From a virus: a stretch of DNA of 64,000 nucleotides. The stretch lies in the IMG/VR virus record IMGVR_UViG_3300014720_002669; one strand, given 5' to 3'. The notes under the pieces were generated by a model. The model worked only from the letters and a program-made list of their open reading frames with translations. It had not been told where the DNA came from and made no database searches. Positions 1 to 64,000 of this stretch are shown here, piece after piece (within the stretch, counting starts at the first letter, position 1; the number at the start of each line of letters is the position of its first letter). Both the position numbers and the translations under genes were made by a program.

Positions 1-138
1 GCCTGGTTGACAGTGTACCAAGAACTGTGCCGCTTGGCTGAAGTTCAAACCTTCAGCGAAGCCACAGACACCATGGTGCGTGAGTATGTGTACTCCGCAG
101 TTGGTGCTGATCAACGCCGTGAAGCATTTTACGCCTAA
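1..138 (+). CDS. Hypothetical protein, 5'-truncated
   Basis: Open frame from base 1 (AWLTVYQELC...REAFYA*), followed by the SD AAGGAG of the next gene. Confidence 0.6.
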   Translation, partial: AWLTVYQELCRLAEVQTFSEATDTMVREYVYSAVGADQRREAFYA

Positions 139-148
139 GGAGACAACT

Positions 149-340
149 GTGAGAGACAATACAAAAATCTTGTTTTGGTTTGCTGTGATCGTTTTCTTGG
201 TCATTGCTGGCCCTTTGTGCACCATCTGGGCCTTGAACACCTTGTTTCCGGCGTTGGCTATCCCTTACACCTTGGAAACTTGGGTGGCCGCTGTGGTTTT
301 GTTTGGCATTGCCCATTCGGGCTTCTCTGTTCGCAAGTAA
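149..340 (+). CDS. Small two-TM membrane protein
   Basis: GTG start after AAGGAG; two hydrophobic stretches. Confidence 0.7.
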   Translation: MRDNTKILFWFAVIVFLVIAGPLCTIWALNTLFPALAIPYTLETWVAAVVLFGIAHSGFSVRK

Positions 341-349
341 GGAGACACC

Positions 350-1120
350 ATGTTTGTAGATGCAACCGCAATGACAGCTCGTGAAATACAACGCCTGGGC
401 CATGAAGATGACGAGGGTCCTGTGCAACGCCGATGGACTGCCCGACGCACAGCCGGTGGTGACCATTCAGGTTACTCAGTGAGCGATGTATGGGCCGCGG
501 CCGCCCATGCACAACGCATCAATGGTGCCTACATCAAACAAGATATGTGGTGGGAGGTGACCCCAGAGTCGCCCACGGCTGGCCAGTTGAAACAGAAAAG
601 CAATCGCAACATCATGATGGAAGCCTTGGAAAATCCTTTCATGATCACCGATGAGGATCGTTCAGCAGGTGAGCAGTGCCAGAGATTCATTCAAAATGAA
701 CTCACATTCCGTGCGCTGAAAAATCAACTCTCAGACTTTGACCGCAGTGTGATAAAGATTACAGCCGTGTCGGATAGATTCTTTCCACAGGCGCATAGAC
801 TGGAATTGGCCACTGTGGCCTGTATGCCCAACAGCCACCAACGTGCCCTCAAACGTATTGAGGACCAGGATCGAATCAATCAAACTGCTGGCTACATTGG
901 CGCAGTGGGTGACAAGGTCACTGTGAACGTGGAAATTGTTCGCTGTGTGTTCAGCCAAAAGTGGAACACCTACTATGCCACTGCCATCTCAGACAAGAAC
1001 GAGACAGTGTTCTTTGCCTGCCGTGAACCATCAACCCCAGGCACACACCTCACAGTGCAGGGCACTGTAAAAGCACACCGCGATGGCCAAACGCAACTGA
1101 ACCGTGTGCGTGTAGTATGA
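350..1120 (+). CDS. Hypothetical protein with probable C-terminal OB-fold
   Basis: AAGGAG SD; C-terminal IGAVGDKVTVNVEI...VQGTVKAH...TQLNRV looks OB-like. Confidence 0.7.
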   Translation: MFVDATAMTAREIQRLGHEDDEGPVQRRWTARRTAGGDHSGYSVSDVWAAAAHAQRINGAYIKQDMWWEVTPESPTAGQLKQKSNRNIMMEALENPFMITDEDRSAGEQCQRFIQNELTFRALKNQLSDFDRSVIKITAVSDRFFPQAHRLELATVACMPNSHQRALKRIEDQDRINQTAGYIGAVGDKVTVNVEIVRCVFSQKWNTYYATAISDKNETVFFACREPSTPGTHLTVQGTVKAHRDGQTQLNRVRVV

Positions 1121-1251
1121 GATTGATCGTTCTACTGGTAATACTCACAGGATGTTCGATATTGAGAGATGCCAGGGATGAAATTGGAAAAGATATCGTA
1201 GTGATGCAGGAAGAATTTGCAAGAATCAGCAACAAGGAGAAACAGCAATGA
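1117..1251 (+). CDS. Small lipoprotein (44 aa)
   Basis: MRLIVLLVILTGC lipobox; ATGA overlaps with both neighbours. Confidence 0.65.
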   Translation: MRLIVLLVILTGCSILRDARDEIGKDIVVMQEEFARISNKEKQQ

Positions 1252-1376
1252 GAAACATCTTTATTGGTTTTGTTTTGGGATTGGTTGTGGCCACAGTGGG
1301 CTTTTCGGGCATTGCTCGAATTGCTGACCGAGGCGTCCAAACCATCCAAAAACAAAGCAAAGAATTGGCCCAGTGA
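1248..1376 (+). CDS. Small membrane protein (42 aa)
   Basis: AAGGAG SD; MRNIFIGFVLGLVVATVGFSGIA. Confidence 0.65.
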   Translation: MRNIFIGFVLGLVVATVGFSGIARIADRGVQTIQKQSKELAQ

Positions 1377-1413
1377 ATCGGGCAAACCAAACCAAAAATT
1401 ATGCAAAAACAGG

Positions 1414-1442
1414 TTGACCAATATAGACTCTTTTGCTATAAT
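1414..1442 (+). promoter_or_regulatory. Sigma70-like promoter
   Basis: TTGACC-17 bp-TATAAT. Confidence 0.75.
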
Positions 1443-1514
1443 TTAGGTATGTTGAGCAGTAATGCAAGACATTTTTTCGTAAACGTGATAGACAACTTTT
1501 TGAAAGGCAACACA

Positions 1515-1868
1515 ATGTCCAATGACAAACTGTTCACCGTGGCAGGTACTGCCACAAACTCCGACGGTACTGTAAAGGTCCGTTTTGCAAACGACTTGGT
1601 AGCACGTATCAAGATTCTCAACAAGGCAGGCTGTAGCAATATCAACTTGGTTGAACTGCCCCAGGCAATGACCAAGTTGGAGGCATTGCAACATCTGCAG
1701 ACCTTGGGCATCACTGATGGTGATGCTGGCTATGCTGTGGCCAATAAACTGGCTGAGAAGAGCCGGGTAGCCAAGAAAGGTGAAGTCAAGGTCTCTGCCA
1801 AGAGTGCCAAAGCCAAGTCGGCTCCTGCAACTGTTCGATCGGATGCAGTTAAGAGCACCAACGCCTAA
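1515..1868 (+). CDS. Hypothetical protein with Lys/Ala-rich tail
   Basis: AAAGG SD before MSNDKLFTVAG; basic low-complexity C-terminus. Confidence 0.75.
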   Translation: MSNDKLFTVAGTATNSDGTVKVRFANDLVARIKILNKAGCSNINLVELPQAMTKLEALQHLQTLGITDGDAGYAVANKLAEKSRVAKKGEVKVSAKSAKAKSAPATVRSDAVKSTNA

Positions 1869-1884
1869 TCCGACAGGCTCCCAC

Positions 1885-1909
1885 AACGCGGTCCATGACC
1901 GCGTTTTTT
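1885..1909 (+). terminator. Rho-independent terminator
   Basis: AACGCGGTC-cat-GACCGCGTT stem followed by a T tract. Confidence 0.85.
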
Positions 1910-1938
1910 ATTGGCTGCTCAAAAGAGATAATTACTGC

Positions 1939-2199
1939 ATGCACGAATTTGATGATGACCCCATTTACCAGTATGCCAAGTCAGTGATGTTTCAGATTAT
2001 GACTGTGCTGTACATCAATGGTCGTACAGAAGCACACGTGGGTGCCATCATGAGACTGTTGGGCGTGGACGAAGATCATGCTAGACTGCATGACGATGAG
2101 CGCATTGAGCTGGATGAAAATTTTGCCCGCATGGCTACAGAATTAAATATGCATGAGCTTGTGTCTGCTCAAGTCCCCCAAGGAACCACAATCCATTAA
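1939..2199 (+). CDS. Hypothetical protein
   Basis: ATG 4 nt after TAATTA. Confidence 0.7.
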   Translation: MHEFDDDPIYQYAKSVMFQIMTVLYINGRTEAHVGAIMRLLGVDEDHARLHDDERIELDENFARMATELNMHELVSAQVPQGTTIH

Positions 2200-2447
2200 T
2201 GTCCATACCCACGTACCGTGCAGTTGAACCACTGTACATTGTGATGTTGCGTAACAACAATCAAGCAGAGCCCATGTTCAAGACTTGGATACGCAAACAC
2301 CAAATTGAACATGCCACAGTCGCAGGCAACCGAATGATGCTTCACCACCAACAAGCATTTGATCGATTCCTTGTAACCTGGTGTCATGAGTGGACAGCCA
2401 TCACGGTATGGGACACTTGGAACCGCAGACACATCTACGTGGACTAG
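2199..2447 (+). CDS. Hypothetical protein
   Basis: TAATG coupling to the upstream gene. Confidence 0.7.
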   Translation: MSIPTYRAVEPLYIVMLRNNNQAEPMFKTWIRKHQIEHATVAGNRMMLHHQQAFDRFLVTWCHEWTAITVWDTWNRRHIYVD

Positions 2448-2475
2448 GCTGATGTGCCAAAATCCTGTGTTTTTC

Positions 2476-2504
2476 TTGACATGCTGATGAAAGGCATGTA
2501 TAAT
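2476..2504 (+). promoter_or_regulatory. Sigma70-like promoter
   Basis: TTGACA-17 bp-TATAAT with extended TG. Confidence 0.85.
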
Positions 2505-2529
2505 TACTGTTCACAACAAGGGAGTCTAT

Positions 2530-2715
2530 ATGACCAATCATGAACAAATCGTAGCCGCTTACGAACAATACATTACGGAAAATGAAAAATTCACAGCCAA
2601 AGGCGTCAAAGCCGCGGCAGCCCGTGCTCGCAAAGCCCTGCAGGAAATGAGCAAAGGCATCAAAGAGCGACGCAAAGAAATCACAGCGGAGAAAGAAGCT
2701 CTTGCAGCCAAGTAA
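2530..2715 (+). CDS. Histone H1-like (Hc1-type) small basic protein
   Basis: ENEKFTAKGVKAAAARARKAL...KERRKEI resembles the Hc1 N-terminal core; GGGAG SD. Confidence 0.7.
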   Translation: MTNHEQIVAAYEQYITENEKFTAKGVKAAAARARKALQEMSKGIKERRKEITAEKEALAAK

Positions 2716-2864
2716 TACTCAGCCTGAGATGCAGGCTCTACACTCATGGCCCCTACATCTCACTGCCGAACTACGGCAGCGACTGTTGGATGACAAACTG
2801 CGCCGAGCCCAGCACTACTGGCAGGCGCAACAGCGTTCCGCAGTCAAAGTTTCTGGAGAGCACT

Positions 2865-3335
2865 GTGTCAGACAGATATCCAATTTTCAAAATTCTCGAT
2901 GAATATCCAACCATAACCAGCGGCCTGGGCACAGACACCTTTACTGTGAGCACTGGTACAAGTTATCCAAATTATGGTGCTGTGCCTACCACAGGCACCG
3001 ACTGCGGCTATGTGTACACTTTGCCCAACACAGTACCTTGGATCTCCAGTGGTGGCAATGGTACCAGCATCAGTGATCCTTCTTTGAAAGTCAATCAAGG
3101 TGGAAAGATCCAAATGCAGGGACAAAATGCTGACATTGAGATCAATGGCAAAAGCATGAAGGCCTGGATGGAACAGGTGGAAGAGAGATTGAACATCTTG
3201 ACTGTCAACCCTGACATGGAAAAAGACTGGGATGACCTACGCAGACTGGGCGAACGCTACAAAAAGTTAGAGAAAAAGTGCCGAGAAAAAGCCCGCATGT
3301 GGGCAGAGTTAAAGAAAGTACAGATCAAACCATGA
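2865..3335 (+). CDS. Hypothetical protein with C-terminal coiled coil
   Basis: GTG after GGAG; overlaps the nadE start. Confidence 0.65.
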   Translation: MSDRYPIFKILDEYPTITSGLGTDTFTVSTGTSYPNYGAVPTTGTDCGYVYTLPNTVPWISSGGNGTSISDPSLKVNQGGKIQMQGQNADIEINGKSMKAWMEQVEERLNILTVNPDMEKDWDDLRRLGERYKKLEKKCREKARMWAELKKVQIKP

Positions 3336-4156
3336 CACCTAAACAACGCATCAAACACATTTCAAAATGGATCCAAGACTATGCCCGACGAGCAGGTGTA
3401 GATACCTTGGTAGTGGGCATTTCAGGCGGGATTGACAGCTCGGTTGTCAGTGCCTTGTGCGCCGAAACAGGACTCCGAACCATTGTGGTACAGATGCCCA
3501 TTCGTCAAAACCGGAAGCTGGACAATCTAAGTTCAGCACAGGCTGGCTGGTTGCTGGAACAATTCCCCCACAATGTCACACACATGAGCATGGACTTGAC
3601 CACAGTGTTTTCTGCATTTGAAAAGAAAGTGCAACCATTCTGTGCACCAGAACAAGAACCCAACGAGCGTGAACAACTGGCGTTTGCCAACTCACGTGCT
3701 AGATTGCGCATGATGACCCTGTATCAAATTGCACAGAGCCATGGTGGCATTGTGGTGGGCACAGGCAACAAGGTGGAAGATTTTGGTGTGGGATTTTTCA
3801 CCAAGTACGGCGACGGTGGCGTGGATATTTCACCCATTGGTGACTGCATGAAAACTGATGTGTGGGCCATGGGACAGGAACTGGGCTTGCTGGATGCCAT
3901 AATTGATGCCTCGCCCACAGACGGACTCTGGGCTGATGACCGCAACGACGAAGATCAACTGGGCATGTCCTACCCTGACCTTGAACGCATGATGAGATTG
4001 GACCTGTTGAAAGGGGCCAAGATCGTGGATTCAAACATGCCTGGCAGTGCCAAACTCAGTGCTGATGATCGTAAAAAACTAAAACGTTATAAAGAACTAC
4101 GTGCTCAAAATCAGCACAAGATGACTCCTGTCCCTGTTTGCATGATGCCTCGTTAA
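3332..4156 (+). CDS. nadE: NH3-dependent NAD+ synthetase
   Basis: VVGISGGIDSS PP-loop, ARLRM, GTGNKVE, GFFTKYGDG, PTDGLW, DEDQLG. Confidence 0.95.
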   Translation: MTPKQRIKHISKWIQDYARRAGVDTLVVGISGGIDSSVVSALCAETGLRTIVVQMPIRQNRKLDNLSSAQAGWLLEQFPHNVTHMSMDLTTVFSAFEKKVQPFCAPEQEPNEREQLAFANSRARLRMMTLYQIAQSHGGIVVGTGNKVEDFGVGFFTKYGDGGVDISPIGDCMKTDVWAMGQELGLLDAIIDASPTDGLWADDRNDEDQLGMSYPDLERMMRLDLLKGAKIVDSNMPGSAKLSADDRKKLKRYKELRAQNQHKMTPVPVCMMPR

Positions 4157-4230
4157 CTGCTATGTTAATGACAAAAACACACCATTTTGACAGTTTTTTG
4201 ACAGCCTTACAGCCAGATAAAATAAGTAAA

Positions 4231-4537
4231 AGTGGTGGTAGAACAACACATTGCAATCAAATAGGATCTTCTACTGCTGATTGGTACCTTGTCCAATTGA
4301 TTAAAACAAGTACCCGTAGCACTGACAAGGGTTTGTCCAAGCCCAAATCAGTGTTCGAAAGAGACTCTCGGAAAGTCTCTTCGTTGACAACTAGAATTGG
4401 ACAGGCTCATTTCCCAGGACGCGAGCTTGTCCCAAACGAGTATGCCAAGGAGGCCCGAGGTCTATCTATGCTCATCTCAACTGAACTTTTGTCAACGTGA
4501 TCTACTCGGGTCTCCGCGTACAGCCACGTATTGGCGT
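4231..4537 (+). ncRNA. Candidate large structured RNA or 5' leader with pseudoknots
   Basis: At least eight helices found by eye in the intergenic region, between TAAGTA (4223) and the SD of the hydrolase gene. Confidence 0.65.
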
Positions 4538-4551
4538 TTAAAGGAAATCGA

Positions 4552-5127
4552 ATGAAGTTTGTGAAAAATCAACCCAACGTGTTAGCAACATGGGCTGGAA
4601 CAATTATCAAAAGTGCGGCCCTATTTGTAGTGGCATTTGCAGTGTGGACAGTATGTGAATCAAGACTGAAAACTCTGAGCAATGATCGAGCAGCCAACAT
4701 GGCCGGCTACGTGTCAGCTGCCGACCGATTGAAACAACTCAACTGCTTGACTCAGAACATATACTGGGAAGCTGCCTCAGAGCCTTTTGAAGGCAAAGTG
4801 GCAGTGGCCCAGGTCACATTAAATAGAGTAGAGTCAGGTAAATTTGCCAACACAGTATGCGGTGTGGTCTATCAAAAGAATGTGTTCTACGAACGAGTGG
4901 TGTGTCAGTTTAGTTGGTTCTGTGAATCCACACACCGAACTAGACCGGTACATCGACCCATGTGGCAAGAAAGCGAACTAGTGGCCAAAAAAGTCCTATT
5001 GGAAGACTTCCGATTGCCCGGCATGAAAAATGCCTTGTACTATCACGCCGACTATGTCAACCCCAACTGGCGCTTGCCCCGAATTGACCAAATTGGTCGT
5101 CACATCTTTTATGGAGAAAAAATATGA
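4552..5127 (+). CDS. SleB-like cell wall hydrolase (Hydrolase_2)
   Basis: CLTQNIYWEA, GKVAVAQVTLNRV, CQFSW, YYHADYVNPNW, IGRHIFY; N-terminal TM anchor. Confidence 0.9.
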   Translation: MKFVKNQPNVLATWAGTIIKSAALFVVAFAVWTVCESRLKTLSNDRAANMAGYVSAADRLKQLNCLTQNIYWEAASEPFEGKVAVAQVTLNRVESGKFANTVCGVVYQKNVFYERVVCQFSWFCESTHRTRPVHRPMWQESELVAKKVLLEDFRLPGMKNALYYHADYVNPNWRLPRIDQIGRHIFYGEKI

Positions 5128-5435
5128 GCACTTGGCCCTTTAACCTGCAGACCATTCGTGATTTTTTGAACAATCACCTGCACCGGATTTCAGCAGATAC
5201 CCTGGGCTGGTTGGCAGCCATTGTGTTGCACTGTGCCACCATTCCCAGTTTGTTGGCCCTGATGACGGGCTTGAGTGATCATGTGCCCAGCTTGGATGTG
5301 GTGGCGTTTCTTTGGTCCGGCTTGGTACTGTTGTTCCTACGTGCTATTGTGCTGAAAGACACCTTGAACATTATCACCATTGGGGTGGGTTTTATAGTGC
5401 AAGCAGGACTCATGGCCCTGATACTGTTTAGATAA
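5124..5435 (+). CDS. Three-TM membrane protein
   Basis: Hydrophobic segments; coupled to the hydrolase gene. Confidence 0.75.
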   Translation: MSTWPFNLQTIRDFLNNHLHRISADTLGWLAAIVLHCATIPSLLALMTGLSDHVPSLDVVAFLWSGLVLLFLRAIVLKDTLNIITIGVGFIVQAGLMALILFR

Positions 5436-5441
5436 GACACT

Positions 5442-6644
5442 GTGGTCAACAAGTACACTCATATCTCTCAAGCAGATTATGAAACAGTGGCCGGCCCAGA
5501 TTGGCCACCTTTTGATTTCTTTCAATTGCATAAAAATGTGCCTGAGTTTGTGTACAAAGAGATCAACAACATGCTTAGGCCGGTTGAAGGATTTTCACAT
5601 CCTACATTTTGTGTGTTGCCATTCTATGCTATAGAGTATCCGGATAACACCCCATGTTGTTTGCTATCTGGAGTAGAATCCGTAAAAGCAATACAACAAC
5701 AAATGTTATCGGGGCAACGTCCAGAGTCTTGCAAAAAATGTTGGAAATTGGAAGATGCTGGTTTAAAAAGTGATAGACTTATTAAAAATGAAACACTGGA
5801 TCATTTCAGCAATGTCGATCTTGAACAATTGATAACTCAAAGTCAACTAGGCAAAAATAAAATCGTTCATTACAAGATTGATACAAGCAATACTTGTAAC
5901 GCTGCCTGTATGACTTGTGGCAGTGATTCAAGTAATACCTGGGGCAAACTACAGAAAAAAAATAACTTGCCCGCAAGGAAAAATTGGAAAATATTGCCCA
6001 ATCAAACAACAGATTGGATTGATTATGCTCACGCAAAATCTATATTGTTTAGAGGTGGCGAACCTTTTTTAAGTGATACTAATTTTTATATACTTGAACA
6101 ATTAATCAAGCATGACAACACTGATTGTTTTGTAAGTTTTGTAACCAATGGCAGTTTTTCTTTGTCTCGACGTCAAAAAGAAATCCTGGCAAAATTAAAA
6201 AACTTGCATTTTTGTTTTAGCATCGATGGCATTGGGCCTGTGTTTGAATATCTAAGATGGCCGTTGAAATGGACTGATATTGAAAACAACATAGCATGGT
6301 GTCAGGCAAACAATGTGAAAGTCAGTGTGAGTTATACCTTGAGCAATATAAATTTATTGTATCATACAACAACCACTCAATGGTTCCGTGATCATAACAT
6401 AAACTACTTGGTCAATCCTGTGTATTCCCCGGGTTATTTTCGTCCTGAATCATTGCCAGCAAAAATCAAACAACAACTGAGGCAACAACACAACATTGAT
6501 GCTATCAGTCAATGGCTGGCACATTCTCCCAGTGATGACAACTGGTTTGCAAAGTTTCAAATTGAAATTGCCAAACAAGACCACATGAAAAATATCAGCA
6601 TGCAAGACTATCTGCCCGAACTTGTAGAACTGTTAAAATGGTAA
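5442..6644 (+). CDS. Radical SAM protein (twitch/SPASM-type)
   Basis: CNAACMTC, GGEPF, VTNGS, SIDG; extra Cys cluster (PCC, CKKCW); AT-rich. Confidence 0.9.
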   Translation: MVNKYTHISQADYETVAGPDWPPFDFFQLHKNVPEFVYKEINNMLRPVEGFSHPTFCVLPFYAIEYPDNTPCCLLSGVESVKAIQQQMLSGQRPESCKKCWKLEDAGLKSDRLIKNETLDHFSNVDLEQLITQSQLGKNKIVHYKIDTSNTCNAACMTCGSDSSNTWGKLQKKNNLPARKNWKILPNQTTDWIDYAHAKSILFRGGEPFLSDTNFYILEQLIKHDNTDCFVSFVTNGSFSLSRRQKEILAKLKNLHFCFSIDGIGPVFEYLRWPLKWTDIENNIAWCQANNVKVSVSYTLSNINLLYHTTTTQWFRDHNINYLVNPVYSPGYFRPESLPAKIKQQLRQQHNIDAISQWLAHSPSDDNWFAKFQIEIAKQDHMKNISMQDYLPELVELLKW

Positions 6645-6657
6645 TACCAAAGTAGTA

Positions 6658-6686
6658 TTGACCGGAAATTGCAATCATGCTATAAT
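6658..6686 (+). promoter_or_regulatory. Sigma70-like promoter, probably leaderless
   Basis: TTGACC-17-TATAAT with ATG 6 nt downstream. Confidence 0.75.
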
Positions 6687-6692
6687 ACAGGC

Positions 6693-6920
6693 ATGAATGC
6701 GAAAAATCCCCATTTAAAAGTCCGAGAGATACGCCAAGATGAGTCTGACTTCATGCTCAACGACGGCATGGTCATGTATCCTCGTGCAATGTTGCACATC
6801 TTGCCCGAATGCCCAACCGAGGTTCGACACACTATTCAGTGGGCAGTGACCAACGGATATGTAAAATTTTCGTCACATGTCAAAGAATCTGAACTTGTTT
6901 GGGAGCGACTGCAATCATGA
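6693..6920 (+). CDS. Hypothetical protein
   Basis: ORF directly after the promoter. Confidence 0.65.
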   Translation: MNAKNPHLKVREIRQDESDFMLNDGMVMYPRAMLHILPECPTEVRHTIQWAVTNGYVKFSSHVKESELVWERLQS

Positions 6921-7309
6921 CCATGCACTTACATCACCCCAGTCTTAGCCTCAGCGGCAAGAAAAAAGGCCGGGTAAAATTTCGCAACGCTGAAGAAGCA
7001 CGGCGTGCCCGCGAACTGGAGGCATCATGGCAAGACTTGCTGAAGCGCCAAGGCATTGAAGCCGAAGCCAAGAAACGTAGTCGTGCGTTAAAGGCTCCTG
7101 TACTGGAATACCGACTATCAGCGCCACCCGGACGTGGCGGTACTGGCCACATTCCCAGCCGTGACACTGGGGGCAACGCCACCCTGGCCGCACCCAAAGT
7201 GTACACAGGTACCAAGGTCCGAGGCATTGCCACCATGCACAAGAGCAATGCAGTGCCCGTATTCTCAGACGAGGAGGCTGTGGAAATCAGCCGTATGCGC
7301 CGTGGCTAA
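6917..7309 (+). CDS. Conserved phage hypothetical protein
   Basis: KVYTGT...GIATMHKSNAVPVF motif recalled from T4-like phages. Confidence 0.75.
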   Translation: MTMHLHHPSLSLSGKKKGRVKFRNAEEARRARELEASWQDLLKRQGIEAEAKKRSRALKAPVLEYRLSAPPGRGGTGHIPSRDTGGNATLAAPKVYTGTKVRGIATMHKSNAVPVFSDEEAVEISRMRRG

Positions 7310-7598
7310 TCGTTGCACTTATTATTTTGTAGTGTCAAAAGACTATACCGACGGCATTGACAGTTTCAAAGCAGGTGTGTATTCTGCAGAGGGATACATG
7401 GGTGCGTTCCTGGGCTGGCAAAGCCGCCTGAGTCTGAATTGTAGTCGTGTGTGGTGCCAAGGTCCCCGAGGTGGTGTCAAGATGGTTCGGGATAGACTGA
7501 CCTGGTTAGCAGGAGAATATGGCTATGTCACAAACAACGCTAAACTTATGAAGGAGTTTGCTTGGGTCAAATTATCTGCACGAGATGTTGGGAGATAA
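7302..7598 (+). CDS. Hypothetical protein, paralogue of the next gene
   Basis: VWCQGPRGGVK...MKEFAWVKLSAR. Confidence 0.7.
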   Translation: MANRCTYYFVVSKDYTDGIDSFKAGVYSAEGYMGAFLGWQSRLSLNCSRVWCQGPRGGVKMVRDRLTWLAGEYGYVTNNAKLMKEFAWVKLSARDVGR

Positions 7599-7599
7599 C

Positions 7600-7869
7600 G
7601 TGGTTAAACGCGACTACTATGGTGTGAAAGGCGACTATGCATGGCACATGCGAACCCAGCACACAGAACTGAGTTTACGCATGGCACCCAGGCTGTTTAG
7701 AGAAAGTGATGTGGTGTACTGTCAAGGACCTCGAGGCGGGGTACGACTCGTGCACGTGAATTATTGGTACGCTATGGAGCCTGCAGGCGGGTACATCACC
7801 AAAAACAGTGAAGCCATGAAACAGTTCGCGTGGGTCAAACTGCGGGCTAGAAATTTGAACTCTCCATGA
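7600..7869 (+). CDS. Hypothetical protein, paralogue of the previous gene
   Basis: VYCQGPRGGVR...MKQFAWVKLRAR. Confidence 0.7.
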   Translation: MVKRDYYGVKGDYAWHMRTQHTELSLRMAPRLFRESDVVYCQGPRGGVRLVHVNYWYAMEPAGGYITKNSEAMKQFAWVKLRARNLNSP

Positions 7870-8099
7870 ACAGCCGCCAGCGACGCCGATTCAATCGACG
7901 ATTTCCACACGTGGTGTTCAGTCGTGCTGACTGGGACGACACCACGCCTTGGTTGGAAACCAATGTGGGACGGTTCAATCAAGACTGGTACAAACTGGGA
8001 CGCGACATTGTGTTCGGCATAGCAGTGGGTTGGCCCGGAGATGAATATCGTTTTAGACGTGCAGAACATGCTATGTGGTTCAAATTGCAATGGTCATGA
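7866..8099 (+). CDS. Small hypothetical protein
   Basis: C-terminal F...WFKLQW motif shared with the next ORF. Confidence 0.65.
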   Translation: MNSRQRRRFNRRFPHVVFSRADWDDTTPWLETNVGRFNQDWYKLGRDIVFGIAVGWPGDEYRFRRAEHAMWFKLQWS

Positions 8100-8338
8100 T
8101 GGAACTTACTGGATTTTTCAAAGACCAGACGATCAATGGAGATGTATGGCACGTGGCTCATTTCAAGGCCAAACACGAACAGCGGAGAGAAATCACTCGC
8201 TGGTGCTATCAGACCTATGGTGAACCTGGATTCAGTCATCTCACACATGACACCAGGTGGAAAGACAGTATTCAATTTGGTTCGATATATTTCAGTCGCC
8301 CGGAAGACCTTGAGTGGTTTGTGTTGAGGTGGCAATGA
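8096..8338 (+). CDS. Small hypothetical protein
   Basis: C-terminal F...WFVLRW motif. Confidence 0.65.
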   Translation: MMELTGFFKDQTINGDVWHVAHFKAKHEQRREITRWCYQTYGEPGFSHLTHDTRWKDSIQFGSIYFSRPEDLEWFVLRWQ

Positions 8339-8376
8339 ATCGTAAACGACAAATACTTTTTAATCAAGGAGAAGAC

Positions 8377-8793
8377 ATGGGCGTATTTCAACAAAATTCC
8401 CTGACCTGGGAACAACAAGAAGTCATGCGGCTGTTGAAATCACAGCCAGGCACCGCTTACCAAGAATCGGATGAAACTGGCAGAGCAGTGTTTAGAGATT
8501 GGATACGCAATCTGCTGATGAACACAGAAATCACAGTGACCTTTGTCAAAGCCGACGGGGCCATTCGTGACATGCGGTGTACTTTAGATCCGGATCGTAT
8601 CCCGCCCCAACCACCCCGGCCAGACCGGCCAGCCACAAAGTTGTCTGTGGATGGTATCATAAGAGAAAACCAAGAAGTCAAGCGACCCGAAGAATCGCAC
8701 ACCCAAAAAGTGTTTGACTTGGACGCAGGTGCCTGGCGCAGTTTCCGTTATGATCGGCTCCGAAAGGTCACTGCCACCATGAGTTTTGAATAA
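8377..8793 (+). CDS. WYL_2/SH3-like beta-barrel protein
   Basis: VTFVKADGAIRDMRCTL...VFDLDAGAWRSFR; AAGGAG SD. Confidence 0.75.
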   Translation: MGVFQQNSLTWEQQEVMRLLKSQPGTAYQESDETGRAVFRDWIRNLLMNTEITVTFVKADGAIRDMRCTLDPDRIPPQPPRPDRPATKLSVDGIIRENQEVKRPEESHTQKVFDLDAGAWRSFRYDRLRKVTATMSFE

Positions 8794-8800
8794 GTAACGC

Positions 8801-9019
8801 ATGACCAAAGAAACAACAATCAGCATGGAGGGTCGGGTACAGGAAATCCTGCCCAACACCATGTTTAGAGTATTACTAGACGATGTCAACACTGAAGTAA
8901 TTGGATACTTGTCGGGCAAAATGCGCACACACAACATCAAGGTATTGCTGGGCGACCGAGTTGCCATGGAGTTCTCCCCGTACGATTTGACTCGTGGTCG
9001 TATCACTAGACGTAGATGA
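8801..9019 (+). CDS. infA: Translation initiation factor IF-1
   Basis: [15 protein letters not shown]...SGKMR...[16 protein letters not shown]. Confidence 0.95.
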
Positions 9020-9690
9020 TTTCAAAAAAACCTATTAAAAAACATCCCATACTTCAGGGACTACTTTTACTGGATTGCGGGGAACCACAAGTACATGACC
9101 AATTTTTTATGGACAAGTATTATATAAATCTCGTTGAGAAACTTAAAAATAAAAATTTTGAGTATATAGTCAACCACTCTTATGGATTACAAATAGATTT
9201 AAATGATACTGCCATGGCCACCACCATAAAAGTTTGTGATTATGATCACAATCATCCCATCATGCGTAACTTGTTTAAAAATTCTGGCAAAGAAAAAACT
9301 TCAACGCTGCTGTCCAAATATCTACTAAATAGAATACCAACAATTAATATTTTAAATGCTGAAGATTTTGTTTGGTTCTGTACCAAATATCTGCCAATAG
9401 AGCGTGTACAAAATTGGCTGGTGGCAGGGCACACCTGGCGAATGTGTACACATGATGCTGGGCTTGGATTACAAACGTTGGCTAGATTAACAAAAATTTA
9501 TCCTTTGAATTTTTATGCCACAGATTACAGTTTTTGTACCATGACTGAGCAAACTGCAATATTAAAAGATTTTGAACAGGACAGCATGAATTGGCGTCTT
9601 ATAGAAGGTTTTGGGTATCAACTGCTACCTCAAACAATGTTTGAGGTAGCCTACCTCAAACACAAATTAGATAAATATCCACATGCGTGA
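9016..9690 (+). CDS. Hypothetical protein, AT-rich
   Basis: 224-aa ORF with composition unlike its neighbours. Confidence 0.7.
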
Positions 9691-10225
9691 ACACATTGAT
9701 CTAGTAGAAGCCAGCACAAGGCCGGCCAAATTGGAAACTACTCCCTTGCCCTACGGACCCAAGGACTTGGCTCCTGTGCTGAGTGCCGAATCCATTGACT
9801 ATCACTATGGGCACTTGGCCCGAGGCTATGCCAAGCGTTACAACGCCGGAGAAGGCAATGCGGATTTTAATCGCGCTGGCAGTTTTTTACACAATAAGTT
9901 TTTCCCTCAGCTGAGACCTGTCAAAGGTGCCAACAGACCCCGTGGTGCTGTGCTTGCCTTGATTGAAGAAAAGTTCAAGACCTGGGAAGACTTTAAGGAA
10001 CAGTTCAAAGAAGTTGCCATGAAAATCCAGGGCTCAGGTTGGGTGTATTTGAGCACCGGTGGTGACATCAAGACCATTGCCAACCATGCGGTGCGCACAG
10101 ATATCTGTGTGCTAGTTGACTGGTGGGAACATGTGTGGGCCACAGATTATCAGTGGGACAAAGAACGCTATTTAGACAATATTTGGAAAATTATTGACTG
10201 GGACGTTTGCAATGAACGCTTGTAA
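9683..10225 (+). CDS. sod: Fe/Mn superoxide dismutase with N-terminal extension
   Basis: PLPY..L.P, YHYGH, FLHN, QGSGW, DWWEH. Confidence 0.9.
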   Translation: MREHIDLVEASTRPAKLETTPLPYGPKDLAPVLSAESIDYHYGHLARGYAKRYNAGEGNADFNRAGSFLHNKFFPQLRPVKGANRPRGAVLALIEEKFKTWEDFKEQFKEVAMKIQGSGWVYLSTGGDIKTIANHAVRTDICVLVDWWEHVWATDYQWDKERYLDNIWKIIDWDVCNERL

Positions 10226-10475
10226 ACATCATGTGATGTGGTTGTTGCTGGCTGTGTTGCCTGTGGCAGCACATGCAGACATGAACGATTGTGTAAAAGA
10301 GACCAATCAAGATCGAAAGAATTACTGCATGGCCACCTACAGCGGCAGTAGCACGTTCTGTGAAAAGATCCAGCACTTTGGAGATCGAACACAGTGCATG
10401 CGAATGGTAGTGGCCGCACAGCGCCGAAACGTGTACCAGACCCCTCGACCACCCCTAAAGGAAGAAACAAAATGA
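10212..10475 (+). CDS. Secreted Cys-containing protein
   Basis: Signal peptide [14 protein letters not shown]; start uncertain. Confidence 0.6.
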
Positions 10476-10792
10476 ACCTACTACCCCCAGCTGTTGACAA
10501 ATTAAAAGAACTTGTGGCCGAAGAAGGCAATCCTGAACTAAAACTGCGTGTGTTTGTGCAGGGCGGGGGATGCTCAGGATTCAGTTATGGCTTTACCTTT
10601 GACGAAGCCAAAAACGAAGATGACTTTGATTTTGTCTACGACACTGTGCAAGTTGTAGTAGATGCCATGAGCATGCAGTATCTACAAGGGTCAGCAATTG
10701 ACTTCAAAGAGGATGCCATGGGAGCCAGCTTTGTGATCAACAATCCGCAAGCAGTTTCAACCTGCGGATGTGGATCAAGTTTCAGCGTGTGA
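10472..10792 (+). CDS. erpA: Fe-S cluster insertion protein (ErpA/IscA family)
   Basis: [20 protein letters not shown]. Confidence 0.92.
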
Positions 10793-10985
10793 TCAACCAA
10801 CTCTGATACATGTGCATCAACACATGGTCCAAGGGTTGGCCGTGTTTGATGTGTGCAATAAATGGCGACTCAGGCATGATTTTGTCAAATAAGTCCACAT
10901 TGTCTGTGACCAATGCAAACAATTGATTTATTTCTGCAGGGCTCAGTGCAGACAACACATTTTCTGTCAGTGCTTGATACATCAT
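10782..10985 (-). CDS. Hypothetical protein
   Basis: AAGGA SD; downstream of the Gly-rich gene. Confidence 0.55.
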
Positions 10986-10991
10986 ATTCCT

Positions 10992-12869
10992 TTATTTAAA
11001 CAACCAAGATTTTAGTTTATATCCAATTGTGATCACGGTGACTGCTGCCAGCAACACTGACACCACACTCCATATGGTCAATATTTTCACAGGCAACGGT
11101 AACTGTTTGCCGTTCAATCTTGATATGATTCTATTTAATGGCATGCCAATGTTCATGATCAATTTGCCAGCTGGGTTGGATTGAGTATAACCCGGCGCTT
11201 GCATGCGATAGGCCATTTCTTCTGCCCAAGGTCTAGCCAGCAAGTTCATGTAGTAAATCACCATGCGTTTTTGTATATCCACACGTTTTTCAGCATCCTT
11301 CTGCCAGAACAGCACCCAACGCCGCAGTTGCTCGCTGCCTTGACCGTCCATGAGATCTACCACAGTCTGTGCCCAACGCAGATATCCGTGATAAGCCGCT
11401 GGATCTTTGACTTTTAATTCTCGTCCAAATTGTTGATCTGCTGCATTCATGGCTGAATCAAAATATCCCAGTTGGGCCAACTTGTTGCAGATAATTTTGC
11501 CGCCACCACCGCCACCATTGCCACCTTCAGTGGTGCGTGAATTGGTTCCAAAGTTCTCGTTGACGGGCGATACCACAAATGCTGGAGCATAGTTGCTGTT
11601 GGTTCCGGTCACAGGTTTCCACTCTCCTGACTGATAGATAAACACCCCTTGCACTTCTTTCCACACACCTTGATCGTTCACATAAGGCGTACTGGGGTTC
11701 CACTGACCAAATTGATACACTTGCACAGTGTCAGGTTCAATTTCCAACACAGCATAACCACCATTGCCTGCTTGAGCAACGCCACCGCCTAGGCCAGCAC
11801 CACCTGCATAATACACTGATGAGTCATTGCCAGGTGTGCGTCCCACTGGGTTGGCAATAACATCACCTATACTCAGACCAAATGCGCCTGCCAATGCCCC
11901 AGAATCTCCACCCACAGTGGCGCCACCGTTGCCCCCGCGATCTCCGCCACCACCGCCACCGCCACCGCCCCCGTCGCCACTTTTGTCTTGACCATTTTGT
12001 CCGTTGGTGGTGTATTGTATGGCTTGGCCAGCTGTGCCCGGTGCATTTTGTGCAAAATTATTGTTGTTGCCACCGCCTCCTCCGGCTGCTCCGCCTCCAG
12101 CAATGGCCTGTATATCATTTCCTACCAAAAGCACTGTGGCACCACCGCCTCCACCGCCCCCACCCGATGTGCCTGATCCACCAGCATTGCCACCACGGCC
12201 ACCACCATAGCCATCAATGTTGTTTTGGGTAACTCTCAGAGCAAACCCTGCAGGTCCACCGCCGCTGTTGACTGCCACCCAACTTAGAACATGCACACCA
12301 GCAGAGATTGACACATTTGACAAAGTAGGCGGTGGGTCAGACGCATAACTACCTGCTGTGACCACTATTGGCACACCGTCCAAACTGACCACCGCTTCAT
12401 CATCGGCTGCACAGTACCAGCTGTACAGTCCCGTAACGGGAAAATTAACATTGTAACTTCTGGAAAAAGTTCGTCCGTCAGCCCACACTGCATTGGAATT
12501 CATAAAGTCACTCCAAGATCGCCAGGTCACTGCGCCCACTGCTGCCGGTCCGGCAGGCGGATATCTAGTGTTGAATACTACGCCGGTATAACTGCCACCC
12601 CCAGCGCCGCCACCCCCAGCTGATCTACTGCTGAGTCCACCACCGCCCCCACCACCCACAGCCACAGTGATCACTTGACCGGATTGTATAGGGAATGTAA
12701 TTCTACTGAATCCACCGCCACCACCTGTGCCTCCAGGTCTACTGTCATTGCCGCCGCCACCCCCACCGCCTGCCCAGAGATAGGCAGTGACATTGCCTTT
12801 GTAGCCCACAGGCATGGTCAGTGTTTGCAGTGCACCGGTATACCCGATGGCTCGTATAATTTGTTTCAT
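10992..12869 (-). CDS. Glycine-rich virion/tail-fibre-associated protein with PA14-like insert and C-terminal KIIC domain
   Basis: Poly-Gly runs; AADDEA...LDG motif; helical C-terminal domain ending in a TM segment. Confidence 0.75.
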   Translation of the reverse strand: MKQIIRAIGYTGALQTLTMPVGYKGNVTAYLWAGGGGGGGNDSRPGGTGGGGGFSRITFPIQSGQVITVAVGGGGGGGLSSRSAGGGGAGGGSYTGVVFNTRYPPAGPAAVGAVTWRSWSDFMNSNAVWADGRTFSRSYNVNFPVTGLYSWYCAADDEAVVSLDGVPIVVTAGSYASDPPPTLSNVSISAGVHVLSWVAVNSGGGPAGFALRVTQNNIDGYGGGRGGNAGGSGTSGGGGGGGGATVLLVGNDIQAIAGGGAAGGGGGNNNNFAQNAPGTAGQAIQYTTNGQNGQDKSGDGGGGGGGGGGDRGGNGGATVGGDSGALAGAFGLSIGDVIANPVGRTPGNDSSVYYAGGAGLGGGVAQAGNGGYAVLEIEPDTVQVYQFGQWNPSTPYVNDQGVWKEVQGVFIYQSGEWKPVTGTNSNYAPAFVVSPVNENFGTNSRTTEGGNGGGGGGKIICNKLAQLGYFDSAMNAADQQFGRELKVKDPAAYHGYLRWAQTVVDLMDGQGSEQLRRWVLFWQKDAEKRVDIQKRMVIYYMNLLARPWAEEMAYRMQAPGYTQSNPAGKLIMNIGMPLNRIISRLNGKQLPLPVKILTIWSVVSVLLAAVTVITIGYKLKSWLFK

Positions 12870-12870
12870 A

Positions 12871-14526
12871 TCAATCGATCAAGTACCAAATATCCCCATT
12901 TTGTCCACCAAACGGTAGACTGGTGCTGACTGTTCTGTTGCCAAATCCATTGCTGCCAGCAGCAATACTCAAGGTTCTGTCGGTGCTGATATCGCCACCG
13001 CCAGACAAGCCGGCTCCGGCAATAACTTGTGTGGTCTGCGAAGCTGCGCCCAGGTTAAATCTAGCAAGAGCCACATTGGCGCTGCCAGTACCTCCTGACA
13101 ACACAGGCAATGGAGTGATGCCTGAAATAGTACCACCAGTTATGCTCACACTGCCGTCATTTTGCACAGCCATGGTGCCCACTGCTGTGATAGCTCCTGA
13201 TTGCAGTCCCAAATTGAGTCTGGCAATGTTGGCAGTGGCTCCACCTGTGCCGCCAGCTGATACAGGCAGCGGTGTATCCAAGCCTGAAATTGCACCACCA
13301 GTTATGTTGATGTTGTTGGCATTTTGAGTGCTGACAGAGCCCAAGCCCAAACTGACTCTGGCATTGCTGGCACTGTTTGCCCCGGTACCACCTGAAGCCA
13401 CAGGCAACGGTGTGCCTAATCCTGTGATGGTACCGCCTGTGATGGCCACTGCAGAAGCATTTTGTACAGCCATGGTACCCACAGTGGTCACAGCACCTGA
13501 TTGCAGTCCCAAATTGGTTCTGGCCTGTGGTGCAGAATTGGCTCCTGTGCCACCATCTGCCACAGCTATTGGCACTATGTTGTTGATGGTGCCTCCGCTG
13601 ATGCTGACTGAGTTGGCGTTTTGTACAGCCATGGTGCCTACCAGCTGTCCTGGAGTCACTGCATTGGTCACAAACTCGGTGGTAGCAATTTGCGTATTTG
13701 CAGTGCCGTTGCCCGCTGTGGGTGCAGTGGGCGAACCACTAAATGCAGTACTGACTGTGGCCTGTTGCACAAATCCTGTGGTGGCAATCTGCAGATTGGC
13801 TGTGCCTGGCGGCGCAGTGGGTGCTGTGGGAACGCCTGTAAAGTCTGGCGAAACTTTCTCACTTTGTACAAAAGCTGTGGTGGCCAACTGAGTAGAATTG
13901 GTTCCTGCCGTAGCAGTGGGTGCAACAGGTGTGCCTAACAACACAATGTTGACTTTTTGTTGTTGTACAAACGCTGTGGTGGCCAACTGGGTGCTGGATG
14001 TACTGGCTGCGGCAGTGGGTGCTGTGGGTGTACCTGTGAAGTTCGGGCTGTTGGTCACAAATGCTGTGGTAGCTAATTGGGCTGTGGAAGTTCCGGCTGC
14101 GGCAGTGGGTGCTGTGGGTGTGCCTGCAAAAGCTGGACTGCTGGTCACAAATGCTGTGGTAGCTAATTGGGCTGTGGAAGTTCCGGCTGCGGCAGTGGGT
14201 GCTGTGGGCGTTCCTGTGAAAGCTGGGGATATTTTTGCATCTTCCACATAGTCTTCGCTGGCCAATTGAGACCAGGTATTTGATGTGTTGAAGTAGTTCA
14301 GCACATCTGTGCTACTGTTGTACCATAATTGCCCCAATATAGGCTGCACAGGCGCTGTGCCACGGGCAAAATTTTCCAGCAAAAACACATAGTTTTCGTT
14401 TTGAAATTCACCATAATTGGTCACAGCCCGCCCGACCAGGGCCAGATCAGTAGCGGTGGTATTTACGGTGCCATCGCCCACCACTGTGACAATTTGACCC
14501 CGACTGTTGTTGATGATATAGCTCAT
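12871..14526 (-). CDS. Tail fibre protein
   Basis: YGEFQNENYVFLLENFA N-terminus; FTGTPTAPT...QLATTAFV and GGTGA...ARxNLGL repeats. Confidence 0.85.
   Translation of the reverse strand: MSYIINNSRGQIVTVVGDGTVNTTATDLALVGRAVTNYGEFQNENYVFLLENFARGTAPVQPILGQLWYNSSTDVLNYFNTSNTWSQLASEDYVEDAKISPAFTGTPTAPTAAAGTSTAQLATTAFVTSSPAFAGTPTAPTAAAGTSTAQLATTAFVTNSPNFTGTPTAPTAAASTSSTQLATTAFVQQQKVNIVLLGTPVAPTATAGTNSTQLATTAFVQSEKVSPDFTGVPTAPTAPPGTANLQIATTGFVQQATVSTAFSGSPTAPTAGNGTANTQIATTEFVTNAVTPGQLVGTMAVQNANSVSISGGTINNIVPIAVADGGTGANSAPQARTNLGLQSGAVTTVGTMAVQNASAVAITGGTITGLGTPLPVASGGTGANSASNARVSLGLGSVSTQNANNINITGGAISGLDTPLPVSAGGTGGATANIARLNLGLQSGAITAVGTMAVQNDGSVSITGGTISGITPLPVLSGGTGSANVALARFNLGAASQTTQVIAGAGLSGGGDISTDRTLSIAAGSNGFGNRTVSTSLPFGGQNGDIWYLID
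14052..14208. repeat. Near-perfect 90-bp-period tandem repeat inside the tail fibre gene
   Basis: TGGTCACAAATGCTGTGGTAGCTAATTGGGCTGTGGAAGTTCCGGCTGCGGCAGTGGGTGCTGTGGG occurs twice, 90 bp apart. Confidence 0.9.
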
Positions 14527-14595
14527 TGCACACTCCGATTGTCAGTATTTAGTGGTATCAAGGCGTTTGGTAAATACATCACTGGAACATAAAAT

Positions 14596-16986
14596 ATGGC
14601 ACAAGAAATTATCAACATAGGACCTGCACCCAACGACGGGCTAGGGGATCCGCTGCGAACGGCGTTTACCAAAACCAACAACAACTTTAGTCAATTGTTT
14701 GCAGCCGGCGGGGTGAGTGGTATTTCAAATGGCACCAGCAATGTCACTGTGTTACAAGATGCACAAGTGAACATATCATCGGGCAACATATCCAATGTTG
14801 TAGTGGTCACTGCTGTGGGGGCCACAGTCAAAGGCACACTGATTGCCAACGCTGCCATGAGTGCCACGGGCAACATCACTGCAGGACAGTTCTTTTTTGG
14901 CAACGGTTCACAGCTGACCGGTGTGGTGTCTGTAGCTGCGGCTGCGCTGATAACTGGCAACACCCTGAGTTCAAACGTAGTAACCAGCAGTTTGACCACT
15001 GTGGGCACACTGGGCACACTGTCAGTGTCTGGCAACATAACCTCTGGCAACATCAGTTCGCCAGGGCAAGTGGTTGCCACAGGCAACATCACAGGTGGCA
15101 ACTTGTCAGCCACCACACAAATCAATGCCTCGGGCAACATAACCGGCGGCAACTTGATCACTGCAGGTGTGGTAAGTGTGGGTGGTGCTGTGAGTGCAGC
15201 AGGCAATGTCACTGGTGCTTTTCTCATTGGCAACGGCAGTCAAATCAGCGGCTTGAGCATCAGCTCAAATGCTGCACTGTTGGTGGGCACTGTGCTCAGC
15301 GCCAACGTGGTAGACAGCAGCCTGCAGAGTGTGGGTTCATTGAACAGTCTTGTGGTCAGCAATGCCCTGGGAGGTTCAGGCAATGTCACCAGCAACAACG
15401 TCAATGTTGGCACTCAAATTTCTGCCACAGGCAACATCACAGGTGGCAACATCAACACAGCCGGGGTGGTCAGTTCATCAGGCACCATAGTGGCCACAGG
15501 CAACATCACTGGTGGCAATTTGTCAGTTGGTCTAGGCAATATCATTGGTGGCAACATTGACATCAATACAGAAATCAAATCTGGTGCCACTGTCACTGCT
15601 GTGGGCAACATTACAGGCGGCAACCTGCGCACAGCAGGACAAGTATCGGCCACAGGCCTGATCACTGGTGGCAACATAACCACAGTGGGCACAGCCAATC
15701 TCAATGCAGTGACAGTGCCTACCACAGTGTCTGCAGTGGGCAACGTCACTGGTGGCAACGTCAACAGTGGCAACGTGGTATCGGCCACTGGCAACGTGGT
15801 GGCAGGCAATGTGACTTCTCTGGGACTTATCTCCAGCTCAGGCAATGTAACAGCACCCAACTTTATCGGCAATGTGATTGGCAATATCTCGGGCAACTTG
15901 TCTGCACCTGGCGCCAACACACAAGTGATATTCAATGACTCAGCCACTGCCAATGCCACTGCCAATCTGACTTTTGACAAGGCCACAAATGCACTCACTG
16001 CTGCTGGTACCATCACTGGCGGCAATTTGACCACTGGTGGTAATTTGAGCGTAACCGGCGACTCCATACTGGTTGGCAATCTTATAGTGAGTGGTACCAC
16101 CGAATACAACAACGTGACCAATCTTGCCATTCAAGATCCTATTATTACACTGGGGCGCGGTGCCAACAACTCACCATTGGTTTCCACCACCACCACCGAT
16201 CGCGGCGAACAACTGTATTATTATTCTGGCACAGAAAAATCAGCATTTATTGGATATCAATCCAGCTCAGGCAAATTGATTGCCGCGGTGTCTGCTGCTG
16301 TGACCAACGAAATAGTTACTGTAACCACTGCAGGCAGTTTTGTAGTGGGTACCTTGGAAGGTGCTGTGGTTTCAGTAACAGGCAATATCACAGGTGGCAA
16401 TGTGCTGGGTGGTGCCAATGTCAATGCCACCACACACACAGGTACCACAGTTTCAGTCACAGGCAACATCACAGGTGGCAATGTGCTGGGTGGTGCCAAT
16501 GTCAATGCTACCACGCACACAGGTACCACAGCCAGTTTGAGTGGCAACGTCACAGGTGGCAACATCAACACAGCTGGTATTGTCAGTGCTGGCAGCAACG
16601 TGATCAGCGGGGCTTTGGTTCAAGGTGCAAGTTTGAGTGTTACAGGAAACACTGCCACAGTGACCACAGCCAACTACACCATTGGCTACAGAGATCTACC
16701 ACAGATCACTTCATTTGCTACACTGGTTGCAGATGCCGGCGGCAAACACTACTACGGTTCAGGCACCATTACTATTCCTTTGAACAGTACCATTGCATTT
16801 GCTGTGGGCACTGCTGTGTTGATCATTGCCAACGGTGCAACAGTAATCTCGCCAACAGCTGGTGTGACCCTGGTTGAAGCAGGCACAGGCAACACTGGCG
16901 CTAGAAATTTGGCCAGCAATGGACAAGCAACCTTGGTCAAAGTTGGTACCAACACCTGGTATATCTCTGGCGTGGGAATAACCTAA
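14596..16986 (+). CDS. Tail fibre protein with TGNITGGN repeats
   Basis: INIG..PNDG.GD.LR.AF.K.N.NF N-terminus typical of T4-like fibre/baseplate proteins; many GNITGGN repeats. Confidence 0.85.
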   Translation: MAQEIINIGPAPNDGLGDPLRTAFTKTNNNFSQLFAAGGVSGISNGTSNVTVLQDAQVNISSGNISNVVVVTAVGATVKGTLIANAAMSATGNITAGQFFFGNGSQLTGVVSVAAAALITGNTLSSNVVTSSLTTVGTLGTLSVSGNITSGNISSPGQVVATGNITGGNLSATTQINASGNITGGNLITAGVVSVGGAVSAAGNVTGAFLIGNGSQISGLSISSNAALLVGTVLSANVVDSSLQSVGSLNSLVVSNALGGSGNVTSNNVNVGTQISATGNITGGNINTAGVVSSSGTIVATGNITGGNLSVGLGNIIGGNIDINTEIKSGATVTAVGNITGGNLRTAGQVSATGLITGGNITTVGTANLNAVTVPTTVSAVGNVTGGNVNSGNVVSATGNVVAGNVTSLGLISSSGNVTAPNFIGNVIGNISGNLSAPGANTQVIFNDSATANATANLTFDKATNALTAAGTITGGNLTTGGNLSVTGDSILVGNLIVSGTTEYNNVTNLAIQDPIITLGRGANNSPLVSTTTTDRGEQLYYYSGTEKSAFIGYQSSSGKLIAAVSAAVTNEIVTVTTAGSFVVGTLEGAVVSVTGNITGGNVLGGANVNATTHTGTTVSVTGNITGGNVLGGANVNATTHTGTTASLSGNVTGGNINTAGIVSAGSNVISGALVQGASLSVTGNTATVTTANYTIGYRDLPQITSFATLVADAGGKHYYGSGTITIPLNSTIAFAVGTAVLIIANGATVISPTAGVTLVEAGTGNTGARNLASNGQATLVKVGTNTWYISGVGIT

Positions 16987-17495
16987 TGACTGGTATCATG
17001 GCTGCTGTGGCCGGCACATCACAAAACATAATTTATGCAGCCGGATTGTACAACACCACCACTGGTGTGGATCAGTCTCCCATCACTGGCAGTGTCACTA
17101 TATTCGGCGGCAGCTCCAGTGTCGATCAAACTTGGATAGGATATTTTACTCCTGACAGCACGGCCACAGTGAGTTTGAGTCTACAGACCACAGCATCCAC
17201 CGGGAATTTTTTAGACAGTGCATCAACTACCGGCAGACTCTGGTTGGGCGCCACAGCCAAGTCTGGATTCACTACTGGCAATGCCAACATCACAGCCACA
17301 GGCAATCAAACAGTCAGCGCCAGTTTCCCAATGTCTCTGGGCGTGCGGTATGCCATTCGCATTCAATGGGTTGGAAGTTATAGTGTGGGGGGAGTATTTG
17401 GAGATTCGTCTAGTGGATCGCTGACATTCTTGGCCTCAGGATCCAGCAATGTAACCAATAGAATTTTCTACAACAGCATCACCAATGGCTTCTAA
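16986..17495 (+). CDS. Fibre-associated protein, PA14-like
   Basis: WIGYF, LWLG, YAIRIQW; coupled to the fibre gene. Confidence 0.6.
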   Translation: MTGIMAAVAGTSQNIIYAAGLYNTTTGVDQSPITGSVTIFGGSSSVDQTWIGYFTPDSTATVSLSLQTTASTGNFLDSASTTGRLWLGATAKSGFTTGNANITATGNQTVSASFPMSLGVRYAIRIQWVGSYSVGGVFGDSSSGSLTFLASGSSNVTNRIFYNSITNGF

Positions 17496-17530
17496 CCCTA
17501 CAATAAATATGCACAAGGCACAATAATAAC

Positions 17531-20500
17531 ATGGCACAACCTGTATGGATCACTCCCGCTGGCAGCTTGGGCATCATACCCGAGGGCCTGTTCTATCAAC
17601 AGGACATGCTGGCCTATCCTGCCATAACTGGCACAGCCGTGATCAACACTGCTGTGATTGTGAACGTCACAGATTTTGACAACATTGAAATTGGTGATCA
17701 GCTGTACAGCACACTGTTTCCCACATTTACATTTGTTGTGGCTATCAACACCACAAACAAAACCATCACAGTGGATCAACAGGCCCTGAATGATGCTGTG
17801 GCCACAGACATTGCCTACATAGGTGGCCAGATATTTTACAGCGTCATCAGCGGACTGCTGCCACAGGGCATACAACTTACCAATGCTGGTACCATCACTG
17901 GAGTTTCCTTTGCATCTGCCAGTCAGCAAGGTGTGCCAGTGCCGGTCAACAAAAACGTCACCAGCAAGTTTGCCATCAGAGCATACACCACCAAAGTGGT
18001 CAATGGCCAAACAGTGGTGGCACGACTGCGTGATCGAACCTTTGATCTCACCATCAGCGGCAATGATGTGCCAGACTTTGTCACGCCTGCTGGCAGCATA
18101 GGCACGTTCTACGACGGTGACGAAGTTGACATTCAAATACAATTCACTGACGTTGACCCCGACGAAACCATTGCAGTGACTTTGCTTGATGGCTCAATGC
18201 CACTGGGTCTGACCTTGACCAGTCTGGGGCGTATTTCAGGATACATTGCTCCGTTTCCCAATGTCAACGAACCCCCGGGCTATGACTTAGATCCAATCAG
18301 TGTGTTGCCATTTGACTTTGTGGTCAGTGCCATCAACAAAAACTATCAATTTACCCTGGAAGTGTCTGACGGCAAAAGCAGCAGCATACGCACCTTTACT
18401 ATATTTGTGTATGACCGGTCTGAGCTCACAGCTGACACCACTGAGATTTTGGGCGATACCACTGAGGTGGATGCCAGCCAGACCACTGAACGAGCTCCAT
18501 TCTTGACCAATGCCGAACCCACCAGTATTGGTCGTGTGCGCAGTGACAATTATTTTGCTTATCAATTTTTAGGCGACGACTACGACACCGCAGACATTGA
18601 ATATCTCATCACAGTAAATCAAGGCCTGGGCTTGCCGCCAGGGCTTACACTGGACGCCACGTCAGGTTGGCTGTATGGCTATATTCCCGATCAGGGCATA
18701 ACTGAAATTACCTACAGCTTTTACATTCAGGTACGGCAAGTGGACAACCCAGCCATCACCAGCCAGCTGTACCCATTTACTATTACCATTATTGCCATTG
18801 ACGACGATGCTGCTTTCTGGGTGACTGACGCTGACCTTGGTGTAGTGGAAAACGGCAGCACCAGCCTGCTGTATGTGGAAGCTCAGGCTCGCAACGGGGC
18901 AGTGCTGAACTATCGTCTCAAATCTGGTGCATTCAATCAGTTGCCACAAGGACTGGAATTGTTGGCCACTGGCGAATTGGCCGGCAGAATAACTTTCAAT
19001 ACATTTGCACTGGATCTGGGATCAACCACATTTGACATTGATCTTGGAGTGACCACGGGCATAGATCCCACCACGTTTGACAGCAAATTTACATTTGAGA
19101 TCAATGCATTTGCACCTGGCAGCAATCAGGCCTTGTACAAGGTCATTGGCATCACTGTGATCAGTGGCGGCACAGGTTATAATTCAGCCACCCCGCCTAC
19201 CATTGTGTTCAGCAATCCAGCAGGTAGCACAGCAGTGGCAGCTGTGGCAGGTGCAGCAGTGATTTCAGCTGGTGTTATTGTGAGTGTGCCAGTGGTAAAT
19301 CCTGGCTCAGGATACCTGTCAACACCCACTGTGACCATCACTGCAGGATTTGGTGGCAGTGGTGCTGTGTTGCAGGCACAGATCCAACAAGTGGCCAGCA
19401 TAGATTCAATCAGTGTGTTCAAAACATTCACTGTCACTGTGGATCGTGAATACAACTATCCCTATCAAAATCTCTTTTGCCTGGCACTGCCACCAGCCAA
19501 TGATCGACTGTTGTTGAATCAACTGTTGACCAATCAAGAAATTTTTGTGCCTGAATTTATCTATCGTCCGCAAGATGCCAATTTTGGTGTGAGCACACGA
19601 GTCAAGTACGAACATGCCTATGGACTTGCACCAGAATCCATTGACACTTATGTCAGCAGCTTGTACACCAGTCACTACTGGAAAAATCTCATACTGGGCG
19701 GTATCAACACTGCTCAGGCCCTGGACGCTAGTGGCAATGTGGTATATGAAGTGGTCTACAGCAAAATCATTGACAACTTGGTCAACAATGTTGGCCAAAG
19801 CGTGAATCGCATTGTGAATTTGCCCTACAGTATCATTGATCCTGCAGATGGCAGCACCGTGGTCACACAGGTGTATCCCAACAGTTTGAAAAACATGCGG
19901 GATCAGGTCATAGACGTGGTTGGGCAGATCAGCACCAAACTACCACTGTGGATGACTAGCAAACAAACCAATGGTCGTGTGCTGGGATTCACACCAGCCT
20001 GGGTGATATGTTATGCACAACCTGGACGCAGTGCGCAGATTGCTTATTACATTCAAGAATATTTTGCACAAAATTTAAACACTGTGGATTTCAAAGTGGA
20101 TCGATATGTGTTGGATCGAACACTGAGCAAAAATTGGAACACCCAGTCTCAGACTTGGACACCACAAGGTACATTGACCACTTTTGATTTCCAGAATACC
20201 ACTGGCTTTGAAAACCTGGGATTGGTACAGTGTGCTACCAATCTAGGCTACTCGGACATAAACTATCGTACCATTGGTGAGATAAACGCCAATGGCGGTA
20301 TAGACGGGCTCACTGCTATTTCGTCACCAGGTGTGGATCCTCCACCAGGCACTAGAGTGCTGGTAACCTCAGGTACCAAGATAGTATTTGTAAAACAGCA
20401 AGATTACGGCAATTATACCACCACGGACGATGCCTGGCAGGATTATGTCATACTGTATGACAGTGTGGGATTTGATGCTCCCGGCACCACATTTGACGAG

Positions 20501-21124
20501 GCTGTGACCATACCAGGTGGAGAAAATTTGGTCTGTACAAACACTGTTGCCAGCACTGATCGTATCACCATTAGCAGCACAGCTGACATGGATCCTGGAG
20601 ACACCATATGGTTCACAGGCGATGTGTTTGGGGGTGTGATAAGCTTCAACACCAACAATCAAGTTTATTACATTTTGGATGTGCCCAGTGCCACTGAATT
20701 TCGAATCACTGCCACACCTGGCGACACTACTCCTGTGGCATTGAGCGATGCCTCAGGTTCAATGAATGCTTTCTGGGGCAACTACAGAATGGGCATTTGG
20801 GAAATCACTGTGGTGCCCGGCGCCACTGCAACAGAACCCAGCACACTGCAACTGTCACTGATACAACAAACTTCGCCCAATCAATACCTGCAGGTCACAC
20901 AAGGGCAATTCTACAACACAGCTCAGTTGTACAGACCCACAGTACCAGGTCCTGCACTCACAGTGATCAACTGGCAACCTTTTATCACAGCAGTTGTGTC
21001 AGTCACATCAGAAACCACGTTTGACACAGCCAGCATGCAATTTATCGCACCGGTTGATATGTACACCACAAGCGATGCACTGGATAAATATCTGGTATTC
21101 CCCAAGACCAATATCTTGGTATAA
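17531..21124 (+). CDS. Large structural protein with Ig-like repeats (baseplate wedge-like)
   Basis: Repeated G.LP.GL.L...G.I.G motifs; W.TPAGSLG; late promoter at 17504. Confidence 0.75.
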   Translation: MAQPVWITPAGSLGIIPEGLFYQQDMLAYPAITGTAVINTAVIVNVTDFDNIEIGDQLYSTLFPTFTFVVAINTTNKTITVDQQALNDAVATDIAYIGGQIFYSVISGLLPQGIQLTNAGTITGVSFASASQQGVPVPVNKNVTSKFAIRAYTTKVVNGQTVVARLRDRTFDLTISGNDVPDFVTPAGSIGTFYDGDEVDIQIQFTDVDPDETIAVTLLDGSMPLGLTLTSLGRISGYIAPFPNVNEPPGYDLDPISVLPFDFVVSAINKNYQFTLEVSDGKSSSIRTFTIFVYDRSELTADTTEILGDTTEVDASQTTERAPFLTNAEPTSIGRVRSDNYFAYQFLGDDYDTADIEYLITVNQGLGLPPGLTLDATSGWLYGYIPDQGITEITYSFYIQVRQVDNPAITSQLYPFTITIIAIDDDAAFWVTDADLGVVENGSTSLLYVEAQARNGAVLNYRLKSGAFNQLPQGLELLATGELAGRITFNTFALDLGSTTFDIDLGVTTGIDPTTFDSKFTFEINAFAPGSNQALYKVIGITVISGGTGYNSATPPTIVFSNPAGSTAVAAVAGAAVISAGVIVSVPVVNPGSGYLSTPTVTITAGFGGSGAVLQAQIQQVASIDSISVFKTFTVTVDREYNYPYQNLFCLALPPANDRLLLNQLLTNQEIFVPEFIYRPQDANFGVSTRVKYEHAYGLAPESIDTYVSSLYTSHYWKNLILGGINTAQALDASGNVVYEVVYSKIIDNLVNNVGQSVNRIVNLPYSIIDPADGSTVVTQVYPNSLKNMRDQVIDVVGQISTKLPLWMTSKQTNGRVLGFTPAWVICYAQPGRSAQIAYYIQEYFAQNLNTVDFKVDRYVLDRTLSKNWNTQSQTWTPQGTLTTFDFQNTTGFENLGLVQCATNLGYSDINYRTIGEINANGGIDGLTAISSPGVDPPPGTRVLVTSGTKIVFVKQQDYGNYTTTDDAWQDYVILYDSVGFDAPGTTFDEAVTIPGGENLVCTNTVASTDRITISSTADMDPGDTIWFTGDVFGGVISFNTNNQVYYILDVPSATEFRITATPGDTTPVALSDASGSMNAFWGNYRMGIWEITVVPGATATEPSTLQLSLIQQTSPNQYLQVTQGQFYNTAQLYRPTVPGPALTVINWQPFITAVVSVTSETTFDTASMQFIAPVDMYTTSDALDKYLVFPKTNILV

Positions 21125-21135
21125 CAAGGACCAAA

Positions 21136-22641
21136 ATGACAAGCAGTATCAACCCAAACAACATCGACGGCGGCTACCCCATTGCCGGCCAAGACAACAA
21201 TTCTCAAGGATTTCGTGACAATTTCACAGAAACCAAAGTGAATTTTCAGTATGCAGCCACCGAAATAACTGATCTTCAGACCAAAGCGGTGTTAAAAGCA
21301 GCATTGTCTGGTACTACTTTGGACAACAACATGGCCGACAATCTGTTGTATGCTGCCAAGATACAAGACTTTTCGGCCACTCGAGTGGCCATTACTCCTG
21401 TGAGTGGCACACTTACTCTGAACTATGCCAGCGCACACTACCAAACATATGACACTGCCACTGCAGGCAGTGTGACCTTGGCATTCAACAATCTTCCATC
21501 ATCAGGGTCTTATGGTCTAGTGCGTCTGCAACTCACAGTCAGCAGTGTGGCTCATACTTTGACTTTGCCTATCCCAGTCAGTGTGGGCATTACTGGTATT
21601 CAAGGTATTGCGCCAGGCACAGCAGGTGTGACCAATACCATAACTTTTTCTGCCACTGGGGTGTTTGAATTTGCGTTTGGCACATACGATGGCGGCTCGG
21701 CCATAACCATTTTTGACTTGAATCGTCCGCTGACCAACTACGGTGGTTCCAGTGTTGCGGTTGGCAATATTTCAGCTTCTGGCACAGCCAACGTCACAGG
21801 CAATGTCAACGGTGGTAATTTGCGCACAGCGGGTTTGATATCAGCCACTGGCAGTGTGTCGGCCACTGGCAACATACAAGGTGGCAATGTGATTGCTTTG
21901 GGCATTAGCAGTGCCATAGGCAATTTGACTGGCGGCAATGTGCTCACAGGAGGTTTGATAGCTGCTGTAGGAAATATCACTGGCTTTATCACGCCACTAG
22001 CAGGCACTGCCACAACAGCTCCCTTGAACTTTGTTTCGGGTACCTTGAATACCACTGCTATTGCTGGAGCACTAGAATATGACGGTGTGGTCATGTACGG
22101 TACCCCGCAAGGCAGTCAGCGCGGTGTGTTAGATACCACACATTTTATGTGTTTGACAGTGGACTACACTGGCAATGATTCTGCCACAGCACAGAAAGTG
22201 TTCAACGTGGGCACAGGTGCTGCAGGTGCCATCACACTGCCGGCCGCGACCAGTTATTTCATGGAAGCAGTGTACTACATCACTCGAAGCGTGGGTACAA
22301 CTTCTCACAACTTCAGCACACTGTTTGCTCTGAGCGGCACACTGACCAGTATCAGTTACACTGTGGATACCACCAGCACCACTGGTAATACCCTGGGCAC
22401 AGTCAGCAGAATCTATGCCACAGCGGCCACCGCCGTTGTGTGTACAGCAAACAGCACATCAGCCACTGAAAATATCACAGTGGTCATACGCGGCGTGATA
22501 CGAACCAACTCAGCAGGCACTTTCACTCCGCAGTTCAAGTATGACACGCCTCCTGGTGGTGCACCGTCAATATTGAAAAACAGCTATATCAAACTCACAC
22601 CCATGGGAACCAATTCTGTTACATCTGTGGGCAATTGGTAA
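21136..22641 (+). CDS. Virion structural/fibre protein
   Basis: YPIAGQDNNSQGFRDNF N-terminus; GNVNGGN repeats. Confidence 0.75.
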   Translation: MTSSINPNNIDGGYPIAGQDNNSQGFRDNFTETKVNFQYAATEITDLQTKAVLKAALSGTTLDNNMADNLLYAAKIQDFSATRVAITPVSGTLTLNYASAHYQTYDTATAGSVTLAFNNLPSSGSYGLVRLQLTVSSVAHTLTLPIPVSVGITGIQGIAPGTAGVTNTITFSATGVFEFAFGTYDGGSAITIFDLNRPLTNYGGSSVAVGNISASGTANVTGNVNGGNLRTAGLISATGSVSATGNIQGGNVIALGISSAIGNLTGGNVLTGGLIAAVGNITGFITPLAGTATTAPLNFVSGTLNTTAIAGALEYDGVVMYGTPQGSQRGVLDTTHFMCLTVDYTGNDSATAQKVFNVGTGAAGAITLPAATSYFMEAVYYITRSVGTTSHNFSTLFALSGTLTSISYTVDTTSTTGNTLGTVSRIYATAATAVVCTANSTSATENITVVIRGVIRTNSAGTFTPQFKYDTPPGGAPSILKNSYIKLTPMGTNSVTSVGNW

Positions 22642-22650
22642 AACACAGCA

Positions 22651-22679
22651 TTGACTATCAGCGGATAATTTAGTACAAT
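22651..22679 (+). promoter_or_regulatory. Sigma70-like promoter, probably leaderless
   Basis: TTGACT-17-TACAAT with ATG 6 nt downstream. Confidence 0.7.
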
Positions 22680-22685
22680 AACACT

Positions 22686-22922
22686 ATGGAACATCCGCTG
22701 ATAGGCTCACTTGATGATCAAACGCTGGAACAACTCAGCACCCGAATCAATGATCTAGCCAAAAAATTAAGCATTGCTGCCAGATCAGGCAATGGACATT
22801 TGTGCAATCAAATACGCATGGCCATGACCAACTATCAAAATATGTATCAAACCAAACTGCAAGAAAGTTACCGCAAAGCACAAGGTGACTCCAACTTTGA
22901 CGACAAAATCAACATTCAATGA
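22686..22922 (+). CDS. Hypothetical protein
   Basis: First ORF of a coupled operon. Confidence 0.7.
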   Translation: MEHPLIGSLDDQTLEQLSTRINDLAKKLSIAARSGNGHLCNQIRMAMTNYQNMYQTKLQESYRKAQGDSNFDDKINIQ

Positions 22923-23518
22923 ACGTTAGACTTCAATATGACATGGAATTCCTGGCAGGAATCTACTATGATCAACAACTACACATCAACAGTTATTCTG
23001 TCACGCTGAATCTTGTGACTCGTTCAACTCATGCTCAAATCACCAACATAGCCATGGATCGGTTGCGGGCTTTTGTAGTAACCGAACTGGCCAACACAGT
23101 GTTTGTAAATCAAAACCTTTTGGAACAGGCTGAAATGCTCAGTGTAATGGGCGTAAATGTCACAACATTGCCTGAGGAACCAGTTGACCAAATCATTGGC
23201 ATGATGTTATACTACAAACTCAATGCCATCATGGAAGGGCGCATGACTGTGGACAGCCTGGACTTGTCGAGTGTGTTGGGCGATTCAGTTTGGTACAGAC
23301 ACGACGAAGACGACTTGCCGGGACCGTTTGCTGATCAAGGCTGGTGGCACGAACCAAACACTCGACACCATGATCTTGGGCAGGATCAATCACATGACAA
23401 TGTGCTCAAGGTCATGCCCAACTCATGGAGTGAATACGGACTTCAATGGTTGGAAGATGCCACTGATGGCACTGGTAATACTGTGGTATTTGCAAATTTC
23501 CAAAAAAATGAAGACTGA
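22919..23518 (+). CDS. Hypothetical protein
   Basis: Coupled 199-aa ORF. Confidence 0.75.
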   Translation: MNVRLQYDMEFLAGIYYDQQLHINSYSVTLNLVTRSTHAQITNIAMDRLRAFVVTELANTVFVNQNLLEQAEMLSVMGVNVTTLPEEPVDQIIGMMLYYKLNAIMEGRMTVDSLDLSSVLGDSVWYRHDEDDLPGPFADQGWWHEPNTRHHDLGQDQSHDNVLKVMPNSWSEYGLQWLEDATDGTGNTVVFANFQKNED

Positions 23519-24020
23519 TCAATACGGACAAATCATCTACTCAGAGTCAGATCTTGTGAACATGGTCATGCGTGGCGTGCCTGTGTCACAGATGACGGGA
23601 ATGTTGGTAGAACAGGGACTGACCTTGGAATCTGCTGCTGAATATTTGGAACAAATGCCGGACCTTGTTGCTTATCAAATGAACACTGCCACAGTGGCCG
23701 AGTGGGATGCTGTGAATCAACGCCAGTGGCACATGCCTGGGGAATACAAAAATTTGGACATTGCCGAACTGGTACTGAATCTGTGTACCACCGATGCTGA
23801 ACTTCAACGCTGTGGGGCAGAACTGCTGATGTTTCAAGAACGAGACTTGTTTAATTTGTTGCGGTACTTGAAATATCTTGTGGATACACTGGAGGCCAAT
23901 CGCATGATCTGGGGTGTGGGGCGAGGCAGTTCAGTGGCCAGTTATGTGTTGTACAAACTGAGAGTGCACAGAATTGACAGCCTTTACTATGATTTAGATC
24001 CCACAGAATTCCTGCGTTAA
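23508..24020 (+). CDS. DNA polymerase III alpha-like fragment (split DnaE piece)
   Basis: WGVGRGSSVASYVLY...I...YDL...EFL matches the DnaE GRGS region. Confidence 0.8.
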   Translation: MKTDQYGQIIYSESDLVNMVMRGVPVSQMTGMLVEQGLTLESAAEYLEQMPDLVAYQMNTATVAEWDAVNQRQWHMPGEYKNLDIAELVLNLCTTDAELQRCGAELLMFQERDLFNLLRYLKYLVDTLEANRMIWGVGRGSSVASYVLYKLRVHRIDSLYYDLDPTEFLR

Positions 24021-24042
24021 ATAGAATTTTAGGAGAGAGACA

Positions 24043-24273
24043 ATGACCAAAGATATTTACAAAAGTGCCAAAGGCAAACCGGTAGACATGGGCGCATTGC
24101 GTTTAAAAAATGAGCAAACTGTGGCCGTAGGCAACATGAAAGTCAATGCCAGAGGCGACAAAATTGACGAGCAAGGACAAATCATTGCCAGCAAACCTGC
24201 ACAAGTAAATGAGCAGTACAATCAACAGCTGGCTGACAAAATGACCAGCCATAAATGGAACCTTGAAGGATGA
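24043..24273 (+). CDS. Hypothetical protein
   Basis: TAAATA plus AGGAG SD; AVGNMKVNARGD. Confidence 0.75.
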   Translation: MTKDIYKSAKGKPVDMGALRLKNEQTVAVGNMKVNARGDKIDEQGQIIASKPAQVNEQYNQQLADKMTSHKWNLEG

Positions 24274-24647
24274 AGGCAGCATATTCAGCACACAGAATTA
24301 GCAAACTACAAGCATTGAGCGATTCAGTGTTGGTAGAAGACATGACCTTTGACGAACGTATTTCAAATGGCGGCATTGTGTTGTTGAACGACAATGGCAA
24401 GAGTTCAGGTATTCGCCCTCGTTGGGGCAGAGTATATGCCACAGGCCCAGAGCAAACGGATGTACGTGTGGGTGAGTGGATACTGGTGGCACACGGACGT
24501 TGGACACGTGGCTTGGACATAGAAGATGATGAGGGCAAACGCACCATCCGTAAAATTGATCCCAAAGACATATTAATGAGTGCAGATGAACGCCCTGCAG
24601 ATGTCACCTTTTCAGACGCCATCAACGTTGAGAAAAAAGAACGATGA
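24270..24647 (+). CDS. groES: GroES-like co-chaperonin
   Basis: ALSDSVLV...GGIVL...GRVYATGP...VRVGEWIL. Confidence 0.8.
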   Translation: MKAAYSAHRISKLQALSDSVLVEDMTFDERISNGGIVLLNDNGKSSGIRPRWGRVYATGPEQTDVRVGEWILVAHGRWTRGLDIEDDEGKRTIRKIDPKDILMSADERPADVTFSDAINVEKKER

Positions 24648-24874
24648 TCATAAACTGGGATGCTGATCGAGTCATCGGCGAATGCCAAAAAATGTACCAC
24701 GGAGCAAATGATCCGTATGTCACAGGTTGGAACAATTGGCCTTGCAAACAAGACCTATATCGTGTAAAATTTGCTGTGGACGAGATGTTAAAGAATACCA
24801 GCCGATTCTCAGGCGAAGATGAATGGCTGCTGGAACAAGAAAAAGAGCAAATGTGGAAGGTATTAAAATCATGA
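24644..24874 (+). CDS. Hypothetical protein
   Basis: Coupled ORF. Confidence 0.7.
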   Translation: MIINWDADRVIGECQKMYHGANDPYVTGWNNWPCKQDLYRVKFAVDEMLKNTSRFSGEDEWLLEQEKEQMWKVLKS

Positions 24875-25062
24875 TTGAAGTTCAACCCAAAGATCCAAGT
24901 CGGGGACATTTTTATGTCAGCCTTGTCAAAAGTGCATTGCGAATCATAGCAGGTGGCTGTATAATTGCGGCAGGATATTCTATCAACCAACCTTGGCTTG
25001 TTGCAGGCGGTGCATTACTACTTGGAGCAGAACTTTTAGGTATTGTAGAGGAATTGGTTTGA
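24871..25062 (+). CDS. Small membrane protein
   Basis: HFYVSLVKSALRI...AELLGIVEELV. Confidence 0.7.
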   Translation: MIEVQPKDPSRGHFYVSLVKSALRIIAGGCIIAAGYSINQPWLVAGGALLLGAELLGIVEELV

Positions 25063-25259
25063 ACATCAACTGTGAAAAGTGCAACGCTACATTTGAATGT
25101 GGTGCTCACACTGGACACTGCTGGTGCTTTGAATTAGAACACATTACTCCCGACAATTGCGGCACAAACTGTTTGTGCCAATCCTGTTTGCAACAACTAG
25201 TAGACGACAAAAATGAAACAACTCTGGACCGAAAAGTACCGCCCCAACACACTAATTGA
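25059..25259 (+). CDS. Cysteine-rich CWC-family small protein
   Basis: CEKCNATFEC...CWC...CLCQSCL; TTG start. Confidence 0.6.
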   Translation: MNINCEKCNATFECGAHTGHCWCFELEHITPDNCGTNCLCQSCLQQLVDDKNETTLDRKVPPQHTN

Positions 25260-26136
25260 TTATGTGTTTCGTGATCAAGCACAGCGAGAACAAGTAGAAG
25301 GTTGGGTACGGTCTGGTGCTATTCCGCACCTGCTGTTCTCTGGCTCACCAGGTGTGGGCAAGACCACCCTGGCCCGGATCTTGATCCAGGAACTGGGCAT
25401 TGATCCATTTGATGTGATGGAAATCAATGCATCAAGAGAAAACAACATTGACACAATCCGTGCCAAGATCACCAGCTTTGTGCAGACCATGCCATTTGGT
25501 GATTTCAAGATTGTGTTGTTGGACGAAGCAGACTACATCACGCCCAATGGTCAGGCAGCCCTGCGTGGTGTGATGGAGACGTATTCCAGCACTGCCCGAT
25601 TCATTCTCACTTGTAACTATCCCAATCGTGTTATTCCAGCCTTGCACAGCAGATGTCAAGGATTTCACATTGAGAAAGTGGATGTGACAGAGTTCACTGC
25701 TAGAATGGCCACCATACTGGTGACAGAGTCAGCGGAGTTTGATTTAGACACCTTGGACAGTTATGTCAAGGCCACTTATCCAGATCTTCGCAAGTGTATC
25801 AACTTGTGCCAAATGAACACTGTGGATAGCAGACTCAATGCACCACACGGCGACGAAGGTGGTGCAACGTCTGACTACTTGCTCACAGCAGTGGACCTGT
25901 TCAAGCGTGGTCGAACACGTGAAGCCAGAACCTTGCTGTGCCAAAATGTGCGCAGTGAGGACATGGAAAACCTGTTCCGTTGGATGTACGACAACTTGGA
26001 TTTGTGGGGCACCACACCCGAACGTCAAGACCAAGCCATCATAATCATCCGTAACAGCGCAGCCAATGCCAGTCTTGTGGCAGACCATGAAATCAACTTG
26101 AGCGCCACAATTGTAGAACTGTGTAACATAGAATGA
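25213..26136 (+). CDS. Clamp loader subunit (RFC/T4 gp44-like AAA+)
   Basis: LWTEKYRP, GSPGVGKT, LLDEAD, SRC. Confidence 0.92.
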   Translation: MKQLWTEKYRPNTLIDYVFRDQAQREQVEGWVRSGAIPHLLFSGSPGVGKTTLARILIQELGIDPFDVMEINASRENNIDTIRAKITSFVQTMPFGDFKIVLLDEADYITPNGQAALRGVMETYSSTARFILTCNYPNRVIPALHSRCQGFHIEKVDVTEFTARMATILVTESAEFDLDTLDSYVKATYPDLRKCINLCQMNTVDSRLNAPHGDEGGATSDYLLTAVDLFKRGRTREARTLLCQNVRSEDMENLFRWMYDNLDLWGTTPERQDQAIIIIRNSAANASLVADHEINLSATIVELCNIE

Positions 26137-26426
26137 GATACCTGCTGTTGACCTATATGACCAAACCCGACGGCCGAATTGACGAAGTTATGGCCGTGGC
26201 TCGAAATCTCAAAAAAAGAGACATTGCCACTTGCAATGTCATACTTGACTTCAAAACCTTGAGTGTGTTAAAATGCAGCATGGCAGGCACAACTGTGCCC
26301 AGGGATTTTGATCGCATAGCCGGTTACTATCATCAACACTATGCAGCCACCATAGAACGATTATTCAAAGAAAATGGATACCAAGTTGAAGTCAACAACC
26401 CCGAAACCAAACCTGATTTTAGTTGA
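26133..26426 (+). CDS. Hypothetical protein
   Basis: Coupled ORF. Confidence 0.7.
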   Translation: MRYLLLTYMTKPDGRIDEVMAVARNLKKRDIATCNVILDFKTLSVLKCSMAGTTVPRDFDRIAGYYHQHYAATIERLFKENGYQVEVNNPETKPDFS

Positions 26427-26994
26427 CGCAGATGGCGTCTTGCTCGACTGGGAGTTTGCTTTCTCAATCTGGATGGACGAACACGGATTTGTTAAACAGG
26501 AGGGTCACCAATTTGAATACGACATTGGTGACCGTTATGGTGTAGGACACAAACAGGGCCGCAAACTTATAAAAATGTTCAACGAATCAGCCGCAATTGG
26601 ATTCTTGCCACCCTTGCGTGATGCCATGTACTATGTGAAACGACTGCACGAAGAACATGGCTATGTGTTTCATTGCATCACCAGTCTCAGCACAGACGTC
26701 AACGCTGGCCGACTGAGAGAAATGAACCTGCGCAAATTGTTTGGCAAAACAGCATTTGAAGATGTGACTTGTTTGGCCACAGGTGCTGCTAAAAACTATG
26801 CCTTGGAACCCTATGCTGGATCAGGACTGTGGTGGTTTGAGGACAAAATTGAAAATGCGGTTGTTGGACATGAAATGGGTCTTAAATCTGTGCTAATAGA
26901 GCATGGACACAATATGACTTTTGAACACCCGAACATTCCTAGGGTAAAAAATTGGAAAGAGATTTACGATCTTATAACCAATGCCAGCCACTAA
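26374..26994 (+). CDS. HAD-superfamily hydrolase (nucleotidase-like)
   Basis: LVDADGVLLDW, ITS, FEDK, KNWKEI. Confidence 0.85.
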   Translation: MDTKLKSTTPKPNLILVDADGVLLDWEFAFSIWMDEHGFVKQEGHQFEYDIGDRYGVGHKQGRKLIKMFNESAAIGFLPPLRDAMYYVKRLHEEHGYVFHCITSLSTDVNAGRLREMNLRKLFGKTAFEDVTCLATGAAKNYALEPYAGSGLWWFEDKIENAVVGHEMGLKSVLIEHGHNMTFEHPNIPRVKNWKEIYDLITNASH

Positions 26995-27613
26995 CTCCGC
27001 GTTTAATTAATCCACCGATTGCTTCTGGAGTTATTCCATATGCTTTTGCAGCATCACCTCTACTTTGGAATATCTCTCCACTAGGAGAAATACACGGCTT
27101 CCTTCCATACTGTGATAATTTCATTTTTGTTTCAGCGGTATGTGGTTTTTTATATTTTATTATTCTGCCAGGCACAAAAATATCAGGTTGTGTTCCTTCG
27201 GGCACGTAAATATTTTCTGTCCCATTGTTATACCATCTAAGATTATTTTCAACAATAGCCGATCTACCAAACATTGAATTCTTAGAGCCTGTTGTGTCTC
27301 TCTTCGCCATGCCTATCCTATAATTTTCACATCTTGATGTGTCACCACCGTCTCCTGTTTCGGGACGCATATTTGCAAAATTTTGATCATTAACAACATC
27401 CCATAATTCTGAATAGTATTGTCCTTTTGTTTTAATTTCTTCAAGATTGTCGGATTCAAAAAGAATTAAGGTGGAAACATCATTACCGTGTTTGGCTAAA
27501 TGACGAGTCCACCTTAATCCAGATCCTTTATATTTGTAAGGATCTCCTGTAGTTTTACCAAGGTACTTCAGGCCAGTAACTTGGTGCGTTTTCAAATACA
27601 GATATGTTTTTAT
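26972..27613 (-). mobile_element. GIY-YIG (Seg-like) homing endonuclease with ATA at the expected start
   Basis: KTYLYLKTH...LKYLGKT...YKGSG; NUMOD-like KPHTAETKMKLS; AT-rich. Confidence 0.85.
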
Positions 27614-27685
27614 AATTTTATTTATGAAGATAAACTAGAAAACGCTAGTTAAAAATTGGCGGGAAATCTACGCAATAATCACCTC

Positions 27686-28420
27686 CTAAACCGCGTAGAG
27701 TTTCAACACTGACCCAATAATGCTGTGGCGTTGCACGTCACGAGTTTGCATTTCGCACACAGCAATTCCTGCAACTGCGGTTTGTTGCAGTTTCGCACAT
27801 AGATCCAGCAAGCCGTTGTCTCCTTGAGCACGGTCTGCTTGATCCACATCTCCTGTGATCACAATTTTGGAGTTTTGTCCAATGCGTGTCATCAGCATCT
27901 TGACCTGTGCTGGTGTTGCATTCTGCATTTCGTCTGCGATGATCCACGAATTACGGAAGGTCCGGCCTCTCATGTATGCCAGAGGAGATAGGTCCAGAAT
28001 CTGATCTTCAATCATGGCCAAGATATCTTGTGGCCTATAGTATTCACGCATGACGTCCAAGAGCGGACGAGTCCAAGGTTCCATTTTGGCAACCAAGTTA
28101 CCGGGAAGAAAGCCATGGCTCTCACCCTCTACACCCACTGCGGGTCTTGTCAGCACTATTCGATCGCATACTCCTTCTCTAAGATTTTTAACAGCAGCCT
28201 GCATTGCCAGGTACGTCTTACCTGTTCCAGCGGGTCCGGCTGTGACGACAATGTGTTGATCGGGATCTTGCAGGGCCATGACCAGTCGTTCTTGATTTCG
28301 TGTTCGAGGGATCAAGTCAATGCGGCGAGGTTGTGCTCGCGGTACATTGTTAAAGGCTATGGTGTTTGCTACTTCCAGATTCATACGTTTTTGTGCTTTT
28401 TGTGCTCGTTGTCTACTCAA
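27686..28420 (-). CDS. phoH: PhoH-family protein
   Basis: GPAGTGKT, LTRPAV, GFLPG, YMRGRTF, DEMQN, ITGD; TTG start after AGGAG. Confidence 0.95.
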   Translation of the reverse strand: MSRQRAQKAQKRMNLEVANTIAFNNVPRAQPRRIDLIPRTRNQERLVMALQDPDQHIVVTAGPAGTGKTYLAMQAAVKNLREGVCDRIVLTRPAVGVEGESHGFLPGNLVAKMEPWTRPLLDVMREYYRPQDILAMIEDQILDLSPLAYMRGRTFRNSWIIADEMQNATPAQVKMLMTRIGQNSKIVITGDVDQADRAQGDNGLLDLCAKLQQTAVAGIAVCEMQTRDVQRHSIIGSVLKLYAV

Positions 28421-28586
28421 GTGTGATTCTCCTAAGCCCTGTAGGGCCAGGTATTTACGGTGCAACTTTGTACAATAACGGAGTGGTATTTTCAAGTGCG
28501 GGGTCACTAAATACTGACCAGGCCGCAAAAAACCAACCGACCAAACTCTATTGAGCGTGTGCAATCACTTTGGTAAATACAGCATT

Positions 28587-29198
28587 ATGCAAACCAAGAA
28601 CATACACGGCATCAACGACAAAGAACTGTTCAAATCACACGAAGATTATTGGCAGGTGGCCGACGTCATCCGCGGAATTTACATGAGTGACGGGTCGCTA
28701 ACCACACTACTGGACTTTGAGCGTGTGCTGGACGAAATGGACATCTACGCATTTAGAAACTGGGAAATTGGTGAACTGGTAGCAGGCCCAGACATTGGCA
28801 AATACACAGTGGGTGTGACCTTTATGTGGCCAGAGCGTATGATGCCCGACCCCCGAGGTGGCAAACGCCTGCTGCCATTTGATTGCAAGGTCACATACAA
28901 AAAGCAAAAGATCAAGATTCCCATCCGGATCAACGATCCGTCAGATTACATTCCTGGCACCAAAAAAGCCCGGATCATTGAACGACCTGTGTGGCTGGTA
29001 GAAATTGTCATGCCCAAGCGACTTATGAGTGAGATACGCACAGGAGCCATTGAGATGGAAGGCCAAGAAATTGACTTGGACGAATTGGATCAAGCCTATG
29101 AGCAGGATCTAGACAAAGAAGACACACAAAGTGATGCAAAGGCCCAAGATGCACAACAAAACTTACAACAACAACTCCAACCAGTCCCAGCTGCTTGA
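28587..29198 (+). CDS. Conserved hypothetical protein
   Basis: ATG 7 nt after TAAATA. Confidence 0.8.
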   Translation: MQTKNIHGINDKELFKSHEDYWQVADVIRGIYMSDGSLTTLLDFERVLDEMDIYAFRNWEIGELVAGPDIGKYTVGVTFMWPERMMPDPRGGKRLLPFDCKVTYKKQKIKIPIRINDPSDYIPGTKKARIIERPVWLVEIVMPKRLMSEIRTGAIEMEGQEIDLDELDQAYEQDLDKEDTQSDAKAQDAQQNLQQQLQPVPAA

Positions 29199-29718
29199 AG
29201 GACTACAGTATCGTGACCTAGAAGGCATGATCAAGCCCACTATTCATGTGGATGAATTTTCAGGCAAAATGGGCGATGACGAAGACATCATTGTGATCAG
29301 TTTCTTTGTGCGTGACAAACAAGCAGCCAAGGATCTTGTGGCCTGGTTTGAAAAGGGCTATGACTTTGTGCTGGATGCTGACCGATCTCCAGGCGAAATC
29401 AAACCCAGTCGTTACTTGGTATACGTGGAAATGCGCAGACGCAGTGCCGCACCACAGTATGTGGCAGAAATGCTCGATGACCTAGAAACACTCACAGAAT
29501 ATGAAGCTGAAGACTGGACCATGCGGTACAATGGTCAAACACAGCCTTGGTCAGAAGAAGCATTTGCAACAGTTGTGCCGCTCACGCCTGATGATTATCG
29601 TCGCACACATGAGTCAGACTTGAATGAGTGGCGTACTGCTGCTGGATTGCCAGTGAAACCGATTCACGAAACCCGTCCTGACATGCGAGCCTTGCAGGCC
29701 GCTGCCGGCGTTATCTAA
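29149..29718 (+). CDS. Hypothetical, probable head-associated protein
   Basis: LLE|G near the N-terminus; C-terminal AAGL/AAGV motifs; start uncertain. Confidence 0.7.
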   Translation: MHNKTYNNNSNQSQLLEGLQYRDLEGMIKPTIHVDEFSGKMGDDEDIIVISFFVRDKQAAKDLVAWFEKGYDFVLDADRSPGEIKPSRYLVYVEMRRRSAAPQYVAEMLDDLETLTEYEAEDWTMRYNGQTQPWSEEAFATVVPLTPDDYRRTHESDLNEWRTAAGLPVKPIHETRPDMRALQAAAGVI

Positions 29719-30226
29719 TCCACTCGCAGTAGATTCTGTTGTTGCTGTCCTGTTGTAGGTCAGCAATCTCGAACCCAAACTGATCAGCATATTGATGCAA
29801 CAGTGCCGGAGTCCAAGCAAAGAAATCAATCTCTCTGCAATGGTCGTTGTCATGGTCCTGACGTCCAGGATTGCAACGCCAATAGATTCTGGCATGTGGT
29901 GTTAACAATTGAACCACATGGCCAATTTGCTTTAATATAGTCTCTTCTGATCCAAAGTTGATACTGCCCAGGCAAAAAGCCACATTGAACAGTATATTTG
30001 ATTCAAACTGTTCAATGGTGCATTTGTAGTCAGCTTGATCAAATGCAGGATCAATTCCAGTCAAATTGGCAATGCGTCCCCGAAACGGATTGGTGCCACA
30101 TCCTACATCTAATACACTTTCACTCAATTTTATCTTTTGCATCAAAGCCCATCCAGAATACTCGTATTGGTCTATGTTTGAATGCCAATGTGTGCTGAAA
30201 TATTTGTCTAGGGTGTGTTGATCCAT
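29711..30226 (-). CDS. Class I SAM-dependent methyltransferase-like protein
   Basis: VLDVGCG, GID, LGSINFG. Confidence 0.85.
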   Translation of the reverse strand: MDQHTLDKYFSTHWHSNIDQYEYSGWALMQKIKLSESVLDVGCGTNPFRGRIANLTGIDPAFDQADYKCTIEQFESNILFNVAFCLGSINFGSEETILKQIGHVVQLLTPHARIYWRCNPGRQDHDNDHCREIDFFAWTPALLHQYADQFGFEIADLQQDSNNRIYCEWIR

Positions 30227-30239
30227 ATAATTAATTATA
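30226..30239. promoter_or_regulatory. Palindromic bidirectional promoter
   Basis: TATAATTAATTATA palindrome; TAATTA at 30232-30237 lies 5 nt from an ATG on each strand. Confidence 0.65.
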
Positions 30240-30242
30240 CAC

Positions 30243-30818
30243 ATGCTTCCCAACAGAATATTTTTAACAGGCGTGCCAGGTTCACGCTGGTCAGGTATTG
30301 CACAAAATTTGGAATCTATTCCTGGCTTCAATACCACAGACCGCACACTAGCTCGCACATACAGCCATCACAACTACACCGGACACCAAGGTGCGTACTT
30401 TGGTCCAGGCATGGAGCTGGAGTGTCGGTTGAGTGCTGATTATATCGACTCAGCCTGGACTGAACCCGGTGGCACACGATTAGTGAAAAGTCATGACTGG
30501 GCATATATGTTGTCCAATGTCCAGCGTCATTTTCCCACGGATTGGATCATGCTGGTGTATCGCCCAGACATGGCCGCCTATGCTTGGTGGCACGAAGCAG
30601 GTGGATTCCAGATCCGGTATCCTTGCTATGATGCTTACCAAGACAGCACAGGTATGTTGGCAGCAATAACTCGACAGAATCAGTGTATCTTAGAATACGC
30701 ACACAGTAGAAATGCCACTTGGCATCACTTTACCCCTGACTGGGTTGAGTCAACATTTGGATATAGAGTTGAAATTAACAAGACTTTTCCAGATATTTTA
30801 GTAACGGTGTTTAAATGA
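30243..30818 (+). CDS. P-loop/sulfotransferase-like protein
   Basis: IFLTGVPGSRWS, VKSH, LVYRP. Confidence 0.6.
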   Translation: MLPNRIFLTGVPGSRWSGIAQNLESIPGFNTTDRTLARTYSHHNYTGHQGAYFGPGMELECRLSADYIDSAWTEPGGTRLVKSHDWAYMLSNVQRHFPTDWIMLVYRPDMAAYAWWHEAGGFQIRYPCYDAYQDSTGMLAAITRQNQCILEYAHSRNATWHHFTPDWVESTFGYRVEINKTFPDILVTVFK

Positions 30819-31045
30819 AGGATCACGTTTGGTATATCAAGTACGCCAGTGCCATTACAATCTTGTGTGCCATGGTGTTGCATGTTTTTGGTATAACCCC
30901 TTGGAACAGTTTTGTACAACTGATCGGAGCTGTAGGCTGGGTCTATGTGGGATACAAGTGGAATGAACGAGCCCTGATGTTGAACTTCGTGCCCCAGTTC
31001 TTTATCATTATTCCGGCACTGGTGTACATATATTTTTTAAAATGA
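30815..31045 (+). CDS. Small three-TM membrane protein
   Basis: Hydrophobic; GWVYVGYKWNERAL. Confidence 0.7.
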   Translation: MKDHVWYIKYASAITILCAMVLHVFGITPWNSFVQLIGAVGWVYVGYKWNERALMLNFVPQFFIIIPALVYIYFLK

Positions 31046-32007
31046 AACGACTACTATTACTCTTATTAATACTTCCCATTATAGCCTTAGCCTGGGAACC
31101 CACACGTCCTGTCACAGTTGTGATAGGCAATGCACCTGGTGCTGGCAATGAAATAGCATTTAGAAAACTCGCACAGATCATTAAAGGCACCAACAAAAAG
31201 ATCATGTTTGTTGTGGAGAATCGTGCAGGTGCCGACAGTGTGATTGCCATGAATCACCTGATGACTGTGGCGCCGGACGGACACACCATTGCTGCTTTCA
31301 ATCACATGAGCTTGTATGTCACACAAGATATCTGGCAGAAGAGCATCAAACGCTACGAATACAACAGTTTTGAAGATGTGCTCACAATAGGCAAGAGCCC
31401 CTTGGTGTTGGTGGCAGCAGCCACCAGTGCTGTGAACACACCTGATGAATTTGCCACACTGTTGCGCACCACAAATCATCCTGTGTTTGTGGCTGTGGGA
31501 TCAGGCGCACATCGTATCACGTTTGAATATTTGATGATGAAAACCACCGGCAATAGATCGCTGGTAAAACACGTACAATTCAACGGTCCGGCACAAGCTG
31601 TGCAAAGTGTAGCCAGCCCAGCAGGTGGTACAGAGTTTGGTATCATGCCCATTGCAGTAGCACTGCCCTTGATTGAAGCAGGACGAGTACGAGCCATCGG
31701 AATCACCGGAGATCGCAAAATAGCACTGATGCCAAATGTACCGCTATTACGACGAATTGCCCCAGGCATCAATGTGTTTGCGGCCTGGAACATTGTGCTG
31801 CCTCCACGAACAGATCGTGTGATAGTGGACTATTATGCAGATTTATTTGCTCGGGCTATAAATACAGCAGAATATCAAGAGTGGATGGATCAAAACTTGG
31901 TATTTGTGGACAGCCAGGAACTAGATCCAGATGGGTTGCGGCAACATGCTCAAGAACTGCGACGAACATTCCTACCCCTAGCAAACCAAATTAACCCCAA
32001 CGAATAA
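31042..32007 (+). CDS. Tripartite tricarboxylate transporter substrate-binding protein (TctC/Bug)
   Basis: Signal peptide, PTRPVTVVI..APGAG, VVENRAGA, PDGHT. Confidence 0.85.
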   Translation: MKRLLLLLLILPIIALAWEPTRPVTVVIGNAPGAGNEIAFRKLAQIIKGTNKKIMFVVENRAGADSVIAMNHLMTVAPDGHTIAAFNHMSLYVTQDIWQKSIKRYEYNSFEDVLTIGKSPLVLVAAATSAVNTPDEFATLLRTTNHPVFVAVGSGAHRITFEYLMMKTTGNRSLVKHVQFNGPAQAVQSVASPAGGTEFGIMPIAVALPLIEAGRVRAIGITGDRKIALMPNVPLLRRIAPGINVFAAWNIVLPPRTDRVIVDYYADLFARAINTAEYQEWMDQNLVFVDSQELDPDGLRQHAQELRRTFLPLANQINPNE

Positions 32008-32046
32008 TATAAATATTCGTGTATCGATAAACTCAAGGAGAATCCA

Positions 32047-32742
32047 ATGGATGCAAAACAATTTGTTAAAAAACTAGTCGGCGACAATCAAGCATTGTTC
32101 CAGGCCAGTCAACACAACGTCAAAGAATACTTTGACAGCCGACCGCCTCAAGCGGAACTGGTAGAGCACTTTGTGGGCCGCATGGTCAACGAGCGCATGA
32201 ACATGGTGGAAATCAGTCAAGCCATTGCTCAAATGCCTGCTGACACCCCAACAGAAGAACTTGAACTGTTGACTCGTCAAGCACAAGACGAAGCCCGTCA
32301 CTTCCGCATGGTCAAAGAAGTCATTGAGCACATGACTGGTCAGCCGCTAGACGTAGCCGCTGCCATCGCTGCCGAAGCTGCCAAACCCACTGCCAAAGGT
32401 GCTGGCTTGTTGGCCAAGTATGGCGCAGAAAATGATGCTGTTGCCTTGGCAGCGTATCAGTTGGTTGCCGAAGGTCGTGCAGAAGCAGTATGGAACCAAA
32501 TGGCTGACTGCATTGAAGACGAGTTCATTTCGACTTCATACGCCAAGATTGCTCGCGACGAAGGCTTCCACGCCAACATCGGCGGTTGGAAATTGGAAAA
32601 ATTGGCACAAGACGAAGCCACACAACAACGTGTTGAAGCCCTGGTAATCAAAATGCGTCGAGACTTGTATGACATTTCATGCCGGAACACTGTGGCTGCT
32701 GAAGCAGGCAAGCAACTAGTGGCAGACGCCTACGGTTGGTAA
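32047..32742 (+). CDS. Ferritin-like diiron protein
   Basis: E...DEARH and E...DEGFH ligand pairs; TATAAATA at 32008 and AAGGAG SD. Confidence 0.8.
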   Translation: MDAKQFVKKLVGDNQALFQASQHNVKEYFDSRPPQAELVEHFVGRMVNERMNMVEISQAIAQMPADTPTEELELLTRQAQDEARHFRMVKEVIEHMTGQPLDVAAAIAAEAAKPTAKGAGLLAKYGAENDAVALAAYQLVAEGRAEAVWNQMADCIEDEFISTSYAKIARDEGFHANIGGWKLEKLAQDEATQQRVEALVIKMRRDLYDISCRNTVAAEAGKQLVADAYGW

Positions 32743-33275
32743 TGCGAATAGGACTCACACAACGAGTCCTGTTGCACCGAGATCGAGCGTATGATTCCCT
32801 GGAGCACTCATGGTATGAGTATTTGCAGGGACATACGCTTGTTTCTATTCCAAACAGACTCCCACTATCATGCCCAGACTTAGACGCCTTGATCGTCACA
32901 GGCGGAGACGATCATCCCATACGTAATCAAGTTGAGCACAAATTAATTGATATTATGTCAGCTCGCAATGTTCCAGTGATAGGCATTTGCCACGGATGTC
33001 AGTTACTGACACAACGACTAGGTGGTTATGTGACACCAGTGGATGATCACCAGGACTGTTATCACGAAGTTTTTTATCATGGTGAACCACACTTGGTCAA
33101 CAGTTATCATCGACTGCGCATAGAAACAGTACCCCCAGGGGCCACTGTGTTGGCCCGTGATCCAGATGGGTATGCGGAAGCATGGATATCAGGGCGCACA
33201 GCCGGCATCATGTGGCATCCTGAGCGCATGACACAACCTTGGATTCCCCAAGAAATACAACACCTATTATCTTGA
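32742..33275 (+). CDS. Class I glutamine amidotransferase-like gamma-glutamyl hydrolase (peptidase C26)
   Basis: TGGDD, GICHG, VNSYH, WHPE. Confidence 0.88.
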   Translation: MRIGLTQRVLLHRDRAYDSLEHSWYEYLQGHTLVSIPNRLPLSCPDLDALIVTGGDDHPIRNQVEHKLIDIMSARNVPVIGICHGCQLLTQRLGGYVTPVDDHQDCYHEVFYHGEPHLVNSYHRLRIETVPPGATVLARDPDGYAEAWISGRTAGIMWHPERMTQPWIPQEIQHLLS

Positions 33276-34270
33276 ATCAATTAATTTATTATCCCACTGG
33301 CAGTTACGGCACATTTGTACAATGGCTGTGTAACACAGTCAACATCTCTGGCGCAGAAGATCTACCATTTTATACTGATGGCAACAGCCACCGATATGTG
33401 CTGACTGACCAGTATCGATTGTTGATTTCAGAACAAGACGATCAAGAATTTATTTTCGCACCCAATCCCAATGTGGTTTCATGCATTTGGCCAGTGGAAC
33501 ACAATGGCCGAATGTTCAATGCCAACAACGAGTGTGATTTTTATTTCAAATTGAGTTGTGATCATTTGGCATATTTTGATCAAGCCAATGTAAAAATTTT
33601 AGTGATACACCCAACTGAAAACAGCAAAATATGGTGGTGGCACAACAACTGTAAAAAAGTGTTTTATACACCAGATATGTTTGATAAAAAAATTAAAAAT
33701 CGATACGCAGATCTGCCTTGGTTGACCACAACTGATCCTGTACAACGTGCTGGTGTGCAAATGAACTACTATCAAGATCGAGCTTGGTACAAAACACTGG
33801 CACAGAATTTTCAATGCGCAGACGCTGGTCAACTTACACAGGGACAGTTACGCACTGTGATGGCACATTCAATTGCCAATGAATCTTTTGACTATCTCAG
33901 TCATTGGCAGCAATTGCCAGCACAGTTTGCCAACATAAAATTTGTATCCTTGGATCAACTGCGTGACCACACAAAACATACCATACAAAGCATACTCGAA
34001 TATTTCAATGTAGAATCCAATTTGCCCTTGGATTTTGTACTAGATCACTGGACACCGTTGCAGACAACTCGCAACAGAGATGCAGAACACAGCAAAATCG
34101 TAAACTGCATAGTTAATGATCAACCGTGTGACTGGAGTGATTTGCATTTTGATTTGTTTGATGAAGTTTACTTGTGCTACGCATTGACATTTCAACACAA
34201 TATTACGTTAAACGCAGACAGCATAGATTGTTTGCCAACCAACACACATGACCTATTGCTACTTTGCTAA
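33272..34270 (+). CDS. Hypothetical protein, possibly sulfotransferase-like
   Basis: YYPTGSYGTFVQWL N-terminus; AT-rich. Confidence 0.55.
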   Translation: MNQLIYYPTGSYGTFVQWLCNTVNISGAEDLPFYTDGNSHRYVLTDQYRLLISEQDDQEFIFAPNPNVVSCIWPVEHNGRMFNANNECDFYFKLSCDHLAYFDQANVKILVIHPTENSKIWWWHNNCKKVFYTPDMFDKKIKNRYADLPWLTTTDPVQRAGVQMNYYQDRAWYKTLAQNFQCADAGQLTQGQLRTVMAHSIANESFDYLSHWQQLPAQFANIKFVSLDQLRDHTKHTIQSILEYFNVESNLPLDFVLDHWTPLQTTRNRDAEHSKIVNCIVNDQPCDWSDLHFDLFDEVYLCYALTFQHNITLNADSIDCLPTNTHDLLLLC

Positions 34271-34278
34271 ATATCAAT

Positions 34279-34737
34279 ATGTGGCTTTTACACTTCTTAC
34301 CTGACGCACTCATACTCTGGATCTGCAACATTGTATTGCTGGCAGGCGTGTTGCTGACTGTCACAGCATTTTTCATCAAGCGCATTCCTGTGATAAACCA
34401 GTACCGGACGCCTGCACAAGTCCTGGGCATCGCACTGCTGGTCATGGGCGTGTACTGGCGTGGCGGTTATGCTGTGGAACAGGAATGGCGTGAACGTGTG
34501 GCTGAAATGGAAGCCCGTGTAGCGGCTGCTGAAGCCAAAAGCGCAGAAGAAAATGTCAAAATTGTCACCAAGGTTGTGACAAAAACACAGGTAATTCGAA
34601 CACGTGGCGAAACTATAACCAAGTACATTGACCGTGAAATAATCCGGTACGATGAAAAGTTTGCGCCTGGTGGTCAATGTGAAATACCACAGGAATTTAT
34701 TAAGGCGCACAACAGCGCAGCAGAGGCACCCAAATGA
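34279..34737 (+). CDS. Inner-membrane spanin (Rz-like)
   Basis: N-terminal TMs, coiled coil, C-terminal CEIP...HN.AA; in the lysis region. Confidence 0.7.
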   Translation: MWLLHFLPDALILWICNIVLLAGVLLTVTAFFIKRIPVINQYRTPAQVLGIALLVMGVYWRGGYAVEQEWRERVAEMEARVAAAEAKSAEENVKIVTKVVTKTQVIRTRGETITKYIDREIIRYDEKFAPGGQCEIPQEFIKAHNSAAEAPK

Positions 34738-35837
34738 AAGTAAATGAAATTATATTAGAATCAGTGACTCATATGAGACCAGTCAATGAACTGGCACCCA
34801 GTCCAGGTGGTGCCGGTCCCAGCGACTATTTTCGTGTGTTAGCATCGGCCTGGTACAATCATGACATCAGTCAACTGGCTGACATTGCCAGAAAAGGTGG
34901 ATCACCCATGAAGAAAATCATGGACGCACAAGTGGCCGTGGAAAAAATGCTGCAACGTGGTGTGATTGGCAGCGACGGCAAAACACGCAAGTATGATATC
35001 TCATACAACTCGGACTTTGATGGTGTAGTGATTTCGAGTGCCGACTACTACGAGCACAGTGACTATGACGCTGCCGGCAATGAAGTTGACAGTCGCTCAG
35101 GACGTCCCTGGGGACCAAATGATTACATGGAGTTTGATGGCGACGAACTGGACGAAGGCATGTATGAAAACACAGAACTTGTGGCGGAATTTGATCTCAT
35201 TGAGAGTATCATAAACCGGCTGGCTGCTCACAACGGTGTCGAGGCTGAAGTGATCTGGGAGGATCTTGAAAGCCTCACCGAAGATGAACTGTATGCATTT
35301 GCTGTGACTTCAGAACCCATCATGGAAGGCAAAGGCGTGACAGAAGCATTTGGTTTATACGGTCCATTTACTGTGACCATCAACACCGGTGAGCGTCCGC
35401 AATCAAGAACCAAAACCAAAAAGTTCCGTAGGGAAGATGATGCCATACTGTATGCTGAAGATTGGTTGGAAGATGCTCCACAATATGTGTTCGCAACAGC
35501 CAAAGTCACTGACCCAGAAGGCAACGTTGTTTGGACCACGAATGAAAGTTTAGAAGAACAAGGTGTGGCGGAAGACTGGCAAAAGGCCAACAAACGTGAC
35601 CGTACCGCAGGCATGAGTCAAAAGGCTGTGAATGCCTATCGCAGAGAGAATCCTGGTTCAAAATTGAAAACTGCTGTGACCACCAAGCCTTCAAAACTCA
35701 AGCGTGGGTCAAAGGCCAGCAAACGCCGAAAGAGTTATTGCAGTCGCAGTCGCGGACAGATGAAAATGCACAGCATCAGTTGCGCCAAAACTCCTGACAA
35801 GGCCATTTGCAAAGCACGTAGACGTTGGAACTGCTGA
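34734..35837 (+). CDS. Modular putative internal head polyprotein with basic Cys-containing C-terminal domain
   Basis: MKVNEIILE leader; KGVTE and QGVAE linkers; KRRKSYCSR...ARRRWNC. Confidence 0.7.
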   Translation: MKVNEIILESVTHMRPVNELAPSPGGAGPSDYFRVLASAWYNHDISQLADIARKGGSPMKKIMDAQVAVEKMLQRGVIGSDGKTRKYDISYNSDFDGVVISSADYYEHSDYDAAGNEVDSRSGRPWGPNDYMEFDGDELDEGMYENTELVAEFDLIESIINRLAAHNGVEAEVIWEDLESLTEDELYAFAVTSEPIMEGKGVTEAFGLYGPFTVTINTGERPQSRTKTKKFRREDDAILYAEDWLEDAPQYVFATAKVTDPEGNVVWTTNESLEEQGVAEDWQKANKRDRTAGMSQKAVNAYRRENPGSKLKTAVTTKPSKLKRGSKASKRRKSYCSRSRGQMKMHSISCAKTPDKAICKARRRWNC

Positions 35838-36145
35838 TGAATTCGCAACACGACCGTCAACCCTTGGCCACCATGTTGTTTGTGGTGTGTATGATTTTGT
35901 TGGTATTCAGTTGTGTGGGCTGTTCAACTGTGGTGCCTGTCACACAACGGTTTCCTGACGCACCAGGCAACGTGGCCATGACAGCCTGTCCACAACTGCA
36001 AAAAGTTGCAGAAGATGCCCGGTTAAGTGACATCTCACGCACTGTGACAGTGAACTACGGCACCTACTATGAGTGTGCTGTGAAAACCGATGCTTGGATT
36101 GAATGGTATCAAAAACAACGACAAATATTTGAGTCAGTAAAATAA
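35837..36145 (+). CDS. Outer-membrane spanin lipoprotein (Rz1-like)
   Basis: Lipobox CVGC; FPDAP...CPQL...YYECA...WIEWY. Confidence 0.7.
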   Translation: MNSQHDRQPLATMLFVVCMILLVFSCVGCSTVVPVTQRFPDAPGNVAMTACPQLQKVAEDARLSDISRTVTVNYGTYYECAVKTDAWIEWYQKQRQIFESVK

Positions 36146-36158
36146 CAAAGGAGCCTGA

Positions 36159-36776
36159 ATGGAACTTACACTACAACAATTAAAACAAATGGTGCCGGGC
36201 ATACCCCATGCTGAAAACTGGCTGGAAGCCTTGGATCAGTTACTGCCAGACTACGAAATCAACACACCTCGTCGTGTCGCTGCTTTCATAGCACAGTGCG
36301 CACACGAGTCCGGTGGGTTCCGTTTCATCAAAGAAAACTTGAACTACAAAGCAGAGAGTTTGAGAAAAGTATTTCCCAAGTATTTTCCCACAGACGAACT
36401 GGCTCGAGCCTATGCCAAGAAGCCTGAAATGATTGCCAACCGAGTGTATGCGTCACGCATGGGCAATGGTGACGAACACTCAGGTGATGGCTATCGTTAT
36501 TGCGGACGTGGCTTGATACAACTCACCGGCAAAAGCAACTATGAAAACTTTGCTGCCAGCCTGGAAATCTCACCCGAAGAAGCAGCCGAATACCTGGGCA
36601 CATTTGAAGGTGCTGCACAATCAGCCTGCTGGTTCTGGGAAAGCAACAACTTGAATGTGGAAGCCGACGCTGGAGACATCAAGAAAATGACCCGGAAAAT
36701 AAATGGCGGATACATTGGATTAGCCGATAGGGAGTCTCATTATCATCATGCCCTAGAAATATTAGGAATACGATGA
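36159..36776 (+). CDS. Endolysin, glycoside hydrolase family 19
   Basis: FIAQCAHESG, GRGLIQLTG, SACWFW, INGG..G..DR. Confidence 0.93.
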   Translation: MELTLQQLKQMVPGIPHAENWLEALDQLLPDYEINTPRRVAAFIAQCAHESGGFRFIKENLNYKAESLRKVFPKYFPTDELARAYAKKPEMIANRVYASRMGNGDEHSGDGYRYCGRGLIQLTGKSNYENFAASLEISPEEAAEYLGTFEGAAQSACWFWESNNLNVEADAGDIKKMTRKINGGYIGLADRESHYHHALEILGIR

Positions 36777-37378
36777 ACTATTTGGAATGTTATAATAATC
36801 TTGTAGAATCAAGACAACAACTACACCGTTCAAAAGGTCAAGGTGTTTATTTTGAAAAACATCATATTGTCCCACGTTGGCTTGGTGGCAAGGATACAAA
36901 AGATAATTTAGTGCTGTTTACAGCAAAAGAACATTATATTGCACATCTTTTATTATGGAAACATTACAGAGATAGACCGAGTGCTTTAGCATTTCATAAG
37001 ATGACTAGAAGCAATAATAAAAACCAACAAAGAAAGTTTACTTCGTTACAATTTAGAAAAGCCAGAGAGGCATTTGTTCAAACGCAACTTGGAGAACTAA
37101 ATTGGTCTAGTAAAAATTTATCACCTTTAAAAGGTAAACCTAGTATAAACAAAGGTAAAAAATTAGGCAAACGAGATTGGATGACTGGCGATAATAATCC
37201 TAGTCGCCGACAATCAGTAAGGGAAACAATTAGTGCAGCGTTAAAAGGACGTAAACGGTCTGATGAACATAACAAAAATTTACAAGCAGCACTCACGCCT
37301 GAAATTAAAAAATTAAGGTCTCAAAAAATTTGGGAGACACGAAGACGAAATCAATTATTAAAATTACAAGGAGCATAA
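36773..37378 (+). mobile_element. HNH homing endonuclease
   Basis: EKHHIVPRWLGGKD..DNLV.....EHYIAHLLL; basic NUMOD-like tail; AT-rich. Confidence 0.88.
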
Positions 37379-37379
37379 C

Positions 37380-37916
37380 ATGGCCGAAGAAACAAAACCC
37401 CTTTCACGTTCAGAACGTGAAGCAGCAATCAAAGACAAAGCCGGCTTGGTGATTGTGATCATGGCCCTGTTCATGGCTGTGACCACATACTTCTCCAGCA
37501 GTTATTCTGGTGCTGTGCTCAAAAACATGCTCAAGGCCACAGACACCTATGCGTTCTATCAAAGCAAAAGCATCAAGCAAAGCATCTCTGAAGGTCAACT
37601 GGAAGAAACCCGTGACCCACAGCGCAGAGCAGAACTTGAAGCCAAGATTGCACGTTATGAATCAGACCCAGTGAAGGCGGAAGGCAAGCGCGAACTGTTG
37701 CAAAAAGCACAGGCCTACGAAGCCGCACGTGATGAGGCCAGCCGGCACACACCATGGTTGACCTTTGCATCATTGTCATTTCAATTGGCCATTGTGTTGT
37801 TGAGTGCCAGCATTTTGAGTGTGAACAACACCATGTATCGTATCAGCGAAGTGGTGGCTGTGATTGGCACAGTGTTGTTGAGCCAGGGTATCTGGCTGTG
37901 GATACCATTTGTCTAA
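37380..37916 (+). CDS. Membrane protein (DUF4337-like)
   Basis: TM - YAFYQSKSIK - coiled coil - two TMs. Confidence 0.7.
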   Translation: MAEETKPLSRSEREAAIKDKAGLVIVIMALFMAVTTYFSSSYSGAVLKNMLKATDTYAFYQSKSIKQSISEGQLEETRDPQRRAELEAKIARYESDPVKAEGKRELLQKAQAYEAARDEASRHTPWLTFASLSFQLAIVLLSASILSVNNTMYRISEVVAVIGTVLLSQGIWLWIPFV

Positions 37917-37990
37917 CACCCACTAAAACTCAAGTGTAGCTCCGTTAAATACTCCGAGCCCCCAGCGTAGGGGCATGAGTGATAACAACA

Positions 37991-38809
37991 ATGGATCCGC
38001 TAACACTATTTGCATTAGCCAACGGTGCAGTTCAGGCTGTGAAAAAAGGATGTCAACTGTACAAAGACATCAAAGGTGCCGCGGGCGATGTAAAAGGCGT
38101 ACTTCGAGATCTTGACAATCAGTTTCACAAAAAATACGATGGTAAACCCGTTCCTGATGGTGCAGTCAAACAACTCAACGAAGAAAAAGCTCGGGTCCGA
38201 GACCTAAACAAACGCAGTGAAGAAAGCACCAATATCTACACAGAGATTGGTGATAATCTAGGACAGTATTACGACAACTACTTCAAATGTCTGGCAGTGC
38301 TGGAAGATGAAGAAAAACGTAGCAAAACTGAAGTTTACACTGGCGGTGACAGCCTGGCCAAACGCGCCTTAAAACGTGTGCTGATGAAAAAGCAACTGGA
38401 ACAAATGGGCACAGAACTGAGAGAACTCATGATCTATCAAAGCCCACCTGAACTAGGCGCCTTGTTCACTGAAGTGGAAAGCATGACCAAGGAACTGGGC
38501 AAAGAGCAAAAAGTGCTGATGGCTCAAGAATTGGCCAAGGCACGCCGCCGGCGCCAACGCATGCAGAGATATCAGTTTGAAATTGCCTTGGGCGTGGCAG
38601 CTCTCATTGCTATAATCATCATGGCAGGATTCTTCATGTGGGTGGCACATGATGCACAACGGCGTTGGGGCAATCCCACTGAATTCAGAGACACCTTGGC
38701 CGCAGTGCAAAAACAAGAGTGGTTTGAACGTCAACAACGATTGCAGGAATACCAAGAGTTCCTAGAAGACAAGCGGCGACGGGCTGAGCAAAATGAATCC
38801 AGTAACTAA
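37991..38809 (+). CDS. Hypothetical membrane-anchored coiled-coil protein
   Basis: MDPLTLFALA; single TM near the C-terminus. Confidence 0.75.
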   Translation: MDPLTLFALANGAVQAVKKGCQLYKDIKGAAGDVKGVLRDLDNQFHKKYDGKPVPDGAVKQLNEEKARVRDLNKRSEESTNIYTEIGDNLGQYYDNYFKCLAVLEDEEKRSKTEVYTGGDSLAKRALKRVLMKKQLEQMGTELRELMIYQSPPELGALFTEVESMTKELGKEQKVLMAQELAKARRRRQRMQRYQFEIALGVAALIAIIIMAGFFMWVAHDAQRRWGNPTEFRDTLAAVQKQEWFERQQRLQEYQEFLEDKRRRAEQNESSN

Positions 38810-39128
38810 AACCCTGTTGTTGATCTTGGGCACAATTCTTGCTGTGTTTGCCGTACCTGCCGTGCTGATCATATTTCATGCATACTTGAATGCGTTTTTT
38901 GCTGTTGTGCTGGTGCTGAGTTGCTTTGTGCTGTTTGCCTATTACACATACCAAGAGTTCTTGCCAGAGTTTCAGCAGGCACAATTGGAAGAAGAGCAAG
39001 TCATGGCTCGCTTTGCAGGAGACCCTGAAAAGATACGTTTTTACCGGGGGTTTAAGAAACACTTTGATGGAGATTTGAATCTAAAACAACTAGAGCAGTG
39101 GTTGATCGACCATCCTGTAAAACATTAA
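38793..39128 (+). CDS. Membrane protein
   Basis: Two TMs. Confidence 0.65.
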   Translation: MNPVTKTLLLILGTILAVFAVPAVLIIFHAYLNAFFAVVLVLSCFVLFAYYTYQEFLPEFQQAQLEEEQVMARFAGDPEKIRFYRGFKKHFDGDLNLKQLEQWLIDHPVKH

Positions 39129-39268
39129 CGACGAGTGATAAACCACACAGCACTCAACACTATGGCACCTGCAACTAAAAATATGCTGAACACTGACACA
39201 AGAAATCGCCAAGGACTTTTTATCTTGACAAGATATTCATACAGTTGATCGGATGCAGACTTGGCCAT
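39125..39268 (-). CDS. 47-aa single-TM protein (not in the ORF track)
   Basis: MAKSASDQLYEYLVKIKSPWRFLVSVFSIFLVAGAIVLSAVWFITRR; ATG 5 nt after TAAATA. Confidence 0.65.
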   Translation of the reverse strand: MAKSASDQLYEYLVKIKSPWRFLVSVFSIFLVAGAIVLSAVWFITRR

Positions 39269-39353
39269 GTTAGTATTTAAATGCCGGGTGTCTAAATATT
39301 ACACAGCAGTTATCTCTGCTCAAAAACCATAAATATTGTCAAAGGAGCCTGAC

Positions 39354-39821
39354 ATGTCAGAAGAACAAAAACCAGAAAAGAAAGACGAAGATTGGATGCA
39401 GAAGAAATGGCGCCCGGCCATGGGATGGATGTACATGGGTATCTGTACCCTGGACATGGCAGTGTTTCCGGTGCTGTGGTCCGTGTTGCAGATGTTTCAA
39501 AACACCACAATAACACAATGGAGTCCACTCACACTGCAAGGTGCTGGACTGTTCCATATTGCCATGGGCGCTGTGCTGGGTATTGCAGCATTTGGACGCA
39601 CACAAGAAAAACTGGCTGGCACCGCCGTCAACGCACCAGCAGCATCAGGCACGCCATTGCCCACACCGGTAGTGGCCAACAGTTTTGGTTCGGCACCACT
39701 GGGCAGCAACACCATGAGCGCCAGAATTGAACCTACATTTGCACCTGCAGCACCCGCAGCGGTGACCACAGGCTTTGGCGGTAAAAAAGCACCACCCGAA
39801 CCTGACTATCCAGAAATCTAA
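39354..39821 (+). CDS. Putative holin (3TM/GTA-holin-like)
   Basis: KWRPAMGWMY...D...FP; GAVLGIAAFGRTQEK. Confidence 0.7.
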   Translation: MSEEQKPEKKDEDWMQKKWRPAMGWMYMGICTLDMAVFPVLWSVLQMFQNTTITQWSPLTLQGAGLFHIAMGAVLGIAAFGRTQEKLAGTAVNAPAASGTPLPTPVVANSFGSAPLGSNTMSARIEPTFAPAAPAAVTTGFGGKKAPPEPDYPEI

Positions 39822-39832
39822 AAGGAATTATC

Positions 39833-40060
39833 ATGAAAAATCTACTTTACTCATTTACCCCTATCCTAGTAGGCCTCAGCCTGTTATTATTTGCAAACCT
39901 TGGGCATGCAGCCGCTGAAATCAAAGAAGTATGCAAGGACCGAAAAGACAAAGCCGGCAAAGTTGTTGTAGACAAAAAAACCAACAAACCAGTACAAGAA
40001 TGTAAAAAAATCAAAGTCCACAAAAAACTAGAAGGCACCCGAGTACCTGAAAAGAAATAA
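39833..40060 (+). CDS. Small secreted basic protein
   Basis: Signal peptide, two Cys, Lys-rich. Confidence 0.7.
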   Translation: MKNLLYSFTPILVGLSLLLFANLGHAAAEIKEVCKDRKDKAGKVVVDKKTNKPVQECKKIKVHKKLEGTRVPEKK

Positions 40061-40109
40061 TTGACAAGCACCACAGGGTCCTGTATAATTAATCATACAG
40101 GACCTTTTT
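40061..40109 (+). promoter_or_regulatory. Sigma70-like promoter overlapping an intrinsic terminator
   Basis: TTGACA-17-TATAAT; GGTCCTGTAT/ATACAGGACC stem followed by TTTTT. Confidence 0.8.
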
Positions 40110-40110
40110 C

Positions 40111-40899
40111 ATGACTGACTACTATGCTGCACTAGGTGTACCAAAAACTGCCACTGCTGACGAAATCAAACTGGCTTTTCGTCGGCTGGCCGGTACGCAT
40201 CATCCAGACCGAGGTGGCGATACCAAAAAATTTCAAACCATTCAACAAGCCTATGCCACGCTGGGCGACGAACAAAAACGAACAGAGTACGACAACCCCA
40301 GACCACAGTTTTCAGGCTTCTCAGGATTTCACGGTCACCCCGGCGGTGTCAACATCAATGAAATATTTGGCCAAATGTTTGGCCATGGATTTGCACAGCA
40401 AGCTCGACGAAATCATGTGCGTATGACTCTGTGGATTTCGTTGTTGGACGTGGCCACAGGCGGCCGACGCACTGTGAGCCTGGGCACTCAGCAAGGAACC
40501 AGCACAGTGGAAATAGATGTGCCGCAAGGTATCATGGACGGTGACAATGTTCAATACGAAGGCATTGGTCCCGGTGGTGCCGATCTTGTGATCCAATTTC
40601 GAGTGCATCCAAACTCACAGTGGCAACGTCAAGACCTCAATCTCATAACTGAACGAACCATAGGCTTATGGGATTTGATACTGGGTGCCGATCTAGAAAT
40701 GCATACCATAACTGGTCGCACACTGACTGCCAAAATTCCGCCCAAGACACAACCGGGAACCAGTTTGCGACTCAAAGGCCAGGGCCTGACCAATCGCAAT
40801 GGTCAAGTTGGTGATATCTTTGTTCGTATACAAGTTCAAATTCCCGATGCGATTGCACCAGAAATCATCACTGCTATACAAAATAGCCAAAATAAATAA
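40111..40899 (+). CDS. DnaJ-class chaperone (CbpA-like)
   Basis: J-domain HPD and DnaJ_C; no zinc finger. Confidence 0.92.
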
Positions 40900-40905
40900 T
40901 CCAGG

Positions 40906-40934
40906 TTGCTCTGTTTTGTAGATAGCTGTATACT
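40906..40934 (+). promoter_or_regulatory. Sigma70-like promoter
   Basis: TTGCTC-17-TATACT with TG. Confidence 0.55.
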
Positions 40935-40957
40935 AAACATCACACGCAAGGACGTAA

Positions 40958-43207
40958 ATGAATAACCCAGAAATAGAACACATTGTTGAACAAGCAGTAA
41001 AGATTGCTCGAGAGAAAAAACATGAATATGTGTTGACTGAACACCTGTTGTTGGCCATGATTCGTCATCCAGCTCTGCGTCGGACCCTGGACAAGTACGG
41101 AGTAGAGATTACCCGGATGGATCAAGAAGTTGATGCCTATCTCAACGGACTCATGCACCTGGTGAAAGATCACGAAGATCTACAACCAAGAAAAACTCAA
41201 ACCCTGGAACGACTGTTCAATCGAGCCAATGTGCAGGCCATGTTCACTGGACGTAGACAACTGTCTGTGATAGACATTTATCTTTCGATCATGGCTGAAA
41301 CCAACAGTCATGCACACTACTTCTTGTTGAAGTACGGCGTGAAGAAAACAGATTTTGCAGAATTCTATCAGAAAAATTATGCCCAGAATGATGTGCGCAT
41401 GACTGATGTACAGGCCAATGACATCTTGACTGAGTACTGCACCAATCTCACTGAGCAGGCCAAGAATGATCAACTGGAACCCTTAATTGGACGCCAAACA
41501 GAACTGCACGAAATGATCACTGTGATGGCTCGACGCTTCAAAGCCAATGTGCTCATGGTGGGTGATCCTGGTGTGGGCAAGACCTGCATTGTGGATGGAC
41601 TTGCACAGGAAATCATTGCCGGACGTGTGCCCGAGTTTATCAAGAACCACGAAGTATGGGGTTTGGAAATTGGCAGCTTGCTGGCAGGATCCAAGTACCG
41701 CGGTGAGTTTGAAGAAAAGTTCAAGGCTGTGATTGCTGCCTTGGAAACCAAAAAGAAATGTATCCTGTTCATTGACGAAGCACACACCATGAAGGGTGCA
41801 GGATCCGGCTCAAACAGCAGTCTGGACTTTGCCAACATGCTGAAACCTGCAATCACCAAAGGCAACTTGAAAGTGATTGCGTCAACCACCTGGGAAGAAT
41901 ACTACGAGTCATTTGAGAAAGATCGCGCACTCATGCGTAGATTCTATAGACTCAGCATTGACGAGCCCGATACTGATACCACAGAAAAAATTCTAATAGG
42001 ATTGAGTCTTAGACTGGAAAAATTTCACAATGTTGAAATTGACACCGAAGCTATAATGGCCTCTGTGGAACTGGCCAACCGCTACATTCATGACCGTAAG
42101 AATCCTGACAAAGCCATTGACTTGCTGGATGCAAGTTGTGCCCGTGAGCGTGTGAAAGATGAAGGCACTGTTGTGATCACAAAAGAAATGATTCAGGCAC
42201 AAGTGAGTCGTGTGGCAGGTGTGCCTTTGGATCGCTTGCAGAACGAACGATCGGCAAAGATTGTAGATTTGGAAAGCAACATCAAGCAGAAGTTGTATGG
42301 ACAAGATTCGGCAGTGGAGGCTGTGTTGGAACGTGTATACATCAATTTTGCCGGCATTGGCAACGCAAAACGTCCTATCTCAAGTTTCTTGTTTTTGGGC
42401 CCAACTGGTACAGGCAAAACTGAACTGGCCAAACTCTTAAGCGAGCACTTGGAAATGAAACTGTTGCGATACGACATGAGTGAGTATCAGGAAAAGCACA
42501 CAGTCAGTAGTTTGATCGGTGCACCTCCGGGCTACGTGGGCTTTGAAGATGGCAATGTGGGCGGTGGCAAACTGATTTCAGACATCAGCAAAAATCCCTA
42601 TGCCATCATCTTGTTTGATGAAATTGAAAAAGCACATTCAGATGTGACCAACATCCTGTTGCAGATGTTAGACGAAGGACACATTACGTCAGCCAACGGC
42701 AAACGAGTGGATGTGAAAAACTGCATCATTATCATGACCAGTAACTTGGGCGCACAGGCCAATGACGCCAACAACATTGGGTTTGGTAGCTTGGAGAAGT
42801 CAGGCGAAGAAGATCGTGCAATGAAAGACTTCTTCCGCCCAGAACTGCGCAATCGTATTGATCGAATCTGCAAGTTCACCAAATTGGACACACTTGCCAT
42901 CAAGAAAATTGTGTTGAAGTTTGTGGACGAACTCAAAGCCAGTATGACACACAAGAACATTAAATTGTTGTTGAGTGAGCCGGTGATTGACCACTTGGCT
43001 GACAAGGGTTATGACAGCAAAATGGGCGCACGTCCCTTGAGTCGCAAGATTGATGAGCTGATCCGTGTGCCACTCAGCAAGCGGATGCTGTTTGATCGCT
43101 TGGAGAATTGCACAATCACCGCTGTGATGCGGGATGATGCTGTGGAATTTGAAATTGAACAAGACGCTGTGCCTACAATAAATGCCGAAGGAATCATCAT
43201 TGTATAA
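40958..43207 (+). CDS. clpA: ATP-dependent Clp protease ATP-binding subunit ClpA
   Basis: Clp-N domain, GDPGVGKT, GPTGTGKT, LIGAPPGYVG, IGF loop. Confidence 0.93.
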   Translation: MNNPEIEHIVEQAVKIAREKKHEYVLTEHLLLAMIRHPALRRTLDKYGVEITRMDQEVDAYLNGLMHLVKDHEDLQPRKTQTLERLFNRANVQAMFTGRRQLSVIDIYLSIMAETNSHAHYFLLKYGVKKTDFAEFYQKNYAQNDVRMTDVQANDILTEYCTNLTEQAKNDQLEPLIGRQTELHEMITVMARRFKANVLMVGDPGVGKTCIVDGLAQEIIAGRVPEFIKNHEVWGLEIGSLLAGSKYRGEFEEKFKAVIAALETKKKCILFIDEAHTMKGAGSGSNSSLDFANMLKPAITKGNLKVIASTTWEEYYESFEKDRALMRRFYRLSIDEPDTDTTEKILIGLSLRLEKFHNVEIDTEAIMASVELANRYIHDRKNPDKAIDLLDASCARERVKDEGTVVITKEMIQAQVSRVAGVPLDRLQNERSAKIVDLESNIKQKLYGQDSAVEAVLERVYINFAGIGNAKRPISSFLFLGPTGTGKTELAKLLSEHLEMKLLRYDMSEYQEKHTVSSLIGAPPGYVGFEDGNVGGGKLISDISKNPYAIILFDEIEKAHSDVTNILLQMLDEGHITSANGKRVDVKNCIIIMTSNLGAQANDANNIGFGSLEKSGEEDRAMKDFFRPELRNRIDRICKFTKLDTLAIKKIVLKFVDELKASMTHKNIKLLLSEPVIDHLADKGYDSKMGARPLSRKIDELIRVPLSKRMLFDRLENCTITAVMRDDAVEFEIEQDAVPTINAEGIIIV

Positions 43208-43877
43208 AGTCGAAGTTGACCATCGGAGTAGTCTGTATTACCATCAGTACAAATGGTGCATAACCATCAACATCTCTGAGGCGCCTTGTTTGCGACACTT
43301 GGGGAGTGCTCAATTCGAAAGTGCTATTCGTAATGCCAGGCACTGGGCCGAAAAAGATGTATGGACAGATAGGTCATGGACTGTGACCAAAGAAACTGCC
43401 TTGCGCGAAACTCGTGACGTGCTGGTCACCGAAACTCATTCATTCAAAATAGTGGTCAGTTTCAACACAATCAGCATATACACCAACCATCGTAAGTTGG
43501 CCGATCGACTAGTTCAACTAGGTAATGACGGTGTACACATGCACCTGGTACGACAAGCAGTGTTGACCCGGCCAGCAGGGGTGGTGCAACTGCAGGAATC
43601 ACAATATGCTTACAGAACTTATCTTCGAGAACGCAAGTACACCAGAGATCAAAGAGACATGTTGGCCAATTTTTTACATTCTCGTCAAGATACCTTGCGT
43701 GTGAGCCCAGCATTGGATGAATGGGTAAACGGTGCGTTTGTTGGGTATACACGAAATCTCAGTTATTCGAGATCCTACTATTTTGTGGACCATGATCATC
43801 CCAACGAAGGCACCATGCTGAGTTTGGTGATGCCGGGCATTGTAAGAAAGACCATGCCCATTCAAACGACTAAATAA
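43182..43877 (+). CDS. Hypothetical protein
   Basis: 231-aa ORF. Confidence 0.7.
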   Translation: MPKESSLYKVEVDHRSSLYYHQYKWCITINISEAPCLRHLGSAQFESAIRNARHWAEKDVWTDRSWTVTKETALRETRDVLVTETHSFKIVVSFNTISIYTNHRKLADRLVQLGNDGVHMHLVRQAVLTRPAGVVQLQESQYAYRTYLRERKYTRDQRDMLANFLHSRQDTLRVSPALDEWVNGAFVGYTRNLSYSRSYYFVDHDHPNEGTMLSLVMPGIVRKTMPIQTTK

Positions 43878-43883
43878 TACACT

Positions 43884-44048
43884 ATGGCTAAAATACACGA
43901 AGAAGTAGTTGTGATCAAACTATCAAAATTGATCCGAGATACCGATGCTGGTGACGAAATTGCCACCGCTGACATCGTTGCTGCCTTGCAAAGTGTGGCA
44001 GAAGAACTTGCTGGTACAGGTGTTGTTGTAGAAGCGGACAAGGCTTAA
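43884..44048 (+). CDS. 54-aa hypothetical protein (not in the ORF track)
   Basis: MAKIHEEVVVIKLSKL...EELAGTGVVVEADKA; TAAATA 7 nt upstream; TAATG coupling. Confidence 0.75.
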   Translation: MAKIHEEVVVIKLSKLIRDTDAGDEIATADIVAALQSVAEELAGTGVVVEADKA

Positions 44049-44410
44049 TGACCACAAAAACCATTCTTGCTACCACTGTTTATGGCGTGCCCTCGGGCAA
44101 CTATGACGGCAGCAGTCAAGACTGGTCAAGTGATCCTGTCACAGCCGCCAATTATTATCGCGGTCGCGGCGGCGTGCAAACCATTACATTTTCAGTTACT
44201 GAATTCGAAGGTGACATGATTTTGGAAGCCTGCTTGGACGATGATCCTGCTGAAGCCAACTGGTTTGACACATACGTCTACGGTGACGGCAGTACCATTC
44301 CGCTAACTGACTATCATCCTGCCACGGTCACCGGCAATTTTACCTGGATGCGAGTGCGTGTTGAAGCATTTTCAGGTGGCACAATCAATTCAGTCACTAT
44401 TACCTACTAG
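44048..44410 (+). CDS. Probable structural beta-sandwich protein
   Basis: GNFTWMRVRV; in a late operon. Confidence 0.7.
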   Translation: MTTKTILATTVYGVPSGNYDGSSQDWSSDPVTAANYYRGRGGVQTITFSVTEFEGDMILEACLDDDPAEANWFDTYVYGDGSTIPLTDYHPATVTGNFTWMRVRVEAFSGGTINSVTITY

Positions 44411-44418
44411 AGCATCTC

Positions 44419-44853
44419 ATGGACAAAGTAAAAATTGCATTTGACATTGTGTCAACATCGGCTGCATGCCCATTCCACATTGAAATTTGGTTGGATCAAT
44501 CAAAACTGTTGGCACTAGACAATGTGGAAGACTGTGTGCATTTTACCTACGAATTAAGCGACGACGATGGCGAGCACGAGTTAAAGATAGTGCTGCAAGG
44601 CAAATTGCCCGAGCATACCAAAATTGACGAGCAAGGCAATATGATCAGCGATTCTACATTGCAAATATCCAATGTTACCATTGATGAATTAGACATTAAC
44701 AAATTGTTCTTAGAAAAATGCGTGTACACACACAATTTCAATGACAGTCAACCTGACATTAGGGACACATTTCATGGCATTGCAGGCTGCAATGGCACAA
44801 TCAGTTTTGAATTCTCCACACCCGTTTATCTGTGGTTGTTGGAAAACATGTGA
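44419..44853 (+). CDS. Hypothetical protein
   Basis: C-terminal FSTPVYLWLLENM. Confidence 0.75.
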   Translation: MDKVKIAFDIVSTSAACPFHIEIWLDQSKLLALDNVEDCVHFTYELSDDDGEHELKIVLQGKLPEHTKIDEQGNMISDSTLQISNVTIDELDINKLFLEKCVYTHNFNDSQPDIRDTFHGIAGCNGTISFEFSTPVYLWLLENM

Positions 44854-44869
44854 TTGCTAAATACAGTTT

Positions 44870-45604
44870 ATGACAACTGTAGTAATCATGCCCGGCGGGT
44901 TTCATCCTTTTCATGCAGGGCATGCAGCTTTGTATCAGTCAGCTCGGCGTACATTTCCAGATGCAGATGTATATGTGGCTGCTACCAATGACACATCAAC
45001 AAGACCTTTTCCATTTCAAATAAAAGAAAAACTGGCTCAATTGGCCGGAGTTGACCCAGGTCGATTCATGCAGGTCAAAAGCCCTTTTCAAGCCGCAGAA
45101 ATAACAGCACCTTACGATCCCGCCCGTGATCAATTGATATTTGTAAGATCAGAAAAAGACGCAAACAAACCACCACAGGCCGGTGGCGTCAAAAAGAACG
45201 GCGAACCATCATATCTGCAGCCGTTGTTGAGTGCAAAAAAACTAGAACCATTTGCAAAGCATGCTTACATGGCCTATTTGCCCACTGTGGAATTTGGTCC
45301 AGGCATGACTTCGGCTACGGAAATACGTAACGAATGGCCTACGCTAGATGAACAAGGTAAATTGGATCGTGTGATGAGCCTGTATCCCCGAACACAGATC
45401 AATCCCCGGTTGGCTGCCACAGTGGTCCGAATGTTGGACACTGCCATTGGTACAGAAGTCTCTGAAAATCAAGGCTGGGCTGCCACTTACGAAGCAGTGG
45501 GACTCACTGCTGGCACCGGCGTCACAGGAGGCATGCATGCCTCATATCAAACACAATACAATCAACCCACCACAGAAGACTATGTGGAAGAATACCGGTC
45601 GTAA
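44870..45604 (+). CDS. Cytidyltransferase-like (HIGH) nucleotidyltransferase
   Basis: PGGFHPFHAGH, TSATEIR. Confidence 0.8.
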   Translation: MTTVVIMPGGFHPFHAGHAALYQSARRTFPDADVYVAATNDTSTRPFPFQIKEKLAQLAGVDPGRFMQVKSPFQAAEITAPYDPARDQLIFVRSEKDANKPPQAGGVKKNGEPSYLQPLLSAKKLEPFAKHAYMAYLPTVEFGPGMTSATEIRNEWPTLDEQGKLDRVMSLYPRTQINPRLAATVVRMLDTAIGTEVSENQGWAATYEAVGLTAGTGVTGGMHASYQTQYNQPTTEDYVEEYRS

Positions 45605-45663
45605 AAAATACCACACGCTGTTATAATCTTTAAATACTAACATAATTTTTTAACGGAGAACCC

Positions 45664-46605
45664 ATGTCAGACACACCAATTGATCAGCCTCAAGCTGATG
45701 CTACACCTGTCACTGCACCATCCAGCGATCCAGCAACCACCAATCAACAAAATGTGCAAGTCAACATTGACTACTTGCGTACCACTAGAGTACACATTTG
45801 CATGCCCTGCTACGGAGGACAGCTGACTGAAGCTTGTTTTATGAGCTTTGTAAAATGGGCCAACCTGTGCCGTCAGCTGAACATTGACTGGACCGTGGAA
45901 ACCATGACCAACGAGAGTTTGATCAGTCGAGCACGTAACACCTTGACTTCCAAGTTTTTGTACACCAAAGAGTCAACACATTTGATGTTTATTGACGCTG
46001 ACATTGGCTGGGAACCTTGGCATTTGCTGGTGTTGTTGGATGCACAAAAAGACGTGATTGGTGGATTGTATCCCATGAAGAGCCTGCCAGTAAAATGGTG
46101 TGTGAATGGCATTCCTGGACAAGCAGAAGATCCCACTTCCAATCTCATCGAAGTCACAAAAACTGGCACAGGTTTCTTGTTGATCAAACGTGATGTGTTT
46201 GAAAAACTCAATGCACATCCTGCTACCAAGCCTTTCAACAACGACATTGGCTTGCCAGCAGAGCTGAACCCTTTCATGAAAACCTACTTTGACACTGCTG
46301 TGCGTGAAAATCGCTACTATTCAGAAGACTGGACTTTCTGTGAAAACTGGCGTGATATTGGTGGTCAAGTGTTCATTGACAAGCGAATCATGCTGAAACA
46401 CGTGGGCACCTATGTGTTTGACTACAACACACACGAGCAACTGTACAAAGATCTCAAAGTGATGTTTGAACCCCAGACTGCCATCACAGGCGAAGTCAAT
46501 GTGGTGAACAAACCAGCCGAAGCACATGATCTAGCACAGGCACCGGCTCCAGCAGTGGAACCAGAAGTGTTTGCGTCAAGCGAAGAATCAGCTATCGCTC
46601 AGTAA
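45664..46605 (+). CDS. GT-A fold glycosyltransferase
   Basis: SLISRARN, FIDADI, GTGFLLIKR, SEDWTFC, HVG. Confidence 0.85.
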   Translation: MSDTPIDQPQADATPVTAPSSDPATTNQQNVQVNIDYLRTTRVHICMPCYGGQLTEACFMSFVKWANLCRQLNIDWTVETMTNESLISRARNTLTSKFLYTKESTHLMFIDADIGWEPWHLLVLLDAQKDVIGGLYPMKSLPVKWCVNGIPGQAEDPTSNLIEVTKTGTGFLLIKRDVFEKLNAHPATKPFNNDIGLPAELNPFMKTYFDTAVRENRYYSEDWTFCENWRDIGGQVFIDKRIMLKHVGTYVFDYNTHEQLYKDLKVMFEPQTAITGEVNVVNKPAEAHDLAQAPAPAVEPEVFASSEESAIAQ

Positions 46606-46620
46606 CGGTAAATACAGCTT

Positions 46621-49600
46621 ATGAACATTCATGAGCTGGCTACTTACAATCTTGATGATGCTGTAAAGTTTCATCAGCGACTCAATCCTGTACTTTGGGC
46701 AAGAGACGAACATCTCTTGCCTGAAGTGCGCAACAAGTTGTTAAAAATAGCAGCAGACTTCCAAGAATTCCTGGGAGTAGAGGATCTCAAAGTAAAAGAC
46801 ATCACTGTGTCTGGATCCAATGCTGCTTATTCTTACACCAAACAATCCGACATAGATCTACACCTGGTGGTCGAAATGCCCAACGATCCGGTGTATCAAG
46901 AGTTGTTTGCTGCCAAAAAATATCAATACAACACCGAACATGACATCACCATAGGTGGTGCTGACGTTGAACTGTATGTGCAACCAGATGATCAGCCACA
47001 TCACAGTCAAGGCATTTATTCAATCAAGAACTCAGACTGGGTAAAAGTACCACAACGCAAACGCAGTCAAATAGATGACACCTGTGTGTTGGCCAAGGTA
47101 GATGATCTGGCCACCAGAATCAAATCTGCCATTGCCAGCCAGGATAGATCAGTAATGGATTCGTTGTGGAAAAAAATCAAAATCATGCGCCAGAGCGGTT
47201 TGGAAAATCATGGCGAGTTTGGCTGTGAGAATGTTGCATTCAAACTGCTGCGAAACAATGGCAGCATTGGCGCATTGAAGTCAGCTATAACAGCAGCACA
47301 AGATCGTGAACTGAGTTTGCCGCCTAAAAAACGTGTGCGCTATGGATTTTCAGAAGACGTGACTTCCACCCCTGACGGAGTCAGTGCCAGCACCAACATG
47401 TTTTTGAACGAAACACCTGTGAGCAATGTTGTGCAGTCTTTTGTGCAAGATGTAGTGCAACGCCTGGGCATTGAAAACATGCCTGAAGTAGTTTTGCACG
47501 ATGATCCTGACTGGAGCAAACAAAACAACAGCTTTGGTCAATACAATCCTGACACACGAACTTTGCATGTGAGTTTGGTTGATCGCCATCTACTGGACAT
47601 ATTGCGAACAGTGGCACATGAGCTCACTCATTGCCGTCAAAACGAGCTGGATACATTGCCAGATCATGCTGGAGAAACTGGCAGTCGTTGGGAAAATCAA
47701 GCCAATGCTCAAGCAGGCATACTCATGCGTGACTTTGCAGATGCCAATCCTGAGTATTTCAACGAGTCATACACTCAAGCAAAAAGTTTGCAGTCATCCA
47801 TGAAGACCTTTCGTGCCAAAGTACGCATCAAAGATCGATACGGTAGTCCGGCTATTGAAGCACAGGTAGTGGCCAGAAACCATGACATGGCCAGACAAAT
47901 GTTGAGAGCTCAGTACGGTCCTGACAGTGTGATCAGCACAGTGACCGAGCTTAAAGAAAATGCATCGGGCTATATTCCCAAGAACCGACGAGAAGCAGCC
48001 ATGCCTCGGTATGCCATGGCTCTTTCAGTGGATATTAAACCTGGCGAAGTTGGCAGACAAGCCAACAAACTTGCTCTGAAAACTGGACGCAATGGTGAGC
48101 CTGGTTTGCTGCAACCCGATGCACAGAATCTCTTGCGTGAGTTCAGCGAATTTGTGACAGAACAAGATCAGTTGTTTGAAATCACCATGAGTCCTTCAAG
48201 CCTGAAGAAGTTGAGTGCGCAGACTGGTGCCTTGGCCGGCATGGAATTTGAAATGATTGTGCCCGGTACCGGGGATGATGACGGCGATCTAGAACCTGAC
48301 TACGACTTTGATGAACGTTGTCGCAGCATTCAGGATGCCCGTGATTTTTTCTATGACGGTGACTACAACGGTCGTCGAGATATTCAACGCATGAGTGATC
48401 GCATGCAGAATGACTACGCAGAATGGTTGTATGAAAGACTTGACACCGACTTTACCAACAACAGTGAAAATCTCATTAGTGAGTGGATCTCAAACAATGT
48501 GGACGAATCAAAGTGGAATCCTGACGATCTTGAAGGCGAGGCTCGTCAGGAAGCCCTGGCGGAATTTGTCGCCAATGTTGATGCTCGTCCCAGCAGTGAT
48601 TATTATCAACAGGCCCTGGACGAGTATCGTGAAGAAAATCAGGGCAGTTATGACGAAAGCGACTGGTTGGATGCCGAAGATCTAGACCTCATGAGTGGCG
48701 TTGAAAACGCCTACAATATAACCTGGCCACATTGGCGCAGCACAGGTGGCGGTGAAGTCAGCACTGAGGAAGTGGCCGACAGTTTCAGCAACGCAGTGGG
48801 CCGTCCTTGCCGAGCCAGCAGCAGTTATCACTCAAGCCGAGTACCACGACCCAGCAAAACCAATGTGAGTTATATTGTGGAACCTGACAGCAGCCTGGAA
48901 CCAGATGATGCCAATGACTCTGGCCTGGAGTTTGTGAGCCCACCCCTGCCCATTGAAGAACTGCTCAGTGATTTGAACAAAGTTAAAAAGTGGGCTGACA
49001 AGACAGGTTGCTACACCAATGATTCAACTGGCCTGCACATCAATGTGTCAGTACCTGGTTGGTCTGGCGGCTCAGAAGGCCTGGACTATGTGAAACTGGC
49101 AGTGTTGTTAGGTGACGAATATGTGCTGGATGCATTTGGTCGCGCAGGCAACACCTATGCCAAGTCGGCCATGGGCAAGATTCGTTCAATAATCAAACAA
49201 AATCCTGCCAAGGCAGAAGAAATGCTGGAACGCATGAAGTCTGGCATGGATCAACTGGCCAGCCGCGCCATACACTCAGGTGCCACAGAAAAATACACGT
49301 CAATCAACAACAAAAATGGCTACATTGAATTCCGCAGCCCAGGTGGCGACTGGTTGGATGCCAACTTTGATCAAATTGAAAACACCTTGCGACGTTTCAC
49401 AGTGGCTCTAAGTGCTGCTGTTGATCCCCAGGCCTACAGACAAGAGTACCTAAAGAAACTGTATAAACTTCTGGATGTCAAGAGTGAAAAAGATTCCTTG
49501 AGTTATTTTGCACGATATGCCGCAGGCGAATTGCCCCGAGCCGCGCTGAAGAGTTTTGTGCGTCAGGCCCGACTGGAACGTGATATACAACGTGGCAAAA

Positions 49601-51582
49601 CAGGCGAGGAAGAATTCAAATGGGAAGTTGGCAGACCAGGTTATGGTGCTAGTATCATTGTCCGAGCCAAAACCAAAGAACAAGCCATTGACCGAGCCGT
49701 GCAACCAGATGGATACCCCGACTGGGCCAGTGCCAGAAGTCAACTCACAGCCCGGCCCATAGGACCAGTCGACACCGCCCCAGTCAGAGCCACTGCAGGT
49801 GAACCCCAGGCCGTTGGACAACAAGGCAACTGGGGCATTTGGATGACTGGTGAGAATCGTTTCAGCCGAGCACCAGGCCAACCGGACCCTTCTGTATATC
49901 GTAGATTTGCCAGTCGTGAGGCGGCTGAACAATACATTGAACAACAACGTCAAACGTACCCCGGTATGCGTACCGACATTGAAGTGCGTGAGATTGAACC
50001 CAGTGCCGCAGCACAGGCCATGGGACAACAAGGTGCAGCCATGCTGGGCGATCGACCCAGCAACCCCGATGGCAACTATGTGATCACGCCCGAAGGAGAT
50101 CGCACCAGCGTTTACTATCGATTCCAAGCAGTGGACATTGATGATGCCAACACAGTGTTGCGAGCCTGGCGACAGCAGTATCCCAATCAAGTGTGGTTGG
50201 CTCAACGCGACGACAGCAGAACGTTGGGACAACCGCCTGTGCCAGGATCTACCCTGGACCTACAACGTCAACGACTTGCGGCCACACCTGCATATGGTTT
50301 TAGAGATTTATTTTCAACCACCCCAGATCAACAGCAAGGCGGCAGACCTCATGATCCCACAGGACGCTATGCCATTGTGGCACGCAGCGACACAGCAGTG
50401 CATGGACGCACAGGCGGTCCAGCCCCCTACTACTATTTCAGATTCAACATGCAGAATCTTGAAGACCAAGGCCACGGACGATATGTTCTACAGGCCTGGG
50501 CTGCCAGAAATTCAGTGAACACTGATGATTACATGGTGGTTGATACCACTCAATATGCAGATGATGCTGCTCAAGGTGGCACAGTGGATGTGGCCACAGA
50601 CCGACCAGCACAGCGTACAGGCGGTGAGTTTACTGGTGAGTGGCGGGTCCTAGTCAACGGCCAAGAAGTGTATAGATTCAGTGGTGCAGGCAACAGTCAA
50701 GCCGATGCTAACAGAGTTGCCGCTGATTGGTTGCGTCGCAATGGAATGGGGGTGAGTGGCGAAGGCTTTGAAGTGTATCCGGTGATGGCAGAAAGTCTGC
50801 AAGAGGCCAAAGGCAACCGTAGAAAGTTTGCTGATGGCTATTTGGTGTTTAGTGATCATTTGTATGACAGACTACGCGATCACAGCATCAGTCAAGACGC
50901 CGTTGAGCAATTGTTAAGAAAACTGGAAGTGCGCAGATCTATTGATTTAATTCGAATGCCATACATTGACTTTGTAGTCAAAACTCCAGATTTAGCATTG
51001 GCCATTGCTAAAACACGTGACCAAAATGACAACACAGCGTTTGTTGTCAGCACAGTGCGTCAAAATTTGCGCTCAGGACCTGACCAAGATGTAGTTTATT
51101 TAGAAGATATGCCACAGCCCAGTCACGGTCCAGGACAGATCAAAGATCTAAATGAACCCTTGGGGCCAGAGTCACCACCCCAAATGCCCGCGGGCACCAT
51201 CAAAGTAGATGTGTCAGACATGTATGACTGGTATAAATTGGGACAAAAGATATCAGACCTGGACAGCATCCGGCCTGGAGAATTGGGTTCAGGACCACCA
51301 TCAACTGTGTTTGCATTTGGCTCAGAAGACCTAAAGAACATGTACAGTCATGCGCTCACACGACTGGGATTGAAGACACATGATTTGGATGAGCCTGGCG
51401 AAGAGGACATTGACGAAAACTTTGCAGACGGCCGGAATCCACAAGACAAGGGAGATAGTGCTAGGCATGGTATACCAAAGAAGGCCTCATTAGCAAAGTT
51501 AGACAAAATAGGACATGGGTCAGGCCGTAAAGCACAATTAGCCAGATGGCAGGCGAATATGAGACGTGGTCGTGCTAAATAA
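46621..51582 (+). CDS. 1653-aa polyvalent protein: Pol-beta NTase, HExxH zincin, amidoligase, small repeats, RelE-like module
   Basis: GSNA...SDIDLH; AHELTH; GMEFE / EPDSS / GLEFVSPP / TGLHIN / IEFR; SDHLYDR. Confidence 0.8.
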   Translation: MNIHELATYNLDDAVKFHQRLNPVLWARDEHLLPEVRNKLLKIAADFQEFLGVEDLKVKDITVSGSNAAYSYTKQSDIDLHLVVEMPNDPVYQELFAAKKYQYNTEHDITIGGADVELYVQPDDQPHHSQGIYSIKNSDWVKVPQRKRSQIDDTCVLAKVDDLATRIKSAIASQDRSVMDSLWKKIKIMRQSGLENHGEFGCENVAFKLLRNNGSIGALKSAITAAQDRELSLPPKKRVRYGFSEDVTSTPDGVSASTNMFLNETPVSNVVQSFVQDVVQRLGIENMPEVVLHDDPDWSKQNNSFGQYNPDTRTLHVSLVDRHLLDILRTVAHELTHCRQNELDTLPDHAGETGSRWENQANAQAGILMRDFADANPEYFNESYTQAKSLQSSMKTFRAKVRIKDRYGSPAIEAQVVARNHDMARQMLRAQYGPDSVISTVTELKENASGYIPKNRREAAMPRYAMALSVDIKPGEVGRQANKLALKTGRNGEPGLLQPDAQNLLREFSEFVTEQDQLFEITMSPSSLKKLSAQTGALAGMEFEMIVPGTGDDDGDLEPDYDFDERCRSIQDARDFFYDGDYNGRRDIQRMSDRMQNDYAEWLYERLDTDFTNNSENLISEWISNNVDESKWNPDDLEGEARQEALAEFVANVDARPSSDYYQQALDEYREENQGSYDESDWLDAEDLDLMSGVENAYNITWPHWRSTGGGEVSTEEVADSFSNAVGRPCRASSSYHSSRVPRPSKTNVSYIVEPDSSLEPDDANDSGLEFVSPPLPIEELLSDLNKVKKWADKTGCYTNDSTGLHINVSVPGWSGGSEGLDYVKLAVLLGDEYVLDAFGRAGNTYAKSAMGKIRSIIKQNPAKAEEMLERMKSGMDQLASRAIHSGATEKYTSINNKNGYIEFRSPGGDWLDANFDQIENTLRRFTVALSAAVDPQAYRQEYLKKLYKLLDVKSEKDSLSYFARYAAGELPRAALKSFVRQARLERDIQRGKTGEEEFKWEVGRPGYGASIIVRAKTKEQAIDRAVQPDGYPDWASARSQLTARPIGPVDTAPVRATAGEPQAVGQQGNWGIWMTGENRFSRAPGQPDPSVYRRFASREAAEQYIEQQRQTYPGMRTDIEVREIEPSAAAQAMGQQGAAMLGDRPSNPDGNYVITPEGDRTSVYYRFQAVDIDDANTVLRAWRQQYPNQVWLAQRDDSRTLGQPPVPGSTLDLQRQRLAATPAYGFRDLFSTTPDQQQGGRPHDPTGRYAIVARSDTAVHGRTGGPAPYYYFRFNMQNLEDQGHGRYVLQAWAARNSVNTDDYMVVDTTQYADDAAQGGTVDVATDRPAQRTGGEFTGEWRVLVNGQEVYRFSGAGNSQADANRVAADWLRRNGMGVSGEGFEVYPVMAESLQEAKGNRRKFADGYLVFSDHLYDRLRDHSISQDAVEQLLRKLEVRRSIDLIRMPYIDFVVKTPDLALAIAKTRDQNDNTAFVVSTVRQNLRSGPDQDVVYLEDMPQPSHGPGQIKDLNEPLGPESPPQMPAGTIKVDVSDMYDWYKLGQKISDLDSIRPGELGSGPPSTVFAFGSEDLKNMYSHALTRLGLKTHDLDEPGEEDIDENFADGRNPQDKGDSARHGIPKKASLAKLDKIGHGSGRKAQLARWQANMRRGRAK

Positions 51583-51589
51583 TGTTATC

Positions 51590-52186
51590 ATGGCACACGT
51601 TTATATCATCACAAACAAAATAAACAATAAACAATACGTCGGAGTGACCAATAACTCACTTCAAGAAAGATGGAAAAGTCATCTGTATGACAATAAGATC
51701 ATTAGCAAGGCTATCAAAAAATATGGCAAAGAAAACTTTTCCATAGAAGCAATACATGAATGTGATACAATGGATGAAGCGTACATTCTTGAACCAAAAT
51801 TTATTATTGAACATAATACCAAATACCCAAATGGATACAATGTATCGTCGGGAGGCAAAGGATCGCAAGTTGGTAAACGCAAGCCCACTCCAGATCATGT
51901 CAAGCAAAAAATAAGTGAATCAATCAAGAAAAATCATTACTGGAACAACTTGTCTGAAGAACAAAAAGAAAAATGCAGAGAAAGTTGGCGGGCAAACAAT
52001 CAGTCTCGTATAGGGCAAAAAAGAAGTTCATATAACAATGGATTATTCAAAAAAACTGTTTGGATCAACAACGGCGAACAGAGAAAACGAGTTCCAGAAT
52101 CTGATATAAATGACTGGATATCAAATGGGTGGATACGCGGGCACATGAACGGTGTAGTCAACATGAAATTTGGACATAAGAAATGA
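51590..52186 (+). mobile_element. GIY-YIG homing endonuclease
   Basis: HVYIITNKINNKQYVGVT...RWKSH...IKKYG...GYN; AT-rich. Confidence 0.9.
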
Positions 52187-52611
52187 GAAATCTCATCAAC
52201 CTAATCGAAGCCAAACAACGTGGTTGTCCCTTGGCCACACATGACATAGATGAAAACTTAAAGAATCGTCAACGAGCCATTGACGACTATCACTATGGTC
52301 CTGCCAATCCTGACCGTGCTGAAGACTACTGGGCCAAGAGTGCCCGGGGATTCAAAGTCAGTGTGGCCACTGCTCGAACCATGCAGTGTGGCAACTGTGC
52401 GGCCTTTGACGTCAGCGACAGCATGCGAGAATGTATCGCTCAGGGCATACGCGGTGATGAAACTGCGGTGGATGCCAATGCCAGTATCAACGGGGCTGAC
52501 CTGGGCTACTGCAACTTCTTGCACTTCAAGTGTGCTGGCACACGTAGTTGCCGTGCTTGGATCACTGGTGGTCCCATCACTGAAAAAGACAAACACAAGA
52601 GTGCAGATTGA
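52183..52611 (+). CDS. Cys-rich hypothetical protein, putative internal head protein
   Basis: MRNLINLIE leader; CGNC, GYC...C...C..W. Confidence 0.75.
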   Translation: MRNLINLIEAKQRGCPLATHDIDENLKNRQRAIDDYHYGPANPDRAEDYWAKSARGFKVSVATARTMQCGNCAAFDVSDSMRECIAQGIRGDETAVDANASINGADLGYCNFLHFKCAGTRSCRAWITGGPITEKDKHKSAD

Positions 52612-52620
52612 GACCTTGCA

Positions 52621-53199
52621 GTGAGACACCACGAAATCACTCAAGAAGCATCGCCCAACACCTGGGCAGGCAGTTTTACTCCTGACCTGGTGGCCAGCAA
52701 GACCTGGTTGACCACACAGTTGAAAAAACAACTGGCCGGTGCGTCAGCTGGCGACGTCTATGTGCTGGGCAGTTGGTGGGGCAACACAGGAGTGTTTATC
52801 CAGCAGGCCGGCATTGAGTTTGATCGACTGATCATGGTAGAACGGCGCAGATACTTGTTGGCCAGCACCAAGATGCTGTTGAACGACCTGTGGCAACAAG
52901 GACGCTTGGTATTGTGGCATCAGGATGCTGCCAACATCCAGTATCCCACCAATCGAACCATCACAGTGATCAACACCAGCAGCAATGAAATGCCCAGAAC
53001 TTGGATCACTCGAGTGCCCCGGGGCACACTCACAGTGATACAGTCAAGGGACAATGTCAAGGATGTCAAGGTCATCACTGACACAGCAGCACAGTTTTAT
53101 GCCAAGTTTCCCTTGAAAACCACAGTGTACTGGGGCGAACGCCGACTGCGAGATCCAGAAACACGCTACCGACGCTGGATGAAGATTGGCTATAAATAA
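52621..53199 (+). CDS. Methyltransferase-like protein with CTS-like leader
   Basis: VYVLGSWWG, VINTS; MRHHEITQE. Confidence 0.6.
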   Translation: MRHHEITQEASPNTWAGSFTPDLVASKTWLTTQLKKQLAGASAGDVYVLGSWWGNTGVFIQQAGIEFDRLIMVERRRYLLASTKMLLNDLWQQGRLVLWHQDAANIQYPTNRTITVINTSSNEMPRTWITRVPRGTLTVIQSRDNVKDVKVITDTAAQFYAKFPLKTTVYWGERRLRDPETRYRRWMKIGYK

Positions 53200-53205
53200 A
53201 CAACT

Positions 53206-53559
53206 ATGACGTACAAAGAAATTCTTGAAGCCTGCTGGACTGGTTATCGCCAAGCAGGCATGAAAAACAAAGGCGGGCGCCAGGTGCCCAATTGCGTGCC
53301 TGTGCGCGAAGCCGAAATAGAAGAAAATCTTCGTGACTGGTTCAAACAAAAGTGGGTGCGTTTTGGTCCTGATGGAAAAATCCGTGGCGACTGTGCTAGA
53401 GGAAGTGAAAAGGAAGGCAAGCCCAAGTGTTTGCCCCAGGCCCGGGCGCACGCACTGGGTCGAAAAGGTCGTGCCAGTGCAGCGGCTAGAAAACGGCGTG
53501 AAGATCCCAACCCCAACCGTACAGGAAAGGCCATCAACGTGGCAACTAAAAAGAAATGA
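53206..53559 (+). CDS. Two-module basic protein, putative internal head protein
   Basis: TATAAATA; MTYKEILE|ACW...NCVP; IEE|NLRDWF...PKCLP. Confidence 0.75.
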   Translation: MTYKEILEACWTGYRQAGMKNKGGRQVPNCVPVREAEIEENLRDWFKQKWVRFGPDGKIRGDCARGSEKEGKPKCLPQARAHALGRKGRASAAARKRREDPNPNRTGKAINVATKKK

Positions 53560-54707
53560 TCATAAGCGAACTATTTGAAGAGCCACAACAGTGCCCCGAA
53601 TGCGGTGGCATCAGTTTCTCAGACTTGATCCTGGCTGAAAAGAAAGACGCCTGCTACCACAAGGTCAAGGCATCAGCCAAGGTATGGCCGTCGGCCTATG
53701 CATCCGGACGCTTGGTACAGTGTCGCAAAAAAGGTGCCGCCAACTATGGCAACAAATCAGAAGGTGTATCAGAAGCACCACTACCTGGACAACGTCGAGG
53801 CCCATTAGATTTGCAACCACTGGAAGGTGGTGGTGTTGGTGGCGGTGGTGGTTTCGGTGGCCCAACTCGAAGTGGTCCTTCACAATTTTTTGGTCCCAAA
53901 CCCGGGTCACGTGAAGCATCTGTTGCTCAGCCCAATCCCAACACTATGACGGTGAAACAAAGTCCAAACCCTGACTATCGCTCCCCATCTCAACAATCTC
54001 AAACCACAGGTGATAAACCAAAAATCAAAGTCAATCCTGGTGAAACCGTACCTCAGGCCATAGAACGCACAAAAACCCAACAAGAATTTGGCAAGTTCCT
54101 ACAAGGGCAAAGTGGTCAAACATTTGGCGCCGGCGCTGGCCGTGGCTCAATAAATCCAGCGCCAACAAACACCATGAACAACACACCGGTCAGTGTTAGA
54201 AATAAGCCATCTGCTATGAATTCCATGGCCAGAGACTTGACCAAGACCCCCACGTCAACTAGACAAAACACTCAGACTGAGCCAGTCAAACAATCTGAAC
54301 CAGTCAAACAACCTGATCCGTTTGACTTGCCACTTGACGTTGGTGCAGCACGTCCAGGTTTTGACGGTAGAATGGGCTCAACACCAATGCCAAACAGAGC
54401 AGACAAACAGTCATCCATGCTTGGAAAAGCAGGCAAAACACTGGGATATGGAGCAGCCGCTTATGGTGCTGCTGACTTAGGTTCACGTGCCCTGGACTAC
54501 TATGATCAAAATTATTCTGAGGTTCCTTATGTTCCTCAGATCAAGGAAGCCAAAAAACAACCACCCGAAGTGGAATATGATGACGAATATGATGCCATGG
54601 TGGCCAGAGTTAAAAAGTTGGCCGGACTGGGTCCGCTTAAAACTGTGTACGATCCCAAACGACGTCAGTATCGCAACCAGCCCACAGTCCAACAGCCTAA
54701 AAAATGA
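53556..54707 (+). CDS. Modular putative internal head polyprotein
   Basis: MIISELFE; LAE|KKDACY...WPSAYASG; EGVSE linker; RVKKLAGL. Confidence 0.7.
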   Translation: MIISELFEEPQQCPECGGISFSDLILAEKKDACYHKVKASAKVWPSAYASGRLVQCRKKGAANYGNKSEGVSEAPLPGQRRGPLDLQPLEGGGVGGGGGFGGPTRSGPSQFFGPKPGSREASVAQPNPNTMTVKQSPNPDYRSPSQQSQTTGDKPKIKVNPGETVPQAIERTKTQQEFGKFLQGQSGQTFGAGAGRGSINPAPTNTMNNTPVSVRNKPSAMNSMARDLTKTPTSTRQNTQTEPVKQSEPVKQPDPFDLPLDVGAARPGFDGRMGSTPMPNRADKQSSMLGKAGKTLGYGAAAYGAADLGSRALDYYDQNYSEVPYVPQIKEAKKQPPEVEYDDEYDAMVARVKKLAGLGPLKTVYDPKRRQYRNQPTVQQPKK

Positions 54708-55309
54708 GAGCACAGGAGTTTGTCATAGAGCGCAAAAAAAGCCGCCGAAAAAAATCCAGCCGGCACGGTGGATATTTCTTTCCAGGATATGCCTACTATA
54801 GCAGTGGTGGCGATTCCAGTGAAGGCGGTGGAGACGGCGGCGGCGAATCACGTTCAGGCACACCGGAAGGCAAACGTATTGCAAGAAAGCCTGGGCAACC
54901 AGCAGCATCAAAAAAACATTCAGATCTTTACACAGATGAGAATCCTCGTGGCACCATCACCGGTTTGAAATTTGCCACGGTGGAAGATGCTCGAGCCAGT
55001 GTAAGTAAAATACGAAACAGTGGCCGCAGTCATGCACACAAGATACAGGCAGCTGTGGCCATGGAACAACGAGCCCGTGCAGCCGGCAAAAGTGATGCAG
55101 CAGCAGTGTATAGGCGATTCATTGACGCCAACAAAAAAACTGAAGAACAGCAATTAGACGAACTCAGCTTCCTAGGATCCCAATGCACCAAAGACTGCTC
55201 AGGTCACAGAGCCGGATACGAGTGGTCAAAACGCAAAGGACTACGTCAGGCCAACTCATGGTCACCCAGTTTCAACAAAGGCGCTGGCCTGGCAGTGGCA
55301 GGAAAATAA
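54704..55309 (+). CDS. Modular putative internal head polyprotein
   Basis: MRAQEFVIE; DLYTDENP module; LDE|LSFLGSQCTKDCSGH module. Confidence 0.7.
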   Translation: MRAQEFVIERKKSRRKKSSRHGGYFFPGYAYYSSGGDSSEGGGDGGGESRSGTPEGKRIARKPGQPAASKKHSDLYTDENPRGTITGLKFATVEDARASVSKIRNSGRSHAHKIQAAVAMEQRARAAGKSDAAAVYRRFIDANKKTEEQQLDELSFLGSQCTKDCSGHRAGYEWSKRKGLRQANSWSPSFNKGAGLAVAGK

Positions 55310-55342
55310 CACCCCAACTGTGAATCACAAATACATAAGTGC

Positions 55343-56185
55343 ATGATTGATATTGTCACTGTTGTTTTTGAACAAGAAATTTCCATATTACGAGCACAGG
55401 CACAAAGCATTGCTTTAAATTGCCAACGCATTGGTATCCGCAACATCTACGTGGTGTTGAATGACACAGAAACCATTGCCGGTCAAATTGATCCTGCTTG
55501 GTGGGGACCACTGGCCAGCAATGTGCTGATAATTCCACGCACAGCATTCTCCACACCGTTTGTGACCGATGGATGGGTCAGTCAGCAAGTACTCAAACTG
55601 CTCACCGCATCAATGAGCTACAACACTTACTCAATGATTTTGGATGCCAAAACCTTGTTTGTGCGTGAACTGGATCCTGCCACTGTGGTGGACGAAACAG
55701 GTCGAATCCTCACAGGTAGATGTCCCATATACCCTGTGTTCGAGCCCAGCAAAAAAATAGTAGAACAGTTGTTTGAAATTGAACTCACTGAACAACTGGG
55801 CCCTGGTGGTGTGCCATTCATTGTACACAACGACACCGTGAGAATGATGATAGCTGAAGTTACCTTGCGCACACGCACATCATTTCCCACATGGTTCCAA
55901 CAACAAGGCATGGTCACTGAATTTATATTGTATTCAGGCTTTGTAAAATTCTTGTGCGGCAATTTGGAAGTCATGTACGACAGGCAAAACAAACTGGGCA
56001 GCATAGTAAATGTCAGTCATGATGAAACTGTGCATTGGCTGACGAAAATAAATCAAATGAACAATCGAAACACTCTGACTGTGAGTGTGCATAGAGGCGC
56101 CTGGCTCCGACTAACTGCACAACAACGTCAAGAATATCGAGACTTGTTGCTACAACGTGGCATAGAGGCAGCACAAGATCTATGA
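55343..56185 (+). CDS. Nucleotide-diphospho-sugar transferase-like protein (DUF6492-like)
   Basis: GWVSQQVLKL, ILDAK, TEFILY. Confidence 0.65.
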   Translation: MIDIVTVVFEQEISILRAQAQSIALNCQRIGIRNIYVVLNDTETIAGQIDPAWWGPLASNVLIIPRTAFSTPFVTDGWVSQQVLKLLTASMSYNTYSMILDAKTLFVRELDPATVVDETGRILTGRCPIYPVFEPSKKIVEQLFEIELTEQLGPGGVPFIVHNDTVRMMIAEVTLRTRTSFPTWFQQQGMVTEFILYSGFVKFLCGNLEVMYDRQNKLGSIVNVSHDETVHWLTKINQMNNRNTLTVSVHRGAWLRLTAQQRQEYRDLLLQRGIEAAQDL

Positions 56186-56694
56186 AGGCGTTGTGTCTTG
56201 TGGCTCATCCCGATGACTGTGTGATATTTGCCTACAGCTATATCTACAATCATCCTGAGCATGACTGGACCATTGGCTATTTGACCTACACCGCTCAAGA
56301 TCCGCGTGGTGCAGAAATGGCAGAATTTTGGCAACGCCGAGGCATTGGCACAGTGTTCCTGGGCTTTGAAGACCACTGGCATGACAATGAACAGAAACAA
56401 TTTACTCGTTGGACAGAAGAACGTGCAGAACGAGCCTGTTGGGCACTAGCAAAAGATTTTGACTTGGTATTGACTCATGACGAATCAGGTGACTATGGAC
56501 ACATACATCATGTGTTGGTATACAATTCTGTGCAATGGCACCCGCGTCTGGTGACATTTGCTCGCCCCGGCGAAGGCACGACATACACAGTGCCCAACAG
56601 TGCATACAGTCTGGATGAGGTGCCACGGCACGCCAACATCATTGCTGGATTTCACATCAATCAACATCAAAACAGTTACAAGGAACCCCAATGA
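56182..56694 (+). CDS. PIG-L/LmbE-like deacetylase
   Basis: VAHPDD, R..E, THDESGDYGHIHH. Confidence 0.85.
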   Translation: MKALCLVAHPDDCVIFAYSYIYNHPEHDWTIGYLTYTAQDPRGAEMAEFWQRRGIGTVFLGFEDHWHDNEQKQFTRWTEERAERACWALAKDFDLVLTHDESGDYGHIHHVLVYNSVQWHPRLVTFARPGEGTTYTVPNSAYSLDEVPRHANIIAGFHINQHQNSYKEPQ

Positions 56695-57497
56695 AATTAA
56701 TGGTAGCAGGTTGTAGTTTTAGTGCTGTAAGCAAGTCATTGCCTGGCACTGCTTGGAGTGAAGTGTTGGCCAAGAAACTGGGTTGGGATTTGGTCAATCT
56801 AGCACGTCAGGGCTGCTCCAATGGTGGCATACGCATACAGATAGATGAGATACGTCGCCAGCGTGCAGACTTTGCTGTGATCACTCCCACATTCTGGGAC
56901 CGAATGGAAATACCTGCCAACTCAGTGCCCTACGACTGGAATCAAAAACCCAGTTCAGGAGTGAATCCCCCACTGGAACAGCATTTGCAAAATCGTGCCC
57001 TGGGCAATGGCTACCGCAGAGAAGATGGCATACGCAATGTCAACTACGGCACAGAACCATCAAACATGATTTGCGAAACTATCTTTACTTTGGCTGAAAA
57101 CTTTGATCATCCTTACAGAATGGCTCGTATTACAAAGCAAGCACAAACAGGTGTGCGCCATTGGATTGACAGTATCTACGACAATGCTTGGAAAAAACAA
57201 TGTGACGAATGGATTATGCGTGATGGCATCACAATGATGTACTTGGACGGTATCCGATTTATTGTGTGTCCCAACCTGCTGTGGCCATTTGATCCTGCAA
57301 ATTCTTCACAGTGGCGTGAGGCATTTCCCAGCATTGTGCCTGACCATTACATCAATTTGGATCCTGCTCGATCCCCACAGGCCATCTGCGGCAACAATCC
57401 CTTTAAGGGCGAAGATCCTGGTTATCATTCAAGTCCAGCGGGACAAGAAATAATTGCTGAACACTTTTATCAAACTTGGTTGGATCACTTCAAGTGA
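56691..57497 (+). CDS. SGNH-like hydrolase/acyltransferase
   Basis: AGCSFS, NLARQGCSN, YHSSPAGQ. Confidence 0.7.
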   Translation: MKLMVAGCSFSAVSKSLPGTAWSEVLAKKLGWDLVNLARQGCSNGGIRIQIDEIRRQRADFAVITPTFWDRMEIPANSVPYDWNQKPSSGVNPPLEQHLQNRALGNGYRREDGIRNVNYGTEPSNMICETIFTLAENFDHPYRMARITKQAQTGVRHWIDSIYDNAWKKQCDEWIMRDGITMMYLDGIRFIVCPNLLWPFDPANSSQWREAFPSIVPDHYINLDPARSPQAICGNNPFKGEDPGYHSSPAGQEIIAEHFYQTWLDHFK

Positions 57498-58546
57498 TCT
57501 ACCACAAACTGTTGTAGTTCTTTTGTTTTTTCTTGTTCAAACTTGTACAGCCTATTGTGATTGTGATCTAACTTGGGTCGGAGTTTTGGCAACAGTGCAG
57601 GCAAGTCTTGCGTACACAGATACTGCACTTGTTCAAACGCCCGGCTCCAACGAACTACGTCATCCGGCTCGGCATCGTATGATTCATCAATGACATCACC
57701 AAATGTTTCAAACCCCCAATCACGATACTGCTGTAAAAAATCTTGTATGGCAAACACCACAAACAGTCTGCGAGCTTGAAAACACTTGGCAGTTTTTTCA
57801 GCAGAAAGAAACACACGATCCTTGCCCAAAGTTTCACACACCACACTGAACCAAGTGCGATTGTATATTTCCCAAGGCACTAGACCGCTGACACTATTGT
57901 CCATGTCTTTTTTAACTTCCCATGCTGAGTCCAAGTTTGGGCTCACATAAGGATACTGTAATGCAGTATTATCAAACAGCCTAGCTACACGTTCGGGTGT
58001 TGAATCAATCCAATGCCCCACAAACAAGTCTCTGTAGGTCACAATGCTCTGTTCCAGCAAGCCTGATTGTTGTAGGCCCAGCATCACAAAGTCTCTGTGC
58101 TCTCGTCGAGCGCCTAGTAAGCATTCAAATGCATAAGCACGTTCGGCAGGAAAATCTTCTCTTGGTTGATTCCACCGCAAGAAGTTGAAACTCCAAGCTG
58201 GTCTGTAAATCACTCTTGGGTGGGGTGGTTCATCCAACCACACACCGGCTGTGTGCAACAGCCAGTTTTCTATGCCTGTGGTCCCAATCCATTCCACAAG
58301 TTCTTTTTTGCTGTGCCACTCAATGTCAGTGAACAACACAAGATCAAATTTGTGCAGCGGCAATTGCATGTATTCTGTGTTGTATTCGTGTTTGTTGGAC
58401 AGACTGTAAAACACCGGCATCACTGCAATGCGATGTGGTTGTGATAATGCAGTGTCTAAGTCTACTATTTGATCGTAGCCAAAGCCCCACTCTGTGGCCT
58501 GGTAGCCCGGGGAGAATACTTTAAGTGAGGCGTGCAAGAGTTTCAC
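57485..58546 (-). CDS. Putative glycosyltransferase-like protein
   Basis: R.HRD, SVVCET, SAEKTAK, GFETF..VIDESYD, HNH. Confidence 0.55.
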   Translation of the reverse strand: MKLLHASLKVFSPGYQATEWGFGYDQIVDLDTALSQPHRIAVMPVFYSLSNKHEYNTEYMQLPLHKFDLVLFTDIEWHSKKELVEWIGTTGIENWLLHTAGVWLDEPPHPRVIYRPAWSFNFLRWNQPREDFPAERAYAFECLLGARREHRDFVMLGLQQSGLLEQSIVTYRDLFVGHWIDSTPERVARLFDNTALQYPYVSPNLDSAWEVKKDMDNSVSGLVPWEIYNRTWFSVVCETLGKDRVFLSAEKTAKCFQARRLFVVFAIQDFLQQYRDWGFETFGDVIDESYDAEPDDVVRWSRAFEQVQYLCTQDLPALLPKLRPKLDHNHNRLYKFEQEKTKELQQFVVDHLK

Positions 58547-59405
58547 GTATCTTGTCCATGTAATAATCGAACTTCACAACTTCTTTCCGTTCCCAGTCCA
58601 TTTGCAAACTGCGACTCAAGTCAGGCACAGCATCACACACAGCAGTGTGATATGAAGGATCAAAGTCACCAATCTTTTCCATGTCATCATAATGATATCG
58701 GCGTTGGAACTCTTGGGTGATGGGCCTGCGGCTCATGGTCCAGTTGCCAATGAATTCGTATTCTGAGAACCAGCGTATGAGTTCACCGTTGCCCCAGGGA
58801 GGTACAGTGGGTTCAGGCGGACATGAGTCAATCATGGCATCCAGCCATTTCTTCTGATGTTTTTCTTCCAGGAACTTTACTAAATCGTTAAAGTCTTGTT
58901 TGAGTACAGGCACGTTTTCACTAATAAAGCAGTGCGGGGTAAGTCTGTCAAAGCCCAGGCCGTTCTTGATGCTTTCGTAGTAGCCCCAACTGTGACGTTC
59001 ATTCTCCAGCACTTGAAAATTCAACACCCCGTCCTTGATAGGTTCGTAGGGTCGGATCAGCAGACAATCACAGTCGTGCATGATCATCAAGTCATAGTTG
59101 AGATAATCAAGAAACGCAAATTTGATGGCTTGTTGACGCAGCCAGTAGGTTCGGTAGTCGCCTTCAAACACCCAGTTGTTGACTTCAGGATAGATTCTGT
59201 AGATCTCTGAATCAGGAGCATAGTCTAATTTGGCGGTGTCAATGCCGTACTTTTCAAACACAGGCCACAGTTCTTCCTGCGGTACAGGACTGGCAATACA
59301 AGTGCGGTCTATGCCAATGAGATTGTTGGCAAATTCAGGTTGCAGGCTCATGATAGCATGCGGCACACGATATCGTGCTAGGTATAAAATTCTTGCTGAG
59401 GTCAT
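58521..59405 (-). CDS. Nucleotide-diphospho-sugar transferase-like protein (DUF6492-like)
   Basis: WLRQQAIKF, HDCD, FSEYE; AAGGA SD. Confidence 0.65.
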   Translation of the reverse strand: MTSARILYLARYRVPHAIMSLQPEFANNLIGIDRTCIASPVPQEELWPVFEKYGIDTAKLDYAPDSEIYRIYPEVNNWVFEGDYRTYWLRQQAIKFAFLDYLNYDLMIMHDCDCLLIRPYEPIKDGVLNFQVLENERHSWGYYESIKNGLGFDRLTPHCFISENVPVLKQDFNDLVKFLEEKHQKKWLDAMIDSCPPEPTVPPWGNGELIRWFSEYEFIGNWTMSRRPITQEFQRRYHYDDMEKIGDFDPSYHTAVCDAVPDLSRSLQMDWERKEVVKFDYYMDKIRETLARLT

Positions 59406-59412
59406 ATTTTCC

Positions 59413-60402
59413 TTAGGTGATTGAGCAACTGTTGACACATTGATACAGCCTACCATCGGCAATACTGCTTTTAGCCCAGGTTTGTTCCACACGTTCAAAC
59501 CAGTCAAGACAATGCGCCAAATCATATTTAAGTGCGTTGTTTTCCTCAACCAATTCTTTTGTTTGACTGTTGCCGGCATGATACATGGTTTCAGGGTAGA
59601 ATCCCAGATAGCAACAAGGATACACTGACCCGTCTGCGGCTATGTATATTTCTTGTTTGATCTTGTGTTGACAACGTAAATTTAACTTTGCTGTATCCTT
59701 GTGACTTTGCACAGTGCGCGGATCAAACCATGTGACATGACTTTGTATTAAATCTTTAATGTGCGGCACATGATTGCTGGAGTCTGTGCCAATCCTGTGA
59801 CTGTATTCTCCTGACCTAGTGAACACCGGTCCGGAGTCTCGGCCATCGTAGATGTTTTCAAACTCAACAAATCCCAGGTCTTGGGCCAGTTGTCGGCATT
59901 CGGCTTCTTGATGTCGGTTGTGATCAAATGGTACGAAACGCCATTTGGCCCGACCGCCCGCAGCGATCAAAGCCTGTGCATTGGCTATGACTTTGTTCCA
60001 GTCTGTATCTTGACGGTACAGGGCATGAGTATCTGCCAGACCGTCCAGCGCAAATCCCACAGTGACCCGGGGCAACGCCAAACGCCGCCACCAATCTGTG
60101 TTGCGCAAACTGCCGTTGGTGTTGATGTTTACTGTGACACCATGTTCCGCAAGATACTCAACTATTTCCACAGCGTCTCGAGCCGACGCAAAGTCTCCCA
60201 GGTTGCCATTGAAGTTGACGTGTGTTAGCTGTGATATCACAGGTGCCAAAATGTGCCGGAACTGTGCAAGACTCAGTTCCACATCAGGATAACCTGAATT
60301 GTAATCCAAGCCTCGATAGTTGCGCATACACATGGGACAACGGGCATTGCACCGGGTAGTGAGTTCCACATGCACCTGGCGTATTTGGTCTAATTTTAGC
60401 AT
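59413..60402 (-). CDS. Radical SAM protein with SPASM-like C-terminus
   Basis: [24 protein letters not shown]. Confidence 0.9.
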
Positions 60403-60439
60403 GGGATATTTATATACACAGTTTTGACTAAATATATCT

Positions 60440-60742
60440 ATGCAAACTCAATACGTGCGAGTAGTATGTGACATAAGTGGCAGGTGTTCTCAACCTGCAC
60501 GATATCGCGTGTATGTCAATGAAGAATTGTTCAGTGAGCGCACCTGGATCTGGAAAGACATTTATCTTGAAGAGTCTTTGCAAATACAAGCACCGTTTGG
60601 CGCTTACTTGTTGCGGTTTGAAAATGTAGATCCTGACTGTGGGAATTTCAAAATGCGCAATGTGCGAGTACAAGAAGGTCCTGGCAAGATCAAAACCTTT
60701 GATGGCAAAATATACATAGAGGTGCATGATGAGATGGCGTGA
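60440..60742 (+). CDS. Hypothetical protein
   Basis: [17 protein letters not shown]; TAAATA 5 nt upstream. Confidence 0.75.
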
Positions 60743-60947
60743 AATTGTAGAATCAGCATCAGCAGGCGCTACTGCATCTGGCGGTATTGCTCCTGTAAGC
60801 CAGCCCATGGGCATAACGTCAAGATCTGGCAGTTCCTTACTGACAGGTAAATATACAACTGGTTTGGACCCTACGCCGAATACACCTAAAGAATACAAGA
60901 GGAACAAGCATGCTCGCGGACAATTTGAAAACTCTATTGGCAAGTAA
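60729..60947 (+). CDS. Small putative internal head protein
   Basis: MRWREIVE|SASAGAT. Confidence 0.65.
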   Translation: MRWREIVESASAGATASGGIAPVSQPMGITSRSGSSLLTGKYTTGLDPTPNTPKEYKRNKHARGQFENSIGK

Positions 60948-61350
60948 TTTTGTCTACTACCTCAAAGCACACCAATTTCATTGGAATGTGGAAGGCTCTG
61001 ATTTTGGCCAGCTACACAAATTTTTCCAAGAAATCTACGAAGATGCCTATGGTGCGTTGGATCTGATTGCAGAATACATACGATATCTTGACGAATACGC
61101 TCCCGGCAGCCTTGAACGCTTTGCTGAACTCAGTATCATACAAGGCCAAACCAAGATACCACGTGCTCGACTCATGATTGAGGAACTGTTGGCCAACACA
61201 CAACAAATGATCGACCTGCTGAACCAGTGCTTTGCTGCTGCTGAACAAGAAAGTCAACAGGGCATTGCTGACTTTGTGAGCCAGCGGCTGAGCCAACACG
61301 GCAAGTATCAATGGCAACTGCGCAGTTATCTGAAAGATCAGCGAGCATGA
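60910..61350 (+). CDS. dps: Dps/DNA-binding ferritin-like protein
   Basis: HQFHWNVEG..F..LH..F..IY, D.IAE, H.K..WQL. Confidence 0.92.
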   Translation: MLADNLKTLLASNFVYYLKAHQFHWNVEGSDFGQLHKFFQEIYEDAYGALDLIAEYIRYLDEYAPGSLERFAELSIIQGQTKIPRARLMIEELLANTQQMIDLLNQCFAAAEQESQQGIADFVSQRLSQHGKYQWQLRSYLKDQRA

Positions 61351-61970
61351 ACAACGACATTAGATCAATCTTGGACCGATTGGCCACAGTGGAGGGTCGA
61401 CTGAGCCCTGCACAACAACGAGTGCCACAACTGCCTGCACTGTTCAAACCCCGACACATTCGTGCCCTGGGCGCAAAAACAGATCCTGCTCATCCCATGG
61501 ACGGATACATGGTGGGTGATAGTGTAGAACCCCGGCGGACCGCACTTGAAGAAGCCATGGCCGAGATCGAAGAAGACATGCTGAGCAAGGTCAAAAAAGA
61601 CCTAACACAATACTTGGACCGACTTGAAAAGAAGGTGCGTGTTGACCGTGACTTGAAAGACAAAGCCAAGGATGCTGTAGAACGTGGTCAAGCCGAAGAA
61701 GACCTTGATGAATTTGCCCCAGTTGGCGGAGACGACCGCGAACCCAATGAAGAAGAAAGATTGCATCCAGTGGAAACATTTGAAATGGCTGACGGTTCAT
61801 GCTTGGAATGCTATGGCGACGATGAACAAGGGTACGAACTGAGACGGAACGGAAACAGCCTGCCCAGTCGTTTCAAAACACGCAAACATGCCAAAATGGC
61901 TGTGGACTTGTTTCGCGCTCGACGAAAACAAAATCAAGACCTCGGCCAAGATTACATAGAAGAACGCTGA
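61347..61970 (+). CDS. Modular hypothetical protein (head-associated?)
   Basis: TVE|G, IEE|D and LDE|FAP junctions; ends DYIEER. Confidence 0.7.
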   Translation: MNNDIRSILDRLATVEGRLSPAQQRVPQLPALFKPRHIRALGAKTDPAHPMDGYMVGDSVEPRRTALEEAMAEIEEDMLSKVKKDLTQYLDRLEKKVRVDRDLKDKAKDAVERGQAEEDLDEFAPVGGDDREPNEEERLHPVETFEMADGSCLECYGDDEQGYELRRNGNSLPSRFKTRKHAKMAVDLFRARRKQNQDLGQDYIEER

Positions 61971-61971
61971 T

Positions 61972-63507
61972 ATGCTGATAAACGACTTATTCAACAATAA
62001 CAAACAAGGTGTGGCGGAAGGCAGGTTTGATGAACCACTAACAGGATGGCATATTGTTTATCGTAATTCAGGTAATCCAGTTCATGCTACTCCCAGTTTT
62101 GAAACCAAAGAGCAAGCACAAAAGTATCTAATGACACGAATGTTTGCCAATCACCAAGATTACAAAGTAGTTCATACCGCAGGTGTAGGTGTGGCGGAAG
62201 GTGAAGTCATTCCATTCAAGAGGCCCCAGTCACAGACCGCAGTGTCTTGGCAAAAACTGCCCAAAGATGTATTGACCCTGGCAAATGATTGGTACTGGGC
62301 CGACTACGAAGGTGGTGGATCTGCTGCCATAATGGATCCCAAAGGGCTAGGCAGCGGATTTGCAAATCAAAAAAAATATTTGGGTGCTCAACTGCAACAA
62401 CGAGGATGGGCCATTGACTTTGATGACGAATTTGAAAATGTTGTATTGAAAAACAAGCAAGGTCAAACAATTTTGTTGCCCATTGAGGATGCACAGACTT
62501 TCTCGGGCTGGGCCACGGGCATCAATCTTGTCACAGAGCAAGGTATGGCAGAAGGCAAAGCCGATTACAACTTTGATATTGAGGATTTGAAACGCCTTGA
62601 GCAAATTAGAGATCTAGCAACACTAAAAGCACAAGCATTAGAATTGATCAGTAAACCCAGTGCCAAACCAATGAAACCAGAAAAAGTTGAATGGTTTAGA
62701 AATGCTCTGAATCGCATGGACAGTCCGTTAAAAGTCATAAAGTTAATGTATGATTTGTTGCTCAGTGGCGAAGGAAAAGCCGTGGTCGGATCCAGGTCAT
62801 CAATGAACCCCAACACTTATCGTCAGAGGTTTGGTGAGCAAGGCATTGTGGAAAATCAAGATTGGATGAAAGATTTAGCAGCCAAGGCCGCTGCCATGTC
62901 CAAGCCTGGCACACCATATGTGCCACCAAAGCAAGACGCTGAAAAGGCACGTCGTGATCTCACAGCACGATATCCCAACATTGATGAACTGGTCGCGGCT
63001 GCTGAAAAACGTCGTGATCCCTACTATCAATATGCCGAAGGCCCAGCCTACTATCGGGGCCGCGAAGCCGAACATGAATATCAACGACTGCGACAGATCC
63101 AACGTGTGATTCAAGGTTTGAACGAAATGAACTTTGGCGGTGTAGGCCAAACCACAGATTCAGCCACTGGCGATATAACCACCAGTTTCAATCAAGGTCC
63201 GTTGTCTGTGTCGCAGACCAAAACGCCTGGCGGTTATACAAAACAAACTGATCAACAAGTCAACCTGGGCACAGCAACGCTGGGCGCACGAACGGTTGGA
63301 CCCAACATTGGCGCAGGTCAGTTGGCTGGTACCACAACCAAGACTGCCACAAACAACATTACCGGACAGGCCAAACAACAAGTCAAAGGAGTTGGCTTTG
63401 GTGGTGCCACAGGTGCCACAGTGGGCAAAAACTACGTTGATCAATACAGCGTAAATGAAAACGTGGCACGCATGCAATATCTGGCAGGTATTCGACCAGC
63501 CCGATAA
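61972..63507 (+). CDS. Cassette-like polyprotein with four GVAE-type linkers
   Basis: KQGVAEG, GVGVAEG, EQGMAEG, EQGIVE; ends RMQYLAGI. Confidence 0.75.
   Translation: MLINDLFNNNKQGVAEGRFDEPLTGWHIVYRNSGNPVHATPSFETKEQAQKYLMTRMFANHQDYKVVHTAGVGVAEGEVIPFKRPQSQTAVSWQKLPKDVLTLANDWYWADYEGGGSAAIMDPKGLGSGFANQKKYLGAQLQQRGWAIDFDDEFENVVLKNKQGQTILLPIEDAQTFSGWATGINLVTEQGMAEGKADYNFDIEDLKRLEQIRDLATLKAQALELISKPSAKPMKPEKVEWFRNALNRMDSPLKVIKLMYDLLLSGEGKAVVGSRSSMNPNTYRQRFGEQGIVENQDWMKDLAAKAAAMSKPGTPYVPPKQDAEKARRDLTARYPNIDELVAAAEKRRDPYYQYAEGPAYYRGREAEHEYQRLRQIQRVIQGLNEMNFGGVGQTTDSATGDITTSFNQGPLSVSQTKTPGGYTKQTDQQVNLGTATLGARTVGPNIGAGQLAGTTTKTATNNITGQAKQQVKGVGFGGATGATVGKNYVDQYSVNENVARMQYLAGIRPAR
62003..62020 (+). 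repeat. Dispersed linker repeat AACAAGGTGTGGCGGAAG
   Basis: Identical to 35557-35574; the core recurs at 62187-62201; variants at 62539 and 62836. Confidence 0.85.
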
Positions 63508-63512
63508 CCCAA

Positions 63513-63588
63513 CACACCTCCCTTAAGACCGTGTGGCCCGGCTGCTGGGCAAGCTGAACGATTCGCTACCGTGATGCTTGAAGTGAGC
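63513..63588 (+). ncRNA. Candidate small pseudoknotted RNA
   Basis: CACAC/GTGTG, GCCCG/TGGGC and AAGC/GCTT helices; loop TTCGCT pairs with downstream AGTGAG. Confidence 0.55.
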
Positions 63589-63598
63589 TAAATTCTAC

Positions 63599-64000
63599 AT
63601 GCAATCAACATTTACATTTGAAGATCTTTATACGTCGCCGGCCATTCCTATGGCTGTCAAGAACCAATCTTTTGTGTTTGATCAGGAGATTGTAAATTTT
63701 GATTATAATTCTTATGGTTATCGCACACACGAATTTGTCAATGTTGGAGAACACATTGCAATTTCTGGATGTAGTTTAACTGAAGGGCATGGATTACATC
63801 TACACCAAACCTGGGCCGCAAAATTTGAAAAGTCAACAAATACTCAGGTGTTCAATCTTGCCAAGGGAAGCAGTTCAGCAGAATTTGTAAGTCAGAATTT
63901 ACAGAATTGGATTAGATCACATACTCCCAAATTTGTTGTGGCTCAGTGGCCAAATCCTTATAGAAGTTTGACTTGGAACAAGTCTTTTGCAAAGTTCAAT
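63599..64000 (+). CDS. SGNH-like protein, 3'-truncated
   Basis: YNSYGYR, SGCSLTEG, TW, NLAKG; AT-rich. Confidence 0.7.
   Translation, partial: MQSTFTFEDLYTSPAIPMAVKNQSFVFDQEIVNFDYNSYGYRTHEFVNVGEHIAISGCSLTEGHGLHLHQTWAAKFEKSTNTQVFNLAKGSSSAEFVSQNLQNWIRSHTPKFVVAQWPNPYRSLTWNKSFAKFN

Follow-up and report, generated by a model that had tools for sequence, protein, structure and literature searches.

The 64-kb stretch of viral DNA analyzed here, referred to as the window, comes from a large, uncultivated phage that encodes tail-fibre, head and ATP-dependent protease genes and for which no close relatives were found among cultured phages. A 749-aa protein encoded at 40958-43207 (+) matches PHROG 4871 (ATP-dependent protease) with an E value of 6e-236 and is a large AAA+ protease. 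On the plus strand, the NAD synthase gene nadE (3278-4156, PF02540; stop codon 4154-4156) is separated by a 395-nt spacer (4157-4551) from a SleB-type Hydrolase_2 gene (4552-5127, +; Pfam PF07486, 3e-24), whose ATG start codon (4552-4554) is preceded by the Shine-Dalgarno sequence (SD) AAGGA at 4541-4545 and whose product is hydrophobic at its N-terminus. The PHROG matches of the hydrolase are to endolysin families, and among cultured phages, including those of Stenotrophomonas and Providencia, homologues with identity up to 41% are annotated as endolysins. The following gene (5124-5435, +), which shares 4 nt with the hydrolase gene at its stop codon and is probably co-expressed with it, encodes a 103-aa hydrophobic protein that gave no PHROG or Pfam match and shares 68% identity with the product of the same-position gene in the distant locus L094; it is a candidate for the holin or pinholin that would act together with a signal-anchored endolysin. 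Judged from their sequences, the hydrolase and the 103-aa protein look like a lysis cassette. The genes flanking this cassette, nadE and a radical-SAM enzyme gene (5442-6644), both on the plus strand, are auxiliary metabolic genes, and the nadE DNA is 71-81% identical to that of Pelagibacter and Synechococcus phages over about 100-200 nt.

A first-pass annotation of the window had proposed that the spacer contains a large structured RNA, absent from known families and tied to the peptidoglycan hydrolase gene. When the hydrolase was used as the query in IMG/VR, 80 loci were retrieved; in the six closest, the whole spacer was 86-94% identical, compared to only 75-79% for the hydrolase protein. 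The element was present in 15 of the 80 hydrolase loci as judged by nhmmer and a covariance model. A search with the core pattern AAGAG-N5-CGG-N5-CTCTTCGTTGACAA matched 23 IMG/VR stretches and 83 JGI metagenome stretches, and it returned no match in GTDB (~185,000 species, one genome each), a search for the exact pattern that divergent copies could escape; the spacer had no blastn match in the genomes of cultured phages. The element is thereby known from about 100 uncultivated phage contigs, and 93 distinct core-bearing sequences were reduced to 40 representatives less than 95% identical to each other. The hydrolase gene lies downstream in all 88 stretches with at least 200 nt of downstream sequence, 87 of them by tblastn, the 88th ending at a contig edge but showing the hydrolase N-terminus. 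The window carries one copy of the element, and no other gene context was seen in the window or among the 88 downstream stretches.

The upstream side is less constant. In many relatives (L094 5119-5703 (-); L051, L088, L098, L143 and others) the upstream gene is one other than nadE and encodes a ~190-aa protein with the C-terminus ...L.ELG..YR.LE..LKE...MW.KLK.MPPP and no PHROG match. Given how often the upstream gene differs, the link to nadE is incidental, and with it falls the earlier hint, taken from nadE, of an NAD-related ligand. Distant hydrolase genes (L045-L080) do not have the UAAGUA module described below; they have a conserved GTTATATAAAACTACAACC box ~20-45 nt upstream of the start, before a strong SD, and by sequence this box looks like a T4-type late promoter.

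We aligned the 40 representatives with MAFFT and measured pairing in the annotated helices. These helices are paired in 85.7% of cells, compared to 30-43% when the partners were slid, and their covariation score is 0.283, compared to at most 0.115 for the slid controls; none of 500 shuffles reached any of these measures. Covariation among homologues, which the first-pass annotation had suggested looking for, is therefore present above both kinds of control. Paired cells contain 161 G-U and 44 A-C combinations, and this excess assigns the RNA to the plus strand, in line with the RNA-level selection previously read from the many G-U pairs; the fold z-score against shuffles is -3.16 on the plus strand and -1.11 on the minus strand. 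An unbiased column-pair covariation scan was set aside, as clade signal dominates it beyond the annotated helices, and RNAalifold under-predicts on MAFFT alignments owing to register shifts. Altogether, the alignments and searches show that a conserved, covarying RNA structure exists and that it is invariably linked to the hydrolase gene; conservation, covariation, G-U excess, the lack of any Rfam match and the 88/88 linkage bear out the main proposal of the earlier annotation.

The window RNA is a noncoding, structured RNA of ~400 nt occupying about 4150-4551 on the plus strand. All strings quoted in the first-pass annotation lie at the coordinates given there. It had placed the start of the RNA just after TAAGTA (4223-4228), but this hexamer is an internal invariant motif. 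Since the 5' module is shared, a promoter lies just before P1 in 17 of the 40 representatives and P1 spans the nadE stop in the window clade, the 5' end falls at ~4150 and not at 4231. Common to all forms are P1, (G)GCAAAAAC, U-runs with a variable hairpin, and the invariant UAAGUA. Hairpin P1 (4152-4169, +; GUUAAC/GUUAAU) includes the nadE stop codon, and its homologue in relatives sits directly after a sigma-70 promoter. Its pairing is 73%, compared to at most 50% when slid, and its covariation is 0.276, compared to a maximum of 0.158 (2/500 shuffles); these values lend moderate support to P1 as a genuine hairpin. The rest of the module (4170-4222, +), comprising (G)GCAAAAAC, the U-runs AUUUUG (4184-89) and GUUUUUUG (4193-4200) and a variable stretch, is almost unchanged among seven close sequences, and the A-run and U-run occur in all forms. 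The module ends in UAAGUA (4223-4228, +), its sole fully invariant block in 38 diverse sequences. We considered TAAGTA as a phage promoter and rejected it: CTAAGTA does not occur in the 64 kb and ATAAGTA occurs twice, the second time spanning a stop codon.

Beyond UAAGUA the RNA is modular. In the short form, which is the commonest, an AUG follows ~8 nt after UAAGUA; medium forms have an extra domain, IIa, with a three-way junction; in minimal long forms (L098, L128) UAAGUA runs almost directly into the core; and the window RNA, like most long forms, combines IIa and two hairpins of IIb with the core. In the window, domain IIa (4234-4278, +) consists of the stem GGUGGUAGAA/UUCUACUGCU around a reduced junction. 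In other clades this stem closes the three-way junction, and in medium forms IIa occurs alone. The stem had been noticed previously (4234-43/4269-78) and is kept elsewhere with other sequences (GUGCAAA/UUUGCAC, GUGUAGA/UCUACAC, GAGUAGA/UCUACUC). Hairpin 1 of domain IIb (4283-4314, +), whose loop holds the first UUGUCCAA, was likewise recovered from the earlier set (4283-92/4306-14): every long form is predicted to have a hairpin here, the stems being unrelated in sequence. Hairpin 2 (4318-4355, +) presents the conserved apical loop UUUGUCCAAG at 4332-4341. Its native sequences fold with a mean of -8.7 kcal/mol, compared to -4.0 kcal/mol for cross-clade chimeras, which upholds the pairing 4318-25/4348-55 enclosing GGG/CCC, and compensatory changes are found even inside the window clade. 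In single-sequence folds, the three-part domain II recurs in all clades. In the window clade, the loop of 4283-4314 carries a second UUGUCCAA. Two copies of TTGTCCAA (4289-4296 and 4333-4340) had been suggested to compete for one partner as a switch; as the two copies exist in the window clade only, such a switch does not generalize.

The core comprises ~190 nt, most likely closed by UUGACAA/UUGUCAA and ending in an H-type pseudoknot before the SD. It contains hairpin H1 (4359-4381, +; 4359-65/4375-81, AAGAGAC/GUCUCUU), which has the invariant loop UCGGAA and is 100% paired, five of its pairs being fixed by the search pattern and two having changed on both sides. Of the longer helix previously drawn here (4356-66/4374-83), the AAGAGAC/GUCUCUU part with its two covarying pairs stands, while the outer CG/CG extension is lost. 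The long-range helix H2 (CGUUGACAA at 4382-4390 with UUGUCAACG at 4489-4497, +) is 87% paired and conserved in sequence, with no covariation; it survives from the earlier model by conservation only, without compensatory change, and from its sequence is a plausible closing helix. Hairpin Pc (4397-4435, +), with an internal loop containing GGAC at 4417-4420, is the opposite case, as all 12 of its 12 pairs have changed on both sides and it is 86-89% paired. Hairpin Y (4451-4463, +; 4451-54/4460-63, AGGC/GUCU, loop CCGAG) is 89% paired with little variation and no covariation, its stem being constant and its loop variable in length; an alternative hairpin, GCC 4444-46/GGC 4452-54, has its 5' strand in common with Y. 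A helix around Y is possible (4438-4473, +), formed by GAGUAU 4438-43 and AUGCUC 4468-73: the duplex energy is -6.9 with its own partner and -5.6 with foreign ones, the own partner being better in 29 of 40, which weakly supports a helix enclosing Y. Hairpin Pe (4499-4512, +; GAUC/GGUC) is weak in the window clade, where its base pairs are broken in some members; in other clades it alternates between GCUCA/UGAGC, GCCCA/UGGGC and GUUCA/UGAAC and is 90% paired, with two covarying pairs.

Immediately upstream of the SD lies the H-type pseudoknot (4516-4535, +), in which S1 (GCGU 4516-19/ACGU 4526-29) crosses S2 (GCC 4523-25/GGC 4533-35). S1 occurs in five covarying types (GCUG/CAGU, GCGU/ACGU, GCAG/CUGU(C), GGUG/CACU and GCCG/CGGU), and when strands were swapped between sequences, the foreign strand fitted in 13% of cases; all five of the five S2 pairs covary. 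In all homologues the SD begins 1-6 nt 3' of S2, outside the pseudoknot. This pseudoknot was missed in the first-pass annotation, which had listed eight helices; five of these persist, and the three long-range or pseudoknot helices give way to local hairpins and to this different, covarying pseudoknot. Among the three, 4291-98/4395-4402 has a 3' strand that overlaps the 5' strand of the covarying Pc and is absent outside the window clade, and 4442-48/4531-37 lacks conservation. The third, 4449-59/4505-15, is absent in other clades and within the window clade retains just CCCGAG/CUCGGG; changes in its center are not compensated, and the conserved hairpin Y (4451-54/4460-63) is incompatible with it.

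Two distant elements of the RNA appear to be coupled. Loop UUUGUCCAAG of domain IIb and GGAC (4417-4420) of the Pc internal loop occur together in 31 of 31 representatives, and both are missing in the other 9 of 9. In L092 both partners are altered, to UUUUCUAAA and AGAACA. From this co-occurrence, the loop probably docks on GGAC in a tertiary contact.

We then weighed whether the region could be something other than an RNA element. The ORF at 4138-4500, or its portion from ATG 4162, would encode ~112 aa, and in the window and L089 clades, as in L091 and L100, one frame runs for 125-144 codons without a stop. The first-pass annotation had stated that translation of this ORF would speak against its RNA, but the ORF is not conserved: in L099, L111 and L096, all close relatives, it is only 59-72 codons long, and in most clades it is missing or has fewer than 60 codons. 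In addition, variable columns are spread over the codon phases as 27/24/22, the stems change through compensatory pairs, no Pfam match was found for the product, and ATG 4162 has no SD, so that a protein-coding region is extremely improbable. An element acting as DNA, i.e., an origin, packaging site or operator array of inverted repeats such as TTGACAA/TTGTCAA, would account for the many inverted repeats and for the conservation of the TTGACA-like boxes and H2 without covariation. It is also very improbable, given the ratio of G-U to A-C combinations (161 vs 44), the difference in fold z-score between the strands, the covarying pseudoknot and the fixed orientation relative to promoter and gene.

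A sigma-70 promoter matching TTGACA-17-TATAAT at 10-12 of 12 positions is found in 17 of the 40 representatives and ends 66-86 nt before UAAGUA, directly in front of P1, whereas the window clade has no recognizable promoter of its own. As this clade lacks the promoter and P1 spans the nadE stop, transcription of the window RNA probably begins further upstream and continues into it. The promoter scan found no sigma-70-like site in 4157-4551, and a promoter assembled from the internal TTGACA boxes of the window was rejected on their spacings of 14, 19 or 25 nt. No terminator-like site was found between the RNA and the hydrolase gene. CUCUUCGUUGACAA resembles the boxA of lambda nut, and GCC-AAGAA-GGC its boxB, with the spacing wrong. 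With regard to translation, the SD is unpaired in the MFE fold, and its mean unpaired probability is 0.44, compared to 0.41 for shuffled leaders, in nested-structure ensembles computed without pseudoknots or tertiary contacts. Because SD accessibility equals that of shuffled leaders, the mechanism is not simple occlusion. Many homologues start their hydrolase genes with UUG or GUG.

In favor of a cis-acting leader are the constant position of the RNA, the start of the SD right behind the pseudoknot, the absence of a terminator and the many hydrolase genes that begin with UUG or GUG. On balance, we consider it probable that the RNA is a cis-acting 5' leader of the lysis-cassette mRNA that sets when or how much of the cassette is translated; counting against this reading are an SD accessibility like that of shuffled leaders, the lack of a recognizable promoter in the window clade, the conservation of H2 and Y without covariation, and the short form, without the core, which serves most close hydrolase relatives. 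That the RNA regulates, and in what manner, we infer. An alternative is a stand-alone RNA, i.e., a trans-acting ncRNA, RNA-protein scaffold or ribozyme, with its own promoter and a transcription unit shared with the hydrolase. Such an RNA would suit the strong dedicated promoter in 17 of 40 representatives, a 5'-terminal hairpin as is usual in stable RNAs, the ~12 helices, the pseudoknot and the probable contact between loops, conservation stronger than that of the neighboring proteins, the absence of SD occlusion, and a size, modularity and conservation beyond the needs of most leaders. It fits poorly with the constant coupling to one gene, the SD following the last helix after only 1-6 nt with no intervening terminator, and with an element found nowhere else in the window and in no other gene context; no Rfam ribozyme or ncRNA family was matched either. 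We regard the stand-alone RNA as rather unlikely but as a serious alternative.

The leader could also be a passive, ligand-free one, whose fold lowers the translation of a long transcript from an early promoter, or makes that transcript unusually stable, while lysis is timed via the choice of promoter or processing site. The gene is of the endolysin type, a host-type promoter precedes the leader, and in distant relatives the gene has a T4-late-promoter-like TATATAAAAC box ~20 nt before the SD, all as such a leader would have it. What makes it improbable is that neither the predicted ensembles nor the MFE fold sequester the SD, that no sigma-70-like promoter was found within 4157-4551, and that the invariant unpaired UCGGAA, UUCGAAAG and GUAUGCCAAAGAAGG favor specific recognition over bulk structure.

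Our preferred reading, the cis-acting leader, would work as follows. The RNA would form the 5' leader of an mRNA that encodes both the Hydrolase_2 protein, of endolysin type, and the small membrane protein after it, laid out as the 5' module, domain II (a junction and two hairpins, with the UUUGUCCAAG loop docking on GGAC), the core, the pseudoknot and the SD. It would act in cis on the timing or amount of lysis-cassette translation, possibly by binding a factor such as a small ligand or a protein of the phage or its host, or possibly as a folded platform beside the ribosome-binding site. The invariant unpaired blocks (UCGGAA, UUCGAAAG and GUAUGCCAAAGAAGG) suggest, by their conservation, recognition of a ligand or protein. 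A more specific version, which we put forward only tentatively and hold to be possible rather than probable, would place the RNA in a new class of large sensor RNAs (a riboswitch for a metabolite or second messenger, a dedicated protein-RNA switch or a ribozyme) that time lysis by gating translation of the signal-anchored endolysin and the membrane protein, with optional domains docking via the UUUGUCCAAG-GGAC contact. As the RNA is located before a phage lysis cassette, it may represent a new layer of lysis timing control.

We compared the RNA with known families and systems. At gathering thresholds, Rfam 15 (4227 models) gave no match in the whole window; at E<=10, the 4050-4650 region gave only chance snoRNA or lncRNA matches (E 0.16-3.9), and at E<=1, 13 diverse homologues gave nothing on the element. 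ARAGORN found no tRNA or tmRNA gene in the window, which has no such Rfam match either. In L091, a partial tRNA-like match of 26.6 bits (below threshold) lies at the contig end (1-46, +), ~1.2 kb 5' of the leader. The RNA is thus an unrecognized one, outside all Rfam 15 families, as the first-pass annotation had anticipated.

The c-di-AMP riboswitch (ydaO-yuaA, RF00379) is likewise a large pseudoknotted leader and is often found upstream of cell-wall hydrolase genes. The window RNA does not match RF00379 (E<=10 in the window, E<=1 in the 13 homologues), and the conserved nucleotides differ; it is also about twice as long, was found in phage contigs only, and has a helix order that is not pseudo-symmetric. 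The preQ1-II and SAM-II/V riboswitches and the T4 gene 32 leader likewise place an H-type pseudoknot, which covaries in our element, directly 5' of the ribosome-binding site. Unlike in the preQ1-II/SAM-II type, the SD here lies outside the pseudoknot, the pseudoknot makes up only the last ~20 nt of a 400-nt RNA, and no family match was obtained. In phage T4, too, an endolysin gene, the lysozyme gene e, has mRNA structure in front of it: its transcripts from upstream promoters carry the structure, and lysis timing depends on the promoter or processing site. In gene e one simple hairpin buries the ribosome-binding site, whereas the element described here has a multi-domain fold in which the SD is not buried in predictions.

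Few RNAs of 200-450 nt are known to combine this many conserved helices with a pseudoknot and invariant unpaired nucleotides, and those that do have historically proved to be ribozymes, large riboswitches or the cores of RNA-protein machines. The alignment of 40 representatives, drawn from about 100 contigs, is a basis on which a new RNA family could be defined and its structure determined, and the natural short, medium and long versions provide a built-in deletion series. Using the same data source and the same cis-regulatory idea, Fremin et al. 2023 (PMC10690425) described candidate structured RNAs from IMG/VR of 29-151 nt, assigned as cis-regulatory within 25 nt of phage genes; these are shorter than the window RNA, and a leader of a hydrolase or lysis gene is not named in the text of that article, where the word 'hydrolase' does not appear. 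Fragments of the window RNA may be listed, unnamed, in its supplementary tables. GOLLD and ROOL are likewise large, complex and conserved RNAs of phages and prophages; no Rfam match connects them with the window RNA, which is smaller and is the fixed leader of one gene rather than an RNA located near tRNAs.

Follow-up and report, generated by a model that had tools for sequence, protein, structure and literature searches.

A polyvalent protein of a T4-like jumbo phage carries prohead protease-type motifs at its module junctions

P0001, a polyvalent protein encoded by a T4-like jumbo phage of roughly 350 kb, has modules joined by the hydrophobic-x-Glu motif of a head protease that related phages encode, and it is therefore probably packed in the capsid and cut into injected effectors. 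Multi-effector chains of this kind occur in phages and conjugative elements, and their published description proposes processing by the internal zincin (PMC5512222). In T4, the prohead protease gp21 recognizes L/I-X-E as its cleavage motif, and Asp prevents the cut (PMC9026906). Both polyvalent effector proteins and the Glu-specific prohead protease of T4-like phages are known; P0001, if confirmed as a substrate, would link them in a way that the literature searched did not describe. An initial annotation had already read the protein as a viral-style polyprotein; that reading is supported in part, by the conserved junction motif, by gp21-type proteases in relatives and by a homologue of the first module that is a virion protein. 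The annotation named no protease. The sequence evidence points to the prohead protease and not to a self-encoded viral-style polyprotein protease, although the internal zincin is still a rival.

The gene lies in a window of 64,000 nucleotides, the whole stretch of DNA analysed, and its open reading frame and all eight previously named x-x-E sites were recovered exactly as annotated (Table 1). Phage origin is seen from synteny with a 349-kb IMG/VR record (G004), with which the window is collinear at about 70% nucleotide identity. Megablast found no counterpart of the gene among 50,697 phage records, and tblastn against phage records recovered only single-module relatives: the nucleotidyltransferase (NTase) has them in huge phages and T4-like cyanophages, the amidoligase in RsoM2USA and Atu_ph07. 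Homologues number over 1,186, and more than 1,100 metagenomic ones have shuffled modules. NTase, zincin, amidoligase, five small domains and a RelE-like module are unrelated domains in one chain, which makes P0001 a genuine polyvalent protein, within the range of 2 to 15 unrelated effector-type domains by which such proteins are recognized. The architecture is also mosaic, as homologues swap these modules for ParB, chitinase plus LysM, NUDIX, dCMP deaminase, GNAT and M48 domains. A T4-late-like TAAATAC stands 13 nt upstream of the start codon; the plus strand of the window has 8 copies of this 7-mer against about 6 expected by chance (a rough composition estimate), and this near-chance count led us to drop it as a sign of late expression.

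Table 1. Features of the P0001 gene and its neighbourhood (window coordinates; a slash marks a predicted cut)
Feature	Nucleotides	Residues	Strand	Remarks
P0001 polyvalent protein gene	46621..51582	1-1653	+	1653 aa; translated ORF
Module 1, Pol-beta/ANT-like nucleotidyltransferase	46621..47355	1-245	+	N-terminus MNIHE/L; ends FSE/; folded ~31-231
19-aa spacer peptide	47356..47412	246-264	+	between FSE/ and LNE/
Module 2, zincin metallopeptidase	47413..47766	265-382	+	HELTH + E358; ends FNE/; pLDDT 76-89
Optional small helical module	47767..47958	383-446	+	ends LKE/
Low-confidence module/propeptide	47959..48180	447-520	+	starts NASGYIPK; ends LFE/; pLDDT <50 to residue 521
Amidoligase (glutamine-synthetase-like) domain	48181..49620	521 to ~1000	+	AF2 fold 522-990
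Five small beta-beta-alpha(-beta) domains	49621..50805	1001-1395	+	domains at 1001-1390; linkers without E motifs; ends LQE/
RelE/RegB (BECR)-like putative RNase module	50806..51105	1396-1495	+	ends YLE/; pLDDT 93-97
Module of unknown fold	51106..51417	1496-1599	+	starts (D)MPQPS; ends IDE/; mostly low pLDDT
Basic C-terminal NFADG module	51418..51579	1600-1653	+	Glu always precedes
Downstream genes with T4 CTS-like leaders	52183..55309		+	MRNLINLIE, MRHHEITQE, MTYKEILE, MIISELFE, MRAQEFVIE

Module 1 had been called a Pol-beta NTase, and it is probably one, to judge from a GS...DxD motif (G65-S66...D77-I-D79, conserved in at least 90% of homologues), a weak Foldseek match of the model to the adenylyltransferase AAD(9) (probability 0.87) and a Pfam NTP_transf_2 match that was just sub-threshold in a segment search (E=4.6e-4; 20.9 bits, cut-off 21). 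The module further matches phrog_36119 at E=1e-44, and its homologue P0040 has precomputed PF18765 and PF01909 assignments. The spacer, part of a stretch with pLDDT below 50 (residues 232-264), ends in FL(x)E in 123/123 regex matches and is present in three tandem copies in P0103. The zincin annotation holds: 89 homologues all have H333, E334, H337 (H333-E-L-T-H337, an intact HExxH) and E358, the module occurs in 163/180 family members, and its Pfam matches, to eCIS_core and the DUF6782 metallopeptidase, are weak only. The helical module that follows is found in only 18/180 members, and homologues without it retain a single site, xLEE/SASGYIPK. The next module ends in LFE, LGE, LDE or ISE in 137/137 cases and has an insertion hot-spot near residue 497, where P0046 and P0103 have extra modules after GEPGLL. 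Modules 383-446, 447-520, 1496-1599 and 1600-1653 had no match in Pfam, PHROGs or the ESM Atlas.

The amidoligase-type domain was likewise upheld, as Pfam Amidoligase_2 (PF12224) scores above threshold over residues 714-909 (E=2.7e-6; 27.9 bits, cut-off 22) and the model has weak Foldseek matches to glutamine synthetase. All five small repeat domains were found again, two of them (R3 and R4) related at E=7e-6, and a peak of homology breakpoints (42 HSP ends) falls at residue 1395. For the two large P0001 models, Foldseek returned no match at E <=0.001, only consistent weak families. With no E-site between them, the amidoligase and the small domains would stay together as one fragment of ~875 residues (521-1395). 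The expectation of "about nine effectors" was accordingly too literal: in addition to this single fragment, residues 246-264 are a spacer, 447-520 and 1496-1599 are mostly low-confidence and linker-like, and modules 383-446 and 1396-1495 are each confined to few family members.

Likeness to RelE/BECR-fold RNases, as first proposed for the module after residue 1395, is suggested by the modelled fold (pLDDT 93-97 over 1400-1497) and does not extend to Pfam membership. Structure comparison of residues 1404-1488 gives a match list filled by RelE, YafQ, RegB, ParE, YoeB and HigB at Z 4-5.9 (below 8), and H, R, K, T and Y residues are invariant in 14 sequences. The Pfam scores are below cut-off (REGB_T4 15 bits against 27; DUF4258 12.9 against 25), for which reason we class the module as RelE/RegB-like only and not as a member; its profile reaches RegB (2hx6) in the PDB at E=0.68. 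It is present in only 4/180 family members and turns up again in small proteins with an MRAxEF start, in which YLE/ closes it and further modules or NFADG follow; the YLE end is invariant in 14/14 homologues. Module 1496-1599 occurs in 91/180 members, with 65 HSP starts at residue 1497. The NFADG module, found in 90/180, also closes small CTS-led proteins, e.g., P0135.

The initial annotation had further claimed that domain borders coincide with x-x-E sites. In the AlphaFold models, all eight (FSE245, LNE264, FNE382, LKE446, LFE520, LQE1395, YLE1495 and IDE1599) do map to domain edges or to stretches of pLDDT <50: 232-264, 381-521, a dip at 1391-1400, the point where the RelE-like fold ends, and 1591-1617. 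Within P0001 alone, the coincidence is not significant, because these eight were picked from 28 [FLIY]xE motifs (about 19 expected), 15 of the 28 lie within folded domains, and none stands in six further inter-domain linkers that flank the small domains. Column conservation in a global alignment does not separate junction sites from buried motifs either, with YQE94, IVE754 and YIE903 being 100% conserved inside folds. It is only across homologues, by sequence comparison, that the coincidence becomes significant.

There, the raw statistics of HSP ends were too noisy (Glu 17% against a 7% background), and tests on sharp homology breakpoints, each with at least 10 supporting pairs, and on junction classes were used instead. 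The motif [LIVMFY]xE closes the shared part at 60/142 sharp-breakpoint contexts against a background of 2.3% (18-fold), although the contexts are phylogenetically non-independent and nominal p-values overstate the case. The same test with Asp gave 0/142, and with Gln, Lys or Arg only background levels; among junction classes, 175/310 have the motif against a background of 24%. Glu precedes NFADG in 42/42 distinct contexts, whatever the upstream module, with V, I, M or L at P3 in 40/42; it precedes NASGYIPK in 29/29 contexts and MPQPS in 12/13. Unrelated upstream modules (ParB, NUDIX, deaminase, GNAT, RelE-like) each have their own terminal hydrophobic-x-Glu, and some junctions hold redundant tandem sites, such as VDE/NFAE/PSE/... 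and the triplicated spacer. P3 in this family is L, V, I, M, F or Y, with V, F and Y frequent; the T4 motif has L or I there.

The corresponding protease is encoded by relatives. Peptidase_S77, the T4 gp21 type, was found in 8/10 large related records at E ~1e-24, including 6/7 of those at least 90% complete. No S77 gene was found in the 64-kb window, which is part of a phage genome, and record G002 gave no S77, Gp23 or portal match and is probably an incomplete record and not a counter-example. The 349-kb relative encodes portal, S77 (G004:84690-85328), scaffold and Gp23. In its capsid protein, [LIVM]xE motifs stand at residues 7, 19, 34 and 42, and the next comes only at residue 389; the site at 42 reads LKE/NAS, the same as site 446 of P0001.

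The P0001 leader is just MNIHE/L, with I3, E5 and L6 more than 90% conserved, compared with the T4 capsid targeting sequence (CTS, MKTYQEFIAE), which has about 10 residues and ends in Glu; homologues begin at this position with MKKLISE/L and MRHLESRTKHLISE/L. The same cluster of genes with CTS-like leaders follows the P0001-homologous gene of G004 as in the window. Over all window ORFs, hydrophobic-x-E in the first 10 residues is not enriched (~11/67 against a rough chance of ~14%), and only the MRAxEF and M-x3-E-[ILF] leaders are meaningful. In the T4-like cyanophage S-CREM2, ORF156 (gp156) was detected in virions by mass spectrometry with 6 unique peptides (PMC10665884). This protein aligns with residues 15-236 of P0001 (37% identity, tblastn E=3e-29 to 5e-39), and its start, MKKLISE/L, aligns with MNIHE/L. 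The ORFs at 53206 and 53556 have a domain in common with another S-CREM2 virion protein, gp160. A three-gene synteny with S-CREM2 was dropped, as tblastn with the cytidylyltransferase gp154 found nothing in the window.

As such, the reading that we consider somewhat the better bet is that P0001 is a polyvalent polyprotein that is packaged in the capsid and cut to its mature parts by the prohead protease. It would be made late, presumably, and built into the prohead core; the gp21-type (Peptidase_S77) protease would cut it after Glu at the hydrophobic-x-Glu module borders, and the fragments would remain in the head until they pass into the host together with the DNA. Expected products are a ~28 kDa NTase, the zincin peptidase, one or two small pieces, a ~97 kDa amidoligase with the five small domains, the RelE/RegB-like RNase, a 104-residue piece and a basic 54-residue tail peptide, several of which may act as effectors. 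The weak points of the packaging reading are a 5-residue leader that is only weakly CTS-like, a short motif, a broad P3 and distant head genes.

One rival reading concerns the cutter. The internal zincin, with its near-universal presence in the family and its invariant HExxH and E358, might itself cleave at the junctions, either inside the capsid or once injected, leaving the prohead protease uninvolved, and MPTase autoprocessing is the published proposal for polyvalent proteins (PMC5512222). We judge this unlikely, since the junction motif is shared by small CTS-led modular proteins that lack a zincin (though a zincin could act in trans), matches both the S77 consensus and the capsid propeptide sites of G004, and shows the strict P1-Glu with exclusion of Asp that is documented for gp21-type proteases. 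It is also doubtful that there is no proteolysis at all, such that P0001 works as one chain, like N4 vRNAP and ArdC, and hydrophobic-x-Glu ends are helix or strand caps or the cassette borders of portable modules. Several polyvalent proteins are indeed delivered uncut (PMC5512222), and many conserved hydrophobic-x-Glu motifs lie inside folds (the three named above). Caps and cassette borders, however, sit poorly with a Glu that is invariant and never replaced by Asp behind non-homologous modules and with redundant tandem sites; and no DNA repeats of at least 13 nt link the P0001 junctions to other window genes, which gives no support, in this ORF, to a recombination linker conserved as DNA. 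Less credible still is a cytoplasmic, unpackaged multi-enzyme protein, for instance of nucleotide or cell-wall metabolism, in which the motif would be a family-wide linker bias. For it speak the gene's place beside chaperone/AAA+ and radical-SAM genes, the ~200 kb that separate P0001-type genes from head genes in relatives, and the want of a canonical 10-residue CTS; against it stand the NTase homologue in the S-CREM2 virion, the CTS-led genes adjoining the gene in two phages, and a repertoire (ParB, chitinase/LysM, NUDIX, RelE-like, zincin) typical of injected polyvalent proteins.

From the prohead-protease reading a broader proposal can be drawn, for and against which we stand evenly poised: in this T4-like jumbo-phage lineage, the prohead protease may be the polyprotein processor for combinatorial effector cassettes. 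Any module ending in hydrophobic-x-Glu could be joined to a CTS leader or inserted into a giant polyvalent chain, packaged, freed inside the capsid and injected, with basic NFADG as a common internal-protein-like tail. If confirmed, the prohead-protease reading would explain how a 180-kDa multi-enzyme chain is delivered as separate active proteins and why modules shuffle freely. Injected effector modules in more than 1,000 uncultured jumbo-phage proteins could then be delimited from sequence by a simple criterion, a hydrophobic-x-Glu end in which Asp never takes the place of Glu. Under the broader proposal, hundreds of metagenomic module types would become candidate injected anti-defence or takeover effectors with boundaries readable from sequence. 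T4 CTS/gp21 packaging, already used for protein delivery, would then have a natural multi-cargo version.

Known systems share parts of this arrangement. P0001 resembles the polyvalent proteins of Iyer, Burroughs, Anand, de Souza and Aravind (2017) in its zincin MPTase, Pol-beta NTase and BECR-fold-like RNase, its homologues share ParB, lysozyme/chitinase, NUDIX, deaminase and GNAT domains with them, and wide module shuffling and predicted delivery with DNA are common to both (PMC5512222). It differs in junctions that carry a conserved hydrophobic-x-Glu fitting the prohead protease, and its family is marked by an amidoligase core and a universal basic NFADG tail; a term search of PMC5512222 found no junction motif and no occurrence of "Amidoligase". 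With the T4 internal head proteins (IPs) and Alt, an enzyme trimmed at both ends, the family shares T4-type head genes including S77 in relatives, the same motif and CTS-like leaders on neighbouring genes (PMC9026906, PMC8442874), and the basic tail peptide resembles basic T4 IPs. The IPs and Alt, however, are single-module proteins that lose terminal propeptides only, whereas in P0001 up to ~8 internal sites would divide the 1653-residue chain into several enzymes, the leader has just 5 residues and P3 at junctions is often V, F or Y. The phages phiKZ, 201phi2-1 and SPN3US have head and inner-body proteins that gp175/gp245 cut at S/A-X-E (PMC9026906, PMC5694885), and these are similar in coming from jumbo phages, in Glu cuts and in redundant sites; many of these head proteins are ejected and some are cut into several retained fragments. 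Their protease belongs to another clade, P3 is small there and hydrophobic here, their substrates are not described as shuffled multi-enzyme proteins, and tblastn found no homology between them and P0001. S-CREM2 ORF156 is a stand-alone NTase-like virion protein of 237 residues that corresponds to Module 1 without the downstream modules.

The ORF at 46621..51582 on the + strand of the window is open in translation for 1653 codons, and its product, the multidomain polyvalent protein P0001, carries all eight tripeptides of the initial annotation at exactly the positions assigned to them: FSE245, LNE264, FNE382, LKE446, LFE520, LQE1395, YLE1495 and IDE1599 (cleavage, marked ↓, is proposed after the Glu at P1, with a hydrophobic residue at P3). 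Since these eight were picked out of 28 [FLIY]-x-E motifs in P0001, against about 19 expected from composition, the motif by itself is no proof. The further claim that domain borders coincide with the sites holds in the predicted structures, where all eight fall in linkers or at domain edges when set against an AlphaFold model of residues 1-1000 (alignment of 89 sequences) and a second model of residues 1001-1653. The acidic helical region 590-700 (pLDDT ~90) contains eight x-E motifs that had not been chosen. Six more P0001 linkers, around and between the five small domains in the model of residues 1001-1653, have no hydrophobic-x-E site.

Modelled features of P0001 and the gene cluster that follows it
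Feature	Coordinates	Basis
NTase fold	~31-231	AlphaFold model of 1-1000
Stretch with pLDDT <50	232-264	AlphaFold model of 1-1000
Confident zincin	265-380	AlphaFold model of 1-1000
Low confidence, ending exactly at 521	381-521	AlphaFold model of 1-1000
Amidoligase	521 to ~990	AlphaFold model of 1-1000
Dip	1391-1400	Model of 1001-1653
Very confident domain, pLDDT 93-97	1400-1497	Model of 1001-1653
Low confidence, then terminal helices	1498-1563 and 1591-1617	Model of 1001-1653
CTS-led gene cluster directly after polyvalent gene	window 52183-55309 (+); G004 291389-294900	T4 CTS-like leaders

Amidoligase_2 is a Pfam match over cut-off (residues 714-909), NTP_transf_2 lies slightly under it, and the zincin motif HELTH and the downstream E358 are invariant across 89 homologues. 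Weak fold matches link the model of residues 1-1000 to glutamine synthetase and AAD(9) adenylyltransferase, and RelE, YafQ, RegB, ParE, YoeB and HigB (Z 4-5.9) align to 1404-1488, the same RelE-like segment on which Pfam REGB_T4 and DUF4258 give sub-threshold matches. Weak as they are, these fold matches are coherent and back the domain names.

Our key result is a junction motif that extends across the family. P0001 matches more than 1,186 metagenomic proteins, many from contigs of 340-365 kb, in which the N-terminal 60% is conserved and the remainder is mosaic; ParB, chitinase plus LysM, NUDIX, dCMP deaminase, GNAT and M48 modules replace those of P0001, and module 383-446 and the RelE-like module are limited to 18 and 4, respectively, of 180 collected members. 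Ahead of the basic C-terminal NFADG module (aa 1600-1653), Glu is found in 42/42 distinct upstream contexts, with V, I, M or L at P3 in 40 of the 42 despite mutually unrelated upstream modules. Glu likewise precedes NASGYIPK (from aa 447) in 29/29 contexts and MPQPS (from ~aa 1497) in 12/13. Sharp homology breakpoints, taken without bias and required to show high identity before, none after and support from 10 pairs or more, gave 142 distinct contexts; in 60 of these the final residue in common closes an [LIVMFY]-x-E (background 2.3%), a comparison whose nominal p-value is too strong because the contexts share phylogeny and are not independent. Run for Asp instead of Glu, this test scored 0/142, and for Gln, Lys or Arg it stayed at background; the specificity of the junctions for Glu over Asp is clear despite the kinship of the contexts. 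Where P1 was Glu, P3 was L (32), V (17), I (4), F (4), M (2) or Y (1). Counted by junction class, the motif is present in 175/310 (background 24%), the classes without it lying mostly between small repeated domains, and some junctions carry tandem sites (e.g., VDE↓NFAE↓PSE↓…).

Two smaller observations concern the junctions themselves. The spacer SPDGVxPTTxMFLxE, single in P0001 (E245-E264, 19 aa), is tandemly triplicated at residues ~245-300 of the homologue P0103, where by its sequence it looks like redundant cleavage cassettes. The tetrapeptide FADG stands a few residues past putative cleavage sites in two unrelated modules of P0001 and relatives, at P0001 aa 1403-1406 (…RRKFADGYL…) and 1601-1604 (E↓NFADG…), and could act as a signal on the P' side or at the neo-N-terminus.

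The T4 prohead protease gp21 cuts after Glu at L/I-X-E, with Asp blocking processing; it strips the 10-aa capsid targeting sequence (CTS; MKTYQEFIAE) off T4 internal proteins and trims both ends of Alt (PMC9026906, PMC8442874). No gene of this type (Peptidase_S77) lies within the 64-kb window. Positions 236-302 kb of G004, a large related IMG/VR phage record, align collinearly with the window at ~70% nucleotide identity. G004 has a T4-type head block comprising portal (E=1e-105), Gp23 capsid protein (E=2e-97), an acidic core protein with the N-terminus MNRFEQLIE, Peptidase_S77 (gp21 family) and an LxE-rich scaffold. In the capsid protein of G004, [LIVM]xE falls at residues 7, 19, 34 and 42 and next only at 389; site 42 reads LKE↓NAS, as does P0001 site 446. 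S77 is present in 8/10 large related records. Another, G002 (342,865 bp, locus L002; CheckV completeness estimate 99%), encodes a family member 53% identical and gave no match to S77, Gp23 or T4 portal; its head block is absent from the record or very divergent, and the record is most simply viewed as a fragment.

CTS-like leaders recur beside the polyvalent gene. The window genes just downstream start MRNLINLIE, MRHHEITQE, MTYKEILE, MIISELFE and MRAQEFVIE, and G004 ORFs after the homologous position start MRANEFVVE, MRAQEFVGE, MRANEF… and MRASEF…. An exhaustive HMMER search found only 17 relatives of the RelE-like module; 10 of the 13 retrieved start MRAxEF…, and in most the module closes with an invariant YLE before ParB, chitinase or the NFADG tail, architectures which indicate that modules, junction motif and tail are common to small CTS-led proteins and the giant chain. 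The N-terminus of P0001 itself (MNIHE↓L) is only weakly CTS-like, and stand-alone NTase homologues of T4-like cyanophages, aligned at this point, start MKKLISE↓L in S-CREM2 and MRHLESRTKHLISE↓L in S-CRM01. The S-CREM2 virion proteome includes this NTase homologue, ORF156, with 6 unique peptides (PMC10665884), and the virion protein gp160 (ORF160) has an ~86-aa domain common to window ORFs 53206 and 53556.

The best-supported mechanism, which we consider moderately probable, is that P0001 is a polyvalent polyprotein which is packaged into the capsid and which the prohead protease matures. The predicted products would be residues 1(6)-245, 246-264 (a spacer, probably lost), 265-382, 383-446, 447-520, 521-1395 (the amidoligase and its five small domains in one piece), 1396-1495, 1496-1599 and 1600-1653. 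Alternatively, the junctions could be cut by P0001's own zincin, as already proposed in print for polyvalent proteins (PMC5512222); P0001 might not be cut at all; or it might be a non-packaged cytoplasmic enzyme. All three are less probable and account less well for the strict use of Glu, never Asp, at junctions that follow unrelated modules, for the agreement with capsid-protein sites, and for the same junction rule in CTS proteins that lack a zincin. The separate elements (polyvalent proteins, CTS leaders, Glu-specific prohead proteases) are already known; protease-site-delimited effector cassettes in one giant chain, which would combine them, did not come up in our literature searches, and on this computational evidence the combination would be a new variation on familiar themes.

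Several other window ORFs merit mention. A 511-aa ORF at 61972-63507 (+), which begins MLINDLF… and has no zincin, strings together short modules with QGVAE↓G, GVGVAE↓G, QGMAE↓G, QGIVE↓N, LNE↓ and VNE↓ between them, and appears to follow P0001's junction rule. Another of 367 aa (34734-35837, +) opens with the leader MKVNEIILE↓; its acidic middle holds many hydrophobic-x-E sites, and a basic tail that contains Cys comes after …EEQGVAE↓. The ORF at 44870-45604 (+) starts like an HxGH-type nucleotidyltransferase (…GGFHPFHAGH…) and gives a weak PHROG match to a cytidyltransferase; S-CREM2 has a virion-associated cytidylyltransferase two genes upstream of its NTase homologue, for which no sequence match was found in the window. 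ORFs 44870 and 46621 are both preceded at their starts, at positions 44858-44872 and 46609-46623, by TAAATACAG(T/C)TTATG, an arrangement that may be a T4-late-like -10 element yielding near-leaderless mRNAs; across the window the 7-mer shows no enrichment. A GIY-YIG homing-endonuclease ORF (51566-52186, +; phrog_314, E=2e-33) overlaps the final 17 nt of the polyvalent gene with its GTG start and has the CTS-led cluster on its other side. Finally, 40111-43207 (+) encodes a J-domain-like protein and, after it, a two-AAA+ Clp-like "ATP-dependent protease" of 749 aa (phrog_4871, E=6e-236); together the two resemble a chaperone or unfoldase pair encoded by the phage.

What the first reader, a model, noticed from the sequence alone, without database searches (positions are those of the whole stretch)
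52183..55309. Family of late genes sharing a T4-like capsid-targeting N-terminal peptide
Seen: unrelated proteins begin with similar 8-9 aa leaders ending in Glu: MRNLINLIE (52183), MRHHEITQE (52621), MTYKEILE (53206), MIISELFE (53556) and MRAQEFVIE (54704). Elsewhere the same pattern appears as MKVNEIILE (34734), MRWREIVE (60729) and MREHIDLVE (9683), with variants MLINDLF (61972) and MNIHEL (46621). Established: T4 internal proteins use a roughly 10-aa capsid-targeting sequence (MKTYQEFIAE) that gp21 removes. Inference: this is a large, extensible cargo set loaded into the prohead. It includes a methyltransferase-like enzyme and several basic Cys-rich modules.
Basis: partly seen in the sequence, partly recalled or inferred. 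Interest (0 to 1): 0.8.

Follow-up and report, generated by a model that had tools for sequence, protein, structure and literature searches.

The report
T4-style capsid-loading leaders on phage cargo
A roughly 350-kb uncultured lake phage puts a short N-terminal tag, nearly the same as the one phage T4 uses to load proteins into its head, on a changeable set of unrelated proteins, so they are probably packed into the virion, trimmed by the head protease and delivered with the DNA, though nobody has shown this at the bench.

Summary
All ten ORFs start as described. The leader is far commoner at N-termini than chance allows: 8 of 69 called genes against about 1 expected.

In about 80 related uncultured-phage contigs the main form is M-[RK]-[AS]-x-E-F-[ILV]-x-E. 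It heads 109 proteins in about 30 similarity groups. Its core is N-terminal 72 times and internal 3 times in 326,564 residues. Glu holds the last position in 64 of 69 leaders.

A profile built from these leaders picks out T4 ipII and ipIII, the experimentally defined capsid-targeting sequence, and nothing else among 104 T4 genes sampled.

Near-complete relatives carry a T4-type head module with the gp21 protease (Peptidase_S77). The same cargo module has no leader in ~55-kb phages in which no gp21 was found.

The cargo includes a class-I SAM-methyltransferase fold whose leader is disordered in the model, an Fe/Mn-SOD-like protein, and basic Cys-containing modules that are fused into a virion protein in T4-like cyanophages.

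MLINDLF and MNIHEL are weak cases, as is the Alt-like class. Packaging and cleavage are inferred, not shown.

This is a new member of a known kind. The scan has reported T4-style leaders before on other DNA (e1-5862810, e1-6033753, e1-5826867).

The parts
52183..52611 (+). p1: 142-aa conserved Cys-rich protein of unknown fold with leader MRNLINLIE|A (gp67/gp21-like '..NL[IV]E|A' class)
   Evidence: More than 300 viral contigs hold orthologues. In 55 aligned sequences E9 is invariant, R2, I5 and A10 are at least 90% conserved, and seven Cys are invariant. The AF2 model is poor. No PDB, Pfam or PHROG hit.
52621..53199 (+). p2: 192-aa protein with a class-I SAM-methyltransferase fold, leader MRHHEITQE|A, GTG start
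   Evidence: AF2 pLDDT is 91.7, but residues 1-9 score below 50. Foldseek matches TehB, NTM1 and NodS with TM 0.55-0.68. In 41 orthologues at 28-71% identity E9 is invariant while 3-10 residues precede it. PSSM score 11.3 bits.
53206..53559 (+). p3: 117-aa basic protein (mature pI 10.5, 4 Cys) holding the CWxGY module plus a second phrog_727 module, leader MTYKEILE|A
   Evidence: The same leader plus module is internal in cyanophage Syn33_105 (..NKSEG MTYQEFQE KCWKGY).
53556..54707 (+). p4: 383-aa basic protein with a CPxCGG zinc-ribbon-like motif and a DACYHKVK..WPSAYASG module, Alt-like leader MIISELFE
   Evidence: The module is near-identical to Syn33_105. This leader class is not statistically supported on its own.
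54704..55309 (+). p5: 201-aa basic protein (mature pI 10.1) with the best class-A leader, MRAQEFVIE|R; residues 55-150 are a module found in more than 592 viral contigs
   Evidence: PSSM score 20.5 bits.
34734..35837 (+). 367-aa protein with class-A leader MKVNEIILE|S and a C-terminal DUF6321 module (phrog_727 positions 344-430)
   Evidence: PSSM score 14.7 bits. The gene at the matching position in G014 (43329) starts MRANEFVTE but encodes a different 190-aa body.
9683..10225 (+). Fe/Mn superoxide-dismutase-like protein with a roughly 15-aa N-terminal extension, MREHIDLVE|ASTRPA
   Evidence: Sod_Fe_C scores 70 bits, and Sod_Fe_N aligns only from residue 20. Among the orthologues in 80 loci the leader is 9-14 aa long and ends ..[IL]x[LI][VIL]E|ASTRPAKLETTPL; all 80 have TAAATA within 30 nt upstream.
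60726..60947 (+). Small basic protein (72-73 aa), leader MRWREIVE|SASAGAT; its body resembles the N-arm of the major capsid protein just after the predicted maturation site
   Evidence: Orthologues start MKMHEIMETAS or MRANEFILETT; the G014 copy starts MRAQEFIKE|NASVGAT.
61972..63507 (+). 511-aa modular protein starting MLINDLFNNNKQGVAE: a weak, Alt-like candidate leader
   Evidence: score -4.0. It has no Glu at positions 8-9. Relatives start MLVQDLFEN or MFIDDLFNDNK.
46621..51582 (+). 1653-aa polyvalent protein (nucleotidyltransferase-like, HExxH, amidoligase-like) starting MNIHEL: a doubtful leader with only I-H-E at residues 3-5
   Evidence: The PHROG alignment already starts at residue 10. 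TAAATA lies 12 nt upstream.
53191..53198 (+). TATAAATA, a T4 late-promoter-like motif 13 nt before the p3 start
   Evidence: Of 38 TAAATA sites in the window, 18 lie 5-50 nt upstream of a called start on the same strand (0.9 expected). These include the sites before the tail-fibre gene (12871-14526, -) and the large genes at 14596 and 17531.
46609..46614 (+). TAAATA promoter-like motif before the polyvalent gene; it probably also drives the homing-endonuclease gene, p1 and p2
   Evidence: That these genes form one operon is inferred from their overlapping or abutting coding sequences.
9672..9677 (+). TAAATA promoter-like motif 5 nt before the ATG of the SOD-like gene

Best explanation
The 8-10-residue N-termini are capsid-targeting propeptides of the T4 type.

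Proposed mechanism, step by step:
1. The genes are made late, from TAAATA promoters (inferred).
2. The leader binds the scaffolding core of the assembling prohead and carries whatever is fused behind it inside (inferred by analogy with the T4 CTS).
3. The phage's gp21-type serine protease cuts after the Glu that ends the leader, at [I/L/V]-x-E (inferred).
4. The mature, mostly basic proteins stay in the head with the DNA and enter the host at infection (inferred).

Shown here:
- A portable, strictly N-terminal peptide with consensus M-[RK]-[AS]-x-E-F-[ILV]-x-E, plus a second form ..N-L-[IV]-E|A, sits on unrelated proteins.
- It is sequence-equivalent to the experimentally defined T4 CTS.
- The clade has a T4-type head module including the protease.
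- The gene set bearing the leader changes from phage to phage.
For: (1) Strictly N-terminal. The core [RK][AS].EF[ILV].E occurs 72 times N-terminally and 3 times internally in 1087 proteins (326,564 residues). Each internal case follows a Met. In the complete relative G014 the count is 6 N-terminal and 0 internal in 104,960 residues.

(2) Portable. 109 class-A proteins fall into about 30 similarity groups, with up to 9 per 20-kb locus. The window's cargo proteins are mutually unrelated.

(3) Conserved as protein, not as DNA. Synonymous codons vary at the conserved positions.

(4) Glu at the end. When leaders are chosen on residues 1-7 alone, position 9 is Glu in 64 of 69 and Asp in 1. E9 is invariant in 55 p1 orthologues and in 41 p2 orthologues. 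In T4, residues 8 and 10 of the CTS govern processing and Asp at 10 blocks it (PMC9026906).

(5) Cross-recognition of T4. The lake-phage PSSM scores ipII and ipIII at 12.9 bits. They are the only hits of 8 bits or more among 104 T4 genes sampled, and there are 0 such hits among 74 genes of a phage in which no gp21 was found. The highest internal-Met score in any genome tested was 11.9, and the 99th percentiles lay below 0.

(6) Protease present in the clade. Peptidase_S77 was found in G008, which is syntenic with window 43.8-61.3 kb, and in 4 of 5 near-complete 340-364-kb relatives. The gene order is Portal_T4 / 73 aa / gp67-like (MTSKFEQLIE|F..) / S77 / 366 aa / Gp23.

(7) Natural experiment. 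The p5 module carries a leader in 10 of 23 contigs with estimated genome size of at least 100 kb, including 6 of 6 in the 340-380-kb class. It carries none in 14 of 14 contigs with estimated size 52-63 kb, and no gp21 was found in any of these (Fisher p=0.0056).

(8) Outside the fold. Residues 1-9 of p2 have pLDDT below 50 in a model that averages 91.7. The SOD domain starts at about residue 16-20. Leader length varies among orthologues.

(9) Same junction as the capsid protein. The E|[NS]AS[AV]GAT junction of the 60726 protein matches the predicted capsid-protein maturation site RKYLKE|NASAGST. T4 gp23 is cut at FLTE65|A (PMC5694885).

(10) Virion evidence in cultured phages. A fused homologue of the p3, p4 and DUF6321 modules is annotated 'virion protein' in S-SCSM1, whose paper reports virion mass spectrometry. 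In PA5oct (capsid protein 66% identical to G014's), 2 of the 3 best leader-scoring proteins are annotated 'structural protein, ESI-MS/MS', against a base rate of 93 of 461.

(11) Late-promoter-like TAAATA lies upstream of the leader genes or of their operons.
Against: - There is no proteomic, cleavage or packaging evidence for this phage or its close relatives.
- gp21 and the scaffold gene are not in the window, and no whole genome is held.
- The T4 targeting residue Tyr4 has no counterpart: position 3 is Ala or Ser. Recognition would therefore have had to co-evolve with a scaffold that shows no detectable similarity to a known scaffold family.
- The fused cyanophage virion proteins carry no N-terminal leader, so these modules can reach virions by another route.
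- The p3 leader is also internal in those proteins, so there it may be a linker or cut site rather than an address.
- The Alt-like class is statistically weak.
- The PA5oct support is 2 of 3 against a 20% base rate, about P=0.1.
- The regexes were written after seeing the data.
- The relatives are phylogenetically non-independent.
Confidence: 0.7

Rival explanations
1. The peptide is only a protease site or a retained N-terminal helix, not an address. The proteins reach the head, or act in the cytoplasm, by other means. The conserved hydrophobic-x-Glu end serves maturation, oligomerisation or activity control.
For: The fused cyanophage homologues are virion proteins without any N-terminal leader. 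The MTYQEF-type sequence is internal there. In the p1 model the leader continues as a helix covering residues 2-13 (low confidence).
Against: The motif is strictly N-terminal, 72 against 3. A mere cut site would also be frequent internally. The residues conserved upstream of the cut (R/K at 2, F at 6) match the targeting part of the T4 CTS. The leader is disordered in the confident p2 model.
Confidence: 0.13
2. The leader is a recognition tag for another phage enzyme. One candidate is a radical-SAM/SPASM maturase, as an earlier scan note proposed for a shared tag in phage RB43. Another is the phage's ClpA-like unfoldase. On this reading it is not a capsid address.
For: A radical-SAM/SPASM gene lies at 59413-60402 (-), right beside the 60726 leader gene. 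The clade carries many radical-SAM paralogues, at least 17 in G014. A ClpA-like ATPase lies at 40958-43207.
Against: In G014 a fatty-acid desaturase occupies that position, not a SPASM enzyme. Only 14 of 80 p1 loci, which together hold 221 leader genes, have a SPASM homologue within 10 kb. The leaders contain no Cys, Ser or Thr target pattern. The motif matches the T4 CTS, whose function is experimentally defined. The near-absolute need for Glu rather than Asp fits gp21 specificity.
Confidence: 0.07
3. The pattern is an mRNA or translation-start feature, such as A-rich early codons, translational coupling or leaderless mRNAs, or else a chance resemblance.
For: The leader codons are A-rich (AGA, GCA, GAA dominate). 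Several genes overlap by ATGA or start 5-6 nt after a promoter-like motif.
Against: Conservation is at the amino-acid-class level with varied synonymous codons: TTT/TTC, four Ala codons, many Ile/Leu/Val codons. Only 6 of 378 genes in G014 carry the leader, although other genes there also follow TAAATA sites (61 of 378). Enrichment exceeds every shuffle.
Confidence: 0.03

Closest known systems
Phage T4 internal proteins IPI, IPII, IPIII and Alt: capsid-targeting sequence (CTS) plus gp21 processing (Mullaney & Black 1996, as reviewed in PMC3012670, PMC9026906 and PMC5694885)
   Same: A short N-terminal propeptide sits on otherwise unrelated, mostly basic proteins. The core x-E-F-I-x-E is shared, ending in hydrophobic-x-Glu. 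The head module is T4-type with a Peptidase_S77 protease. T4 ipII and ipIII are recognised by the lake-phage leader profile.
   Different: The consensus is one residue shorter and lacks Tyr4 (M-[RK]-[AS]-x-E-F-[ILV]-x-E). A second form, ..N-L-[IV]-E|A, resembles the N-termini of T4 gp67 and gp21. The cargo differs: a SOD-like protein, a SAM-methyltransferase fold and Cys-containing mini-modules. The genome is about 350 kb. Nothing has been shown experimentally.
Variable internal-protein loci of T-even phages with CTS-like sequences (Repoila et al. 1994, as cited in PMC9026906)
   Same: The set of leader-bearing genes differs between related phages at the same locus. Downstream of the polyvalent gene, the window, G008 and G014 each hold different genes.
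   Different: Leader DNA is not conserved between paralogues in this window, so it offers no obvious recombination cassette. Many more cargo families are involved, about 30.
Multi-module virion protein of T4-like cyanophages (phrog_727; Syn33_105 lies after g16; S-SCSM1 gp029 lies just upstream of terL and is annotated 'virion protein')
   Same: p3, p4, p5 and the 34734 protein each match a different segment of this 450-position family. One module is near-identical to its cyanophage counterpart.
   Different: In cyanophages the modules are fused into one protein without an N-terminal leader. Here they are separate genes, each with its own leader.
Polyvalent proteins of phages and conjugative elements
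   Same: Strings of unrelated enzymatic and small modules thought to be delivered with the DNA. The adjacent 1653-aa protein is of this type.
   Different: The finding concerns single-module genes that share an address peptide, not one long chain.
Long propeptides of phiKZ-like and SPN3US head proteins (PMC5694885)
   Same: N-terminal propeptides, removed after x-x-Glu by a related prohead protease, are inferred to target ejection proteins into the head.
   Different: Those propeptides are mostly longer than 100 residues and are cut at A/S/G-x-E. Here the leaders are 8-14 residues ending in I/L/V-x-E, as in T4.

Membership tests
T4-type capsid-targeting sequence (CTS) / internal-protein system | A short (about 10-19 aa) N-terminal peptide shared by otherwise unrelated proteins | tested here: met
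T4-type capsid-targeting sequence (CTS) / internal-protein system | The peptide ends in the gp21 cleavage motif (L/I)-x-E, with Glu required | tested here: met
   Position 7 is I/L/V in 90% of leaders. Position 9 is Glu in 64 of 69 and Asp in 1. E9 is invariant in p1 and p2 orthologues. MRHHEITQE has Thr at P3, as do its orthologues (..EFTAE).
T4-type capsid-targeting sequence (CTS) / internal-protein system | Sequence similarity to the experimentally defined T4 CTS, including targeting residues 4 and 7 | tested here: inconclusive
   F6 corresponds to T4 F7 and is conserved (69 of 93 Phe, the rest Ile or Leu). T4 ipII and ipIII score 12.9 bits. T4 Tyr4 has no conserved counterpart, since position 3 is Ala or Ser.
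T4-type capsid-targeting sequence (CTS) / internal-protein system | The phage encodes a gp21-type prohead protease (Peptidase_S77) within a T4-type head module | tested here: inconclusive
   Met in relatives: G008 (syntenic with the window), 4 of 5 near-complete genomes, and the full module in G014. Not testable for the window's own genome, which is not held.
T4-type capsid-targeting sequence (CTS) / internal-protein system | The proteins are present inside heads with the propeptide removed | not testable with these tools
   Only indirect evidence exists: the 'virion protein' annotation of S-SCSM1 gp029 and the 'ESI-MS/MS' annotation of PA5oct EST35_0150 and EST35_0238.
T4-type capsid-targeting sequence (CTS) / internal-protein system | The leader suffices to package a foreign protein, and the cargo is ejected into the host | not testable with these tools
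   This needs a fusion and packaging assay.
T4-type capsid-targeting sequence (CTS) / internal-protein system | Late expression together with the head genes | tested here: inconclusive
   A TAAATA promoter-like motif is strongly enriched upstream of starts (18 of 38 sites against 0.9 expected) and precedes the tail-fibre gene and the leader genes or their operons. No RNA data are available.
phrog_727 / DUF6321 multi-module phage protein | Significant profile match to the family's modules | tested here: met
   p5 matches profile positions 4-84 (E=1.9e-4), p3 positions 111-196 (8e-21), p4 positions 265-310 (3.6e-22) and the 34734 protein positions 344-430 (4.8e-21). PF19846 scores 38 bits. The modules are split over four genes, so no single gene is a full-length member.
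Class-I SAM-dependent methyltransferases (p2) | Rossmann-type methyltransferase fold with a Gly-rich motif I | tested here: met
   The AF2 model has pLDDT 91.7. Foldseek gives probability 1.00 to TehB, NTM1 and NodS. A conserved LGSWYGN motif is present. There is no Pfam hit. Activity and substrate are unknown.
Fe/Mn superoxide dismutase (9683-10225) | Sod_Fe_N and Sod_Fe_C domains above the curated cut-offs | tested here: inconclusive
   Sod_Fe_C scores 70.4 bits (cut-off 20.9). Sod_Fe_N scores 24.7 bits, below its cut-off of 27. Metal ligands were not checked residue by residue.

The most novel reading that the evidence does not exclude
The leader is a sequence-readable 'load into the head' address conserved from T4 to 350-kb lake phages and to PA5oct-like jumbo phages. 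If so, the whole virion-delivered protein repertoire of uncultured T4-like phages could be read from genomes alone. That repertoire has dozens of families, here including a SOD-like enzyme, a SAM-methyltransferase fold and DNA-binding-looking basic mini-modules. It would be a catalogue of first-seconds-of-infection effectors and candidate anti-defence proteins.
Probability: 0.55. Interest if true: 0.65.

Novelty: new member of a known kind. Interest (0 to 1): 0.5.

Why it matters
T4 reviews already suggest that the CTS lets T4-like phages load varied proteins into their capsids (PMC9026906). Documented examples are confined to T-even coliphages.

If the reading holds, the same address code works in a very distant, abundant freshwater jumbo lineage. 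There it marks about 30 cargo families, and enzymes are among the cargo.

That gives a simple rule for predicting injected proteins in uncultured phages. Injected proteins are prime candidates for anti-restriction and host-takeover functions. It also gives ready-made natural leaders for protein-packaging vectors.

In the 21 papers of the searched library that mention the capsid targeting sequence, I found no description of such leaders outside T-even-type phages.

Tried and rejected
- Megablast of 52000-55400 against cultured phages: no match.
- Exact 47-mer of the p1 start in IMG/VR: no match.
- The window's whole genome is not held, so genome-wide scans were run on relatives G008, G014 and G001 instead.
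- Pfam gave nothing for the five proteins. PHROGs gave nothing for p1 and p2.
- The AF2 model of p1 was poor, pLDDT 56.5, so no fold search was run on it.
- PDB sequence searches with p5 and with the p1 profile found nothing.
- The ESM Atlas returned only viral hypothetical clusters for p1.
- A back-translated class-A DNA pattern found nothing in PA5oct. The protein PSSM did find three PA5oct leaders of the form MKI[KN][ED]I[IL]xE.
- The S-SCSM1 supplement held only the BLAST table for ORF29, not peptide lists.
- The PA5oct paper text gives no processing data for the three proteins.
- Non-ATG starts for the SOD orthologues were considered and rejected: an ATG lies 2-5 codons upstream in each case.
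- A 'general N-terminal bias' was rejected from the counts in G014, G008 and T4.
- Treating the Alt-like class as an independent family was rejected for lack of positional enrichment.

Full report
**Observation.** The five ORFs of the finding are real, contiguous and on the + strand. The five further examples elsewhere in the window also exist. For MRWREIVE the ORF opens one codon earlier, at 60726. After removal of the leaders the proteins share no detectable similarity; no blastp pair has E<0.3. Mature p2, p3, p4, p5 and the 60726 protein are basic, with pI 9.6-10.5. p1 has seven invariant Cys, and p3 and p4 have four Cys each.

**Is it more than chance?** In the window a regex written after seeing the data, ^M.{2,4}[EDNQ][ILF].{1,2}E, matches 8 of 69 called genes. 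About 1.0 is expected from 343 internal Met sites, and the maximum in 2000 shuffles was 5-6. Because that regex is post hoc, I turned to independent sequences.

p1 has more than 300 orthologues in IMG/VR, and I took 80 loci with 10 kb on each side. Of the 1087 genes called there, 221 carry the leader. The 93 unique leaders of the main spacing show strong conservation at positions the regex did not constrain:
- position 2 is R/K in 94%;
- position 3 is A/S in 71%;
- position 7 is I/L/V in 90%.

The consensus is M-[RK]-[AS]-x-E-F-[ILV]-x-E. Its core occurs 72 times within the first 15 residues and only 3 times elsewhere in 326,564 residues, and each of those 3 directly follows a Met. When leaders are chosen on residues 1-7 alone, position 9 is Glu in 64 of 69 and Asp once. 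Synonymous codons vary at the conserved positions, so selection acts on the peptide. The 109 class-A proteins fall into about 30 similarity groups, and one 20-kb locus holds nine of them.

**What phage is this?** No whole genome is held for the window. Relatives fill the gap.
- G008 (149 kb) is syntenic with window 43.8-61.3 kb and encodes Peptidase_S77, the T4 gp21 family.
- Four of five near-complete relatives (340-364 kb, two with terminal repeats) encode it too.
- In G014 the order is Portal_T4 (343 bits), a 73-aa gene, a gp67-like acidic protein starting MTSKFEQLIE|FVINDEE..KELF, Peptidase_S77 (88 bits), a 366-aa gene at the scaffold position, and Gp23 (325 bits). This is the T4 order 20-67-68-21-22-23.
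- By capsid protein the nearest cultured phages are Vibrio phage 2.275.O, Phosso, PA5oct and the Rak2-like jumbo phages, at 62-67% identity.

**Comparison with T4.** From the T4 record itself, ipII and ipIII start MKTYQEFIAE and ipI starts MKTFKEFTST..ITE. A PSSM built only from the lake-phage leaders gave these results:
- T4 ipII and ipIII score 12.9 bits. They are the only hits of 8 bits or more among 104 genes called in 66 kb of T4.
- A 97%-complete 59-kb phage in which no gp21 was found has 0 such hits among 74 genes.
- The window's p5 scores 20.5, the 34734 protein 14.7 and p2 11.3.
- In the complete relative G014, 6 of 378 genes score 18-23 bits.
- The highest internal-Met score in any genome tested was 11.9, and the 99th percentiles lay below 0.

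Published mutagenesis places T4 CTS targeting at residues 4 and 7 and processing at residues 8 and 10, with Asp at 10 blocking the cut (PMC9026906). The lake-phage consensus keeps the counterparts of F7, I8 and E10 but not of Y4.

A second leader form..N-L-[IV]-E|A on p1 and the SOD-like protein, resembles the N-termini of T4 gp67 (MEGLIE|A), gp21 (..LLIE) and gp22 (..QLIAE) and of the clade's own gp67-like protein. A third, Alt-like form (MIISELFE; compare T4 Alt MELITE|LFDE, cut at ITE-6 according to PMC5694885) is too rare to test, at 5 N-terminal against 3 internal.

**Is the leader separate from the cargo?**
- In the confident model of p2 (pLDDT 91.7) residues 1-9 score below 50, and the fold is a class-I SAM methyltransferase.
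- Across 41 p2 orthologues the Glu is invariant while 3 to 10 residues precede it.
- The 9683 protein is Fe/Mn-SOD-like. Its SOD domains begin near residue 16-20, and its leader varies from 9 to 14 residues but always ends ..[IL]x[LI][VIL]E|ASTRPAKLETTPL.
- The small 60726 protein joins a leader to E|SASAGAT. This aligns with the capsid protein just after its predicted maturation site, RKYLKE|NASAGST in G014 and FLTE65|A in T4. The leader Glu therefore sits in the same context as a capsid-protein cut site.

**A natural experiment.** The central module of p5 occurs in more than 592 viral contigs. Among 37 contigs of at least 12 kb, the protein holding it has a leader in 10 of 23 with estimated genome size of at least 100 kb, including 6 of 6 in the 340-380-kb class. 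It has a leader in 0 of 14 with estimated size 52-63 kb. gp21 was found in five of the large contigs and in none of the small ones, two of which are at least 90% complete (Fisher p=0.0056). These contigs are related, and the sizes are CheckV estimates.

**What the cargo is.** p3, p4, p5 and the 34734 protein each match a different segment of phrog_727. In T4-like cyanophages these segments are fused into one protein in the structural-gene block: Syn33_105 lies after g16, and S-SCSM1 gp029 lies just upstream of terL. The S-SCSM1 copy is annotated 'virion protein'. Its paper reports mass spectrometry of purified virions, while its BLAST table lists only hypothetical hits, so the label most likely comes from the spectra. 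These fused forms have no N-terminal leader. Syn33_105 does contain MTYQEFQE internally, directly before the CWxGY module, which matches the window's MTYKEILE|ACWTGY.

In PA5oct the three best-scoring N-termini are:
- EST35_0271, MKIKEIILE, not detected in virions;
- EST35_0150, MKINDIITE, lying between the portal gene and the next head-module gene (EST35_0151);
- EST35_0238, MKIKDILVE.

The last two are annotated 'structural protein, ESI-MS/MS', against a base rate of 93 of 461. This is suggestive only, at about P=0.1.

**Timing.** Of 38 TAAATA sites in the window, 18 lie 5-50 nt upstream of a called start on the same strand, where 0.9 would be expected. They precede the tail-fibre gene (12871-14526, -), the large genes at 14596 and 17531, the SOD-like gene, the polyvalent gene and p3 (TATAAATA at 53191-53198). 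The other leader genes lie downstream in the same runs of abutting genes. No RNA run holds the stretch, so late expression remains an inference.

**Rivals.** An earlier scan note (e1-127136) warned that a shared N-terminal tag in RB43 tracks a radical-SAM/SPASM enzyme rather than the capsid. The window does have such an enzyme, at 59413-60402 beside the 60726 gene. Against that reading:
- G014 has a desaturase at that position.
- Only 14 of 80 p1 loci hold a SPASM homologue within 10 kb.
- The leader has no Cys, Ser or Thr target pattern.

A bare cut site would not be confined to N-termini. An mRNA-level signal would not tolerate the observed synonymous variation, nor be limited to 6 of 378 genes.

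**Verdict.** The T4-like capsid-targeting reading is the best explanation (about 0.7). It rests on sequence logic, comparative genomics and indirect proteomic annotation, with no direct evidence of packaging or cleavage. It extends a known T4 mechanism to a distant jumbo lineage with new cargo types, which makes it a new member of a known kind. The scan has reported the same kind of leader on other genomes and on neighbouring stretches of this one.

Noticed in passing
window 9672-9677, 43871-43876, 44858-44863, 46609-46614, 53193-53198, 60429-60434 (+) and 10993-10998 (-): Seven TAAATA promoter-like motifs begin only 11-13 nt before the start codon, leaving 5-7 nt between motif and ATG. With T4-like late promoters, transcripts would then start at or next to the AUG, giving leaderless or near-leaderless late mRNAs. 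A second group of sites lies 25-29 nt upstream.
   Followed up: partly
G014 (relative, 346,856 bp), many places; window 5442-6644 and 59413-60402 (-): The clade carries an unusually large number of radical-SAM genes. tblastn with the window's 5442 protein finds at least 16 separate places in G014, and there are two further SPASM-type hits.
   Followed up: no
window 51566-52186: A GIY-YIG homing-endonuclease gene (PF01541, 52.7 bits; phrog_314) sits between the polyvalent gene and p1. The true start is probably the Met of MAHVYIIT. G008 has different content at this position, which fits a mobile insertion in a variable cargo locus.
   Followed up: partly
window 60726-60947; L266:2030-2227 (G014 62030-62227): A 66-73-aa protein consists of a leader followed by a copy of the capsid protein's N-arm (E|[NS]AS[AV]GATxSG..). 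It hits the same small PHROG (phrog_17311) as the capsid-protein propeptide junction. It may be a decoy or an extra N-arm peptide. Its function is unknown.
   Followed up: partly
window 60910-61350: A ferritin/Dps-like protein (PF00210, 84 bits; phrog_3636 'DNA binding protein') without a leader lies right after the small leader gene. With the SOD-like gene at 9683, this gives the phage two oxidative-stress-type proteins.
   Followed up: no
L001:1990-3354 (Prochlorococcus phage Syn33 gene 105): The internal sequence ..NKSEG-MTYQEFQE-KCWKGY.. shares TYQEF with the T4 ipII/ipIII CTS. It sits exactly at a module boundary of a cyanophage protein. It may be a relic of a gene fusion or an internal protease site.
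   Followed up: partly
MK797984.1 (PA5oct) 82921-83142, 157529-157843, 179881-180267 (-): PA5oct has its own leader variant, MKI[KN][ED]I[IL]xE, on three small proteins. Two of them are annotated as detected in virions by mass spectrometry.
   Followed up: partly
window 52621-53199 compared with relatives L153, L142, L139, L144, L151: Some p2 (methyltransferase-fold) homologues are embedded in much longer ORFs of 246-653 aa. The same enzyme therefore also occurs as a module of larger proteins.
   Followed up: no

Follow-up and report, generated by a model that had tools for sequence, protein, structure and literature searches.

Why are the mutually unrelated modules of one phage protein joined by short linkers that recur, as peptide and as DNA, in other genes of the same genome? 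The question is raised by gene P0003 (61972–63507, + strand), located in a 64,000-nucleotide stretch of viral DNA (IMG/VR record IMGVR_UViG_3300014720_002669), here called the window. A preliminary description had portrayed its product as a cassette polyprotein of effector modules, separated by a QGVAE-type linker that would be both a maturation site and a recombination target, and we followed up this proposal computationally.

Modular anatomy of P0003 and its genomic context

P0003 encodes 511 aa, organised as a chain of independent small modules: a leader, five modules (M1–M5) and a C-terminal tail. The leader (aa 1–16; 61972–62019), likened to a T4 capsid-targeting sequence (CTS), ends V-A-E. 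It is followed by M1 (aa 17–76; 62020–62199), which extends from linker 1 to linker 2 and was delimited by DNA homology to L029, L031, L035 and L037; by M2 (aa 77–194; 62200–62553) and M3 (aa 195–294; 62554–62853), both defined from module alignments and AF2 models; by M4 (aa 295–385; 62854–63126), which ends L-N-E and for which homology to L019 covers exactly 62836–63126; and by M5 (aa 386–496; 63127–63459), which is Gly/Thr/Gln-rich, ends V-N-E and is duplicated in L002–L006. The tail (aa 497–511; 63460–63504) carries an R-x-x-x-LAGI motif like that of a scaffold C-terminus. Four linkers were located in this chain, all on the + strand: linker 1, QGVAEG at 62005–62022, is an exact copy of the canonical 18-nt word; linker 2, GVAEG at 62188–62202, has the same codons as linker 1 (GGT GTG GCG GAA); linker 3, QGMAEG at 62539–62556, is degenerate, with three mismatches to the word; and linker 4, QGIVE at 62839–62853, is also degenerate. 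The junction peptides listed at the outset were recovered (QGVAE 62005–62019, GVAE 62188–62199, QGMAE 62539–62553 and QGIVE 62839–62853).

No significant mutual similarity was found among the five modules by BLASTP, which upholds the initial picture of the 511-aa ORF as a chain of unrelated modules, with sizes of 60, 118, 100, 91 and 111 aa rather than the 55–110 aa first given. P0003 had no match in Pfam or PHROG and neither a DNA nor a protein match in cultured phage records, single modules gave nothing above sub-threshold noise against Pfam, and fold searches with the M2 and M3 models returned no solved structure at E ≤ 0.001. Because the modules match neither a known family nor a known fold, we find no support for the terms 'effector' and 'injected' in the preliminary description. 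AF2 was run on single modules with deep module alignments, leaving out the misaligned whole-protein MAFFT alignments A1 and A3, and it predicted a small alpha/beta core for M2 and a four-helix core for M3, each with pLDDT of about 80–89, against values below 50 for the junction residues; the P0003 junctions are disordered in these predicted models. M3 is the most widespread of the modules, being present in 93 of 160 homology stretches.

Two further polyprotein genes lie in the window, both on the + strand. P0001 (34734–35837) has a leader, the linkers KGVTE (35331) and QGVAE (35559) and a C-terminal DUF6321, and P0002 (53556–54707) has a leader, a Zn-ribbon-like first module, the linker EGVSE (53760) and a scaffold-like C-terminal motif; the related linkers at 35331 and 53760 had been pointed out before, as had the copy of the 18-mer that spans the canonical QGVAE at 35559. 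P0002 stands between two + strand genes with CTS-like N-termini, at 53206–53559 (I-L-E at aa 6–8; phrog_727 modules) and at 54704–55309 (V-I-E at aa 7–9, assigned from the N-terminal pattern). Just upstream of this 53206–55309 block is a match to the T4 late-promoter consensus, TATAAATA (53191–53198, +), which occurs four times in the window versus 0.65 expected; its role as a promoter is uncertain, since it is only 7 nt from the ATG of 53206.

In inverted orientation, the window runs collinear to 46.7–111 kb of G001, a complete metagenomic phage genome of 364,404 bp with terminal repeats, which is the contig behind L013. G001 has its head genes in T4-type order (portal, a 72-aa protein, an acidic protein, an S77 prohead protease, scaffold and a gp23-like capsid protein), and its scaffold shares 40% identity with the one from cultured Pseudomonas phage PA5oct and roughly 28–30% with RaK2 and PBECO4-type (121Q-related) scaffolds. 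Because the syntenic G001 has this T4-type head module and related scaffold, we place the window in the T4-related, PA5oct/RaK2-like lineage of giant myoviruses, as DNA of an uncultured member. The 64-kb window itself is without the head module, and the protease is known only from relatives, being present within a T4-type head module in G001 and G003. Portal, protease and capsid genes were not detected in the linker-bearing G002, which is probably a truncated linear contig, given that its polyprotein is orthologous to that of G001. Tail-fibre, baseplate-like and lysis genes of the window share their strand with the polyprotein genes.

Several neighbouring genes deserve mention. P0001 lies between two spanin-like genes and adjoins an endolysin gene (34264–36776, +), an arrangement found also in G001. 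Between the polyprotein genes, a 1653-aa protein (46621–51582, +) combines an Amidoligase_2 domain with a weak nucleotidyltransferase match and looks like a classical polyvalent protein, and its domain borders had been read as x-x-E in the preliminary description. A ClpA/ClpB-like double AAA+ ATPase is encoded at 40958–43207 (+; phrog_4871, E about 1e-236; 76% identical in G001). A radical SAM/SPASM enzyme, with TATAAATA again found 4 nt before its start, is grouped at 57485–60402 (−) with two further minus-strand genes, one DUF6492-like, and a Dps/ferritin-like gene (60910–61350) is on the other side of this group.

The linker DNA is conserved as a word, and homology breakpoints fall at it

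The 18-mer at 62003–62020 had been reported as identical to 35557–35574, and it is; none of 100 shuffles reached the observed count, and a third copy with three mismatches was found at 62537. Equally borne out were the use of GTG-GCG-GAA in three window copies and the scarcity of GCG, which accounts for 6% of Ala codons across the window. The share of GCG in comparable sequence contexts was 4–9%, except for [VIL]-A-E in the window (3/13); in the window GCG is rare before Glu and after Val, and in G001 it is just as scarce in all three contexts, Ala preceding Glu, Ala following Val and [VIL]-A-E. Since GCG is rare in comparable contexts, its preference in linkers is not a context effect.

To quantify codon choice, 46 linkers from 14 non-identical ORFs were compared with the remainder of the same ORFs as background. 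Ala was encoded by GCG in 30 of 36 linkers (background 5%), Val by GTG in 29 of 38 (30%), the P4 Gly by GGT in 38 of 46 (45%), the P1' Gly by GGC in 20 of 25 (32%) and Gln by CAA in all 29 (74%). The identical 18-mer was present in 8 of 13 QGVAEG linkers (12 different flank contexts), with a chance of 0.0012 under random back-translation. Moreover, the word with GCG occurs in at least 120 IMG/VR stretches compared to 42 for its GCA variant, even though the GCA codon is seven-fold commoner than GCG. We found the word in at least 172 distinct contexts, and among the 172 listed the linker frame was open in 166, versus 8 and 4 for the other two frames. Conservation around the word is limited to about 20 nt, every copy in three related giant genomes is on the coding strand, and a control word (the same read backwards) had no match in these three genomes. 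The linker DNA is conserved as a word, its silent positions far beyond what codon usage would give.

Ends of protein homology accumulate at linkers, and DNA breakpoints were mapped by BLASTN of the P0003 gene against 39 related contigs. The segment comprising the upstream gene and the leader stops at 62000–62023; that of M1 extends from 61999–62031 to 62176–62205; that of M3 starts at 62532–62545 in matches reaching the upstream linker and ends at 62841–62855 in those running through to the downstream linker; that of M4 covers 62836–63126; and homology in the downstream flank picks up again at 63506. Contigs L001, L002, L003 and L019 have the window flanks in common and different module sets between them. 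The G001 gene at the P0003 position is without the leader and without any P0003 module; M3 resides in G001 between two canonical linkers inside the P0001 orthologue, where its DNA identity to the window (~80%) starts and stops inside the linkers. The G001 orthologue of P0002 keeps both end modules, with four other linker-bounded modules between them. Homology breakpoints fall at the word and module content varies among orthologues, as expected from the gain and loss of modules postulated in the preliminary description.

The epithet 'integron-like' used there holds as an analogy only: the exchanged segments are in frame, the word is unstructured, and no integrase was matched among the roughly 45 window ORFs scanned against PHROGs. 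No recombinase was consistently linked to the word, which is neither palindromic nor an inverted repeat and gives no stem-loop signal. Homing endonuclease genes are frequent in these genomes, and two of them, an HNH gene (36773–37378, +) and a GIY-YIG gene (51566–52186, +), are near P0001 and P0002 respectively, with no counterpart at the syntenic places in G001.

Junction peptide, leader and tail

At the peptide level, the P0003 junctions have the form aliphatic-x-Glu|Gly, with QGVAE|G as the canonical version, and seven of the eight [LIVM]-x-E sites in the protein are at module borders. Homologues, sampled by taking a single representative from each of 150 clusters (50% identity), contain 179 strict linkers in 82 k residues, with the consensus [E/K]-Q-G-V-A-E-G. 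We compared junction positions for the same module placed in many different contexts. All 28 junctions preceding M2 had Glu at P1, Gly at P1' and an aliphatic residue at P3, while P2, P4 and P5 were variable; among 36 junctions preceding M3, these three features were counted in 33, 35 and 34, respectively. T4-family prohead proteases cleave after Glu (PMC9026906, PMC5694885), and the near-constant junction positions (aliphatic P3, Glu P1, Gly/Ala P1') coincide with the positions that define their sites. On such indirect support, the junctions can be regarded as candidate prohead protease sites. Avoidance of [LIVM]-x-E inside modules was considered as additional support and discarded: it looks strong for M2 and M3 but is gone over 78 non-redundant inter-linker module families (82 observed versus 86.6 expected), and since the M2 and M3 sequences are homologous, their apparent depletion does not count as independent evidence. 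With the minimal site undepleted within modules, specificity would need accessibility or a longer motif. Capsid and scaffold proteins are without QGVAE at their sites.

Related junctions were also seen in more distant or structural proteins. Synechococcus phage B23 gp266 (L075:1745–2875) is modular, with a KCW-type module and DUF6321, and its gene sits between two genes annotated in the record as terminase; its DUF6321 is preceded by a junction with I-V-E, and the canonical linker is absent. A 1197-aa baseplate-hub or tail-lysozyme-like protein of the window (17531–21124, +) contains QGITE at 18692, a site conserved as QGVTE in its G001 counterpart and perhaps marking where a structural protein is processed. 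An 878-aa G001 protein (205329–207965, −; L064:5329–7965) has two identical QGMAE-A junctions, a scaffold-like C-terminal motif and a weak match to a virion structural PHROG.

A first pattern for the N-terminal leader, searched in all six frames of the window, matched only the three linker-bearing ORFs; across loci, the leader was found in 28 of 74 complete multi-linker ORFs versus 39 of 1472 others, so that by the pattern used only 38% of complete multi-linker ORFs have a leader. With a broader, T4-CTS-like N-terminal pattern, five window ORFs were identified against 0.2 expected, including the contiguous block formed by 53206, P0002 and 54704. A 180-aa protein of an unassigned family (9683–10225, +; 86% identical in G001) likewise has a CTS-like N-terminus, with L-V-E at aa 7–9. 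The leader-type N-terminus is also on a 72–74-aa protein whose gene directly follows the portal gene, in the slot of T4 gene 67, in both G001 and PA5oct; the two versions match each other at E = 3e-14, and the PA5oct copy is annotated in the record as 'structural protein, ESI-MS/MS'. For PA5oct, 93 virion-linked products have been reported (PMC7318152).

The tails of P0003 and P0002 share a basic-x-x-x-LAG[IL] motif that, within the last 45 residues, was found in the window in these two proteins only and in G001 in the P0002 orthologue, the scaffold and three other ORFs; the PA5oct scaffold ends with the same motif. The leader thus resembles, by these patterns, a T4 CTS, and the tail a scaffold C-terminus. 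In the capsid proteins of G001 and PA5oct, aliphatic-x-Glu directly precedes the conserved mature N-terminus. A 73-aa ORF of the window (60726–60947, +) has an N-terminus that ends I-V-E and continues S-A-G-A-T...G-I-A, a stretch resembling the predicted mature N-terminus of these capsid proteins; the ORF is conserved in G001 (47889–48101), its stretch opens a polyprotein in L026, and it may mimic the capsid N-arm.

Proposed mechanism, alternatives and precedents

The reading that we favour, and hold with moderate confidence, is that P0003 encodes a cargo precursor that would be loaded into the prohead and cut at each junction, with the linker DNA doubling as an in-frame crossover point. The precursor, five independent small proteins in one, would be made late and drawn by its N-terminal leader into the assembling prohead core, perhaps with help from the scaffold-like C-terminal tail. 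A T4-type (S77) prohead protease would then cut after Glu at every aliphatic-x-Glu|Gly junction, and the released modules, of 6–13 kDa, would remain in the head and exit with the DNA. Recombination between copies of the word would move, add, delete and duplicate modules with the reading frame intact, and frequent exchange would in turn keep the word uniform. Late expression, prohead targeting, cleavage, packaging, injection and an effector function of the modules are all steps that we infer. Several points count against this scheme, among them the missing head module of the window, the undetected head genes of G002, the undepleted minimal site within modules, the absence of QGVAE from capsid and scaffold proteins and the leader on only 38% of complete multi-linker ORFs; moreover, P0001 is beside spanin-like and endolysin genes, an unusual place for head cargo, and the 18–20 nt shared by word copies are short for classical homologous recombination.

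The linker could instead be a shuffling junction and nothing else, joining intact multi-domain cytoplasmic proteins through a flexible segment kept uniform by recombination, with neither cleavage nor packaging. A protease is not required to account for the DNA conservation or the breakpoints, modules show no avoidance of [LIVM]-x-E in their interior, and the position of P0001 within a lysis cassette would fit; yet junctions at which the word has decayed still keep the aliphatic P3, Glu at P1 and a small P1', the distant cyanophage retains I-V-E at its DUF6321 junction without the word, and leader and tail look like head-protein termini, so we regard such a junction as unlikely to be the whole explanation. 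It could also be asked if the conserved silent sites serve translation or the mRNA, as a ribosome pause (SD-like AGGUG plus the rare GCG) for module folding or as the site of an RNA-binding factor. The word does hold AGGTG together with one rare codon, exactly between folding units, but local RNA structure at the word gave no signal (mean MFE −15.1 versus −13.9 in control windows), no start codon follows it at Shine-Dalgarno spacing, by which an internal translation start at the linker was also rejected, and a pause would leave the breakpoints in the word unexplained; we consider this role very improbable.

A different explanation for those same breakpoints invokes a dedicated nuclease or site-specific recombinase acting on the word, the modules being mobile in-frame cassettes that excise and insert with one copy of the word each. 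That direct repeats of a single 20-nt word stand on both sides of each module, that these contexts are so numerous and nearly always in frame and that homing endonuclease genes abound in these genomes would all suit such a system, against which stand the lack of a consistently linked recombinase, the lack of a counterpart in syntenic G001 for either endonuclease gene near the polyprotein genes and a word that is neither palindromic nor structured, leaving it decidedly improbable. In a bolder form, which we would call a long shot, the 20-nt word would be a protein-level counterpart of attC, recognised by a phage nuclease or recombinase, and module-plus-word units would be excised, pass from one giant phage to another during co-infection and integrate into any polyprotein gene. 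Chance or a low-complexity artefact has practically no claim, in view of the shuffles, the density of strict linkers in homologues and the matchless backwards control word.

If the favoured reading of a cut and packaged cargo precursor is right, one short sequence would carry two codes, a maturation-protease site in the peptide and an in-frame crossover point in the DNA, and this would account for the ability of giant phages to reshuffle a large stock of small proteins delivered from the head while keeping frames intact. Hundreds of small modules, of which a small sample already gave 78 families, would then be candidate early host take-over or anti-defence factors and, because module borders are marked in the sequence, they are easy to clone and test singly. 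The T4 capsid-targeting principle would be extended to a polyprotein, with possible use in loading several proteins into heads. Were the word instead a cassette site, it would provide a programmable, rapidly re-assortable set of capsid-delivered proteins released by one protease.

In the literature, full-text matches to the linker peptide were, among those listed, only alpha-synuclein papers, and searches on polyprotein plus prohead protease and on the DUF names returned nothing relevant. We found no published in-frame array whose cut site doubles as a DNA-conserved exchange site, and it is the parts that have precedents, in T4 CTS cargo, polyvalent proteins, PeSL shuffling and the junction motifs of polymorphic toxins.

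The T4 cargo proteins IPI–III and Alt carry a capsid targeting sequence that is removed by the prohead protease gp21, and Alt also sheds a C-terminal peptide (PMC9026906, PMC3012670). Common to T4 and the present system are a short N-terminal propeptide (putative here) ending aliphatic-x-Glu (PMC9026906, PMC3012670), a T4-family protease with T4 head gene order alongside, known here from relatives, and diverse, unrelated small proteins, here candidate cargo, behind a common leader. T4 cargo, however, is encoded by separate genes of one module each, whereas up to nine linkers occur here in one frame, and the DNA of the putative cut site is fixed at silent positions. In the giant phages phiKZ, 201phi2-1 and SPN3US, cleavage after Glu takes place within short motifs in many head proteins, and propeptides contain redundant sites (PMC5694885, PMC9026906); these motifs are S/A/G-x-E in separate paralogous genes, and neither a conserved DNA word nor shuffling at the sites has been reported for them.

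Polyvalent proteins (Iyer et al. 2017, PMC5512222), known from phages and conjugative elements, are similarly multi-domain mosaics with rapid domain turnover, for which packaging and delivery along with the DNA are predicted, and with five unrelated modules P0003 is within their range of two to fifteen distinct domains per polypeptide. They are defined by recognisable enzymatic conflict domains, in contrast to modules that match no Pfam, PHROG or PDB fold, and the word 'linker' is nowhere used in that paper (PMC5512222). A parallel at the DNA level is found in T4-type phages, whose PeSL cassettes (Arbiol et al. 2010, PMC2839356) provide a short, conserved element, repeated between variable units, that mediates modular shuffling; a PeSL, however, is an intergenic sigma-70 promoter plus terminator stem-loop between whole genes, unlike a word that is coding, in frame and unstructured. 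Neither does the word behave as part of an integron, with its tyrosine integrase, folded attI/attC sites and promoterless whole-gene cassettes. In polymorphic toxins (CdiA with its VENN motif, Rhs with its core end) and in T-even tail fibre adhesins (His-box and glycine-rich motifs), a motif conserved as peptide and as DNA marks the point at which variable parts are swapped by recombination, and the Rhs junction motif is also a proteolytic site. Those systems, which involve different proteins and proteases, have one junction and a single variable tip, whereas in P0003 and its relatives such junctions form an array.
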